Notes under the pieces: model-generated | The model's input: the letters and a program-made list of their open reading frames with translations, nothing else | Databases searched by the model: none | What the model was told of the DNA's origin: nothing | Translations under genes and position numbers: made by a program | Source of the DNA: Eledone cirrhosa | Taxonomy: Eukaryota | Length of the DNA stretch: 64,000 nucleotides | Reading direction: 5' to 3' | Assembly (NCBI GenBank): GCA_964016885.1 | Contig: OZ024741.1 | Coordinates: 278,194,001 to 278,258,000 of the forward strand | In this document: positions 1-64,000 of the stretch, piece after piece | Position numbering within the stretch: the stretch's first letter is position 1 | Layout: each line of letters starts with the position of its first letter

Positions 1-1069
1 AGGCTACGGCACCTACAGGTATTCCTCACTAGTCAACCGATGTGGGCTCCGTTCGTGAAACAAGCCTTTCCGAGACTCGTCTCGCTCACCGAGCTACAGT
101 CCTGGGTCAAGCAAAGATCCGGAAAACTGGGAGACTGGCACACTGAGTGTGCTCAGGCGCTCAGGGCTCTCTGGCAAGCGGGCCAGGCCATCGGTGGAGA
201 ATCCACCTCATCATTCTATAGAGGGCTGGTGGCTAGCAGGGGCGATGACACCCTTGGAGAGTCGCTGGACATGGAAGAAGACGAACTGGCCAGCCTGTTC
301 GGTAGGACTTTCGGCCCAGGACCAATGGACAACTTCCAGAAGTCACTGGCCTGGCAGTGCTACCGGGGGGCTCTACCCGTTCGAGAGAGGCTCTACAGAC
401 AAGGGCGCCCGGGCAGGGATCCCTCAAAAAAGATTTGCCCTAGATGCGTGCGTCACGAAGAAACCGTTGCGCACGCATTGGTGCAATGTCCGGGCGTGGC
501 TGATCTGTGGGGCTACGCCGAACGACTGCTGTCGCGGGTGGCGCCGATTAAATTGACCGCCGAGTCCGTGATGACAATCAAACCGCCTCCCCTCTTCACA
601 AAGGAAGCAAAGGCGTTTTTTCTGTGCGTAATAGCCATGTTGAAAGAGGTTGTTTGGTGGACACGATTGAAAGGTCTGAGGTCAGGCAACTTCCTCTCTG
701 GCCATAGTCTGGTCTACTTCTTCCGATATCACTTCGGAAGAAGGATAAGAATGGAGAGAGAGGTGCTTGGCCACAGGCAGTTTTATGAAAGGTGGGTGAT
801 AGTAGCGAGAATGGCTCGTGTAAATGGGCCTTCTCTGTATACCATCCTGTAGGTAAAGAAGTAAAGGAGAGGGGAGCACCTTCTCCATGTGCTCCCCGGG
901 CAAAGGATTGCACACTTTTTTGGGGGTGTGTGCAATCCCCATCACGTCCCCTCCCTTTTGAGGTTATTTTCGATTATTTTCATGTTACACCCTTTTTACT
1001 CGATTATATGTAAACTCCCCCTTTGTATTTGTCCCTTCTTTTTATGCCTTTATGGTAAATAAAGAAATC
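1..1069 (+). mobile_element. L1/Tx1-group LINE 3' end (ORF2 C-terminus with CCHC zf-RVT, 3'UTR)
   Basis: ORF 40-852 contains CPRC-x8-H-x4-C (CPRCVRHEETVAHALVQC); GC-rich; pyrimidine-rich 3'UTR with AATAAA at 1058-1063. Confidence 0.8.
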
Positions 1070-1071
1070 TA

Positions 1072-1444
1072 TCTATATACTACTAAAACTCTGTGATTGC
1101 TTGCTTGTCTGTAATGTAATACAGCCAAAAGGGTGCATAATGGGAAAATATTTTGAACGGAAGTTGACCCTGAAATGGGAATACAAATGGAATAAAACAA
1201 GTTTCGCATAAATCAAAGCACTGACTCCCGAGATATGGGGTTTTCTGGGTACCTTCATAAACAGAGAGAGAGAGAAAGAGATAGTAGATTGAAAGAGAGA
1301 CATAGAGAGAGGGAGAGGAGACAGAGAAGGAGAATGGATGAGAGAAAGCTGGTGGTGTTGTGTATATAAATGTGTGTGTGTATATGTGTGTGTGTGTCTA
1401 TGACCACTGTATATAGATCACAGACACCCACATATATATATATA

Positions 1445-1504
<60 letters not shown>

Positions 1505-2679
1505 CGCACACGTTTCATTTCAGACGAGTGGTCTAGTATATTACTAAAACTCTACGATTACTTGCTTGCTTGTCTGTAATGTAATACAGCCAAAAGGGTG
1601 CATAATGGGAAAATATTTTGAAAGGGAGTTGACCCTGAAATGGGAATACAAATGGAATAAAACAAGTTTCATGTAAATCAAAGCACGGGTTCTCGAGATA
1701 CGGGTACCTTCATAAATAGAGAGAAAGAGATAGTGTTTGTGAGAGAGTAGATTGAAAGAGAGAAGGAGACAGAGAATGGAATAGAGAGAGAGAGAGAGAG
1801 AGAGAGCTGGTGGTGTTGTGTGTGTATATATATATATATGAGATCTTTGGCGCTACGCAGTAATACAGAAGACCCGCCTTGCCTATGTACAAAGCGAAAC
1901 CTACAGTCAGTAGGCACCTCCTAACCAAAAATACACCCCCACCAACACCACCCCTTTCTTTGTAAAGTTATGTTGGTACCACAACATCCAGTCCTAAATA
2001 AATGAGTCCGTGTAGGTGTCACAACAAAAAAAAACACACAGTCCACGCTGTAATGTGGCCGTGTAGGTAACATGGTAAAAAGCTCCCAATCCACACTATA
2101 ATGTGGCCGTGTAGGTAACATGGTAAAAACCTCCCAATCCACACTATAATGTGGCCGTGTAGGTAACATGGTAAAAAGCTCCCAGTCCACACTATAATGT
2201 GGTCGTGTAGGTAACATGGTAAAAAGCTCCCAGTCCACACTGTAATGTGGTCGTGTAGGTAACATGGTAAAAACCTTCCTGTCCACACTGTAAACGTGGT
2301 TGGTGTTAGGAAGGGCATCCAGCCGTAGAAAATCTGCCACAGTCCTATACGAGCAAGACAACCAATCTTGCCTCAAGTGGGACAATTCCTGTCTAAACCG
2401 ATGCTAACGTGGAAGATAGACGTCATACGATGATGATGATATATATATATGTGTGTGTGTGTGTCTATGACCAATGTATATAGATCACAGACACCCACAT
2501 ATATATACGCACATATATATATATACATTCACACACATATATACGGGCCTTCCAGTTTCATTTCACATTATATACATGTCTTTGTATATTTTAATTATTT
2601 AAAAATCATTTTTAAGTGAATATGATTTTTAAAAAATATTTTGAAATGAACGTGACCCAACGGGTCACGGGTGGTCTAG
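1072..2679 (+). mobile_element. Two head-to-tail non-autonomous Helitron units (1072-1536, 1537-2679)
   Basis: 5' A|TCTATATACTACTAAAAC; ~200-bp duplicated 5' part; 3' hairpin CGTGACCC-AAC-GGGTCACG (2651-2669) followed by GGTGGTCTAG|T; internal GTGGTCTAG ending at 1536. Confidence 0.75.
1841..2440 (+). mobile_element. RTE family A 3' end with five tandem 48-nt UTR units, nested in the Helitron (TA)n
   Basis: Matches the 3' ends of the copies at 8291-9465 and 15225-16252; (GAT)n tail. Confidence 0.85.
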
Positions 2680-2921
2680 TAATGTATAAAGATGTCATAA
2701 TGATGATGGTGGGCATAAAAATTTTGTTGGAAAATTATTCATTTTTGTCAGGAAATTTGAACCTCCAAAAATAATAAGAGCATTACATTTTTCTGATTTA
2801 CAGTTTGATCTTCAGTGTTTCTATCATTATCTGTTGCTTGCCATCACACTTCATTATACTAATTTAACAATATATATATATTTTTTTTGTTCTTATCATT
2901 TTCCTTTTCATGTAACATTAT

Positions 2922-3036
2922 TTTCAAATCCCGCCGAGGTTGACTTTGCCTTTCATCCTTACGGGGTCGATAAAATAAAGTACCAGTAATGCACTGGGTA
3001 ATTGCTGGCCTTGTGCCTAAAGTAGAAACAATTATT
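2922..3036 (+). mobile_element. tRNA-derived SINE family 2, 5'-truncated
   Basis: GCCTTTCATCCTT...GGTCGATAAAATAAAGTACCAG central domain shared with 17247-17440. Confidence 0.75.
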
Positions 3037-3149
3037 TTATTTTACTAAGATGTTTATACAAAAACAAAACACACTATTAATGGGAATAACAAAAAATGGA
3101 AATGAAAAGAAGAAAAAGAAAAAAAAATTAAGTAAAGAAAGAAAATGAG

Positions 3150-3440
3150 AGGAGGAGGGACAGATACTACACTCTAGTCTGCACAGTGTTTCAGTTGTGC
3201 TCTGCAGACAAAATGACAAAGGCATTACTGTGGAGAATGGCCGATACCCACTGCAACAGCGAGACCACCTCACATGTGGGTTGCTGTCTTTCTGATTTTA
3301 CAGAGGAAATCAGCCATACAGGGACTAAGGACACCAGAGGTCTCAATAGAGACTGGGACAAAGAGGAAGCAGTCAATCAGGACCCAGTATTTAATTATCT
3401 TCCTCTGCTTTGAATTGCGGGCAGCAGAGCCTGATGGAAA
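3150..3440 (-). mobile_element. Degenerate CRE-clade (RLE) non-LTR 3' fragment
   Basis: Similar to 61755-62265; minus strand shows ETSG-like restriction-like endonuclease tail. Confidence 0.5.
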
Positions 3441-3456
3441 ATTTTTGATAGTAGGA

Positions 3457-3602
3457 TATCTGGAGTAAAATCATTACTCTACATTATCTCATGGAGCATT
3501 TTTGACATTAAGACATCTGGAGTAAAATTATTACTACATTATCACATGGAGCATTTTTGACATTAAGGCATCTGGAGTAAAATTATTACTCTACATTATC
3601 AT
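3457..3602. repeat. ~52-bp minisatellite, about three copies
   Basis: atctggagtaaaat.attact..acattatc recurs three times. Confidence 0.75.
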
Positions 3603-3776
3603 TGTTCTGCTTTTCTTCTTTTCATCATCATCACCATCATTATCATTTAACATCTATTTTCCCAGCTAGCGAGGGTTGTCAACTAACCTTAATTACAGTG
3701 TCTTCTTTCTATAAATTTATAAGTGCTTCAAGAATAATTATCATCATATATTTTAACATTTTATATATTTTTACAG

Positions 3777-3885
3777 ACCAATAGCTTATCAAAGTATCAC
3801 AGAAAAAACCTGTGGAGATGGTCCTAATTTGTTCATCATATTTGAAGAAGACAGGATTCTACAAAATCTGAAAAATGCCATACTG
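3777..3885 (+). CDS. DNAH6: Axonemal dynein heavy chain (DNAH6-like), first exon in window (PIAYQSITEKTCGDGPNLFIIFEEDRILQNLKNAIL)
   Basis: ttacag acceptor and gtcagt donor; KTCGxGPxL..FE.D motif resembles DNAH6 as recalled; ends in phase 0, matching the next exon. Confidence 0.8.
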
Positions 3886-3923
3886 GTCAGTTTTAAATTT
3901 CTGGTTGTTTATAGCATAATTGA

Positions 3924-4328
3924 TGGCAGTGGATTGGCAGTCATCTGTAAAACATCAGACAACGTTTTGCAGCATAGAATTACTGTCCATTACATTCTGA
4001 GTTCAAGTCCTACAGAGATGGCTTTGCCTTTTATCCTTATGGGTGGTTGATAAACTAAAGTACCAATAATGCACTGGGATCGTAATAACCCCCCCCCCCT
4101 CACAAATTGCTGGACTTGTGCCTAATTTAGAAATTATTATTATAGTAGCAGTTTGCTGCATAGAGTTACAACCCTTTACATTCTGAGTTCAAATCCTGCC
4201 AAGATAGCTTTGCCTTTCATCCTTATGGAGGTCGATGAAATGAAGTACCAGTAATGTACTGGGGTTGGTATAATCGACTTTCCCCTCCCTATAAATTGTT
4301 GGCCTTGTGTCTGAATTAGAAATCATTA
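3924..4328 (+). mobile_element. Two tandem copies of SINE family 2
   Basis: GGCAGTGGATTGGCAG head, GAGTTCAAATCC B-box-like motif and GCCTTT.ATCC core present twice. Confidence 0.7.
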
Positions 4329-5486
4329 TCAGTTTTTATTTTAACACTATTGGGTTAGATTTTATATTTAGTAACAAAGTACAGAATAAATCAACTACTT
4401 TACATATATATCATAACTGTTTAACGCCTATTTTTTCACGCTAGCATGGGTTAGACAAGTTGTTCTATTGTGAGACAAGCCAGATCAGATGACTGTATCT
4501 TGCTCATAGAGAACTGATTTGGGGATGGTTTCTATGGTTGGATGCCCTTCCTAACACCCGCCACATTTACAGTGTATAATGGATACTTTGTGTCATGACA
4601 CCTACATGACCACTTTACAGTGTGGACTGGGTGATTTTTGTCGTGATACCTACATGATCATTGCCTGAATTTTATAATGAAATATTACTTTATTACATCA
4701 CTGAGTATAAAAGACATTAGCTAATGTAGTCAAAATATATTAGCCAACTAGTGTTAATATTTGAACTCAGAACATTGAGAGCCAGAACAAATACTGTCAA
4801 TTTGCCACCCTAGTATTAATCATCATCATCATTTTTGCCCCATTTTCACTGCTATCAAGAGTTGAACAGGTTTTCACATATTGAGTCAGTATTCAAGCAG
4901 AGCTACTGACCTCTCAGATGACGTAGGGGTCTACGTCTTGCTTACATACATTCCTATGCTCTACTGAGTGCATTTTATTGTGGCACGAGCACTTGGGAGG
5001 TTGTCTTGTCTTTGAGGCAACTGAAGAACCTTTCTGACCCTTTGACGTAGTGTACTGGGTACATTTATTGTGTAGATTACCAGCACTAGAGAGGCTGTCA
5101 TGTTTTTGACACAACTGAAGATAGTGAGGGAGACATGTTAAAAAAGTAATTTCAACTTACAGGGCCCACTCCTGCAGTTGGTCAATAGTGGTGCGTAGAA
5201 AGGTAGTTTCAAGGTTCCAGAATGCTGAAGGTTTCCACCACTATAGATTCAACAATAAACCCATTTGCTGGGTGATAATCTATTAAGGTCCCAGAATTCC
5301 GGAAGTTTCTGACACTGGTAGATCCAATAAAAAACACATTTGCTGGATGATAATATATAATGTAAGGCAACATAGTTTTAAAACTTATTGCAGTTGAACA
5401 GAATTTTATTGAGGATGACACCAGACAGACATAATTGTTGCAGTCTATGGTGGTTGTTGTAGTTTAATGTGGTTGTTGTTGTTTAA

Positions 5487-6154
5487 CCCTTTAGCATTTA
5501 CATTATTCTATCATCATCATCATCATCATCATCGTTTAACGTCCATCTTCCACGCTTGCATAGGTTTGGACGGGAGTTTTCCCACTTGAGGCAAGAGTGG
5601 TTTTCTTGCTTGCATAGGACTGTCTGGCGGGTTTTCTATGGCTGGATGCCCTTCCTAACACCAACCACGTTTACAGTGTGGACTGGGAGGTTTTTACCGT
5701 GTTACCTACATGGCGACATTACAGCGTGGACTGTGTGTTTTTTTGTTGTGACACCTACACAACCTCATTTGTTTCGGACTGGATGTTGTGGTACCAACAT
5801 AACTTTACATTGAAAGGGGTGGTGTGGATGGGGTGGGGGTAGTGGGACGGGGGTGTATTTTTGTTAGAGGTGCCTACTGACTGTAGTAGGTTTCACTTTG
5901 TACTTAGGTAAGGCGGGTTTCTGTATTACTGTGTAGCGCCAAAGATCTCGGTCCAGTGACATTGTCTTGGAAAGGTGTATATATTAACTATTTATTTTCA
6001 CAGTAAAGACTTTATCTCACATAATATCGAATCTATGAGATTTTGATATTATTTATTTTGAGAACAATACCTTATCATCAGTATGAGCAGCCGGTTATGG
6101 CCGGTTTGAACAGAAAGAGGTGAGAGAGTTCTGGCCAGATTCAATGCTAAACGG
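5487..6154. mobile_element. piggyBac-type MITE interrupted by an RTE family A 3' end (5510-5978, - strand)
   Basis: TTAA|CCCTTTAGCA ... TGCTAAACGG|TTAA; inverted homologue of 23929-24135. Confidence 0.7.
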
Positions 6155-6464
6155 TTAATGTGGTTGTTGTTATTGGTGTTGTAGTTTATAGTTTAATGTG
6201 GTTGCTGTTATTGGTGCTGTTACTGGCGTTATAGTTTAATATGGTTGTTGTTATTGGTATATGTGGTATAGAAAACCTGAAATAAAATAATTCATAACAG
6301 ACCCCCATCCCCCCAAAAATGCAAGCAAAATAAACAAAAAAACACAAACAAAATCTTTCTACTGAAAGATTTTGCTACTGTGCTGAAAATATTCACAATG
6401 TCAATTATATTTATTAAAGTTTTGCCTCTTAATTTATATTCATTTAAGTTTTTCCTCTTATATT

Positions 6465-6942
6465 GGCACTTCTCCACCCAGGTCGATTGTATGATGCCTG
6501 TGTGACATGCGTGAGGCTGCATAGTGGTGACACATGGGCAGACTGGGAGGATATGTGACGGCTGGAGAGAAACAAAGCAAGAATGCTCTGATCGATGTGC
6601 AATGTCAATGTGCATGAACTACCAAGCTTGGACGAGTTGATAGTGTAACTTTGTATAAGAATAAACTGTAGTGTGTGGGAGAGAAGACTGCGTTGGTGTG
6701 GCCATGTGATGCACATGGAAGATGACCGCTGAGTGAAGAAGTGCCAAGAAATCCTGGTGGAAGGAAGATGCAGTAGAGTAAGACCACGAAAAACATGGGT
6801 GGAGGTGGGGAGAGCTGACCTCAGATCGCTGAAGCTCACAGAGGAGATGACGAAGGACCATGATGAATGGAGAGATGCTGTGCTGAAGAGGATCCGTCCC
6901 ACCCTTCCAAGCAAGGAAAAGCAAACGTAAAATGATGATGAT
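6465..6942 (+). mobile_element. Degenerate RTE family C 3' fragment
   Basis: Encodes ...KRIRPTLPSKEKQT*, homologous to the C-terminus of 43502-46570; (ATG)n tail. Confidence 0.8.
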
Positions 6943-7764
6943 TGTCTGTGCCTAGCTTTAAAAATTGCTCTCAATATCAAGCATTTTTAAAATAACAAGC
7001 AATATGTTCAATATTACAGTATGTTTTTTTAAAAATCCAAGATAATCAAATATGTCAGCCAATTCTAACAATAAATGTTTCAGAGGTGTACTTATTTGTC
7101 AAGTAGCTTGATCTGTGATAGTATATAGCTTAGTGGTTAGAGTGTTGGGCGTACAGTCGTAAGATTGTGAGTTTGATTCTCAAACTGGGTGTGTGTTGTA
7201 TCCTTGAGCAAGACACTTTAATTCATGTCACTGCAGTACACTCAACTGGAAAAAAATATGTTGCAATGTGACTGGTGCCAAGCTGCATCAATCTTTGCCC
7301 TTTCCAAGCTGAGATCAAGTGTTGAAACTGAGACAATTGCATCATAGAAGAGTTCTGAGAGTCATTTAAAAACTGAGTATAAGAGGAATCAAAAGTAGTG
7401 TTCAAAAGAGAAGACTATGTTGGTATCGACATGTGATGTGCATAGATTGTGATCGCTGGGTGAAGAAGTGCTAAGAAATCCCTGAGGAAAGAAGCTGCAG
7501 TAGAAGACTTGGGCAGAGGTGATGAGAGCTGATCATAAATCGCTGAAACCCACAGTGGAGATGACGAAGGATCACAATGTGTGGAGAGGTGCTGAAAAGG
7601 ACCTGTCTAACCTATGTAGGCATGGAAAAACGGACATAAAAATGATGATTATGATGATGATTTAAAATAAACATACATTGTTATATTCAGTTCTTTCATT
7701 TTCATACACTCTGAAGTGGCAAAAAATATTGTTATACTTCTATAACTTGATCACTATTTTTCAG

Positions 7765-7885
7765 GATGCATTAGAGAGTGGTTTCAACAATGCAACACAC
7801 TATGTTAATCTTCTCATTCCTTGTCAAAGATTCTATCAAGAAAATGAGAGCATTAACCTGGAAAATTATAAAATTATCAAAAATG
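7765..7885 (+). CDS. DNAH6: DNAH6-like exon (DALESGFNNATHY...FYQENESINLENYKIIKN)
   Basis: tttcag acceptor and gtaggt donor; 121 nt, ends in phase 1, complementary to the exon at 12292. Confidence 0.85.
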
Positions 7886-8290
7886 GTAGGTTGTAATTCA
7901 AAGAGTTTGTGCATTTACCATTTTTATTTTAATCATCATCATCGTCATCATTTTGTAGTTTGTAGATTGAATTTGAAGTATTTTTTTGCGACCCTAGTCC
8001 TGTTTCTTTTCTGAAACACTGTATATTCAATTTATAGATAGTCATATATCTACATAGCAGGTTCATATGTTGTCAGTACTTGTTAATCTCAATGATTTGG
8101 TAAACGTATAGAATAGTGAATCAATATAAGGGATGTAATTTGAAAATTTTTTTTTTTGAAATGAGTACCTATGGTAACTATATATATGTGTGTGGTATAC
8201 ATATAGGTACTAACTCTATATGTGTGTATATATAATAACCATACCATACATCCTTATAAATGTATGTATAGGCATGTATTATATATATAT

Positions 8291-9465
8291 TCCATTGCCC
8301 AGATGGTTCTATAGAAATAGTGGACACCTTCCGTTATTTGGGTGACAAAATCAGCAGTGGTGGAGGGTGCTCTGAAAGTACAGTAGATAGAGTCAGAACG
8401 GGATGGAAAAAGTTCAGAGAGCTTATACCATTATTGGCCGCTAAAGGGTTCTCTCTAAAAATGAAAGGCAGGCTGTATGATGCCTGCATACGAACAGTGA
8501 TGTTACATGGCAGTGAGACATGGGCCTTGTGTGCAGAGGATCTACGCAGACTGGAGAAGAATGAAGCTTGCATGCTCCGCTGGTTGTGTAATAATTGTTT
8601 CTACTTTAGGCACAAGGCCAGCAATTACCCAGTGCATTACTGGTACTTTATTTTATCGACCCTGTAAGGATGAAAGGCAAAGTCAACCTCAGCGGCATTT
8701 GAACTCAGATCGTTAAGGGACGTAACTATGCTGGAAAGCATGGCGTCCGACCCTCTACCGATACTGCCAATCCACCGATGTGTAATAATACGCAAACGGC
8801 GAAGCTTAAATGAACTATGTGAGAAATTAGGAATAAGAGGGATCAGATGATGTTTACTCGAGAGAAGACTACGTTGGTATGGTCACGTGATGCGCATGAA
8901 AGACGACAGCTGTATAAAAAAGTGCAGGGCGATCAAAATAGCCGGTAGCTACGGAGTAGGCAGACCCAGAAAAACCTGGGACGATTTGATAAAATCCGAC
9001 CTCACACACTTACACCTTTCCAAGACAATGTCACTGGACCGAGATCTTTAGCGCTACGTAGTAATACAGAAGATCCGCCTTGCCTAAGTACAAAGCGAAA
9101 CCTACAGTCAGTAGGCACCTCTTAACCAAAATACACCCCCGTCCCATTGCTACGCCCACCGCCATCTACACCACCCCTTTCGATGTAAAGCTATGTTGGT
9201 ACCACAACATCCAGTCCTAAATAAATGCGGTCATGTAGGTGTCATGACAAAAAAACACAGTCCACGCTGTAATGTGGCCGTGTAGGTAACACGGTAAAAA
9301 CCTCCCAGTCCATACTGTAAACGTGGTTGGTGTTAGGAAGGGCATAAAGCCGTAGAAAACTCGCCAGACAGTCCTGAGCAAGACAACCAATCTTGCCTCA
9401 CGTGGGACAATTCCCGTCCAGACCCATGCTAGCGTGGAAAATGGACGTTAAGCGATGATGATGAT
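8291..9465 (+). mobile_element. 5'-truncated RTE family A copy interrupted by a SINE
   Basis: [22 protein letters not shown] motifs; (GAT)n tail; flanked by (TA)n. Confidence 0.9.
8596..8778 (-). mobile_element. SINE family 2 copy with 11-bp TSD
   Basis: TGTGTAATAAT at 8585-8595 and 8779-8789 flanks the reverse complement of the SINE. Confidence 0.85.
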
Positions 9466-9474
9466 ATATATATA

Positions 9475-11918
9475 TGTAAAAGGTAAACAGAAATAACAAC
9501 ACAATCAGTACAGTATATGGAAGGTATATATTAGGTTAACACTTGATATAGCAGGAAGAGGGTCTTAACGTTTCGGACGCTAGTCCTTCATCAGAAGAAA
9601 GAATGAGAAACAAAATAGATTGAGGGGACGGGTGGGATGGAATTGGAAAAAAAATGTCTTTAGATAAAAATAACAGGTCCATTCATGTTGATATCTTTTG
9701 AAAAACTGTTGGTGCTGGCGTTTTGTGTATGATTTGTTTTTTAGAAAAGTGGATGATGGCGCGCGTCTACATGAAATGGAAAAAAAAACGTTTTGTAAAA
9801 AGAGCTATACTTGAGCATGTGTGTAAGCATGAGTTTGTGTGTGTGTGTGTGTGTGGTTGTGTGTGTTTTATAGGTCCGTACGAAGCTAAGAAGAAATGTG
9901 TGTGTATATGTGAGTAAAAGAGTGTGTGTGCATGTACGTACAAAGCTATGAGCAAAAGTATGTTAATATAATGGTGTGTATTGGCATGTATTAGTTGTAA
10001 GAGAAGCTGCTAATGATCAAGAGAAAGCGATAGGAATCTAGGGGTGTGATAATGGATTGGGTATTAGAGAAATTGGGGAGGTGAGTTGAGTCCAAGAGAG
10101 GAATAGGACCCAAGACGGTGAATCAGACTTTGTTCAGTCCTGGTGCGTGGGGCCTGTGATCAAGGACACCCAGGACTGAAACATGTAGGGAAGAATGACC
10201 AGGAGAACAGAAATAATGGGAGTCATATGTCCCTCAAATGTTCGGCAAAATGGTCTGCCATATGGCGTCCCGTTTGTTCGATATATAAAGACCCACAAAG
10301 GGAACACTGGAGCGGATAGACAACGTAGGTGGATGTGCAGGTGAAGGAATGGCGGATACTGAAAGACCCATTAGGGCCTATAAGAGTGGTGAGGGTGGAA
10401 ATAAAGGGACAAGTGTTGCAGTGGGAACGGGAACAAGGATGAGAGCCGGGTGGAGTTGTGGGAGAGGACGAAAAGGAACTGCGAACCAAGAGGTCACAGA
10501 GGTTTCGAGCGCACGTAAAAGCAGTAATGGCTGGGTTCGGAAAAAAAGCGAGAAGTGATGGGGTCAGAAGAGAGGATACGGAAGGAACGGAGGATATGTC
10601 GCCGGAGTGGTAGAGTGATGGGGTGGTAGGTGAGAGGGAAAGGAACGCGGGTGTGGGATGGCGGGCGTAAGGTGAGAGGGCTGTGGTGCGGTCTATTTCA
10701 CGGGTGCGGGTGAGAGCAGCTTGGATCAAGGTGGGGGAATATCCACGCTGGATGAAGCAAGAAGCCATGCAAAGGGAATGGGTTTCAAAATCGTCGTCCT
10801 GGCTACAGAGTCAACAAAGACGGAAAAATTGGGAATAGGGTATGGAGTGTTTGGTGTGGGTAGGATGGGAGGAGGTGAAGTCGAGATAAGATTGGGAGTC
10901 TGTTGGTTTAATGTAGATGGAAGTAGAGAGGGTGTGGTGAGAGTGATTAATAGAGATATCTAGAAAAGCGACAGAAGAATCAGAGACGGAGGCTGTGAAA
11001 TTGAGAGCAGGATGGAAAGATTGGACAAAAGAAAGAAAACTGTTCTCGTGATAGAGAGGTGGTGCCGATACAGTCGTCGATATAACGACCATATATCTCA
11101 GGAGTCGGTCCAGCGTACTGGGAGAAGATCTGGACTTCGATGTAGCCAACAAACAAGTTGGCATAGTTTGGACCCATTCTGGTTCCCATCGCTATCCCAG
11201 AGACCTGCTGGTTAAATTCAACTGAAAAAGAAAATCCATTAAGGGTGAGAACAAGCTCAGCCAGACGGAGAAGAGTGGTAGTGCTGGGGTAAGGGGTAGG
11301 GCATAAATCTAAAAAATGCTGGAGAGCGCGGAGGCCGTCATCATGAGGGATGACGGTATAGAGAGAAGTGATGTCCAGGGTAAAGAGAAGGCGGGAGGGA
11401 CCAGGAGGGAAGGAGACAGAGTTGAAAAGTCTAAGGGCATGATTTGTATCGTGGATGTGGGAGGGGAGATTGCCGACCAACGGGGCGAGGATGGTGTCTA
11501 AATATTCAGAAATTATCTCAGTGGGGCAGTTGCACGCAGAAACGATAGGATGGCCAGGATTATTTTGTTTGTGTATTTTGGGGAGGAAGTAGATGGTGGG
11601 TGTGCAAGGGGTGCGTACAATAAGGTTGGTGGCTGTGGGGGGTAGATGAGAGGAGGAGATGAGCTCGTGGATGGTGGAGGACACGAGTTGTTGGTAGCCA
11701 GGAGTGGGGTCGGAGGATAAAGGGCGGTAAAAAAGGGTATTGTGAAGCTGGCGGTGAGCCTCAGTCCTATAGAGGTCAGCGCTCTAAACCACCACAGTGC
11801 CACTTTTGTCAGCGGGTTTGATGACAATGTCATCGCGACGCTGAAGATTGCGAAGAGCGGAGAGCTCAGTCCACGTGATGTTAGAGCGACGAGAATGCTG
11901 GTGGAAACGGAACCGATT
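9475..11918 (-). mobile_element. Penelope-like element (RT, Cys-rich linker, GIY-YIG), frameshifted, with 3' pLTR
   Basis: LPKIHK, GIAMGTRMGPNYANLF, RYIDD, FLDI, C..C linker and VVY..CSLC..YI..T motifs across ORFs 10223-11833. Confidence 0.9.
9563..9600 (-). ncRNA. Minimal type I hammerhead ribozyme motif in the PLE pLTR
   Basis: Minus strand reads TCTT-CTGATGA-AGGAC-TAGC-GTCC-GAAA-CGTT-AAGA. Confidence 0.8.
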
Positions 11919-12291
11919 CATATATATATATGTCTATATATATTGTGCACACCTAACCCTACTCCAAATATATAGTTAATACCTATATATAAACATATAT
12001 GGTTATTATAGATATACACACATTAATACCTATATGTATACCACACATATATATATAATTAACATAGGTACTCATTTCGAAAACCTTTTTTTTTTTTCAA
12101 ATTACTACCTTATATAGAATAAAGTACCAGTTAAGTACTGGGGTTAATATATAAACAACTCTCCCCCTTCCCCAAATTGCTGGCTTTGTGCCAATGTTAA
12201 AAGAATTATTTTAATTTTTAAGATTATTGATATTTCAAATAGTTTGTTGAATCCTATTAAAATGGCGAAAGTATGTTTTTTTTTCTCACAG

Positions 12292-12443
12292 ATGTTGACT
12301 TTTATGAAACTGCTCTCAATTGTTATAAGAAACAGACTTTATTGACTAATAGTATCGAGATGAGAGTGAACACGGGTGTATTACTGGTAGATGCAACACA
12401 CATGAAAAGTCTCCTCATACCGTCCACTCAGATGTTGTTAAAT
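12292..12443 (+). CDS. DNAH6: DNAH6-like exon (DVDFYETALNCYKKQ...GVLLVDATHMKSLLIPS...)
   Basis: Polypyrimidine tract plus cacag acceptor, gtaagt donor; phase 1 to 0; GxLLxD...LIPS motif. Confidence 0.88.
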
Positions 12444-13823
12444 GTAAGTAGAAAGCCTCTGCTTTTTGAAATTTGATGGGGTTTTTTCTTGCTATATTGC
12501 TGTTTAACCTCCATTTCAATTCTGATAAAGTAGTGATTATCCTGTCTTTTTAGAGGTATCTAGGGCTACATCTGGTTAGAATGTCTCAGGAAAGAATCGC
12601 TGGACAGATTTTACAGGCAAAACCAACTGGCAGGAGACCCAAGGGTAGAGTCCGAGCAAGATGGATAACATCCAGGAGCTCAGCTGTTCTCGCTTGAGGA
12701 TCCAGCTAGATTAATTGGAGATGGTGGCTTCTGACAAGACCCGCTGGATGGAGTGTTTGAGAACTATGCCTCTATGACCCTCTCAGGAATAAGTGGATGA
12801 AGAACTCGGACTGCATTATCTAATGAGTCCTTCCTCTTTTAGGATGGTAGTGTTTGACTGGCTGCTATTTCTAGCAAGTAAAGCAACCATGTAGATGTTC
12901 CACCATTGGCTCATACTCTGTACCATCTAGAGTAGTGACGAGTGTCTTTGATAAGTGAGTTGTTTCCTGTATCTTATGTCCAGTTGTTTTGATAAGATAA
13001 AACTGAATATAGAATATAACAAGAACAATGAGAATGTTTAACATCAACAGGATGTATTGATAGTTATTTCTAATTTGCTGCAGATGCTGTGATCTGCCTA
13101 CATTAAACTCAAGCATAGATTCACATCAGAACACAAACTCACGATGATGAACCTCCATTGGTTTTTGACAGGTGTTCCAGATGTTTGATCAAAGGATTAA
13201 CACCTGACTGAGCATTCCACAGACACATCTATCCTGAATGTAATTCTCGGGGAGATTCAGCATGATAGTGGCCCTTTGAATTATAATACAGTCAATCCAT
13301 TGGGCTTCCAAACAGTTTCCATCTACCCAATTTCATTCACAAGGTATGGGTCGACCCATTGTTATGGTAAATAACACTGTACCATGATACCAAACTGTGG
13401 GATCTAACTCAGGATCTAATGATTGTAAAACAAACCCCTTAACAATTCAGCCATGCTAGTGCACACACACACACAACAACAACAATGACTTTTACAGGAT
13501 TATTAGCAGTACCAGTCCACTAGTATATAATAAACATATAATAAAAATTACATCATCATCATCGTTTAACGTCCATCTTCCACGATAGCATGGGTTGGAC
13601 GGTTTTGTCCCACTTGAGGCGAGATTAGTCGGGAGACCGTATCTCGTTCATACAGAACTGTTTCTGGCAGGTTTTCTATGGCTGGATGCCCTTCCTAACA
13701 CCAACCACATTTACAGTGTGGACTGGGTGCTTTTTGTTGTGTCACCTACACAACCACTTTACAGTGGATGGAAATGGGAGAATGGAGTAGGGAGCATAGG
13801 GTGGGGTGTATATATATATATAT

Positions 13824-14148
13824 TTGTGGTCCTGGTTATTCACGGAATTTTCCTTAGAACCTAACTAATAATTGTCCACGGAAACCACTGCATATTTGTG
13901 GAATCATAACTATCTTCCGTGATTTTTTAATTTACTTTTTTCATAACAATATATATATATTTTTAATGCTAGATTATTAATAACAAAATACCGTATTTGC
14001 CAGCTTATTGGATGCCCCTTTTTTATTATATTTTACGCTATATTTTGATATTCATAGACATTTTTATGGACCACATCCAATATTCGCGTTTTTTCACTCT
14101 TCGTAGGTGTCTAGGAATGTAACCTCCGTGAATACCAGGAGACAACTG
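13824..14148. mobile_element. Tc1/mariner-pogo(Tigger)-type MITE
   Basis: Right TIR ...CCGTGAATACCAGGAGACAACTG|TA with a degenerate left TIR; a similar TIR sits alone at ~21219-21252. Confidence 0.55.
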
Positions 14149-14149
14149 T

Positions 14150-15063
14150 ATCATCATCATCATCAACATTGTTTAACGTCTATCTTCCACGCTACCATGA
14201 GTTTAGACGGGAATTGTCCCACTTGTGGCAAGATAGGTTGGGTGACCGTGTCTCGCTCGTAGAGGACTGTCTGGCAGGTTTTCTACGGCTGGATGCCCTT
14301 CCTAATACCAACCACGTTTACAGTGTGGACTGGGAGGTTTTTACCGTGTTACCTACACGGTCACATTACAGCGTGGACTGTGAGTTTTTTGTTGTGACAC
14401 CTACACGACCTCATTTATTTTGGACTGGATGTTGTGGTACCAACATAACTTTACAGAGAAAAGGTGGTGTTGGTGGGAGTGGGAGAGTGGAGTAGGGGTA
14501 GTGGGATGAGGTGTATATTTGGTTAAGTGGTGCCTACTGACTGTAGGGTTCGCTTTGTACATAGGCAAGGTGGGTCTTCTGTATTACTGCGTGGCGCCAA
14601 AGATCTCAGTGCAGTGACATTGTCTTAGAGAGGTGCAAGGTTGGAATTTATCAAATCGTCCCAGGTTTTTCTGGGTCTACCTACTCCATAACTTCCATCA
14701 ATTTTGATCGCCCTGCACTTTTTTATACATCTGTCGTCTTTCATGCGCATCATGTGACCATACCAACGTAGTCTTCTCTCAAGTAAACAGCATCTGATCC
14801 CTCTTATTCCTAATTTCTCACTTAGTTCATTTATGTTTTGCCGTTCACGTATATTACTATTACACATCCAACGGAGCATGCATGCTTCGTTCCTCTCCAG
14901 TCTGCGCAGGTCCTCTGCACACAATGTCCATGTCTCACTGCCATGTAACATTGCTGTTTGTATACAGGCATCATACAATCTGCCTTTCGTTTTTAGAGAG
15001 AAACCTTTAGCGGCCAATAGTGGTATAAGCTCTCTGAACTTTTTCCATCCCGTTCTGACTCTT
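14150..15063 (-). mobile_element. 5'-truncated RTE family A-related copy
   Basis: ORF 14625-15017 is the RTE C-terminus; (CAT)n tail. Confidence 0.9.
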
Positions 15064-15224
15064 TCTCAGTATAATGTATATATTTAAATAATAATGAAAA
15101 TTGTGTACCCTGTTCAAGTACACTAAGTATAATGTTTATATACACAGTATAATGTATGTAATACAGTATAATGTACATATATATATATATATACAATATT
15201 AGTTATATATATATATATATATAT

Positions 15225-16252
15225 CATCATCATCATCATCATTGTTTAACGTCCATCTTCCACGCTTGCATGGGTTTGGACGGGAGGTTTCCCACTTGAG
15301 GCAAGATTTGTTGTCCTGCTCGTATAGGCCTGTCTGGCGGGTTTTCTACGGCTGGATGCCCTTCCTAACACCAACCACGTTTACAGTGTGGACTGGGAGG
15401 TTTTTACCGTGTTACCTACACGGCCACATTACAGTGTGGACTGTGTATTTTTTTTTTGTCGTGACACCTACACGACCTCATTTGTTTCGGACTGGATGTT
15501 GTGGTACCAACATAACTTCACATTTAAGGGGGTGGTGTGGATGGGGTGGGGGTAGTTGGGACGGGGGGGTATTTTGTTAGAGGTGTCTACTGACTGTAGG
15601 TTTCGCTTTGTACTTAGGCAAGGCGGGTCTTCTGTATGACTGTGTAGCGCCAAAGATCTCGGTCCAATGACATTGTCTTGGAGAGGTGTAAGTGTGTGAG
15701 GTCGGAATTTATCAAGTCGTCCCAGGTTTTTCTGGGTCTGCCTACTCCGTGGTTACTGTCTATTTTTATCGCCCTGCACTTTTTTATACAGCTGTCGTCT
15801 TTCATGCGCATCACGTGACCGTACCAACGTAGTCTTCTCTCGAGTAAACAACATCTGATCCCTCTTATTCCTAATTTCTCACTTAGTTCGTTTATGCTTT
15901 GTCGTTCACGTATATTACTATTACACATCCAGTGGAGCATGCAAGCTTCGTTTCTCTCCAGTCTGCGTATATCCTCTGCACACAATGCCCAGGTCTCACT
16001 GCCATGTAACATTGCTGTTCGTATGCAGGCATCATACAGCCTGCCTTTCATTTTTAGAGAGAACCCTTTAGCGGCCAATAGTGGTATAAGTTCGCTGAAC
16101 TTTTTCCATCCCGTTCTGACTCTATCTACTGTACTTTCAGAGCACCCTCCCCCACTGCTGATTTTGTAACGGAAGATGTCCACTATTTCTATAGTACCAT
16201 CTGTGCAATGGAATGAGCTAGTATTCTGTGGGCACTTGCTGCTACTTATTGC
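15225..16252 (-). mobile_element. 5'-truncated RTE family A copy
   Basis: ORF 15614-16306 ending KTRLA*; both ends abut (TA)n. Confidence 0.9.
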
Positions 16253-16361
16253 ACATATATATATATATAAGTAGAAGTTGTATTTAATTTGTTGGAAGTC
16301 CGACAAACATAAATGTTTATAACTGATTTAGAGCACTCAGCAAGCTACTGGAGTAAATATT

Positions 16362-16634
16362 CAATGATATTAAATAAATGGAAACTATATTTATAAAACC
16401 ATATTTATTTTATTATATATATTTCAAGGGCAACCAAGACAACATTGGTATGCTTTCATCAGATAAAATACAAAGTTTGTTTTATAAATAGATACATATC
16501 GATATGTATCTATTTATAAAACAAACTTTGTATTTTATCTGATGAAAGCGTACCAATGTTGTCTTGGTTGCCCTTGAAATATATATAATAAAATAAATAT
16601 GGTTTTATAAATATAGTTTCCATTTATTTAATAT

Positions 16635-16639
<5 letters not shown>
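16362..16639. repeat. 278-bp near-perfect palindrome (inverted PLE pLTR) with a hammerhead motif on each arm
   Basis: 139-bp arms, no spacer, centre 16500/16501, one mismatch seen; + strand motif 16531-16595: TATTTTAT-CTGATGA-stemII-GAAA-TATATA-TA-ATAAAATA. Confidence 0.85.
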
Positions 16640-16664
<25 letters not shown>

Positions 16665-16666
<2 letters not shown>

Positions 16667-17118
16667 AACGAAGGAAATGTGGAAAGGAACCAGATGGACC
16701 ATAACGCACCAAAGTACTCAATACTTAGGGCAGTAGAGTGGGTAATAGGAACAAGTAGGACCCCGACGGCCGAGCTCAAGCCGTTTCGACGGCTAATTCT
16801 ATACCTTCTTAACCTCCTACCCTTAGGATCCTGCTGTAGTTGGCACTATCAACGCACATCTGGGTTTCCTCCACTCCCTCTCCCTCTTTCTTCTACTGGC
16901 AAGTTCAGCTACCCCTTCCTTCCACAAATTGCCATGATAGAATTATGTGTCTCAACAACAAACTTTTGACCAATCCTTGTGACAATCACTTTTACCATAT
17001 ATGGAATTACCCCCTGAGAAGTTCGGCTGTTCATGTACCAGGATAAAAATTTCCATTTAGTCCAGAATTAGCCGTCAAAACGACTTGAGCTCAGCCGTCG
17101 GAGTCCTACTCGTTCCTA
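16665..17118. mobile_element. Inverted PLE pLTR remnant with hammerhead-like core; same family at 21008-21200 and 36322-36537
   Basis: GAAA-CGGCT-TGAGCTC-AGCCG-TC|GGGGTCC (stem III plus GUC site); ACCCC-CTGAGAA at 17009-17020; arms inverted; (TA)n flanks. Confidence 0.65.
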
Positions 17119-17246
17119 TATATATATATATATATATAATACTATATATATATGTATATATATGTACAGTATACTGTGTATATATACATTATACCTAGTG
17201 CACCTGAGCACGGTACACAATAATTTTCCTTATTATTTAAATACAA

Positions 17247-17440
17247 GGGCAGTGGATTGGCAGTATCGGTAGAGGGTCGGACGCCATGCTTTGCAGCAAA
17301 GAGTTACGGCCCTTTATGGTCTGAGTTCAAATCCCGCAGAGGTTAACTTTGCCTTTCATCCTTATGAGGTCGATAAAATAAAGTACCAGTAATGCACTGG
17401 GATAATTGTCGGCCTTGTGCCAAAAGTAGAAATAATTATT
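17247..17440 (+). mobile_element. tRNA-derived SINE family 2, near full length
   Basis: A-box-like TGGCAGTATCGG, B-box GAGTTCAAATCC, conserved GCCTTTCATCC...GGTCGATAAAATAAAGTACC domain. Confidence 0.8.
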
Positions 17441-17463
17441 ATTTAAATATATACATTATACTG

Positions 17464-17496
<33 letters not shown>

Positions 17497-17658
17497 TGTT
17501 TAACGCCCATCTTCCACGCTAGCAAGGGTTTGACGGTTTTGTTCCATGTGATGCGGGAATGGTCGGGAGACCATGCCTTGCTCACATGGAATCGTCTCTG
17601 GCAGGATTTTTATAGCTGGATGCCCTTCCTAAAACCAACCAACTGTATGTATGTGTAT

Positions 17659-17970
17659 CATCATCATCATTTCATTTTACATCCGCTTTTTCCTTGCTTG
17701 CAAGGGTGGGATGGGAACTGATTCTGGCTTGATTTCTACAGCTGGATGCCCTTCCTAACACCAACCTCATTTACAGTGAGTGCTGGGTGCTTTTTTGCCA
17801 TGGTACCTCCATGACCACTTTGCAGTGGAATGTTATGGACCCCAGTCCCTATCATCTCATTTCTACAGCTGAGTAAACTAGAGCAATGCGAAATAAAGTG
17901 TCTTGCTCAAGGAAACAACACATCACCCGGTCTGAGAATTGAACTCACAACCTTTTGATTGCAAGGCCGA
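17659..17970 (-). mobile_element. tRNA/CORE SINE family 1, 5'-truncated
   Basis: Reverse complement of 33699-34043. Confidence 0.85.
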
Positions 17971-18081
17971 CTATTTAGGGCGGCCGACTGAGGTAGAAGC
18001 TGCTAAATAGTTGGTCGTGCTCTTGTCTCTGATTTTCAGCCCCATGGATTTTATCTGTTATATTCCTTTGTTATATTTTGA

Positions 18082-18139
18082 ATACCTGATGATGTCACCA
18101 GATTCATACCGAACCCGGTCATTGAAATGATCATAGTAT
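18082..18139 (+). ncRNA. Minimal type I hammerhead motif (solo PLE pLTR)
   Basis: ATAC-CTGATGA-stemII-GAAA-TGATCA-TA-GTAT; palindromic stem III loop. Confidence 0.7.
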
Positions 18140-18183
18140 AATAAACCTTTCAAGGATTTACACCAGTCCAGCCTCCTGTTATT

Positions 18184-18273
<90 letters not shown>

Positions 18274-18349
18274 GTTAGAGAAGCTAAATACCTGGATAAA
18301 ATCCTTCTCTTAATGCTTACCTGTGTTTTCTCTTTTATACTATATATAC

Positions 18350-20950
18350 ATCAGAGGACGTGACAGATGGACGGTCGTAAACACAAAAGCTTTCCCTAGT
18401 GAGGAATGTACATCCCAACATAGCTGAAAGTCCCCTCAACCAGTAACAGATTTAAAGATATTTTACTCAATGCCTACGACAGTAAAGAAGAACAGATAGA
18501 GACATTTAATGTAGAAGAGAACTGGGAGTTCCTAAAAAATAATTTACTAGAGGCAACAGATGAGGTCTGTGGCTGGAGTAAGACCTCAAGCAGGAGGAGA
18601 GTGACTTGGTGGTGGAACAATATGGTAGATAAAGCAGTTAAGGCCAAGAGACAGGCATGGAAAGAATGGAAGAACGGGGGGGGGGGGCAGCAGGGTACAT
18701 TACATAGAGACCAAGAGGGAAGCTAGGCGACAAGTATACTTAGCTAGGAGGGAAGCAGAGGATAGACAATTCAAGCATGTTTTGCAACGTGAGGACCAGA
18801 AACAGGAGGTATTCAAGATTGCGAGGCAGTGTGTCAGAGATAGTTGTGATGTCATTGGAGAGAAGTGTATCCGGAATGCCCTCACAAGTGCTGAGAAGAA
18901 AGATGCATGGAAGAGTCATTATGATAGATTACTAAATGAGGAGAATGCATGGGAAGAAGAGACCCTACCCCAAGTAGACCCTATAGAGGGACCAGCAGTA
19001 CAAGTCAGCAGCAGAGTAGTAAGTAAGGCAATCAAAGATATGAAGATGGGGAAGGCAACCAGTCCATCGGGTATAGCTGCCGAGATGCTGAAGGCATCTG
19101 GGTCTGTAGGTCACACTATAACCACACGTATCATTAACCAGGTAAAACTAGAAGGTGCCATACCAAAAGATTGGTGCAGTAGCATCATTGTCAACTGCTA
19201 CAAAGGTAAAGGCGATGCACTAGATAGAGGAAACTATAGAGGTATAAAGTTGATGGATCAGGTCATGAAAGTAACAGAAAGAGTTATAGCACAGCTGATT
19301 AGGGACCGGGTGAAAATAGACGAGATGCAATTTGGGTTTGTACCAGGAAGAGGCACCACTGATGCCCTCTTCCTTGTGAGGCAATTACAGGAAAAGTACC
19401 TAGCTAAAAGTAAGCCACTCTACTTGGCATTTGTCGACCTTGAGAAAGCCTTTGACAGAGTTCCACGTGCTGTAATCTGGTGGGCTCTTAGAAAACTAGG
19501 AGTAGATGAATGGCTTGTGAAAGCGGTACACGCCATGTATAGGGGAGCAGTCAGCAAAGTTAGGATTAGCAATGAGAATAGCGAGGAATTTAGCGTACAG
19601 GTTGGGGTCCACCAGGGCTCTGTTCTTAGCCCTCTCCTGTTCATCATAGTCCTGCAGGCAATAACGGAGGAGTTTAAGATCGGATACCCATGGGAACTCC
19701 TGTATGCTGATGACCTCGCACTCATAGCTGAATCTATGGTAGAACTAGAGAATAAATTTCAAACTTGGAAGCCGGGACTAGAAAGAAAGGGTCTCAAAGT
19801 CAACATGACAAAGACTAAGGTCCTTGTAAGTAGACGAGAAAACAGAACCCAGATCCCCTCAGGGAAATGGCCTTGCTCAGTATGTAGGAAAGGTGTAGGT
19901 AGGAACTCCATTCTCTGCCCCAAATGCAAACAATGGGTACACAAGAGATGTAGCGGGATCTCAGGAAGCTTAATTAAGAATGTAGGATTCACATGCAGCA
20001 GCTGTGCTGAGACCGCAAGCAGCAAACAGCCACAGGAAACAAGTACCACCAATCTCTGGGAGGGCTCTGTAGAAACAGTAGACAGCTTCTGCTACCTAGG
20101 TGACCGAATTAGCAGCGGAGGTGGGTGTTCAGAAAGTACAGTAACTAGGGTAAGAACGGGATGGAAGAAGTTTAGGGAACTACTACCACTGCTAGCTGCA
20201 AAAGGCTTCTCCCTCAGAATGAAAGGCAGACTGTATGATGCGTGTATCCGAACAGCGATGTTGCATGGTAGTGAGACCTGGGCGCTGAAGGTGGAAGACT
20301 TACGTAGATTAGAGAGAAACGAAGCCTGCATGCTCCGATGGATGTGTAACAGTAATATAAGTGAACGACAAAGCATAAATGAATTGAGAGAGAGACTGAG
20401 CATAAGAGGAATCAAATGCTGTGTGCAGGAGAGGCGGTTGCGCTGGTATGGACATGTGATGCGTATGAAGGATGACAGCTGCATAAAAAGGTGCAGAGCA
20501 CTAGAAGTTGATGAAACCGCGGAGTGGGGAGACCCAAGATGACCTGGGATGAGGTGATAAAAGCCGACCATACCCAATTACACCTCTCAAAGGCAATGAC
20601 ACACGACCGTGACTTCTGGTGTCACGCAGTAATACAGAGTACCCGACCTCCCATGGGTACAAGCTGAAGCATATAGACAATATGCCTCCACACCTCCCAC
20701 CGCAAGGTGGTCGTGGAGGTGCCATGGCAAAAAAGCACCCAGCCCACACTGTAAAGTGGACGTGTAGGCGCCACGAAAAAGCACCCAGCACTCACTGTAA
20801 ATGAGGTTGGTGTTAGGAAGGGCATCCAGCTGTAGAAATCAAGCCAAATCAGTTCTTGTATGAGCAAGGCATGGTCAGCCGACCAGACACTGCCCACAAC
20901 AGGACAACCAGTCTAACCCATGCTAGCGTGGAAGAACGGACGTAAAACGG

Positions 20951-20990
<40 letters not shown>
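18350..20990 (+). mobile_element. RTE family B, long 5'-truncated copy (RT plus PHD-like finger), with deletion and frameshifts
   Basis: ORF 18782-20542: [23 protein letters not shown]; (GAT)n tail abutting (TA)n. Confidence 0.95.
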
Positions 20991-21513
20991 ATATATATAT
21001 ATATATGTAGGAACAAGTAGGACCCCGTCGGCTGAGCTCAAGTCGTTTCGACGGCTAATTCTGGACTAGAATTAGCTGTCGAAACTGCTGAGCTCAGCCG
21101 TCGGGGTCCTACTTGTTCCTATTACCCACTCCACTACCCTAAGTATTGAGTACTTTGGTGCGTTATGGTCCATCTGGTTCCTTACCACATTTCCTTTGTT
21201 TTATATATATATATATACACAGTTGTCCCCTGGTATTCGCAGAGGTTACATTATATATATATACAGTATAATGTATATAATGCAGTATAATGTATGTATA
21301 TATACATTATACTGCATATATATACATTACACTGTATACAGTAAAATATATATATACATATATATATACATTATACTGTATATAATACAGTATTCTGTAT
21401 ATATATACAATATACTGTATATTCATATACAATATCATGTGTATATATACAGTATGATGTATATAAATTGCAATGATACTTATGAAGTTGTTTACATTTC
21501 ATTGTTTTTCTAG

Positions 21514-21666
21514 ATTATTCAAGAAAACTTTATCAGTCTTGCTAACTTGGAAATAAATCGCCTTATGCACATAATCACCGATTCTAAGTTCCAGTTGGAA
21601 TTAACTCCAAATGCAACAGCTGAATGTGCCAAACATTTGACGTTTCTTGATGCAATACAAGAAAAT
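21514..21666 (+). CDS. DNAH6: DNAH6-like exon (IIQENFISLAN...LELTPNATAECAKHLTFLDAIQEN)
   Basis: ttctag acceptor and gtaagt donor; 153 nt, open, phase 0/0. Confidence 0.88.
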
Positions 21667-21954
21667 GTAAGTATTTTCATTATATCATGAATTTATTAGT
21701 ATTTTCTTTTATATTTCTACCTTTTAATATTTCAAAACTGATCTACCCTAGTGTATATTCCCAAATATAAGCTGACGCCACTATTTTATGACTGCGAAAT
21801 GGACCAAAATCCAAACCTTATTTTCAAAGAACTTGAAGTTGGTGAAAATCATCAAAATATTATAAGCTGATCCTCCCCCCTCCTACCATCGATTTTTTTT
21901 TGTCACATATTCTTTGGCTTATATTGAGTATGTATGGTAGTTGCTATATCTTTA

Positions 21955-23660
21955 TATAATAATAATAATAAAATTTTGTGTACAGTGCTCAGGTGCACTA
22001 CAACTCATCAAAGGTGCATGTATAGTACATAGAATAATGTACAAATGTCAGAAAAGTGAACAGTGTATGAGTCATGATATGCACACTGGTATATGCGTGC
22101 GTGTGTATGGAGGGGGAATAACAGGTATAGTGTTGGCGAATTTCAGGAAGCATGGAGGTTTTGAAGGATGCAGTGTGCTGGCAGCTAACAAATGATACAG
22201 GTAGTTTGTCCCATGCTTCAGCAACTCTGAGCGTGAAAAATGTTTCCAAAAGTCATGAGAGCTGTGCTGTTTTCTGACTTTGTAGGCATGCTCACAGGTG
22301 TTAGATACATGAAATTCAAAAAGGTGCTCAGATGATTAATAATTTTGTGGGTGTTTACCAAGTCAGTTGCCAGTGGTCGGTGCTTCAGTGTATCCATGCC
22401 CAGGGAAGCAAGACATTCAGAGTATGGTAGATGCCTGATGGAGGGTATTCGCTTGGTTGCACGTCTCTGAACAGTTTCCAGGAGGTCAATATTCTGAGCA
22501 AGATAGGCGTTCCAGACTTGTGTGGCCGCACCATAGCTATATACAACTTTAAATAGATAGCTGGAGAACGGCTGACAAAGGTCTTGCTGAGTGATGCTAA
22601 GACACCCTCGGTGTTCTTGACAATTTTAGTGATGTGCTTTGTCCAATGCAAATCGCTGCTGACAGTAATGCTCAGGTCACATTCACAAGAAGACTTCTTG
22701 AGATTAGTGTTGTGGAGGGAGTATGTGGACACTGGGTTTTTCCTCCCAAAATACATGGTGATACACTTGTCCACAGCCAACTTGAGTTGCCAGTCCGTGA
22801 TCCATTGCTGCATTGTGTCCAGGTCTGATTGCAGGAAAGATCTATAATGTTCAGGATCTGTCCTTTTTATCTCAAGGTACAGTTTGATGTCATCTGCATA
22901 TTTCAGCACTGTAGCATTCTTTAAGTTGGCATCTAAATCATTAATGTATGCAACAAACAAAAGGGGATCAAGAACAGATCCCTGTGGTACACCAGATGAC
23001 ATCTCATAGGGTGAAGAATGCTGTCCTAGAACTGTGACTACCTCATTTCGACTGGGAATGAAGGACTTCAACCAGTTATATAGATCATCTCTCACACCCA
23101 TTGCAGAGAGTTTTGCCATAAGTCTTTTGTGTGGCCCAGAATTGAAAGCTTTAGCAAAGTCAAGGTAAACAGCATCCACCCATGAGCTGCCATCAGTGAT
23201 CCGAGTGATGTCTTCAAGAAACTCGTTAAGTTGATCACAGCAAATCCAAATTGTGAGGACCGGATAAGGCTGTGAGAATTCTAGAAGTTCCAGAGTGTTT
23301 CTCTGACTCAGGATTCCATCAGTTTGGCGATGCAGCTAGTAAGACTGACTGGACGATAGTTGACAGGCGATGTGCAGTCACCCTTTTTGAACAGAGGAAT
23401 GACACTGACAGTTTTCCACTGCTCTGGAGTAACACCGTTGTTAAGACAGAATTGAAAGAAGTGTGAAAGCTGGTGCAGAAGAAAGTACCCACCACGTTTA
23501 AGAAGCAGATACATAACACCATCAAGACCAGGAGAGGCATAGTGGTGCTTATTCTTAAGGTGACGTCGCAGTATTGCAGGTGTAAATTCCATAGTTGTTA
23601 TAGAATTTGATGTCAGTGGTGGTGGAGATGGTATGTTTTGGTTTTCAACAGTAAAACATT
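21955..23660 (-). mobile_element. CR1/L2-group LINE, 5'-truncated and decayed
   Basis: NYRPVSLTS, YLDFAKAF, GVPQGSVL, YADD and FTLRVAEAWDKLP motifs; (TTA)n tail. Confidence 0.85.
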
Positions 23661-23928
23661 ATCTTATTATAATTTCTTTTGATTAAAGTTTATGATGTTT
23701 TAAGGCTATAATTTTTGCGGAATGGTGTAGTTTATTTAACTATTAACATTTTGTATCACATTAAACCACAGTAGTAAGACATTTAGGAAAAAGTATAAAA
23801 CCACATTAGTGAGACATTTAGGAAAACATACAAAACAGCAATATGACTATATTGTATTAAAAGTTAAAGTCATTACTCTAATACTGTAAATTTTCACAAT
23901 GATCTGTCTACTAGTAAAAATGCTTTAA

Positions 23929-24135
23929 CCCTTTAATGTTCAAACTGGCCAAAACCGGCCAGAATTCTCTACCTCTTTCTATTGAAACTGGCTATAACTG
24001 GCCACTCAAACTGATGTTAAGGTATTGTTCTCAAAATAAATACTTTCAAAATCTCATAGATTCGATATTATGTGAGATAAAGCCTTTACCATGAAAATAT
24101 AATAGTATATATAAAATAATGTGAATGCTAAAGGG
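23929..24135. mobile_element. piggyBac-type MITE
   Basis: TTAA|CCCTTTA ... TAAAGGG|TTAA; homologous to 5487-6154. Confidence 0.75.
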
Positions 24136-24346
24136 TTAAACATTTGAATTAACAAGCAATAACTACATTAACTACATTAACAAGACATTTATGAAAAGTA
24201 CAAAATAACACTATGACTGCACCATATTAAAAAGTAAAGCCTTTACTCTGATACGGAAAATTTTCACAATGATCTCTCTACTAGTAAAGATACTATAAAG
24301 ATATTATTTTTTCTAATGCATTTCTAATATTAACATTTTTGTTTAG

Positions 24347-24448
24347 GTTGAAAAATTGTCCTTTGAAATTCAAGGAATCAATCGAATGTATGACATCATA
24401 ATAGCGTATAATGTACCAATATCCACTGAAATTCTTGCAGTTTACCAG
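24347..24448 (+). CDS. DNAH6: DNAH6-like exon (VEKLSFEIQGINRMYDIIIAYNVPISTEILAVYQ)
   Basis: gtttag acceptor and gtaatc donor; 102 nt, open, phase 0/0. Confidence 0.85.
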
Positions 24449-25625
24449 GTAATCTCTATTACACACCCTTTTTTTTTCTCTCCAACTTACTTTATAATCA
24501 CATAGTTAAATACCGGGGCCTGACTGACCACTTTCTCTTAGCACTGGTATCCATCAAGATCCATTTTAAACCAGGCTGAGCCCAAAAGGGCTCTTATCTC
24601 CTGATGAAGTTGTAGGGGTTCTTTTCTGACACATAGCATGTTTAGAGTTTTTAAACCTGGCAGAGCCCATCCCTCTCCATGTTAAAACACAGCCGGTTTC
24701 TTCTAGAGAAAAGATTATTCTCAGTACTGGACTGGTATTTTGTTTATCGACTTCAAAAAGATGAAAGGCAAAGTTGATCATAGCAGGATTCGAACTCAGA
24801 GTACAGAGAGCCAAAACGAATGCTGAGGCATTTTTAATCTGCTACATTTATAACTCTACTAATTCAACCTCTTTTTTGATTGATTGAATCGATTAGCAAG
24901 GTCCCAGACCTCATTCACTTACCAAGTGGAGTGGAACTCGACAAATCAGATCAAGGAAACAATGTTTCCACTGGTCTTTCTATTGCTGGTACTATCTACC
25001 AGTTGCAACCCCTGGCACAAAGAACAACGTGAAATAAAGTGTCTTGCTCAAGGACATAATGCATTGCCCAGTCCAGGAATGAAACTCACAACCTCACAAT
25101 TCTAAATCCAATTTTCTAACAACTAAGCCTTTTTAGATAAATATAAATACTTTAAAACAAACAATTTTGTATCATAGAACCAAGGGGCGTTTCAAATGGT
25201 TTGGTATCAAAATGGATAAGGATGATTTGAAAGGTGGACAATTTTTTATTTACTCTTTCTTTCAATTAAAGAGGATAGGTTCCACCAGCTTTTAAAATGC
25301 CCATGAAATGCTGTCTGCCATTCCAACTCCACCAAAAATTCAGTGTCATTTTATTGTCACCGCCGCCGCTTTCTACTGCTGCTGCTGCTGGTGGTCCTGT
25401 CAGAAGCAACTGTCTTCAATTGATCCGGCTGGATCCCCAAGCAAGACCAGCCAAGCTCACGGATGTTATCTAACCATCTTACTCAGGGTCTACCTCTATG
25501 TCTCGTCCTGTGAGACATGGGATAGATGCACAAAGATTGTGTATTCAACATTTGTGTCAAAATTTTAAAGGTGTTTAAATGTTTAGCTGAGAACTCAGCG
25601 CCTCTCTTTTACTGCTCATTTCTAG

Positions 25626-25775
25626 ATTCTGGAACCATCCTTTGATGCTTTCCGAAATACTGTGGATAAAGCTTTATATGAAAGAGAACATTTTGTGAAC
25701 TGCTTGAAGAATTTCATTAATAAAGATATCAAAGAGTTAAAGAAAGAAGTGACAGAAATAAAGCAAGAAGCTATG
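25626..25775 (+). CDS. DNAH6: DNAH6-like exon (ILEPSFDAFRNTVDKALYERE...KEVTEIKQEAM)
   Basis: ttctag acceptor and gtaaat donor; 150 nt, open, phase 0/0. Confidence 0.88.
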
Positions 25776-26316
25776 GTAAATAGAAATTGTATTCATCATC
25801 ATCATTGTTTAACGTCCATTTTTCCATGCTAGCATGGGTTAGACTAGTTGTTCTGTTGTGAGAGAAGTTAGATCAGGTGACCGGGTCTTGCTCATACAGA
25901 ACTGTTTCTGGCTTGGTTTCTATGGATGGATGCTTTTCCTAACTCCAACCACATATATTATTTTATTCTTTTACTGGTTTCATTCATTAGATTGTGACCA
26001 TGCTGGGGCACCACATTTAAGGGATATTTAAATTAATTTTAATGACCCCAGTACTTATTTAAAAAAAAAACGGTGCTTATTTTATCAATTTAGGAGACAA
26101 AGAAATAGTAAAAGAAAACACGCACACATACATATACACACACGTGTGCACAGACATGCACATACACATACATACACACACGTACACACACATACATACA
26201 TACATACATCACACACACACACACACACACATATATGAAAATCTTTTACTTGTTTTTTTTTCTAGAATATGTTACTTTGAAAATACAAATGTTTTATTTC
26301 TATTCTTTTATTTCAG

Positions 26317-26445
26317 AACCCTAAAATTCTGGACATAACCAGCAATAAAACTCAAGTTATGCAGCTTTTAAATAAATTTCTTGCATCAATGACCAAAATA
26401 ATGAAAGATTCTCAAACTTTTCAAGAATACCAAAAAGAATTCAAG
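26317..26445 (+). CDS. DNAH6: DNAH6-like exon (NPKILDITSNKTQV...FQEYQKEFK)
   Basis: tttcag acceptor and gtatta donor; 129 nt, open, phase 0/0. Confidence 0.88.
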
Positions 26446-26539
26446 GTATTAAAACCAAAATATAAAAATTATTCTATTTTATATTTATTAATACAACAAT
26501 AGGTTTATCCCATTTAATTTCTTTAAGATAATCTCTGTC

Positions 26540-27965
26540 TAGCTCAGAGTGGGAGTCAAGTATGGATGCGAGGCGGCAGCTCATGCAGCCAGACACTTTA
26601 TAGAGCACACACCTCCTTCATCACCCCACATCCTTGTGAAACTGGACATGAGAAATGATTTCAACCGTGTTAGGTAGGATCACATCTTAGAAATGTGTCT
26701 TAGACGAACCCCCTCAGTTTACCCTCTTGCTCACCTCTTGTACAGTAGACTCAGCACACTCATGACCGCTGATAACAAGGTTACTTCTGCTATAGGTGTC
26801 CAGCAAAGAGATCCACTCAGCCCGCTCCTCTTTGTGCTGGCAGTTGATGACATTGCCTGTGCACTCTTCAACACCTGTTACCTGAATGACGTGATCTTGG
26901 GTGGCTTGGCTGAGATGGTAGTTAACAACCTTCGGCTAATTATCCCAGCTCTAAAGCTCTTCAGACTTGAGATCAACCCATCCAAGTCCAAGGTGATAAA
27001 CCTTATCTACGAAGAGGCCGAATTCCACAATTCTGTACTCAGCATCCATCCTGTCATGTCCAGGGCTCGTCTTATGCCAAAAGATGCTTCTTGGCTCTTC
27101 AATTTTCTCAAAAGCCATACAAAAGTATGTGGAGACCAAGCAGGCAGACCTGTCAAGAATGGTGGAGAGGCTGCATCTCATTGACATGCACCTGGCATTC
27201 TTCTTCTTGAGGAACTGATTTACCCTTCCCAAATTCTTGTTCATGCTGCGCAGCGCACCATGTCACCCTCATGCAGATCACCTTGGTAAACTCAATGCAA
27301 CCATATGCCACTGTGCAGATCTCATCTACAATGTTAGTTTCAGCACCGCCGGCTGGTAACAGGCAAAGCTTCAAGTGATGTTCAGAGGCCTCGGCCTCCA
27401 ATTCGCTTTGGATCTGGCACTGCCTGCCTACCTCTCTTCATTCTCCTCCACTCACACCTTTGTCAGCAAGGTCTTCAGCAAGATGATGGAACCTGATGTG
27501 GCCCTAGAACTGGAGCAGGCTCTGGCTAACTGGACAAGTGAATGCCTCTCTGTTCCCCAGTATACAAATTTCCAACATAACTGGGATGATATAAAGTGCA
27601 GATTTTCCTTCAGGCGAATTGAGTCTGGCTTGGACCTGCCTCCGATCTGCTTTGCAGTCAAACAGCAGTGCATGATTCAATTTAGTGCCCTCCTCATCAA
27701 CTGGTACCCTTCTTGATGATGATTGCACTTTCATTGGAGTGGCCCAATGCCTTGGCCGCCATGTGTGTGTTACACAAATGCCGTTGTGGGGCTGTTGTTG
27801 ATGAGTTTGGCCTGCACTTAGTGTCTTGCAACCAGAACGCAGGCCGGGTCCTCTGACATGTTACTCTCAATGACATATTGAGAAGGAGTCTGGATGCAGC
27901 CAGCTTCCCATCACAACTGTAGCTAGCAGGCCTTGTCTGCGAAGATGGCAAGCATCCTGACCTCC
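26540..27965 (+). mobile_element. Decayed CRE-clade non-LTR retrotransposon (RT plus RLE)
   Basis: KLDMRNDFN, GVQQRDPLSPLLF, YLND (YLDD-type), CRCG...H..SC and DGKHPD motifs across frameshifts. Confidence 0.7.
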
Positions 27966-28333
27966 ATGGTTTGTTATATAATTTTCCTGTGTTAGTATGG
28001 GTTCTGCTGATATCCATATTAACATAACGGAAATAAAAAAACCAAACAAAAATAAGACCAAACCCAAATCCACAACAGCCCTGGGAGTCTTATTTATCCA
28101 GTAATATAATCAGATTTTGTTATTTTCAAAGAATATAATTCTGTCAATTCATCAGCATTTGAAAGTGTGAGTTCTAGATAATACAGGTTTGCTTAGTTAT
28201 TTGAGGCAATTTGCATGAATTAAGTAAAAGATGCATAATTCATGAAAGCAGAGCATTTTTATTTGAGAAAAAAATTGTCATTTGAAATCATCTTTTTTTT
28301 TTCTATATTGAGTTCTACATAATAATGTTTCAG

Positions 28334-28447
28334 ATTGAAGTGACAGACTTTGATGACCTTGATGAACTCTTACAAGAATTACAGATGAAGAAGAAACTGT
28401 GGACCGCAATGGAAGATTGGGACACTTTAAATGCAAATGCCTTGGTT
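28334..28447 (+). CDS. DNAH6: DNAH6-like exon (IEVTDFDDLDELLQELQMKKKLWTAMEDWDTLNANALV)
   Basis: tttcag acceptor and gtaagt donor; 114 nt; typical start of the DHC_N2 region (L...K.LW...W). Confidence 0.9.
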
Positions 28448-28880
28448 GTAAGTTTAACCTTTTCACTGCTATATTTCATATGAGTGAGAGCATGTGGTTT
28501 AGTGGTTAGAGAATCGGATTCACAATCGTGAGGTTGTGAGTTCAATTCCCTGGGCGGGTGATGCGTTGTGTCCTTCAGCAAGACACTTTATTTCACGTTG
28601 CTCCTTTTGCCAGGAGTTGTGACTGGGAAATAGTATCAGCAATTGGAATGACCAATGGAAATATTGTTTCCATCTCACTTGATAAGTGGATGAGGTATGG
28701 GATCTTGTCATTTGTTTTTGGAAAACCAGAAATATTTCTAATGAAAGACACTGCTTATCATTTTCTTATCATTTAGAAAATAATGACATATTTGAAGGGA
28801 TTTAGTAATATAATCAACTTTCTCATTATTAAACTGAGCATAGCTTAAGAAAGATTTTTATGTAAAGTTATGGATGAAGG

Positions 28881-30882
28881 TTTAGAAGAGGTTGTTTAGT
28901 AGATGTTTGTGTTGAGAATGTGTGTATTTGTGTATTGTATCACGGAAGTCACCATTGAAGATGTTAAAAGCAATGTTGTGGAAAATAGCATCTTACAGCT
29001 TTATAATTGTTTATATATAATTTATTTACAGTTTACAAAGGTTAGAAGAATGTCTCTTGAGAGGATAGTTAATGTTATCAATAAAAAGGTTATAAAGGTT
29101 TAAATGGATGCCAAGAGAAATTATTAATTAAGAGTTTAAGAAGGTATGGTCAACTGGTGGAAATGCTGACAGGTCCAGTTCCATTTGTTGCTTTCCCAGT
29201 GAGTCGGATAAAGCAACAAGATTGAGGTTGTTATGCTACAGAATGATGAGTGTGCAACGAGATGCGAAGCTGTTTGAATCCAGCTGCAATTAGTAATTCT
29301 CATGTTGCGGTGCCTGTTTGAGTCCAGGTGAATTAAGCTGCATGTGTCGATAGCATGTTTTGGTACCTCCACCAGGTGAAAAGTGATCTCGCAGAATATT
29401 ACGACATCTGAAGATCATATACTATAGACAACAACATGTTGGTGTGTGACAAAGATGTGTGTGGATATGCAGGCATGTAATACAGCAAAGAAAATGTGTG
29501 CATGCAGTCATATATACAATGATAGAAAAAAAAAATGAATGTTCATATACATTTTAAAAGAAATAAATGTTCGAACAATGCCTGTAAAAAAAAGAAATAA
29601 TTGTTTTTTAACAAAAAGTTCACTTTTTTCTTTTCCTTGAAATTTCTTTGGGATAAGAATGTTACTAGGAAGCTAGTAGAATTGTTGTTGTTGTTGCTAC
29701 TATTGAAGCGAAGTCACAGTAAATCTTTAGTAGAAGTCGAGCGTTGAAGAGCTTAGAGTCACCAATATGCAAGTCATGTCTGATGCCATAGTGTGATGAG
29801 AAAGGCTGTGAGTTCGATTCATGTCGGACGTTAGAAACATCGATGAATCATGAAGTTTTGTACAGCAGTCAAGATTTGCAAGCGTTGAATTCACCATTAT
29901 GTGGTGAGAAGGCTGTTGTTTTAATTCTCGTGTCACCGTTTGTAGCGAGACAGTGAGAAGTTGTAGCGGTTATAATGACAGAGACGATAGAATAGGTGAA
30001 GCATAGAAGTAAACAATATGAGGTGTGGTGGTTTGCGTCGGTAAGGCTATAAAGCTGCCACATAGTTATTCCGTTGTTTATGGTTAGTGGTTAACCAATG
30101 TTGTCGCTGCTGCTGTTGATATTGCAGGAAGCCGTATTGAAAGAAAAATGTTTTCGTGCTATAATTTTTAAAATACAGCTAATTTTTTTCTTTTCAAAGA
30201 ATGTTGTCTTAGGTGGGTTCATGGAAGTTAAACCGCGTGTTGTGTTGTTATCAACAAGAAATGTTTTACATGGTCTTGATACAATGCAATACAAGAAAGC
30301 TTGCGTGTTGTTCTTTTTAAAAAAACTACTATTTTTCTTCAAAAGAAATATTTAGTTCCCACGGCTGGGTCACCAATTTAGAAGAAGTTATTTAGTATAT
30401 AATTGTGTTGAGAATGTGTGTATTTGTGTATTGTATCACGGAAGCAATGTTGTGGAAAATAGCATCTTACAGCTTTATAATTGTTTATATATAATTTATT
30501 TACAGATTACAAAGGTTAGAAGAATGTCTCTTGAGAGGATAGTTAATGTTATCAATAAAAAGGTTATCAAGGTTTAAATGGCATGCCAAGAGAAATTATT
30601 AATTAAGAGTTTAAGGAGGTACGGTCAACTGGCTAAGGCATTAGCCAGACCCGTAGTGATATCTGTTGCTACATATTGTCTATGCTTGAAGAAAAGAAAG
30701 CAAGAGATGTTTACCTTCACGGTGTTGAGCTGCAAGAGATAGAGAGTTTCGAATCGCCGCGGGAATCACCCCTCTGGGTGGAAGTCAAGATACATTCTCC
30801 TACGCTGGTAGCGATTGGCTGAACTGAGCCAAACAACGTACAGAGAATGTATCCATGAGCCCTCAGAATGTAGCTCACTACA
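28881..30882 (-). mobile_element. Internally deleted LTR retroelement (complete 5' LTR 30376-30882, PBS, partial 3' LTR 28881-29158)
   Basis: ~270-bp direct repeat; minus strand starts TGTAGTG; TGGTGACCC PBS at 30375-30367; AAGG(T) duplicated at 28877 and 30883. Confidence 0.65.
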
Positions 30883-31836
30883 AAGGTTTTTAGATAGATA
30901 TAATCCTCCAGTCCATTCTGTAAAGTGGTAATGCTGGTGCCACAATGAAAAGCACCCAGTCACCACTGTAAGACAGTAATTATAGTGTCACAATAAAAGC
31001 TTCCAGTCTACCCAGTCCCAATGTTGGATTCATGATAAAATATTTCCAGTACATGCTGTAAAGTGGTTGGGGTTAGGAATCTTACCACAGAAAATATTCC
31101 CCCAGACGTGTTGTAAGTTGGTTGGAATTAGGAAGAGCATCCATCTATAGAAACCAAGCCCCCAAAAACGAAGCATGTGAGCAAAACATGATGTGACAAT
31201 CTGTCTAACCCATGCAAGCATGGAAAAATAGCCATTTGACATTTATTATATTATGGTATGGACACGTACCCCCTGAAGGAGTTGTAGCTGTGCCATATTG
31301 TCAAACAGCATTTGTTAGGACATTTTAGAACCTAGCGAATCCCACCACCTCTCCAGGCACGAGTACACCAGATTTTTTCCAGAAAAGAATAGAGAGTGGG
31401 AAAGAGATATAGAGGAAGAATTGAACCCAGTACTAGACTGGTACTTTTTTTAATCGACCTTGAATAGATGAAAGGCAAAGATGACCTTGGTGAAATTTGA
31501 ATTCAGCGGAGAGCCAGAATGAATACTGCAAAGCATTCTAATGACTGCAAATTTACCAAATGATAATCACATTAAAATAAGTAGCTTAGTGTAATAAAAT
31601 CGGGGCCGGTTTTTGGTTTGAAAAGAGTTGAAGCAGATATATGAATTGCTTTATTTGATTGTATTTGGCTAAAAACAATTTTTCAATACTTAAAAAAGTG
31701 AGATTGTTCAACTGCTACTTTATAGTTGTATTTTGCTTTGACCTTTTGTTGAAAACTTTTGTATAAATGTATATTTGTATGTTGCTGTCCTTAGGTTTCC
31801 CTCGTGCCTTGCTGTGGGTTCATCCGGGATCCTGGA

Positions 31837-31867
<31 letters not shown>

Positions 31868-31900
31868 TGGAAAATGTGTGTAATCCTTGGTATAGTTAGG

Positions 31901-32186
31901 TATATTAAGACAGGGGGGGAAGAAAAAATGGCTTCACTTGTGCTTTCAACAAATTTATTTTCTTCACAAAATCCCAAAAGAATTTTTTTCCGGATTAGAA
32001 AAAAATTTTTTTCTTAAAAAAAATTATTTTATAAATTAAGTTGTTGGTTTTAATTTATACAATAATTTTTTTTAAGAAAACAAATTTTTTTCTAATCCGG
32101 AAAATAATTCTTTTTGGATTTTGTGAAGAAAATAAATTTGTTGAAAGCACAAGTGAAGCCATTTTTTCTTCCCCCTGTCTTAATAT
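31901..32186. repeat. ~285-bp foldback (arms ~140 bp, 10-nt loop); MITE or inverted pLTR
   Basis: TATTAAGACAGGGGG...AAATTAA-gttgttggtt-TTAATTT...CCCCCTGTCTTAATA; TA flanks. Confidence 0.8.
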
Positions 32187-32332
32187 ATATATATATATAC
32201 ATATATATAAATATATATGTATATATATATATATGTATATATATGTATATAAATATATATATATGTATATATATGTATAATATATATATATATGTATATA
32301 TATATGTATATATAAATATATATATATATATG

Positions 32333-32363
<31 letters not shown>

Positions 32364-33370
32364 GTCAGGTCACCAGTTGGTGCTACTGGTAACATGTATC
32401 CCAGTACAACCTGTCTCATGGTCGGGTCGTTGGCGACTAAACTGGCAACCCCACCAAGGTTTCTTGGTGAGGAGGGTGACTTTGGACATCCTGCAGGACT
32501 AAAAACAAAACCTGTCAAAGGGCAAGGGAGCTCTTAAGAGTCAATAGCCATCCAAAATCACTGGGAGAGATGACCCCTTAGCCTTTGTCAAGGCAGAATT
32601 CTAGGAGAAGGAAAACTCTGATATAACACCTGCAACCCTGATGGTATCCAATGATGTTGACTTGTTCTTCTTTTTGGTAAATATCATCTTGGTTAAGAGA
32701 GTGGGACTGGCTTTGTGCAGTGCCTTTGTATGTCAGGTCACCAGTTGGTGCTACTGGTAACATGTATCCCAGTACAACCTGTCTCATGGTCGGGTCGTTG
32801 GCGACTAAACTGGCAACCCCACCAAGGTTTCTTGGTGAGGAGGGTGACTTTGGACATCCTGCAGGACTAAAAACAAAACCTGTCAAAGGGCAAAGGAGCT
32901 CTTAAGAGTCAATGGCCATCCAAAATCACCGGGAGAGATGACCCCTTTAGCCTTAGTCAAGGCAGAATTCTAGGAGAAGGAAAACTCTGATATAACACCT
33001 GCAACCCTGATGGTATCCAATGATGTTGACTTGTTCTTCTTTTTGGTAAATATCATCTTGGTTAAGAGAGTGGGACTGGCTTTGTGCAGTGCCTTTGCTC
33101 ACTATAAAAGCTTCACGGCACAGGCATTGCTTTATATCTGGAGATCTCTCTGCACTTGTCCTCACATGGGCCCAGCACTATGTGTCAATGATTGTCCTAC
33201 CATGGGCCTAGCACTATGTGTCAATGATTGTCACAGGTGTAGTGTTTGTACCAGAGGTTTCAAGTCGCTGGCTGGACTAAAAAGTCACACTCGTTCAGCG
33301 CTTCGGTAGGGGTTATCCTACATGGATGTAAAGTAGTGGCCGTACTCGAAAACGAGTTGGCAGCCACCAT
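32364..33370 (+). mobile_element. Bipartite non-autonomous RTE derivative with tandemly duplicated 368-bp 5' part and C2H2-encoding 3' end
   Basis: Units start at 32364 and 32732; CTAGGAGAAGGAAAACTCTGA RTE-5'UTR-like motif; CSVCTRGFKSLAGLKSHTR finger; (TA)n flanks. Confidence 0.6.
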
Positions 33371-33698
33371 ATATATGTATATCTGTGTATATATATATGT
33401 ATATGTATGTATATCTGTGTATATATGTATGTATATGTATGTATATGTGTGTGTATATGTATGTATATATGTGTATATGTGTGTATATATATATGTATAT
33501 GTGTGTATATGTGTGTGTATATGTATGTATGTGTGTGTATATGTATATATATGTATATGTGTGTATATATGTATGTATATGTGTGTATATGTATATGTAT
33601 ATGTATGTATATGTGTGTATATATATATGTATATGTGTGTATGTGTATATATATATGTATATGTATGTATATGTGTGTATGTATATATGTATATATAT

Positions 33699-34043
33699 GG
33701 AGGCACATGGCTTAGTGGTTAGAGCATTGGCCTTGCAATCAAAAGGTTGTGAGTTCAATTCTCAGACCGGGTGATGTGTTGTTTCCTTGAGCAAGGCACT
33801 TTATTTCACATTGCTCCAGTTTACTCAGCTGTAGAAATGAGATGATAGGGACTGGGGTCCCTATCATTCCACTGTAAAGTGGTCGTGGAGGTGCCACGGC
33901 AAAAAAGCACCCAGCACTCACTGTAAATGAGGTTGGTGTTAGGAAGGGCATCCAGCTGTAGAAATCAAGCCAGAATCAGTTCCCGTCCCACCCTTGCAAG
34001 CAGGGAAAAGTGGACGTAAAATGAGATGATGATGATGATGATG
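33699..34043 (+). mobile_element. tRNA/CORE SINE family 1, full length
   Basis: A box TGGCTTAGTGG, B box GTTCAATTC, CORE-like CCTTGAGCAAG.CACTT, RTE-derived body and tail, (GAT)n end. Confidence 0.9.
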
Positions 34044-34077
34044 AGATATGTATATATAAATATATGTATATGTATAT

Positions 34078-34121
<44 letters not shown>

Positions 34122-34219
34122 GTATATGTATATATAAATATATATATATATATAACTTTGAATAACTTTGAATAACTTTGAAATGTTATATATATATATA
34201 TATATTCCCCCCTGTCTTA

Positions 34220-34253
<34 letters not shown>

Positions 34254-34577
34254 GTATATATATGTATATAAATATATATATATGTATATATATGTATAAT
34301 ATATATATATATGTATATATATATGTATATATAAATATATATATATATATGTATATATAAATATATATATATATATATATGTATATATAAATATATGTAT
34401 ATGTATATATAAATATATATATATATATAACTTTGAATAACTTTGAAATGTTTTGGCCAGTATTGGCCCAGGCCATGTCTAACTTAATAGCACCACCTAT
34501 TATATATATATGTATATATAAATATATATATATGTATATATAAATATATGTATATATATATATATATATGTATATGT

Positions 34578-36147
34578 ATCATCATCATCATCATCACCGT
34601 TTTACGTCCGTTCTTCCACGCTAGCATGGGTTAGACGGGTTGTCCTGTTGTGGGCAGTGTCTGGTCGGCTGACCATGCCTTGCTCATACAGGAACTGATT
34701 TGGCTTGATTTCTACAGCTGGATGCCCTTCCTAACACCAACCTCATTTACAGTGAGTGCTGGGTGCTTTTTCGTGGCACCTACACGTCCACTTTACAGTG
34801 TGGGCTGGGTGCTTTATTGCCGTGGCACCTCCACGACCACCTTGCGGTGGGGGGTGTGGGGGCATATTGTCTATATGCTTCAGCTTGTACCCATGGGAGG
34901 TCGGGTACACTGTATTACTGCGTGACGCCAGAAGTCACGGTCGTGTGTCATTGTCTTTGAGAGGTGTAATTGGGTAAGGTCGGCTTTTATCACCTCATCC
35001 CAGGTCATCTGGGGTCTCCCTACTCCGCGGTTTCCATCAATTTCTAGTGCTCTGCACCTTTTTATGCAGCTGTCATCCTTCATACGCATCACATGTCCAT
35101 ACCAGCTCAACCGCCTCTCCTGCACACAGCATTTGATTCCTCTTATGCTCAGTCTCTCTCTCAATTCATTTATTCTTTGTCGTTCACATATATTATTGTT
35201 ACACATCCATCGGAGCATGCAGGCTTCGTTTCTCTCTAATCTACGTAAGTCTTCCACCTTCAGCGCCCAGGTCTCGCTACCATGCAACATCGCTGTTCGG
35301 ATACACGCATCATACAGTCTGCCTTTCATTCTGAGGGAGAAGCCTTTTGCAGCTAGCAGTGGTAGTAGTTCCCTAAACTTCTTCCATCCCGTTCTTACCC
35401 TAGTTATTGCACTTTCTGAACACCCACCTCCGTTGCTAATTCGGTCACCTAGGTAGCAGAAGCTGTCTACTGTTTCTACAGAGCCCTCCCAGAGATTGGT
35501 GGTACTTGTTTCCTGTGGCTGTTTGCTGTTTGCTGTCTCAGCACAGCTGCTGCACGTGAATCCTACATTCTTAATTAAGCTTCCTGAGATCCCGCTACAT
35601 CTCTTGTGTACCCATTGTTTGCATTTGGGGCAGAGAATGGAGTTCCTACCTACACCTTTCCTACATACTGAGCAAGGCCATTTCCCTGAGGGAATCTGGG
35701 TTCTGTTTTCTCGTCTACTTACAAGGACCTTAGTCTTTGTCATGTTGACTTTGAGACCCTTTCTTTCTAGTCCCTGCTTCCAGGTTTGGAATTTATTCTC
35801 TAGTTCTACCATAGATTCAGCTATGAGTGCAAGGTCATCAGCATACAGGAGTTCCCATGGGCATCCGGTCTTAAACTCCTCCGTTATTGCCTGCAGGACT
35901 ATGATGAACAGGAGAGGGCTAAGAACAGAGCCCTGGTGGACCCCAACCTGTACGCTAAATTCCTCGCTATTCTCATTGCTAATCCTAACTTTGCTGACTG
36001 CTCCCCTATACATGGCTTGTACCGCTTTCACAAGCCATTCATCTACTCCTAGTTTTCTAAGAGCCCACCAGATTACAGCACGTGGAACTCTGTCAAAGGC
36101 TTTCTCAAGGTCGACAAATGCCAAGTAGAGTGGCTTACTTTTAGTTA
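34578..36147 (-). mobile_element. RTE family B, 5'-truncated, open to the stop (…TRPPMGTS*)
   Basis: RT YADD and PHD-like finger; (TA)n at both junctions. Confidence 0.95.
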
Positions 36148-36276
36148 GTATATATATATGTATATATATATGTATATATATATGTATATATATATGTATA
36201 TATAAATATATGTATATGTATATATATATGTATATGTATATATATATGTATATATATATATATGTATATGCATATA

Positions 36277-36325
<49 letters not shown>

Positions 36326-36533
36326 CGAAGGAAATGTGGTAAGGAACCAGGTGGACCATAACACACCAAAGTACTCAATACTTAGGGTAGTAGAGTGGGT
36401 AATAGGAACGAGTAGAACCCCGACGGCTGAGTTCAAGCCATTTCGATGGCTAATTCTGGACTAATTCCGGCTAATTTAGTCCAGAATTAGCCGTCGAAAC
36501 GGCTTGAGCTCAGCCGTCGGGGTCCTACTCGAT

Positions 36534-36582
<49 letters not shown>

Positions 36583-36587
36583 GTATT

Positions 36588-36960
36588 ACCCCTACCCTAT
36601 CCTCCTACTCCCACCAACACCACCCTCTCTCTGTAAAGTTGGTACCACAACATCCAGTCCAAATAAATAAATGAGATAATGAGATTGAGATCGTGTAGCT
36701 GTCACAACAAAAAAAACAACAAAAAAAAAACACTCAGTCCACGCTGTAATGTGGCTATGTAGGTAACACGGTAAAAAGTTCCCAGTTCCACACTGTAAAT
36801 CTGGTTGGTGTTAGGAAGGGCATCCAGCCATAGAAAACCTGCCAGATAGTCCTATACGAGTGAGACACGGTCACCCGACCAACCTTGCCTCAAGTGGCAC
36901 AATTCCCGTCTAACCCATGCTAGCGTGGAAGATGGACAGTAAACGATGATGATGATGATG
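36588..36960 (+). mobile_element. RTE family A-related 3'UTR fragment
   Basis: UTR modules plus (GAT)n tail; (TA)n flanks. Confidence 0.8.
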
Positions 36961-36997
36961 ATATATATATATGCATATAAGTTTTAATATAGAAGAG

Positions 36998-37045
36998 GTT
37001 CTACAGGACTAGAACTGTTTCATTCGTGAGAAATCATCAGGAAGC
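36998..37045 (-). ncRNA. Type I hammerhead motif (PLE pLTR remnant); degenerate second copy at 48454-48502 (+)
   Basis: GCTTC-CTGATGA-TTTC-TCAC-GAAT-GAAA-CAG-ttctagtc-CTG-TA-GAA(GC). Confidence 0.7.
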
Positions 37046-37068
37046 TGACTGTCCAAATATATATATAC

Positions 37069-37102
<34 letters not shown>

Positions 37103-37177
37103 GTATGTATATGTATATATATATATATGTGTGTGTGCGCGAGTTTGTTTTTGTGTCTGTATATATATATATATATA

Positions 37178-38557
37178 TAAAGGAGACGCCCTAGATAGGA
37201 GTAACTATAGAGGCATTAAATTAATCGACCAGGTCATGAAGGTCACGGAAAAAGTAATAGCGCAACTAATCAGAGAGAGAATTGATCTAGATGAAATGCA
37301 GTTCGGGTTTGTGTCAGGCAAAAGTACCACAGACGCTCTTTTCATTGTACGACAACTACAGGAGAAGTACCTAGCTAAAAGTAAACCCCTATACTTAGCC
37401 TTTGTCGACTTGGAGAAAGCCTTCGACAGAGTCCCCTGTTCCATTATCTGGTGGGCTCTTAGAAAACTAGGTGTTGACGAATGGCTTGTGAGAGCTATAC
37501 AAGCCATGTATAAAGAAACAGTGAGCAAGGTTAGAATTAACAACGAATATAGTGAAGAGTTTAGCGTAAAAGTTGGTGTCCATCAGGGCTCTGTTCTTAG
37601 CCCCCTACTATTTATTATTGCCCTTCAGGCTATAACAGAGGAGTTCAAGACCGGCTGCCCATGGGAACTCCTATACGCAGATGATCTAACGCTCATAGCT
37701 GAATCAATGGCCGAGCTAGAGAAGAAATTCCAAACATGGAAGCACGGCCTAGAATCAAAAGGCCTTAAAATTAACCTGGCTAAGACTAAAGTTCTAGTTT
37801 GTAGGAAAGAAAATAAGGCGCCGGTCCCTTCCGGGAAATGGCCATGCTCAGTGTGTAGGAAAGGCATAGGTAGAAATTCCATTTTATGTCCCAAATGCAA
37901 AGTATGGGTGCATAAAAGATGTAGTGGGATCACAGGTAAGCTAACTAAGAACACAGATTTTACATGTGGCCGGTGCTCTGGTGCAATAAGTAGCAGCAAG
38001 TGCCCACAAATACAGCTTCCGTTACCTGGGTGACAAAATCAGCAGTAGCTAGAGTCAGAACTGGATGGAAAAAGTTCAGAGAGCTTATACCACTATTAGC
38101 CGCTAAAGGGTTCTCCCTAAAAATGAAAGGCAGGTTGTATGATGCCTGCATACGAACAGCAATGTTGCATGGCAGTGAGACCTGGGCATTGTGTGCAGAG
38201 GATATACGCAGACTAGAGAGGAACGAAGCTTGCATGCTCCGCTGGATGTGTAATAGTAATATACGTGAACGGCAAAGCATAATCGAACTAAGGAAAAAAT
38301 TAGAAATAAGAGGGATCAGATGTTTACTCGAGAGAAGGCTACGTTGGTATGGTCACGTGATGCGCATGAAAGACGACAGCTGTATAACAAAGTGCAGGGC
38401 AATAAAGATAGATGGTAGCCACAGAGTAGGCAGACCCAGAAAAACCTAGGACGAGCTGATAAATTCCGACCTCACACACTTACACCTCTCCAAGACAATG
38501 TCACTGGACCGAGACCTTTGGCGGTACTCAGTAATAGAGAAGACCCGCCTTACCTAA
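37178..38557 (+). mobile_element. RTE family A, 5'-truncated, lacking the 3'UTR
   Basis: ORFs 37101-38033 and 38000-38449 carry RT and C-terminal motifs. Confidence 0.92.
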
Positions 38558-38559
38558 AT

Positions 38560-40282
38560 CATCATGATCATCATCATCATCGTTTAACGTCCATGTTCCA
38601 CGCTTGCATGGATTTGGATGGGAGTTTTGCTACTTGAGGCAAGAGTGGTTGTCTTGCCAGTGTGGGGCTGGGAGGTTTTTACTGTGTTGCCTACATGGCC
38701 ACATTACAGCGTGGACTGTCTGGCGGGTTTTCTACAGCTGGATGCCCTTCCTAACACCAACCACATTTACAGTGTGGGGTTGGGAGGTTTTTACCGTGTT
38801 GCCTACACGGCCACATTTATAGCGTGGACTGTGTGTTTTTTTTTTGTCGTGACACCTACACGATCTCATTTGTTTCGGCCTGGATTTTGTGGCAGCAACA
38901 TAACTTTACATTGAAAGGGGCGGTGTGGATGGGGTGGGGGTGGCGGGACGGGGGTGTATTTTGTTAGAGATGCCTACTGACTGTAGTAGGTTTTACTTTG
39001 TATTTAGGTAAGGCGGGTCTTCTCTATTACTGAGTACCGCCAAAGGTCTCGGTCCAGTGACATTGTCTTGGAGAGGTGTAAGTGTGTGAGGTCGGAATTT
39101 ATCAGTTCGTCCCAGGTTTTTCTGGGTCTGCCTACTCCGTGGTTACCGTCTATCTTTATTGCCCTGCACTTTGCTATACAGCTGTCGTCTTTCATGTGCA
39201 TCACGTGACCATACCAACGTAGCCTTCTCTCGAGTAAACAACATCTGATCCCTCTTATTTCTAATTTTTTCCTTAGTTCGTTTATGCTTTGCCGTTCGCG
39301 TATATTACTATTACACATCCATCGGAGCATGCAAGCTTCGTTCCTCTCTAGTCTGCGTATATCCTCTGCACACAATGCCCAGGTCTCACTGCCATGCAAC
39401 ATTGCTGTTCGTATGCAGGCATCATACAACCTGCCTTTCATTTTTAGGGAGAACCCTTTAGTGGCTAATAGTGGTATAAGCTCTCTGAACTTTTTCCATC
39501 CAGTTCTGACTCTAGCTACTGTACTTTCAGAGCACCCTCCCCCACTGCTGATTATGTCACCCAGGTAACGGAAGCTGTCCACTATTTCTATAGAACCCTC
39601 TGCGCAATTGAAAGAGCTAGTATTTTTGTGGGCACTTGCTGCTACTTATTGCACCAGAGCACCGCCCACATGTAAAATCTGTGTTCTTAGTTAGCTTACC
39701 TGTGATCCCACTACATCTATTATGCACCCATACTTTGCATTTGGGACATAAAATGGAGTTTCTACCTACGCCTTTCCTACACACTAAGCATGGCCATTTC
39801 CTGGAAGGGACCGGCGCCTTATTTTCTTTCCTACAAACTAGAACTTTAGTCTTAGCCAGGTTAATTTTAAGGCCTTTTGATTCTAGGCCGTGCTTCCATG
39901 TTTGGAATTTCTTCTCTAACTCGGCCATTGATTCAGCTATGAGCGTTAGATCATCTGCGTATAGGAGTTCCCATGGGCAGCCGGTCTTGAACTCCTCTGT
40001 TATAGCCTGAAGGGCAATAATAAATAGTAGGGGGCTAAGAACAGAGCCCTGATGGACACCAACTTTTACGCTAAACTCTTCACTATATTCGTTGTTAATT
40101 CTAACCTTGCTCACTGTTTCTTTATACATGGCTTGTATAGCTCTCACAAGCCATTCGTCAACACCTAGTTTTCTAAGAGCCCACCAGATAATGGAACGGG
40201 GGACTCTGTCGAAGGCTTTCTCCAAGTCGACAAAGGCTAAGTATAGGGGTTTACTTTTAGCTAGGTACTTCTCCTGTAGTTG
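38560..40282 (-). mobile_element. RTE family A, 5'-truncated, convergent with the previous copy
   Basis: ORFs 39617-40225 and 39004-39582; (CAT)n tail. Confidence 0.92.
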
Positions 40283-40659
40283 GCGATTTCAGCAGGCCGA
40301 GAGAGAGAGAGAGAGATGCCAATCCCTAAATTTAACCTGGCATAATTTTTTTTTCGGCCAAAATGGTTGCGGGAATATTATTTAGAATTATAGAAAGACA
40401 AACAATTATAAACATGATTTTTTGATTCTGGGGGATTGTAAGATATATAGATGCGAGGAGCAGAATTATTTTTAGAACAATGGTGAGACAGAACAGAATT
40501 ATAGAAAGCCAATTTTGAATACGATTTTTTGATTCTGGGGGATTGTAAGATATATAGATGAATGAACCGAATGTGGAGAGTTGAGAAGAAAATGAAATAT
40601 GTACGTTACATTTCGTAGAAGAAAACTGAACAAGCGACCATCAATAATAGGAGACAAAA

Positions 40660-41143
40660 TAAAACCTACTACAGTCAGTAGGCATCTCTAACAAAATACA
40701 CCCCCGTCCCACCACCCTCACCCCATCCACACCGCCCCTTTCAATGTAAAGTTATGTTGGTGCCACAACATCCAGGTCGAAAAAATGAGATCGTGTAGGT
40801 GTCACGACAAAAAACACACAGTCCACGCTGTAATGTAGGCAACACGGTAGAAACCTCCCAGTCCCACACTGTAAATGTGGTTGGTGTTAGGAAGGGCATC
40901 CAGCTGTAGAAAACCCGCCAGACAGTCCACGCTGTAATGTGGCCATGTAGGCAACACGGTAAAAACCTCCCAGCCCCACACTGTAAATGTGGTTGGTGTT
41001 AGGAAGGGCATCCAGCTGTAGAAAACCCGCCAGACAGTCCTATGCGAGCAAGACAACCACTCTTGCCTCAAGTGGGAAAACTCCCGTCCAAACCCATGCA
41101 AGCGTGGAAGATGGACGTTAAACGATGATGATGATGATGATGA
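40660..41143 (+). mobile_element. RTE family A 3'UTR fragment with duplicated UTR modules
   Basis: GGTGTTAGGAAGGGCATCC module present twice; (GAT)n tail. Confidence 0.85.
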
Positions 41144-41167
41144 TATATATGTTTATTTGTATGTATG

Positions 41168-41225
<58 letters not shown>

Positions 41226-41609
41226 TGTGTGTGTATATATATATGTATATATGTGTATATGTATGTATATGTGTATGTATATGTGTATATGTGTGTGTGT
41301 ATATGTATATATATATGTATATGTATATATATATGTATATGTATGGTGTATATGTATGTATAAGTGTATATATTTGGATATATATGTATATGTGTGTATG
41401 TGTGTTTGTGTGTTTTTACTTGCGTGTATATATAAATATATGTATATATATATATGTATGTGTATATATGTGTATAGGTGTATATATATATATATATATA
41501 CGTGTATATATATGTATATATGTATATATATGTATATGTGTGTATATATGTGTGTGCGTGTATATATATATATATGTATATATATATGTACATATGTATA
41601 TATATACAT

Positions 41610-41691
<82 letters not shown>

Positions 41692-41819
41692 GTAGATAAA
41701 TCTCCCAAAATATAAGGTAGTGTCCAATCCGTATGAAGAACTCAATGTAATCCAAATATCATGAAAAGAGAAGAAGCATTCAAACATTTTTGATGAAAAT
41801 CATAGGAAAACAGAGTCAA

Positions 41820-43483
41820 GATAAATTAATAAAAACAATGAAATAAAAACAAAGAACAAGTTCCTTATATTAAAAAATTCATCATTTTACGATTGTTTCT
41901 AGGATGTATATGTGTGTTGGTATGTATATCATATAGATCTATGTAAAAATATTACAAATTATCAGAGGAACTATACATACCTTCACATATATATGCTGTC
42001 TTCAGAAATGATGAGATTTGTTTATTGAAAAAAACCCAACAAAGATTTAATATAAAAGGTCTGTTTGGGAACAGGTTTTGAATTGACCAATAGAAAAGTA
42101 GTTAGAGGTCAAGTTGATAGAATAGTGGTAGTAGAAATTTAATTTAGGGGTAGAGGAGTGCAGACTTATGTTTTGAATGAAAAGAATACTTTGGGGAGGA
42201 AAAGAGGTCAAGCCAGTGGAGGTACACGAAAAGTTGATGTTATTAAAGAATAATGTTAAAAACGAAGAAAAATAAAATTTTAGGGTAGGGGTATTAGTGA
42301 GAAATACCAATCTTATTTAAACCACAAGGAATCTAGATCTATAACAAGAAATTAAATTAATTGATAGGTATACTTATAGGGATAAATTTATATTAATTCA
42401 TATGAATGTGATAAATAAGAATTAGATGTTATTAAAGAGTGTCGTTAAAAACGAAGGAAAGTAAAATTTTGGGATAAGGGTAGTAGTGAGAAATACCAAT
42501 CTTATATAAACTACAAGGAATCTAGATTTATAACAGGAAATTAAATTAATTTATAGGTATACTTTTAGGTATTAATTTTAGGAAAAGAGAGCTGTAAGAG
42601 GGAAATAAAATTATGAAGTTCTCTGTAGTAAAGTACTAATTATAGGTTAACTAAATTAAAAAAACTAATTATAATAATATGTAAAATATAAGTGTAAGGT
42701 GTATATTAATTAGGTTTATAATATTTGAAGGTTCTTCTAATTCTATGATTGCAAGATATAATTAATTCCTATCGCTTATTTAGTAGGATATCCTTAGATT
42801 TCATGATTTCAAAAAGTAACTGTAGAATCAAACGAAATTGCCCATTAAAGGGAAATTGTCTTATTAATAACATAGTCTATGAATGTAAAATTAGCACTAA
42901 GGACTCCACTTATTCATATATAGGAGCTATGTCTAACCAATTTAAAGTAAGATTTAATACCCACAAACATAGTTTTAAAAATGCCGCATTAGCTAATACA
43001 ACATCCTTGGCTGAAACAATTAATAATTATAGAAAGAAGAATATTGATTACAACCTGACCTGGAGTGTGCTCAAAAGGGCCACCCCTTATCAAAATAACA
43101 GATACGAGTGTAGGTTATGCTCCCAGGAACTTTTTGAAATCATGAAATCTAAAGATATCCTATTAAATAAGCGACAGGAATTTCTACTACCACTATTCTA
43201 TCAACTTGACCTCTAACTACTTTTCTATTGGTCAATTCAAAACCTGTTCCCAAACAGACCTTTTATATTAAATCTTTGTTGGTTTTTTTCAATAAACAAA
43301 TCTCATCATTTCTGAAGACAGCATATATATGTGAAGGTATGTATAGTTCCTCTGATAATTTGTAATATTTTTACATAGATCTATATGATATACATACCAA
43401 CACACATATACATCCTAGAAACAATCATAAAATGATGAATTTTTTAATATAAGGAACTTGTTCTTTGTTTTTATTAATTTATC
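41820..43483 (+). mobile_element. Penelope-like element remnant: GIY-YIG ORF between ~300-bp inverted pLTR arms
   Basis: ORF 42749-43216: CPLKGNCLINNIVY..YIG..FKVRFNTHKHSF..CRLC; arms 41820-42140 and 43179-43483 are reverse complements. Confidence 0.85.
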
Positions 43484-46400
43484 ATCATCATCATCATCAT
43501 TTTACGTCCGCTTTTCCCTGCTTGCAAGGGTGGGACGGGTCTTATTCAGCACAGCATCTCTCCACTCGTCACGGTCCCTCGTCATCTCCACCGTGAGCTT
43601 CAATGATCTGAGGTCTGTTCTCACCACCTCCGCCCATGTTTTTCGTGGTCTACCTCTACCACGTCTTCCTTCAACTGGCATTTCCTGGCACTTCTTCACC
43701 CATCGGTCATCCTCCATGCGCATCACATGTCCATACCACCTCAGTCTCCTCTCCCGTACACTACATTCTATCCCTCTCAGACACAGTTTCTCTCTCAACA
43801 CATTTATGCTGGGTCGTTCACGCACATTTACACTGCACATCCAACGGAGCATGCTTGCCTCATTTCTCTCCAGCCGTCGCATATCTTCTGCGGTAGCTGC
43901 CCATGTCTCACTACCATGCAGCATCGCGCTCCTCACACAGGCATCATACAACCGGCCTTTCGTACGCAGGGAGAAACCCTTCTTCGTCAACAGAGGAAGC
44001 AGCTCCCTAAACTTCTTCCAACCCGTCCTTATTCTAGATACTATGGCCTCGGAACACCCTCCTCCCATGCTAATCTGATCTCCTAGGTACCGGAAGCTAT
44101 CCACCACTTCTATAGCGCCCTCTCGCATTTGAAAAATGTGTCTATCAGTGCGACTTCTACTGTCTAATTTCCCTGTACATCTACTGCATACATATTTCTC
44201 CCTACCTGTTAGTTTGCCTGCTATCCCGCTACATCTCTTGTGTACCCAGGACCTACATTGTGTGCATTTTATAGAATTTATGCCAGTTCCTTTTCTGCAT
44301 ATCGAACATGGCCATTTCCCTGACGGAATCAGGGTTTTGTCCTCTTTTCTACTCATCAACACTTTTGTCTTAGCTAGATTTACTCTCAGTCCTCTTGCTT
44401 CCAACTGCTGTTTCCATAGCCGGAATTTATTCTCTAGCTCCTCTACTGATTCTGCCATAAGAGCCAGATCGTCAGCATAGAGAAGTTCCCATGGACAGCC
44501 AGTCTTAAACTCCTCTGTTATGGCTTGGAGGACTATAATGAACAAGAGCGGGCTGAGGACCGAACCCTGATGTACTCCTACTTGTATCTGGAATTCCTCA
44601 CTAAACTCCATTCCTACCCTGACTTTACTGAGAGTACCTCTGTACAAAGTTTGCACTGTCCTTACAAGCCATTCCTCAACACCCAGCTTCCTTAGGGACC
44701 ACCAGATGACAGATCGGGGTACCTTATCAAAGGCCTTCTCTAGGTCAACAAAGGCTAAGTATAGTGGCTTATTCTTCTCTAAGAACCTCTCTTGCATTTG
44801 TCTCACCAAGAAGAGGGCATCTGTTGTACTCTTCCCAGGCACAAAACCAAACTGCATCTCATCTAGTTTGACCCTTTCTCTAATTAGTTGTGCTAGAATC
44901 CTTTCTGCCACTTTCATAACCTGATCTATCAGTTTTATACCCCTATAATTGCTCCTCTCCAAAGCATCCCCTTTACCTTTGTAGCAATTTATGAGAATAC
45001 TGCTGCACCAGTCTTTGGGTATGACACCACCATATATAGCCTGATTGATTATGCGTGCAACCAGTTTAGTGCCTACGTCCCCTGATGCCTTCAGCATCTC
45101 AGCAACTATTCCCGATGGTCCGGCCGCCTTACCATTTTTCATTTCCCTAATCGCCTCTTGGACCCTATATTCGTCAATCTCAATAGCTGGTCCCTCTGTC
45201 GGATCTACCAAGGGTAATTTCTCTCTCTCCCATTCGTTCTCCACATTCATCAGTCTCTCATAATGACATTTCCAGGCCTCCTTTTTCTGGTCATTCGTGA
45301 CACTAAGTACACCGGCATCATCCCAGACACATTTATCACCAACAACATCCTGATTTGCATTGACACACTGCCTTGCAATGTGGAACACCGCACGCCTCTG
45401 ATCTTCCCGTCGCAGAACATTGGCAAACCTCCTACTCTCTGCCTCCCTGCGTGCTAAGTACACCTGACGTCTAGCTTCTCTCTTAGTGGCTGTATATTCT
45501 TCCCTACTCCCACCCTTATTCCAAGCCTTCCATGCTAGTCTTTTGTCTCTAATAGCCTTATCTACACTGCTGTTCCACCACCAGGTCACTCTCTGTCTGG
45601 TTGGAGCTCTGCTCCAGCCACAGGTTTCATCAGTAGCCTTCAGCAAGTTGTCACGTAAGAACTTCCAGTTATTATCTATGTCATACGTCTCTAAATCGTC
45701 TTCTTTTTCGTCATATACATCTTGAAGGGCTTTCCTAAATTTGAATTTTAGTGAAAGGTCTTTTAGCTTCCAGACCTTTCTTCTCCACACCTTCCTATAT
45801 GTCTCATTCCATCTCTTGCTTACTGAGATATCACTAACAACTAACCTATGCTGTGGGGTACATTCTTCCCCAGGGTATGCCTTGGTATTAGACACTATCT
45901 GCCTGTCCCGCTGCCTAACTAGCAGGAAGTCAATCTGGCTTATGTGCTCACCAGATTTGTAGGTTATTAGGTGATTGGCAGGTTTCTGGAAGTTTGTGTT
46001 GCAAATAGTCAATGTACTTGCATCACAAAATTCAAGAAGTCTCACTCCTTCTTCATTTCTTGAACCGTAACCGTGCCCACCATGTACCCCAGTGTAACCA
46101 TCCTGGAGCTGTCCAACATGACCATTGAAGTCTCCTGCTAGCATAACGATGTCTCCGTCCTCTGTCATTGTGGTTGTTTGCAAAAGTTGCTCATAAAAGC
46201 AGTCTTTCTCATCTTTGCCTAGGCCTGCTTGGGGAGCATAGACCGAGATGATTGTCAGTAGTCTCCTACCTACAACTAATCTAAGCTTAATTATTCGATT
46301 ACTAACTCGAACTACCTCTATTGTCTTATTGATCCATTTCTCAGCCAGGAAAATGCCTACTCCCCCTAACCCATCATCCTTACCTACCCAGAATAGCTTA

Positions 46401-46790
46401 TAGCTAAGACGCTTGCCTACGACTAGTCTCGCAGAGGCACCCCTCCATCTCACCTCTTGCATGCAGCACACATCCACCTGCCTTCTCTCCAGCATCTCCG
46501 CTATTTCAGCAGACCTACCTCTGAGAGTGCCAACATTAAGTGTTGCAACTCTGAGATGCGACGTCTTCATATTTTTCTATGCTGTTTTGTTGCTGTGCTG
46601 ATAAGCTTTTTGGCATTGATACACTGGTTGGATGCCCTTCCTAACACCAGCGCCACTTTACAGCATGGAGTGGGTGCTTTTATTTGTGCCACCAGCACTA
46701 GAGAGGATGTCTTACTAGACTCAAGGGCCCTCTCTACCCCTCCATTTTACAGCATGGTCATTAAAAAAAAAAAAAAAAAAAAAAAGGAAA
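43481..46790 (-). mobile_element. Apparently full-length RTE LINE including a ~220-nt 5'UTR
   Basis: 5'UTR has the GGTGTTAGGAAGGGCATCC module and is preceded by an oligo(T) on the element strand. Confidence 0.85.
43502..46570 (-). CDS. Intact RTE-clade ORF (family C), 1022 aa: APE endonuclease, RT, PHD-like finger
   Basis: TLNVGTL, MQEVRW, GDFNGHVG, IDFLL (APE); [20 protein letters not shown] (RT); no stops; (GAT)n tail right after the stop. Confidence 0.96.
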   Translation of the reverse strand: MKTSHLRVATLNVGTLRGRSAEIAEMLERRQVDVCCMQEVRWRGASARLVVGKRLSYKLFWVGKDDGLGGVGIFLAEKWINKTIEVVRVSNRIIKLRLVVGRRLLTIISVYAPQAGLGKDEKDCFYEQLLQTTTMTEDGDIVMLAGDFNGHVGQLQDGYTGVHGGHGYGSRNEEGVRLLEFCDASTLTICNTNFQKPANHLITYKSGEHISQIDFLLVRQRDRQIVSNTKAYPGEECTPQHRLVVSDISVSKRWNETYRKVWRRKVWKLKDLSLKFKFRKALQDVYDEKEDDLETYDIDNNWKFLRDNLLKATDETCGWSRAPTRQRVTWWWNSSVDKAIRDKRLAWKAWNKGGSREEYTATKREARRQVYLARREAESRRFANVLRREDQRRAVFHIARQCVNANQDVVGDKCVWDDAGVLSVTNDQKKEAWKCHYERLMNVENEWEREKLPLVDPTEGPAIEIDEYRVQEAIREMKNGKAAGPSGIVAEMLKASGDVGTKLVARIINQAIYGGVIPKDWCSSILINCYKGKGDALERSNYRGIKLIDQVMKVAERILAQLIRERVKLDEMQFGFVPGKSTTDALFLVRQMQERFLEKNKPLYLAFVDLEKAFDKVPRSVIWWSLRKLGVEEWLVRTVQTLYRGTLSKVRVGMEFSEEFQIQVGVHQGSVLSPLLFIIVLQAITEEFKTGCPWELLYADDLALMAESVEELENKFRLWKQQLEARGLRVNLAKTKVLMSRKEDKTLIPSGKWPCSICRKGTGINSIKCTQCRSWVHKRCSGIAGKLTGREKYVCSRCTGKLDSRSRTDRHIFQMREGAIEVVDSFRYLGDQISMGGGCSEAIVSRIRTGWKKFRELLPLLTKKGFSLRTKGRLYDACVRSAMLHGSETWAATAEDMRRLERNEASMLRWMCSVNVRERPSINVLREKLCLRGIECSVRERRLRWYGHVMRMEDDRWVKKCQEMPVEGRRGRGRPRKTWAEVVRTDLRSLKLTVEMTRDRDEWRDAVLNKTRPTLASREKRT

Positions 46791-47437
46791 CTTATTGACA
46801 CGACTCACACACTAATACTCATGCATACAAACCACAACCACACATACCAACACTCATTCATGCATACAATCACGCACACCACTCACAAACATATATATAT
46901 ATACATATATTACCGACAGTACTGATAGAAAATCAAAATCAAAGTCAAAATCAAAATCAAAATCAAAATCGTCAAAATCACTATCATGTCAACTGTTGAC
47001 CTTTCCCAGTCCAGTTCGGCTTGTATATAATAACAATAACAATAATAATTGTTTGTTTACGCTGGTAATGGCGGTGGTGGATGGTGTCAGTGTGGTGGTG
47101 GTGGATGGTATCAGCGTGGTGGTGGTGGATGGTCAGTGATGGTGGTGGCAGTTGTTGGTGCTGTAGTTGTTATTGTAGTTGTTACTGTTGTTGTTGTCCT
47201 TCATTTCACTGCTGCTGTTGCTGCAGACAATGGTGTTGATGCTGTTATTGCTGTCGCATATATACAAATACATACACACACATTCAACACAGACGATGGT
47301 GTTGTTGCTGTTGTTGTTGTTGTTGGTGTTGCTGCTGTTGTTGTTGTAGTTGTTGCTGTGTTGAAATCTGGTCGCATCCACTGAGATATACATATACACA
47401 CACATACACATATGTATATACACATACATACATCAAA

Positions 47438-47833
<396 letters not shown>

Positions 47834-47859
47834 CACATATACACACATACATATCATTA

Positions 47860-48113
47860 TCATCATCATCGTTTAACGTCCATCTTCCACACTCGCATGG
47901 GTTTGGACGGGAATTTTCCCACTTGAGGCAAGATTGGTTGTCTTGCTCGTATAGGACTGTCTGGCGGGTTTTCTACGGCTGGATGCCCTTCCTAACACCA
48001 ACCATGTTTACAGTGTGGACTGGGAGGTTTTTAGCGTGTTACCTACACGGCCACATTACAGCGTGGACTGTGTGTATTTTTTTCGTGACACCTACATGAC
48101 CTCATTTATTTCG
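47860..48113 (-). mobile_element. RTE family A 3'UTR fragment
   Basis: (CAT)n tail plus UTR modules; (TA)n flanks. Confidence 0.85.
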
Positions 48114-48243
48114 GTATATATATATATATATATATAAATGTTTTTTACTCCCACACACACGCAAAAAACCACTCTTATACCCATATATGTATACACACAC
48201 ACACATACACACACACATACATATATATATATATACAAATATA

Positions 48244-48309
<66 letters not shown>

Positions 48310-48642
48310 CATTCTGCCTTTGTCACTCTAAATATAAATTATAGCTTTAAAGAATCCCTTTTCTTTCAACCAATGACCTCCACCCATCCCACTCCCCACC
48401 CTCTCCTACCACCAGAAAAAATATAAATACTACCATATTTACTTGGACAGTCAGCTACTTGATGATATCTCACAAATGAAACAGTTCTAGTCCTGTAGAA
48501 GCACTTCTATATTAAAACTTTTATGCTCTGCTATGTATTAAGTACCTAACTTACTGTGGTTACCTCCGATTCAACCCGGAATAACTTATATATATGTATA
48601 TATATATATATATATATGTATATGTATATATATATATATGTG

Positions 48643-48673
<31 letters not shown>

Positions 48674-48679
48674 GTATAA

Positions 48680-48713
<34 letters not shown>

Positions 48714-48759
48714 TTATACATATATATATATAAAATACATAGTTTAGAAAGCCACAACA

Positions 48760-50327
48760 ATGCAGATGGGAAATCTCGAGGTAGGAAGTGAATGATAGAT
48801 AGGAGAAATAGGAGAAAGTGAAAATTGAGAGAGACAAAGATGAAAACAAAACAAAGGTAGAAGGGTTACCGTAGTGGAGATTTAATCCCAATATTTCGGG
48901 CTCACGCCCATCAACGGGGGAAAGTTCCAAAATGGGGGGGAACAGGCTAAGCCGGAGAAAGTTGTGATGTCGTTAAAACAGGAATGCCGTTATGGGGAGA
49001 AAATTTAAATGAGGGAAAGAATGCGCGTGCGCGTGATAGGCTGTGGCAAAAGCTACTGACCAAATGGGTTAAATCAAGAGGGTGCGCTAGCGTGTGAAAG
49101 CCGTAAAATATGTGTGTAAATATATATGTGTGTGTAACTGTGTGTGTATATGTGTAAGTGTGTATATGTGTGAGTGTGTGTGTGTGTGAAAGATAGTGGG
49201 CTGTAGAAGCTGGAAATCAAAGGGTGTGAAAGGTGGTAGGTTGTGAAACGTGTGCGTGTATAAATATAGATGTGTGTGTGTATGCGTATGGGTATATATG
49301 TGTGTGTAACTGTGTGTGTATATGTGTAAGTGTGTATATGTGTGAGTGCGTGTGTGTGTGAAAGATAGTGGGCTGTAGAAGCTGGAAATCAAAGGGTGTG
49401 AAAGGTGGTAGGTTGTAAAAACATGTGTGCGTGTATAAATATAGATGTGTGTGTGTATGCGTATGGGTATGCATATACGTGCGTGTGTGTGAAAATAGCA
49501 GGCCGTAAGGGCTGTGAATGGTCACTATGGTTAAATTAGCCATGTCAGCTCATTTCTCTCAGCCCGGTTGTTAAGTGGGGGTCTGAGGTTCTTAATAACA
49601 AGTGCTTCCTTTATCCTTAAGGATCCGATGCTGCGTTCAGTCACTAGGACTGTGACCAAGGGTCTACCCTGTGGGTTTCCGCATTTAAGGATGTGTTTAC
49701 GGAAGGAAGATGCGTTGGTGTTGATATGTTCCTTGATACGAACATGTAGGGGTCGGATGGTGCTACCTATGTAAAACTTGTTACATTTATCGCATTGAAT
49801 CTTATATACGACATAGGTGCGTAGGCAATCTGCCCCCCGTATCGGGCAGTTGCTGAGGGAACACGTCCCATCTGACTCGTCGGGTTTGTTGGAGAGCATC
49901 TTCGCAGCGAAGGTCCTGTGTGGGCCAAATGTATGTCAAGTCCCTCCGTCCGTATGGCCCTGCGGATGGCATTCGTGGTATATTCACTCAGGTGGGGGAT
50001 TTTAAAGAAGCACCTGCTTTTATTTAAGTTTCTAGTGGGTGTCTGTCTATTGGGTCTGGGGTCTCTAATTCCGTTAATCAGTCGCTTGGGATATCCATTA
50101 GACTTGAGTAGATTACGGAATTGCGTGGTATGGGTGAGACCACCCATCGGGTCGCTGCATCTGTTAGTGATCCGTGTCAGTTCATTTAGGACATAGCCTC
50201 TCTTAGCGTTGTTGGGGAGGGCTGAGTTGTAATGCACAAATAAGTCCTTGCACGCTGCTTTGCGGTAGAAGGTGGTGTTTATGTCTCCTTCTTCCGAGAT
50301 GTTGATACGGAAGTCGAGGAGGGCGAG
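48760..50327 (-). mobile_element. Penelope-like element 3' part (RT C-terminus, GIY-YIG, 3'UTR with ~180-bp duplication, pLTR)
   Basis: LLDF.I...FYRK, LKSNGYP, VVYKIQCDKCNKFYIGSTIRPLHVRIKEH, IKEAL..LN motifs. Confidence 0.88.
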
Positions 50328-50389
<62 letters not shown>

Positions 50390-50391
<2 letters not shown>

Positions 50392-50710
50392 CACACCGCC
50401 CCTTTCAATGTAAAGTTATGTTGGTACCACAACATCCAGCCCGAAATAAATGAGGTCGTGTAGGTGTCACGACAAAAAAACACACAGTCCACGCTGTAAT
50501 GTGGCCGTGTAGGTAACACGGTAAAAACCTCCCAGTCCACACTGTAAATGTGGTTGGTGTTAGGAAGGGCATCCAGCTGTAGAAAACCCGCCAGACAGTC
50601 CTATGCGAGGAAGACAACCACTCTTGCCTCAAGTGGGACTACCCCCGTCCAAACCCATGCAGGCGTGGAATATGGACGTTAAACGATGATGATGATGATG
50701 ATGATGATGA
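50390..50710 (+). mobile_element. RTE family A 3'UTR fragment
   Basis: UTR modules, (GAT)n tail, (TA)n at both sides. Confidence 0.85.
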
Positions 50711-50777
50711 TATATATATACATTATATATATATATATATATATATATACATTATATATATATATATATATATATAC

Positions 50778-50815
<38 letters not shown>

Positions 50816-51039
50816 TATATATACATATATATATATATATATGTATATATGTATATGTAGAAAGAGTGAAGAATAACATGGTCAACAGTACAAAAAAGGG
50901 TTTTATTTACAGTCTAACAATTGTTTCAATGATTAACTGGATTACCTATAACAATATTTTGTTATCCCTTATATGTATATATATACATGTATCATCATCA
51001 TCATCATGTATATGTATATATATATCATCATCATCATGA

Positions 51040-51366
51040 TTTCATTTTACGTCCGCTTTTCCCTGCTTGCAAGGGTGGGACGGGAACTGATTCTGGCTTG
51101 ATTTCTACAGCTGGATGCCCTTCCTAACACCAACCTCATTTACAGTGAGTGCTGGGTGCTTTTTTGCCATGGCACCTCCACGACCACTTTACAGTGGAAT
51201 GATAGGGACCTCAGTCCTATCATCTCATTTCTACAGCTGAGTAAACTGGAGCAATGTGAAATAAAGTGTCTTGCTCAAGGAAGCAACACATCACCCGGTC
51301 TGAGAATTGAACTCACAACCTTTTGATTGCAAGGCCAATGCTCTAACCACTAAGCCATGTGCCTCC
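51040..51366 (-). mobile_element. SINE family 1, full length
   Basis: Reverse complement of 33699-34043. Confidence 0.9.
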
Positions 51367-52499
51367 ATATATATACATATGTATATATATATATGTGTAT
51401 CTATATATGTATATGTAGTTATATAGTAAGGTGTATTATTGGTTGTGTCATATGGTCCAATAAACTTTTGTTAGCAATATTAAGTTCTCCACGCTTTTGT
51501 ATATCTCCAATTCCATTTATGGGAACAGCTAGATGATGTAAAACCGAATATTTGTATCAAAATAAAGATCCGAAGGCATGGTATAAATTTCCAATTATTT
51601 TAATCACAATACATGTTTCAATAAGAGATAGATCGATCGTGTGGTGACGATCAATTATCACTGATCACGTCAGGTGAAAATGAATTGTCTTCAAATCCTT
51701 GATATGAGGGAGAAAATTTAGCGATGTTCACTCACTAGAGTTTTGTCCCCCATATGAAGATTAAGCAGCCAAAACACGCCGACTGCTATCGTCTTTAGTT
51801 AGGGTCATAAAACTATCAACTCTCTATCTCTCAATAGCTGTAAAAGATGCTGGACGGGTCTAATCTCAACATCAAATCTGTAGAATTACAGTCGGTCACA
51901 GTTAGTGTGAGTGAGTACACACACACACCGACGCGAGGTCAAAGAAAAAATATATATATACCAACATAGTATTCACCGAAAGTTAGGTTACAAAACAACA
52001 AATGTTATATTGGTCAAATCTCAATTTGACGATGTAAATTGGAAAAATTGGGTCAACCGCAACCCTAAACACACGCAAGTAAATTCAGTTCAATGTTCTG
52101 CTATACGTGTATCGATTGAATTGTAACATCCTTATCTTCTATATAGTGTATGTTTTGGTATATACACATCCGTATCGTCTAAAAAGTGTATGTTTTGGTA
52201 TATACACATCCATGTGAAGAGCAAGTAGTCAGCTCATATCGAACTCTGTATGTGCCGTTGTCCCATTGAGAATTTGAGTCCCCAAATCTGTGCATGCAAG
52301 CAACCGTCATGTAGGCCACCAAGGGGCTCTGTGTAGGGTTGGGTATTTGAGTTAAGGTGTCAGTATGTGTGTTTATGTATATATATATGTATATGTATAT
52401 ATAAATATGTATATGTATATCATCATCGTTTAACCTCTATCGTCCACGCTATCATGGGTTAGACTATATGTATATATATATGTATATATGTATATGTAT

Positions 52500-54810
52500 A
52501 TCATCATCATCACCGTTCTACGTCCGTTCTTCCACGCTAGCATGGGTTAGACGGGTTGTCCTGTTGTGGGCAGTGTCTGGTCGGCTGACCATGCCTTGCT
52601 CATACAGGAACTGATTTGGCTTGATTTCTACAGCTGGATGCCCTTCTTAACACCAACCTCATCTACAGTGAGTGCTGGGTGCTTTTTTTTCGTGGCGCCT
52701 ACATGTCCACTTTACTGTGTGGGCAGGGTGCTTGTTTGCCGTGGCACCTCCAGAACTACTTTGCATGGGAGGAGGTGGGGACATATTGTCTATATGCTTC
52801 AGCTTTGGCTTGTTCCTGTGGGAAGTGGGTTCTTCTGTATTACTGCGTGATGCCAGAGGTCACAGTCGTGTGTCATCGCCCTTGAGCGGTGCATTTTTGT
52901 AAGGTTGGCTTTTATCACGTCATCCCAGGTCTTCTTGAGTCTCCCTATTCCGTGGCTTCCATCGACTTTTAGTGCTCTGCACCTTTTTATGCAGCTGTCA
53001 TCCTTCATACGCATCACATGTCCATACCAATGTAACCTCCTCTCCTGAGCACAGCATTTGATTCTTCCTCTTATGCTCAGTCTCTCTCTCAGTTCGTTCA
53101 TGCTTTGCTGTTCGCGTATATTACTATTACACATCCATCAGAGCATGCAAGCTTCGTTTCTTTCTAATCTGCGCAAGTCTTCTACAGACAGCGCCCAGGT
53201 CTCACTACCATGTAACATTGCTGTTTGTATACACGCATCATACAGTCTGCCTTTCATTTTGAGGGAAAAGCCTTTTGCAGCTAGCAGTGGCAATAGCTCC
53301 CTGAACATCTTCCATCCCGTTCTTACCCTAGTTATTGTACTTTCCGAACACCCACCTCCGCTGCTAATTCGGTCACCTAGGTAGCAGAAGCTGTCTACTG
53401 TTTCTACAGAGCCCTCCCAGAGTTTGGTGGTGCTTGTTTCCTGTGGCTGTTTACTGCTTGCTGTCCCAGCGCAGCTGCTACATGTGAAGCCTACATTCTT
53501 AGTTAAGCTTCCTGAGATCCCACTACATCTCTTGTATACCCATTGTTTGCATTTGGGGCAGAGGATGGAGTTCCTACCTACACCTTTCCTACATACTGAG
53601 CAAGGCCATTTCCCTGAGGGGATCTGGGTTCTGTTTTCTTGTCTACTTACAAGAACCTTAGTCTTTGTCAGGTTGACTTTGAGACCCTTTCTTTCTAGTC
53701 CCATGCTTGGAATTTCTTCTCTAGTTCCACCATAGATTCAGTTATAAGTGCGAGATCATCCGCATATAGGAGTTTCTCTGTTATTGCCTGCAAAATTATA
53801 ATGAACAAGAGAGAGCTAAGAACAGAGCCCTGGTGGACACCGATCTGTATGCTAAATTCCTTGCTATAGTCATTGTTAACCCTAACTTTGCTGATTGCTC
53901 CTCTATGCATGGCTTGTACAGCTGTCACAAGCCATTCATTTACTCCTAGTTTTCTAAAAGCCTACCAGATTATAGCACGCGGAACTCTGTCGAAGGATTT
54001 TTCCAGATCGACAAATGCCAGGTAGAGCGGCTTACTTTTAGCTAGGTACTTTTCCTGTAACTGCCTCACAAGGAAGAGGGCATAAGTGGTGCCTTCACCT
54101 GGTACAAACCCAAATTGCATCTCATCTAGTTTTATCCGGTCCCTAATCAACTGTGCTATAACTCTTTCCGTTACTTTCATGACCTGGTCCATCAGCTTTA
54201 TACCTCTATAGTTTCCTCTATCTAGTGCATCACCTTTACCCCTGTAGCGGTTGATAATGATACTGCTGCACCAATCCTTTGGTATGAATCCTCTAGTATT
54301 ACCTGGTTAACAAAATGTGTGGTGTTGGTGTGACCTACCGACCCAGATCCCTTCAGCATCTCTGCATCTATACCCGATGGACCAGCTGCCTTCCCCCTCT
54401 AGATATCTTTGATTGCCTTACTTACTATGCTGCTGCTGACTTGTACTGCTGGCCCCTCTATTGGGTCTATTTGGGGCAGGGTCTCTTTTTCCCATGTATT
54501 CTCCTCATTTAGTAATCTTTCATAATGGGTCTTCCACGCATCTTTCTTCTCAGCACTTGTGAGGGCAAGCTCACCTTTATCATTCAATGACATCACAATT
54601 CTCTCTGACACACTGCCTTGCAATCTTGAACACCTCCTGTTTCTGGTCCTCACGTTGCAAAACATGCTTGATGAATATTCTATCCTCTGCTTCCCTTCTA
54701 GCTAAGTATACTTGTCGCCTTGCTTCCCTCCTGGTCTCTATGTAATGTACCCTGCTTCTCCCGTTCTTCCATTCTTTCCATGCCTGTCTCTTAGCCTTAA
54801 CTGTCTCATC

Positions 54811-54815
<5 letters not shown>
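52500..54815 (-). mobile_element. RTE family B-related copy, 5'-truncated and decayed
   Basis: Fragmented ORFs 52799-54915 with RT and PHD-like motifs; (TA)n at both ends. Confidence 0.92.
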
Positions 54816-54885
<70 letters not shown>

Positions 54886-54894
54886 TATATATAT

Positions 54895-55840
54895 CATCAC
54901 CATCATCATCATCAACGTTTAACGTCCGTGTTCCACGCTTGCATGGGTTTGGACGGGGGTAGTCCCACTTGAGGCAAGAGTGATTGTCTTGCTCGCATAG
55001 GACTGTCTGGCAGGTTTTCTACAGTTGGATGCCCTTCCTAACACCAACCACATTTACAGTGTGGGTCTGGGAGGTTTTTACCGTGTTGCCTACACGGCCA
55101 CATTACAGCGTGGACTGTGTGTTTTTTTGTCGTGACACCTACACGATCTCATTTGTTTCGGCCTGGATGGTGTGGCACCAACACAACTTTACATAGAACG
55201 GGGTGGCGTGGATGGGGTGGGGGTGGTGGGACGGGGGGGGGGGGGGTATTTTGTTTGAGATGCCTACTGGTTGTAGTAGGTTTTACTATGTATTTAGGTA
55301 AGGCGGGTCTTCTCTGTTACTGAGTACCGCCAAAGGTCTCGGTCCAGTGACATTGTCTTGGAGAGGTGTAAGTGTGTGAGGTCAGAGTTTATCAGCTCGT
55401 CCCAGGTTTTTCTAGGTCTGCCTATTCCGTGGCTACTGTCTATCTTTATTGCCCTGCACTTTGTTATACAGCTATCGACTTTCATGCGCATCACGTGTCC
55501 ATACCAACGTAGCCTTCTCTCGAGTAAACAACATCTGATCCCTCTTATTTCTAATTTTTTCCTTAGTTCGTTTATGCTTTGCCGTTCACGTATATTACTG
55601 TTACACATCCAGCGGAGCATGTAAGCTTCGTTCCTCTCTAGTCTGCGTATATCCTCTGCACACAATGCCCAGGTCTCACTGCCATGCAGCATTGCTGTTC
55701 GTATGCAGGCATCGTACAACCTGCCTTTCATTTTTAGGGAGAACCCTTTAGCGGCTAATAGTGGTATAAGCTCTCTGAACTTTTTCCAACCAGTTCTGAC
55801 TCTAGCTACTGTACTTTCAGAGCACCCTCCCCCACTGCTG
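54895..55840 (-). mobile_element. RTE family A, 5'-truncated
   Basis: ISSGGGCSES...EKTRLT*; (CAT)n tail. Confidence 0.9.
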
Positions 55841-55959
55841 ATATATATACATATATACTGTATATATATATATACATATATATATACAGACATATATGTA
55901 TATATATGTATATATATGTCTGTGTATATATATGTGTAGATATATATATATAAAGAGAG

Positions 55960-56405
55960 AGTGAGAATAGGATTGGCAAGATGACTTGGGATGAGGTGAT
56001 AAAAGCTGACCTTACCCAACTCTCAAAGTCAATGACACACGACCGTGACTTCTGGCGTCACGCAGTAATACAGGGTACCCGACCTCCCATGGGTACATGC
56101 TGAAGCATATAAACAATATGCCCCCACTCCCCCCACCGCAAGGTGGTCGTGGAGGTGCCACGGCAAAAAAGCACCCAGCCCACACTGTAAAGTGGACGTG
56201 TAGGCGCCACGAAAAAGCACCCAGCACTCACTGTAAATGAGGTTGGTGTTAGGAAGGGCATCCAGCTGTAGAAATCAAGCCAGATCAGTTCCTGTATGAG
56301 CAAGGCATGGTCAGCCGACCAGACACTGCCCACAACAGGACAACCCGTCTAACACATGCTAGCGTGGAAGAACGGACGTAAAACGGTGATGATGATGATG
56401 ATGAT
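55960..56405 (+). mobile_element. RTE family B 3' end
   Basis: Matches 20540-20990. Confidence 0.88.
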
Positions 56406-56679
56406 GTGTAGATGCTAGTTAAGGTAGCTTAAAATGGAATGAGAATAAGAAGAAAGCAAGAACGGGCGGGGGGGGGGGGGCGAGTTCCTCATCAGTTATC
56501 TACTGGGGGTCTAAAATATATATATATACATATGAATGTATGTATAGTATATTTGGCAATATACTGTATGTTTAATTAAAAACATTTTGAAGACCTTGTG
56601 CTATTATTTTAAAGTAGTGACTATGTATGTATATATGTATGTATATATATATGTATGTATGTATATATGTATGTATATA

Positions 56680-57420
56680 CAGGGTGTGGACAATATTTGT
56701 TGGCAAGGTTACTGTCTATGAAAAAATAACACAGTAGTTTTATTTTTTAAGATATATTTGTCAAACTTGGGTCAGTTTGTCTTCATGACTTGTTCTTTCG
56801 ATCTCACTCGATAAACCCGCCATTGGGTTTGATGATGGCCTCAAGGCGGCCTCGGAGCCGGCTACAGGCCTTCGTCACTATCCCCCGACTTAGGCCCCTA
56901 AAGGCACTTGTGATCCTGGCCTTCAGATCATCTTTCGTATTGCAGCTAGATCTGTTGGTGTCTCGTTTCACTGCGCTCCGCACAAAGAAGTCGAGGGGGT
57001 TGCAGTCAGGTGAGCTGGGAAGCCAGATGTCAGGTGAAGTGTGGTCGACGAAGTTCTCTGACAGCCAGGCTTGGGTCTTTCGGCTGGTATGGCAGGGTGC
57101 TGAGTCTTGCTGCCACACGTACGGCCTACCTGCAGCTACCTGGTCGATCCAGGGCTTTACTACCTTGCTCAGAATGCGGATGTAGCCATCGGTGTTCAGC
57201 TTGAGGCCCTCAGGGAAGAAGTGAGGTGGCATGACGTCACCTTGACTGCTGACGACACCTAAGACCAATGTTGTCGCTGGAAACTTTGTCTGCATGACTC
57301 TGGGCACGTCTTTGGATGAGACAGTGAGCCACCTGTTGTTCTGGGAGTTGATCTTCTGGTCTTATTTGTCTCCCCAGCGCAGATTCCAAGAAGAACTCCG
57401 TGTCTCTTCCACAAATTTGG
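56680..57420 (-). mobile_element. Tc1/mariner DD37D (maT-type) transposon relic
   Basis: ORF 56804-57307: QQDSAPCH...SPDCNPLD with 37 residues between the two D; TA|CAGGGTG terminus at 56680. Confidence 0.85.
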
Positions 57421-57718
57421 TGGTTCAAAATTATTCATAATCAATTATTCTGAAAATAAATAATGGAAATATAATCACTGTTTTTATGACAAGAGTGACA
57501 ACGGAAGTAAAAAAAATTTGCATAAAATTAGCAGTTGAAAATGTATATATATATATGTATGTATGTATGTGTATATATATATATATATGTATGTATGCAT
57601 GTATATATGTATGTATATATATATATATATGTATATGTATGTATGTATATCTATGTATATATATATATATGTATATGTATGTATGTATATCTATGTATAT
57701 CTATAATATATATATATG

Positions 57719-57763
<45 letters not shown>

Positions 57764-57784
57764 GTATGTATATATATATATATA

Positions 57785-58145
57785 GGCACATGGCTTAGTG
57801 GTTAGAGCATTGGCCTTGCAATCGAAAGGTTGTGAGTTCAATTCTCAGACCGGGTGATGTGTTGTTTCTTTGAGCAAGACACTTTATTTCACATAGCTCC
57901 AGTTTACTCAGCTGTAAAAATGAGATGATAGGGACTGGGGTCCCTATCATTCCACTGCAAAGTGGTCGTGGAGGTGCCACAGCAAAAAAGCACCCAGCAC
58001 TCACTGTAAATGAGGTTGGTGTTATGAAGGGCATCCAGCTGTAGAAATCAATCCAGAATCAGTTCCCGTCCCACCCTTGCAAGCAGGGAAAAAGCGGACG
58101 TAAAATGAAATGATGATGATGAAATGATGATGATGAAATGATGAT
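57785..58145 (+). mobile_element. SINE family 1, near full length
   Basis: Same as 33699-34043. Confidence 0.9.
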
Positions 58146-58344
58146 GTATATATATATGTATATATATATATATGTATGTATGTCTATATATTTGTATGTA
58201 TGTATATATATATGTTTATATATATATATATAGTCCTATATGAGCTAGACACGGTCACCCGACCAACCTTGCCTCAAGTGGGACAACTCCCGTCTAACCC
58301 ATGCTAGCGTGGAAAGTGGACGTTAAACGAAGATGATGATGATT

Positions 58345-58890
58345 TATACTCTTTTACTCTTTTACCTGTTCCAGCCATCCGGCTGAGGCTATGCTGAGGC
58401 ACTGCCCTTGCTGCTACAGATTCTATGTAATAAATTTACTCCAGCCTCTGTTGGCTGGCCATTGGTGTAAGAGGGTGTTCATTGCTGCTGCCCTTAGGTT
58501 ACCTTTGTATCATGCTGTGAGCTTATCCAGGATCATGCATAGCAGGGTGTCGAGATATTTCTTGGAAACATCTATGTCCACACCATGCAGCTTGTTGAAG
58601 AGTTGAGGGCCTTTGAACCCCAGGCTATTGCAATATCTGCTCCTTATTCTAGATGTGGAAGACGGGACCTTTAGCACCACACAGTGACGTCCTGTTTGGG
58701 GGTTGTCCAGCTCTCAATGCCAAAGTTTGGTGCTCGTCCCTCCAGGACTTTCCATATGTATATCACTGTGTATCTCTCCCATCTTCTTTCCAAAGAGTAG
58801 AGTTTTAGTTCTTTTAGCCTATCCCAGTAGCTCATCTCCTTCATCGTGGCAATCCTCTTGGTGTAGCTTTGTTGGATTGCCTCAAGCTCC
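58345..58890 (-). mobile_element. CR1/L2-group LINE 3' fragment
   Basis: ELEAIQ..TKRI...SYWDRLKELKLYSLERR; (AAAAGAGT)n tail. Confidence 0.75.
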
Positions 58891-59708
58891 ATATATATAT
58901 ACTCTCATTTCAAATGCCACCAAAGTCAATGTTGCGTTTCTCCATCCTGTCTGACAGGGCTATGAGATGGACTGACCTTTAAGTTTAATTTATGTTGGTG
59001 GCATGCGGAATAAATTTACTTAAGCTTTAGCTACATAATGACACCTTCAAGAGTTTTTACAGACTGTAGTTATATCTCCTGTTTAACCAACAAGACTACC
59101 ACCATACACATTGAAATAGGAGTTTGGTAAATGTATTAGATTTGACCTATATACAACAAGAAATATAGCAACAACTGAGCTATATATTCTCTATGGTTGA
59201 TAAATAAAGTATCAGTCCAGTATTGGTGTCAAGTTTTCCTCTCTCTGAAGAAAAAGAAGAATTAGTTCTGTTCAAACTTGGAGAGGGATAGGTTCCATCA
59301 GCTTTAAATATCCAATACAGGGCCCATGAATTAAGAGCCTAAATGTAAAATCTACTAATAGAAAGTAATGTTTAAATTTATCATAAGAACATCATTAGCT
59401 GCCTGTTAATTTTTAGAAAGTTGAATTTGAATTAGTAATGCTGTACACCATATCTTTGTATGTTGTGAGAGGTGATGAATAGGGTAAACAACAAGAAGGG
59501 CATCTGGCTGTAAAACATTGTCCAAAAACATCTCATCTAACCCATGCCAACGTGGAAAAAAATTGATATAAAGACAATGACAATAAAAATAATGAATGAA
59601 CAAATCATCATCAACATCATTGTTTTTACATCCGTTTTTCCATGCTTGCTTGGGTTGGACAAATGAATGAATAAATGAATAAATTAGATTTAAATGATTT
59701 AATTTCAG

Positions 59709-59852
59709 TGTCCTTTTGAGACCCTTGATCATGAGATGCTGCAGAAAAATACTATGTCTTATTTGAAAACTTGCAATATGATGCAAAAATCTTTGCCGCC
59801 AAATAATATTGTTGGTGCACTGAAAGAGAAAGTGGAAGAAATGAAAGATAAG
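59709..59852 (+). CDS. DNAH6: DNAH6-like exon (CPFETLDHEMLQKN...KSLPPNNIVGALKEKVEEMKDK)
   Basis: tttcag acceptor and gtaatt donor; 144 nt; LPPN.V..LK.KVE.MK motif as in DNAH6. Confidence 0.9.
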
Positions 59853-60309
59853 GTAATTTATATTCGATGTTTTCTTTTGAAATTATTTTACAAGCATTTT
59901 ATTTCCAGTTGTTGTGTACTCTTAGGTCTCGAATAATTGTTTCCTCTATTTTTTAATTTTTCAGATTCTCTCCCCACTCCTACTTATTAAATTTTGCTAA
60001 TCTATTTCTGGTGAAATTTTATTTTAAGTGGTAGCATTCCTGCGACAATGAATTTTCTTATACATAACCAAAAAAATACATTACTAGAAATCCCATACAT
60101 TATAAAATAAATAGGATTGGTTGGGATCTAAACAACTAATTTTGGTTTTAAAAAAAAATCAATGGAGACAACCTAGAAAAATTACCGATTTTTCCAATCC
60201 CCCTGCTTATTCCAATTCCCTTGTTTATTTCAACTCCTCCGCTTATTCTAACCCTCCACTTATTCTTCCCCTCACCATTATTTAGGACCCGAGAGTATGT
60301 ATTTTAAAT

Positions 60310-60835
60310 GTTGACATGGAGCCATGTTCACGAGTGATAGAAAGCAGGAGGCTGAATTGAGTGTAAGAATTGCAGGAGCTGGCGTTGTAATGCGCCAGTT
60401 TCAGCATTCAGTAATCAAAAGAATGGAAGTGGGTGTAAAAGCCAAACTTGCTATCTTTAATTTGTTGATCATGAATCTTGAGTAATGAAAGAATACGATC
60501 ATAAATACAAGCGGCCAAAATTGGGTTCCTCCAAAGGGTCTTTGGAGTAATGTTACTTAGTAGAGTGCATACATCGGAGATCAGAAAATTGCTCCAGACA
60601 GAGCCACTACTTCTCCAAATAGAGAGATCACTACTATGGGCATATGGTTAGAATGTCTTGGGAAAGAGTTGCTGGACAGATTTTACAAGCAAGATGGTTG
60701 AATAAGATCTATGAGCTTGGCTGTTCTCACTTGGGGATCCAACCAGATCAGTTGGAAATGGTTGCTTCTGACAGGACTCACCGGAAGGAGTGTTTGAGGA
60801 CTTTTCCGCCATGACTCTCTCAGGAATAAGTGGGT
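60310..60835 (+). mobile_element. Old degenerate RTE-like 3' fragment followed by a GAA/GAG-rich tract; related pieces at 12570-12800 and 25390-25480
   Basis: Shared CTTG.GGATCCA.C.GAT...GCTTCTGACAGGAC segment among copies; decayed RTE-like translation. Confidence 0.5.
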
Positions 60836-61262
60836 GAAGAAGATCAAAAAGATGGAGAAGATGAAGAAGGAGGTGAAGATGAAGAAGGAAATGAAGGAGA
60901 AGATGAAGGAAACAAAGGAAAAGGAGTAGATGAAAAAGGAGATGGAGATGAAGGAGGAGGAGAAGAAGAAGAAGGAGGTGGAGAAGAGAATAATAATAAT
61001 CAAAAGTAGATACTTGACGATGGAGCAGAGAAAACATTGAATCAAGAATGTCCTTATTCCTGCTGAGGATATAACAATTCTCTGGTGCTGGGGCCATGAT
61101 TAAATGTATGCAGTACATCCACATCAATATTTATAGTAATTTCTAAAAAGGTGAAAATCTTTAAGAGTGGAATTTCCAATCTGTGTGGAAGTTTGGCGGT
61201 TTCGAGAACCCATTACATCCTTTGCTTGCCTTGCTTTTTGAGTCTGTTAGTGGGTTATTTAT

Positions 61263-61605
61263 GTCAGGTCAGGCTTCTGCCTGCTACTGGTACCATGTAA
61301 CCCAATACATCCTGCTTTATGGTTGAGTGGTCAGCGACTAAACTGCACCCCCACCCCAGACCTTGATCTGGTGAAGAGAGTAAATGGAACCCTACAAAAA
61401 ATGAAATGTTAAAAGGGCAGATAGACTCCTCAAAGTCAAGGGCCACCCACCCCAACTATGGGTTAAATAGCCTCACCAACCCACAATGGGCCAATTATGG
61501 TGAGTAGAGCTACACTTGTGATATGATCAAAACCAAACAGAAAGTGGTGGAGGTCAACTAGGTAGGGGTTCCTCCAATTTTAATGAGAAGATCCTGGATT
61601 GGATT
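61263..61605 (+). mobile_element. ~340-bp non-autonomous element; second copy at 62455-62800, 5' part related to 32364
   Basis: GTCAGGT...TACTGG..CCA(G/A)TAC..CCTG...GCGACTAAAC shared among four copies. Confidence 0.6.
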
Positions 61606-61754
61606 CTATTTTTAATTGTTGGTCTTTTATTACCATAAGACACAACTGTAATACTTCTATAATTACAAAATAATTTATTAAATTAAAAAATATAAGAATG
61701 AAATTTACAATTCATCAACGTATACATATTAAAGAAAAAATTGAATAGCGAAAG

Positions 61755-62265
61755 TGAGGAAAAGTGGGGAGGAAGCAGCAGACTCTACACAACAGTCTAG
61801 GTGGTATAGTGGTATTTCAAAGCTGTGCCCTATCAACAAAATGGTGAAGGCACTGCTATGGAAAACAGCCATCATCATCCACTGCTTCAGCCACTCCACC
61901 TCTCAGGGCTCCTTCTTCTGGTTGGATGTAGTCCTCCTGATTTTGCAGAAGAAAATGGCAGTTTGTTAGGACCAGAAACACCAGAGGTCTCAACAGCAGC
62001 ACTAATATGAAAAGGAAACAGTTGGTCGAATCCTGGTATTTAGTTATCTTCCTCTCCTCTGCATTGTATGCAGCAGTGTTCAGGTTTGTGTCTGAAGTGA
62101 CACGGTTAGATTCGGAGAATATGTCACAGCACATGGTGTCCCAGATTAGAGATTTATGTCTCTTGAATGGGAAGAGGGTAATCCTTTCTGGGCACTTACC
62201 TTCACCATGGTTGAGGCTGACACACTCCAGTTGTAATGGGAACCTGGCTATTTACATTTAAGTTA
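61755..62265 (-). mobile_element. CRE-clade non-LTR 3' fragment (RLE domain)
   Basis: ITLFPFK...LIWD..C.D...AA..AE.RK..KY motif on the minus strand. Confidence 0.65.
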
Positions 62266-62851
62266 TTTGTCCCTTTAAAATCCATTGTGTCAAGGAAATG
62301 AGTTTTGTGATAGAATATCTAATGTACTTTCTTAATTCTTAAACATAAATTTGTAGAACCTTAAAGAAGTTATAATGTCATTAATGTTTTGTAGTTAGAG
62401 ATTATATCACTGTATTATGACGTAAATATTAAATTATTTTATGTAATTAAATAGGTCAGGTTAGGCTTCTGCCTGCTACTGGTACCATGTAACCCAGTAC
62501 AACCTGCTTCATGGTCGAGTGGTCTGCGACTAAACCAGCTCCCCTACCAGACCAGTGTCTGGCGAGGAAGGAAAGAGGAACCCAGCAGCACAAATAACAA
62601 GAGCTGTTAAAAGGGCGCACAAACTCCTCATATTCAACGGCCATCCATCCTAATTATGGGTTAAATAGCCTCTCCAACCCACAATTGGCCAAGCATGGTG
62701 AGTACGGCTACACTCCTGACATAACCAAAATGAAACAGAAGGTGATGGAGGTCAACCAAGGAGGGGTTCCTCCAACCAGAGTGAGAAGGCCCTAGATTAG
62801 TTTGGATTAGATTAGAATTAAACATTGTGCATGTATCTATCTATTCTTCAG

Positions 62852-63061
62852 CTTCCTGTAATAACAAACTTACATAACCCTGCTATGAGAGGTCGACACT
62901 GGGATCAAATGCAGAAAATCCTTGGCTTCCCTATTACACCAGAGGAACCATTAAGTTTAGGAAAACTCATTGACTGGGACTCTTTTCAATATTTAACGGA
63001 AATTCAAGACATATCTAGTCAAGCAAGTTCAGAAAACAGTCTTGAAATCATTCTAAAGAAA
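62852..63061 (+). CDS. DNAH6: DNAH6-like exon (LPVITNLHNPAMRGRHW...EIQDISSQASSENSLEIILKK)
   Basis: cttcag acceptor and gtaagt donor; 210 nt; hallmark dynein DHC_N2 motifs LxNPxxxxRHW and IS..AS.E..LE. Confidence 0.93.
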
Positions 63062-63649
63062 GTAAGTGCTATTTTTTAACAACAGAATTTCTGCTCACTG
63101 TTTATTCAAAGAAAGGAAAATTCAGTTAATTCATGTGTTTTACTTTTCCATCTCTTTAATCTCAACAATTTTGTTTTTCTTTCTACACCATTTTGTTTCT
63201 TCATTAACACATTCTAGTTTAACTGACAATCTTTCTTTGCTTTCTCAGTTGCTTCATCCTTTTTATTTTGAGTAGGGTTTGTGTCATTAGCTTAATCAAA
63301 TGTTTAAAAGCTATTTTCTCTGCTAAAGCAAGGGTTTGCCAAGCAAACCCTATGAGAGGCTTCATGGTCACCATGGGGTCCTTTTTGAGGTAATATTTTA
63401 CTATTAGATAGATGTCCTTCCTAGTGCCAACCCTTTAGCCACTTCTTACAGTATGCAGGGCAACTGCTGGTCTTCCACAAAGAACCTTGCCCATACTTTG
63501 GGCACACACACACGTCACTACCACTACCAGACACACACACACATTCAAGTTCAAGTGGTGCTTTTTGTCGTGTCACCAACATGACCATTTTACCAAGTGG
63601 ACCTGGTGCTTTTTGATGTGCCCTCAACATGACCACCTTATGTGGGTAT

Positions 63650-64000
63650 GGTGTGGCGTGCGGTGGCCGGGGGCGGGGGGGGGGAGTGCTCGACCGGAAG
63701 GGATCTTTGACCGGAAGGATGCTCGACCGGAAGGGCCAGGAGAGGACCTCTCTCTAGTGGTGACCAGCATACGGTGAGGACGCGTTTTGGGCAGCTCCCG
63801 GTTTTAAGCAGTCGGACGCACGTGGAAGAGGAGTACCTGCAGCGGAATTTAGCGGCGCCTGTGAAAAGCGGTAAGTGAGATAGCTTTTTCTAACCACAAG
63901 CTATTTCGGCGACTGAAAAAAAGAAAACACTTGCCGCAAAACAAATCAGAAGATGGCGACAAGACTACGGATGAACGAAGCTATCAGGCCATTCACCGGG
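63650..64000 (+). mobile_element. 5' end of a GC-rich retroelement running off the window (putative gag/ORF1 start MATRLRMNEAIRPFTG at 63953)
   Basis: GACCGGAAGG repeated three times; TGGTGACC PBS-like motif at ~63758; abrupt GC shift. Confidence 0.4.

What the first reader, a model, noticed from the sequence alone, without database searches (positions are those of the whole stretch)
46571..46790. Same module lies in the 5'UTR of the intact RTE but in the 3'UTR of families A and B: LINEs that captured a second tail
Seen: the GGTGTTAGGAAGGGCATCC module is upstream of the ATG in family C, whose ORF runs straight into the (GAT)n tail. In families A and B (e.g. 20670-20990, 9090-9465) the module is downstream of the stop and is followed by a second RTE-type tail (CCCGTCTAACCCATGCTAGCGTGGAA...). 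Established: RTE 5'UTRs contribute middle bodies to bipartite elements and SINEs. Inference: families A and B arose when an autonomous RTE read through into, and adopted, a bipartite element or SINE as its new 3' end, the reverse of the usual LINE-to-SINE direction.
Basis: partly seen in the sequence, partly recalled or inferred. Interest (0 to 1): 0.7.

Follow-up and report, generated by a model that had tools for sequence, protein, structure and literature searches.

The report
Retrotransposon moved its leader signal downstream
In this animal genome, one old lineage of jumping genes carries at its tail end a conserved signal that its sister lineage and more distant relatives keep in front of the gene; it likely moved there once, and it is likely an RNA handle that works from either end.

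Summary
The module sits 59 nt before the ATG of RTE family C, but after the stop codon and before a second tail in families A and B. The junction is fixed in 11 of 11 aligned A and 11 of 11 aligned B copies. Outgroups have the module 5' and short tails, so the 3' position is derived. Three corrections: (1) it happened once, long ago: A, B and older families D and E form one RT clade (100/98), sister to C, and their 3' cassette tree matches; (2) A and B have no module in the part of the leader recovered, so it was moved, not just added; (3) the window's SINE is not the donor: it nests inside A and mostly carries a C tail. No free donor was found in this genome, so read-through versus template switch is open. 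The core is 43-44 of 46 nt identical between A and B, whose four-fold sites match at 38%, which points to selection. Function is untested. Earlier scan notes on other pieces of this genome cover the repeat-unit pseudoknots and satellites, not the relocation.

The parts
43502..46570 (-). Family C single ORF, 1022 aa: AP endonuclease, RT, PHD finger; its last codons overlap the RTE tail
43481..43501 (-). Family C (GAT)n end, directly after the stop codon
46630..46648 (-). Module core in the family C 5'UTR, 59 nt before the ATG
46649..46702 (-). Single ~50-nt repeat unit (possible H-type pseudoknot plus hairpin) upstream of the core in C
46571..47420 (-). Family C leader kept in this copy (5'-truncated; full leader about 1.6 kb); upstream end approximate
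18326..20667 (+). Family A ORF, 5'-truncated and broken; stop at 20665-20667 just after a decayed first tail
20668..20989 (+). Family A 3'UTR: C-rich linker, two repeat units, core (20809-20827), spacer, second RTE tail, (GAT)n
34580..36148 (-). Second family A copy, 97% identical to the first over 1.6 kb
52500..54818 (-). A' subfamily copy with the same 3' cassette (88% to A)
55977..56406 (+). Short family A 3' end
8289..9465 (+). Family B 3' end (stop about 9085-9087, core 9329), interrupted by another short repeat at about 8590-8775
38560..40285 (-). Family B copy with 3' cassette
15210..16254 (-). Family B copy with 3' cassette
54890..55842 (-). Family B copy with 3' cassette
33700..34045 (+). 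tRNA-headed SINE: head, middle domain, A-type unit and core, C-type tail
51013..51360 (-). Same SINE; further copies at about 17644-17968 (-) and 57790-58150 (+)
4401..4660 (-). Older family D1 3' cassette, 5'-truncated
13549..13780 (-). Older family D2 3' cassette, 5'-truncated
30900..31245 (+). Oldest family E 3' cassette, 5'-truncated
6448..6945 (+). Older C-lineage 3' end: ORF runs directly into the tail, no module

Best explanation
One RTE lineage (families E, D, A, B) carries a conserved module and a second tail after its stop codon, while its sister lineage C and outgroups carry the module before the ORF; the module likely moved once, when the ancestor took on an internally deleted 'module plus tail' piece as its 3' end, and it is likely an RNA element that the element's own protein needs wherever it lies on the transcript. 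Shown: the positions, the fixed junctions, one clade, matching RT and cassette trees, and conservation against near-saturated silent sites. Inferred: the joining step (read-through, template switch, or deletion in a head-to-tail pair). After it the old tail decayed at the ORF end, the 5' copy became redundant and the leader was replaced. Also inferred: every 5'-truncated copy longer than about 200 nt is a ready-made bipartite element, which a tRNA-headed SINE then took from A before swapping to the C tail. Confidence is about 0.85 for a single 5'-to-3' relocation, 0.6 for a bipartite-type origin of the cassette and 0.5 for the RNA-handle function.
For: Junction: the same in 11 of 11 A and 11 of 11 B copies aligned (11 of 20 fetched loci each). 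Leaders: no module in the 512-1304 nt before the endonuclease in 0 of 27 A loci, nor in 520-860 nt shared by 4 B copies. RT tree: 31 rows with a 3' module form one branch (100/98), 9 direct-tail rows the sister (100/98), against 12 outgroups. Cassette tree: same order, E then D1, A, (D2, B); 3 A-tailed SINEs fall inside A (100/99). Outgroups: full-length L101 has the core 236 nt before the endonuclease. 4 of 120 homologous proteins read through the module at their N-terminus and none at the C-terminus. 0 of 21 informative outgroup 3' ends have it before the terminal repeat. 26 of 120 homologues end in the tail-encoded peptide, which the A second tail still spells out. Free module-plus-tail elements: 11 of 23 core hits in metagenome loci. 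Selection: four-fold sites match at 38% (A-B), 33% (A-C) and 32% (B-C), while the core is 43-44 of 46 nt identical between A and five B copies. The core sits about 1.5 kb from C's sharp 5' end and is kept in a non-coding SINE after its tail swap, which fits neither a 5' ribozyme nor a translation signal.
Against: No free donor was found in this genome, and no (GAT)n remnant lies between the first tail and the cassette. The true 5' ends of A and B were not reached, so a module further upstream is not excluded; D and E leaders were not seen. One A locus (L414) has a SINE-type module fused to its truncated leader. Only one outgroup locus (L101) shows the 5' position directly in DNA, and many outgroup loci look like copies from few hosts. 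Similarity of C's post-core 45 nt to the cassette spacer is weak (0.61-0.68 against 0.57 +/- 0.05 shuffled), and E is no closer to C than the others. The module does not fold better than shuffles (z from -0.8 to +1.2), and covariation in the repeat unit is weak. Tree rows are tblastn segments laid on C coordinates, 40 of 169 ends were chosen, and 11 of 52 rows are under half filled. Exchange between families could also keep the core alike. No functional data.
Confidence: 0.62

Rival explanations
1. Same single relocation, but the module is a DNA promoter or enhancer. At the 3' end it would drive transcription of downstream or tandem copies (HeT-A-like; recalled) or act from a distance.
For: In metagenome loci the free elements begin sharply about 30 nt before the core, as an internal promoter would. 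The core is conserved in sequence rather than in fold. Kojima 2018 speculates that conserved RTE 5'UTR pieces bind transcription regulators.
Against: In C the core lies about 1.5 kb downstream of the sharp 5' end. The SINE has its own tRNA-like head yet keeps the module after the tail swap. Modules upstream of A leaders are 9 in the same and 5 in the opposite orientation in 30 loci, no clear excess.
Confidence: 0.2
2. One reading: A and B each adopted an existing SINE or bipartite element, and the SINE seen in the window belongs to the donor family.
For: A-tailed SINEs exist (L285, L289, L032) and match the A 3'UTR at 88-95%. Elements of this kind often sit next to each other's tails (hits 17636 and 17762).
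Against: One clade in both trees. The SINE nests inside A and is only 62-79% like B, D and E. 0 of 60 older cassette copies have a SINE head.
Confidence: 0.08
3. The 3' position is ancestral for this genome's lineage, and C regained a 5' module from an upstream neighbour's 3'UTR while losing its own 3'UTR.
For: E is very old (copies about 72-81% alike). The repeat unit is shared by C and the 3'-module families but is not seen in L101.
Against: It needs two extra events, including an exact rejoining of ORF end and tail that matches the outgroup state. Older C-lineage copies also end directly (20 of 20).
Confidence: 0.06
4. The 3' module is a passenger kept alike by recombination among very abundant copies.
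For: Unit duplications, deletions and chimeras are common.
Against: The cassette tree follows the RT tree. Spacer and units differ by family while only the core stays fixed.
Confidence: 0.04

Closest known systems
Bipartite non-autonomous RTE elements and RTE-derived SINEs (Kojima 2018, PMC5786205: parts 1-4 of 5 of the text read, supplement searched; Kojima 2020, PMC7245038: passages)
   Same: A piece of RTE 5'UTR joined to an RTE tail; SINEs that carry both; tail exchange in SINEs.
   Different: Here the bipartite cassette is the 3'UTR of a protein-coding LINE lineage, and the SINE took it from a LINE 3'UTR rather than from a 5'UTR. The exact core was not found in the 2018 text supplement.
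Ingi-3_AC and R4-1_ADi with an RTE/Ceph-like piece (Kojima 2018)
   Same: A LINE that holds a conserved RTE UTR piece possibly gained by recombination with a SINE.
   Different: Those pieces are in the 5'UTR, and no second tail or relocation is described.
RTE-2_OV of Octopus vulgaris (Petrosino 2022, PMC9115989: passages; 4 of the supplementary files not searched)
   Same: [quoted passage not shown]
   Different: Described with a 5'UTR of about 600 nt and a C2H2 finger; no module or 3' cassette in the passages read; its sequence was not found in the files searched.
5'UTR replacement in mammalian L1 (stated in PMC4758252, passage); mouse L1 monomer leaders and the HeT-A 3' promoter (recalled, not checked)
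   Same: Leader turnover; A's leader is a tandem of 330-400-nt monomers.
   Different: Those cases do not move the old leader element to the 3' end together with a duplicate tail.

Membership tests
RTE-clade non-LTR retrotransposon (family C; A, B by homology) | Single ORF with AP endonuclease and RT, no ORF1 | tested here: met
   Pfam matches; no credible upstream ORF in the 1.6-kb C leader
RTE-clade non-LTR retrotransposon (family C; A, B by homology) | Short tandem-repeat 3' end and variable 5' truncation | tested here: met
   (GAT)n ends and ragged 5' ends
RTE-clade non-LTR retrotransposon (family C; A, B by homology) | RT phylogeny groups it with named RTE references | not tested
RTE-clade non-LTR retrotransposon (family C; A, B by homology) | Target-site duplications | not tested
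   Most ends lie in (TA)n tracts; not examined
Bipartite RTE-derived unit (the 3' cassette) | 5' part homologous to an RTE 5'UTR | tested here: met
   Unit and core align with C's 5'UTR, core with L101
Bipartite RTE-derived unit (the 3' cassette) | 3' part homologous to the RTE ORF-end tail | tested here: met
   The second tail still spells the C-terminal peptide of outgroups
Bipartite RTE-derived unit (the 3' cassette) | Exists as a free element with its own fixed 5' end | tested here: not met
   Not found in this genome (limited samples); such elements do occur in metagenome loci
tRNA-derived SINE with LINE partner | tRNA-like head, fixed 5' end, tail shared with a LINE | tested here: met
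   Rfam tRNA 28.5 bits against a cut-off of 29; common start and C or A tail; ARAGORN found no tRNA gene
Self-cleaving ribozyme of RTE 5' ends | Match to a known ribozyme family at the element's 5' end | tested here: not met
   No Rfam ribozyme among listed hits for the window, the module, a full C leader or six outgroup loci; in C the module is about 1.5 kb from the 5' end
H-type pseudoknot (repeat unit) | Both stems pair and covary | tested here: inconclusive
   87% of cells paired; 3 pairs with two-sided change, reached by 129 of 500 shuffles; none in stem 2; some changes are CpG-type

The most novel reading that the evidence does not exclude
RTE proteins of this clade grip their RNA by two handles, the tail and this module, and the module works from any position. 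One lineage packed both into a 250-nt 3' cassette, which freed its 5' end for new leaders and turned every truncated copy into a ready-made SINE body. This would explain why RTE-derived SINEs keep a '5'UTR' piece beside the tail.
Probability: 0.4. Interest if true: 0.78.

Novelty: new variant of a known kind. Interest (0 to 1): 0.6.

Why it matters
It is not known why RTE-derived SINEs and bipartite elements keep a piece of LINE 5'UTR. This genome holds a natural experiment: sister lineages with the same conserved element before or after the ORF, plus a SINE that kept it through a tail swap. That narrows the possible functions and gives direct swap-and-delete constructs. It also shows that a SINE body that looks like an RTE 5'UTR can come from a LINE 3'UTR. 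Ten paper searches found no description of such a relocation; the library lacks most subscription papers and Repbase entries, so this is not proof of novelty.

Tried and rejected
Rfam scans found no ribozyme or other credible family, only microsatellite-driven miRNA hits and a borderline tRNA at the SINE heads. Single-strand folding is no better than shuffles. The idea that the oldest family E is closest to C's 5' module was tested and not supported. The shared ATGGATG motif in A and B leaders is not an N-terminal extension of the ORF, since in-frame stops follow. A DNA search of the genome with the SINE head returned nothing because common words are skipped; an exact 31-mer was used instead. 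No RNA holder was listed, and contigs laid on family A were not used as evidence. A search for tandem excess upstream of A leaders was inconclusive (9 against 5). The exact core occurs in two papers whose titles are unrelated (listing only). RTE-2_OV's sequence was not in the supplementary files searched (files 5-8 not searched). A search of earlier scan notes for the relocation found 0. In one search, one D1 and one D2 'RT upstream' case are unrelated C copies.

Full report
Observation. The window is a 64-kb piece of a 3.0-Gb animal genome (G000:C2); the look of an octopod is recalled and noted by an earlier scan finding, not tested here. The 19-nt core occurs 26 times and never in 100 shuffles. 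In family C it lies at 46648-46630 (-), 59 nt before the ATG at 46570. The 1022-aa ORF has endonuclease, RT and PHD matches and ends in the tail itself, followed by (GAT)n. In A and B the ORF ends in a decayed version of that tail, then come a C-rich linker, two or three ~48-nt units, the core, a spacer and a second tail.

Are these real families? Twenty A and twenty B loci were fetched from the genome. In the 11 A and 11 B copies aligned at the ORF end, the junction is the same within each family. C leaders are common: 1,009 exact matches to a 25-mer. Of the first 30, 28 run into the endonuclease by motif, one more by tblastn, one is cut by a microsatellite, and none is followed by a tail. 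Eight extended C copies share about 1.55-1.6 kb of leader and then diverge, so the module is near the ATG and far from the 5' end, and the window copy is 5'-truncated.

Do A and B keep the module at the front? Eight A and five B copies reach the start of the endonuclease. Their leaders are unrelated to C's and hold no module. In 30 further A-leader loci, 0 of the 27 that reach the endonuclease have a module in the 512-1304 nt before it. The nine same-strand modules further upstream belong to SINEs or LINE 3' ends; one of them (L414) is fused to a truncated leader. A's leader is a tandem of 330-400-nt monomers. The true 5' ends of A and B were not reached.

How old, and how many events? Older module-bearing repeats in the window are 3' ends of older LINEs: RT lies within 700 nt upstream in 6 of 30 D1 and 14 of 30 D2 loci (one in each set an unrelated C copy), and 0 of 60 have a SINE head. 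Family E has RT, a longer UTR with internal tail-like copies, then the cassette. In an RT tree of 40 chosen ends out of 169 plus 12 outgroup proteins, all 31 rows with a 3' module form one branch (100/98) and the 9 direct-tail rows its sister (100/98). The rows are tblastn segments on C coordinates and 11 are under half filled. A DNA tree of the cassette gives the same order (bootstrap rough). The cassette has therefore been inherited with the RT since one event.

Polarity. The full-length outgroup L101 (46% identity) has the core 236 nt before the endonuclease. L135 is a likely second case, as its core precedes sequence that resembles the pre-endonuclease stretch of L138. Four of 120 homologous proteins translate through the module at their N-terminus, a fifth match is doubtful, and none does so at the C-terminus. 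Of 23 outgroup loci that reach the ORF end, 2 are too short; none of the other 21 has the module before the terminal repeat (L165 has one beyond it, in a separate element). 26 of 120 homologues end in the tail-encoded peptide, which the A second tail still spells. Older C copies also end directly (20 of 20). Many outgroup loci probably come from few hosts. Still, 5' is the ancestral and 3' the derived state.

Donor. The cassette has the layout of a bipartite element, and 11 of 23 core hits in metagenome loci are free module-plus-tail elements with a common start. None was found in this genome. The window's SINE (10,925 exact 31-mer matches) is not the donor. Of the first 30 copies, 28 have the C tail, one a partly deleted C tail and one the A tail; two more A-tailed copies turned up in other loci. 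All three A-tailed copies nest inside A (100/99) and are 88-95% like A but 62-79% like B, D and E. The SINE took A's 3'UTR and later swapped tails. No (GAT)n remnant separates the old tail from the cassette, so read-through, template switch and deletion in a head-to-tail pair cannot be told apart.

Function. Four-fold sites match at 38% between A and B and at 32-33% against C, while RT proteins are 68-78% identical, so both lineages stayed under selection for coding. The core region is 43-44 of 46 nt identical between A and five B copies, and the 19-nt core is the same in C. It is kept near the ATG in C, in the 3'UTR of E, D, A and B, in a non-coding SINE after its tail swap, and in free elements elsewhere. 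What these share is being on an RNA copied by the RTE protein, so an RNA recognition or packaging element is the most likely role. This is inference. A promoter or enhancer role remains possible. No ribozyme family matches, folding is unremarkable, and covariation in the unit's possible pseudoknot is weak.

Comparison and verdict. Bipartite RTE elements, RTE-derived SINE bodies and tail exchange are known (PMC5786205, parts 1-4 of 5 read; PMC7245038, passages). A protein-coding lineage whose 3'UTR is such a cassette, with the 5' copy apparently lost, was not found in ten paper searches; passages of PMC9115989, PMC4758252 and PMC13174262 do not describe it. Repbase and most subscription papers could not be seen. 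It is a new variant of a known kind with a clear, testable question about what the conserved RTE UTR piece does. Interest 0.6.

Noticed in passing
L318, L304, L312, L195, L198, L184; small array at window 2040-2300: The ~48-nt unit of the 3' cassette expands into minisatellite arrays (24 to at least 56 units in 3-kb loci).
   Followed up: partly
L419-L426; window 46571-47420: Family C has a ~1.6-kb leader with a sharp 5' end, microsatellite-like tracts, an internal ~130-nt duplication and a poly-T run; long for an RTE.
   Followed up: partly
L400, L401, L353 (A leader): Family A's leader is a tandem of 330-400-nt monomers.
   Followed up: partly
P0001 residues 757-800: A PHD finger sits just after the RT core; many homologues share it.
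   Followed up: no
L293, L292, L314, L307 (upstream of the unit array): Old E-type 3'UTRs hold one to three extra internal copies of the RTE tail motif, suggesting repeated tail duplication.
   Followed up: partly
window 40883-41013 and 38758; L063, L064, L074, L080: A B subfamily carries a 112-nt tandem duplication or triplication that includes the core.
   Followed up: no
A and B leaders, about 190-260 nt before the endonuclease (L097, L063): A shared ATGGATG motif may start a short upstream ORF; in A its stop overlaps the likely start codon of the main ORF.
   Followed up: partly
window 8590-8775 and 17252-17441: A second short repeat family without the module; one copy interrupts the B element.
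   Followed up: no
window 22385-23658 (-) and 49531-50330 (-): Fragments of other elements: a distant RT match (24-30% to C) and a coding-like stretch not examined.
   Followed up: no
L279 (minus strand, near 2106) and L297 (near 2834): Single A/B-type copies in which the cassette is deleted and the ORF end is joined almost directly to the final tail.
   Followed up: no
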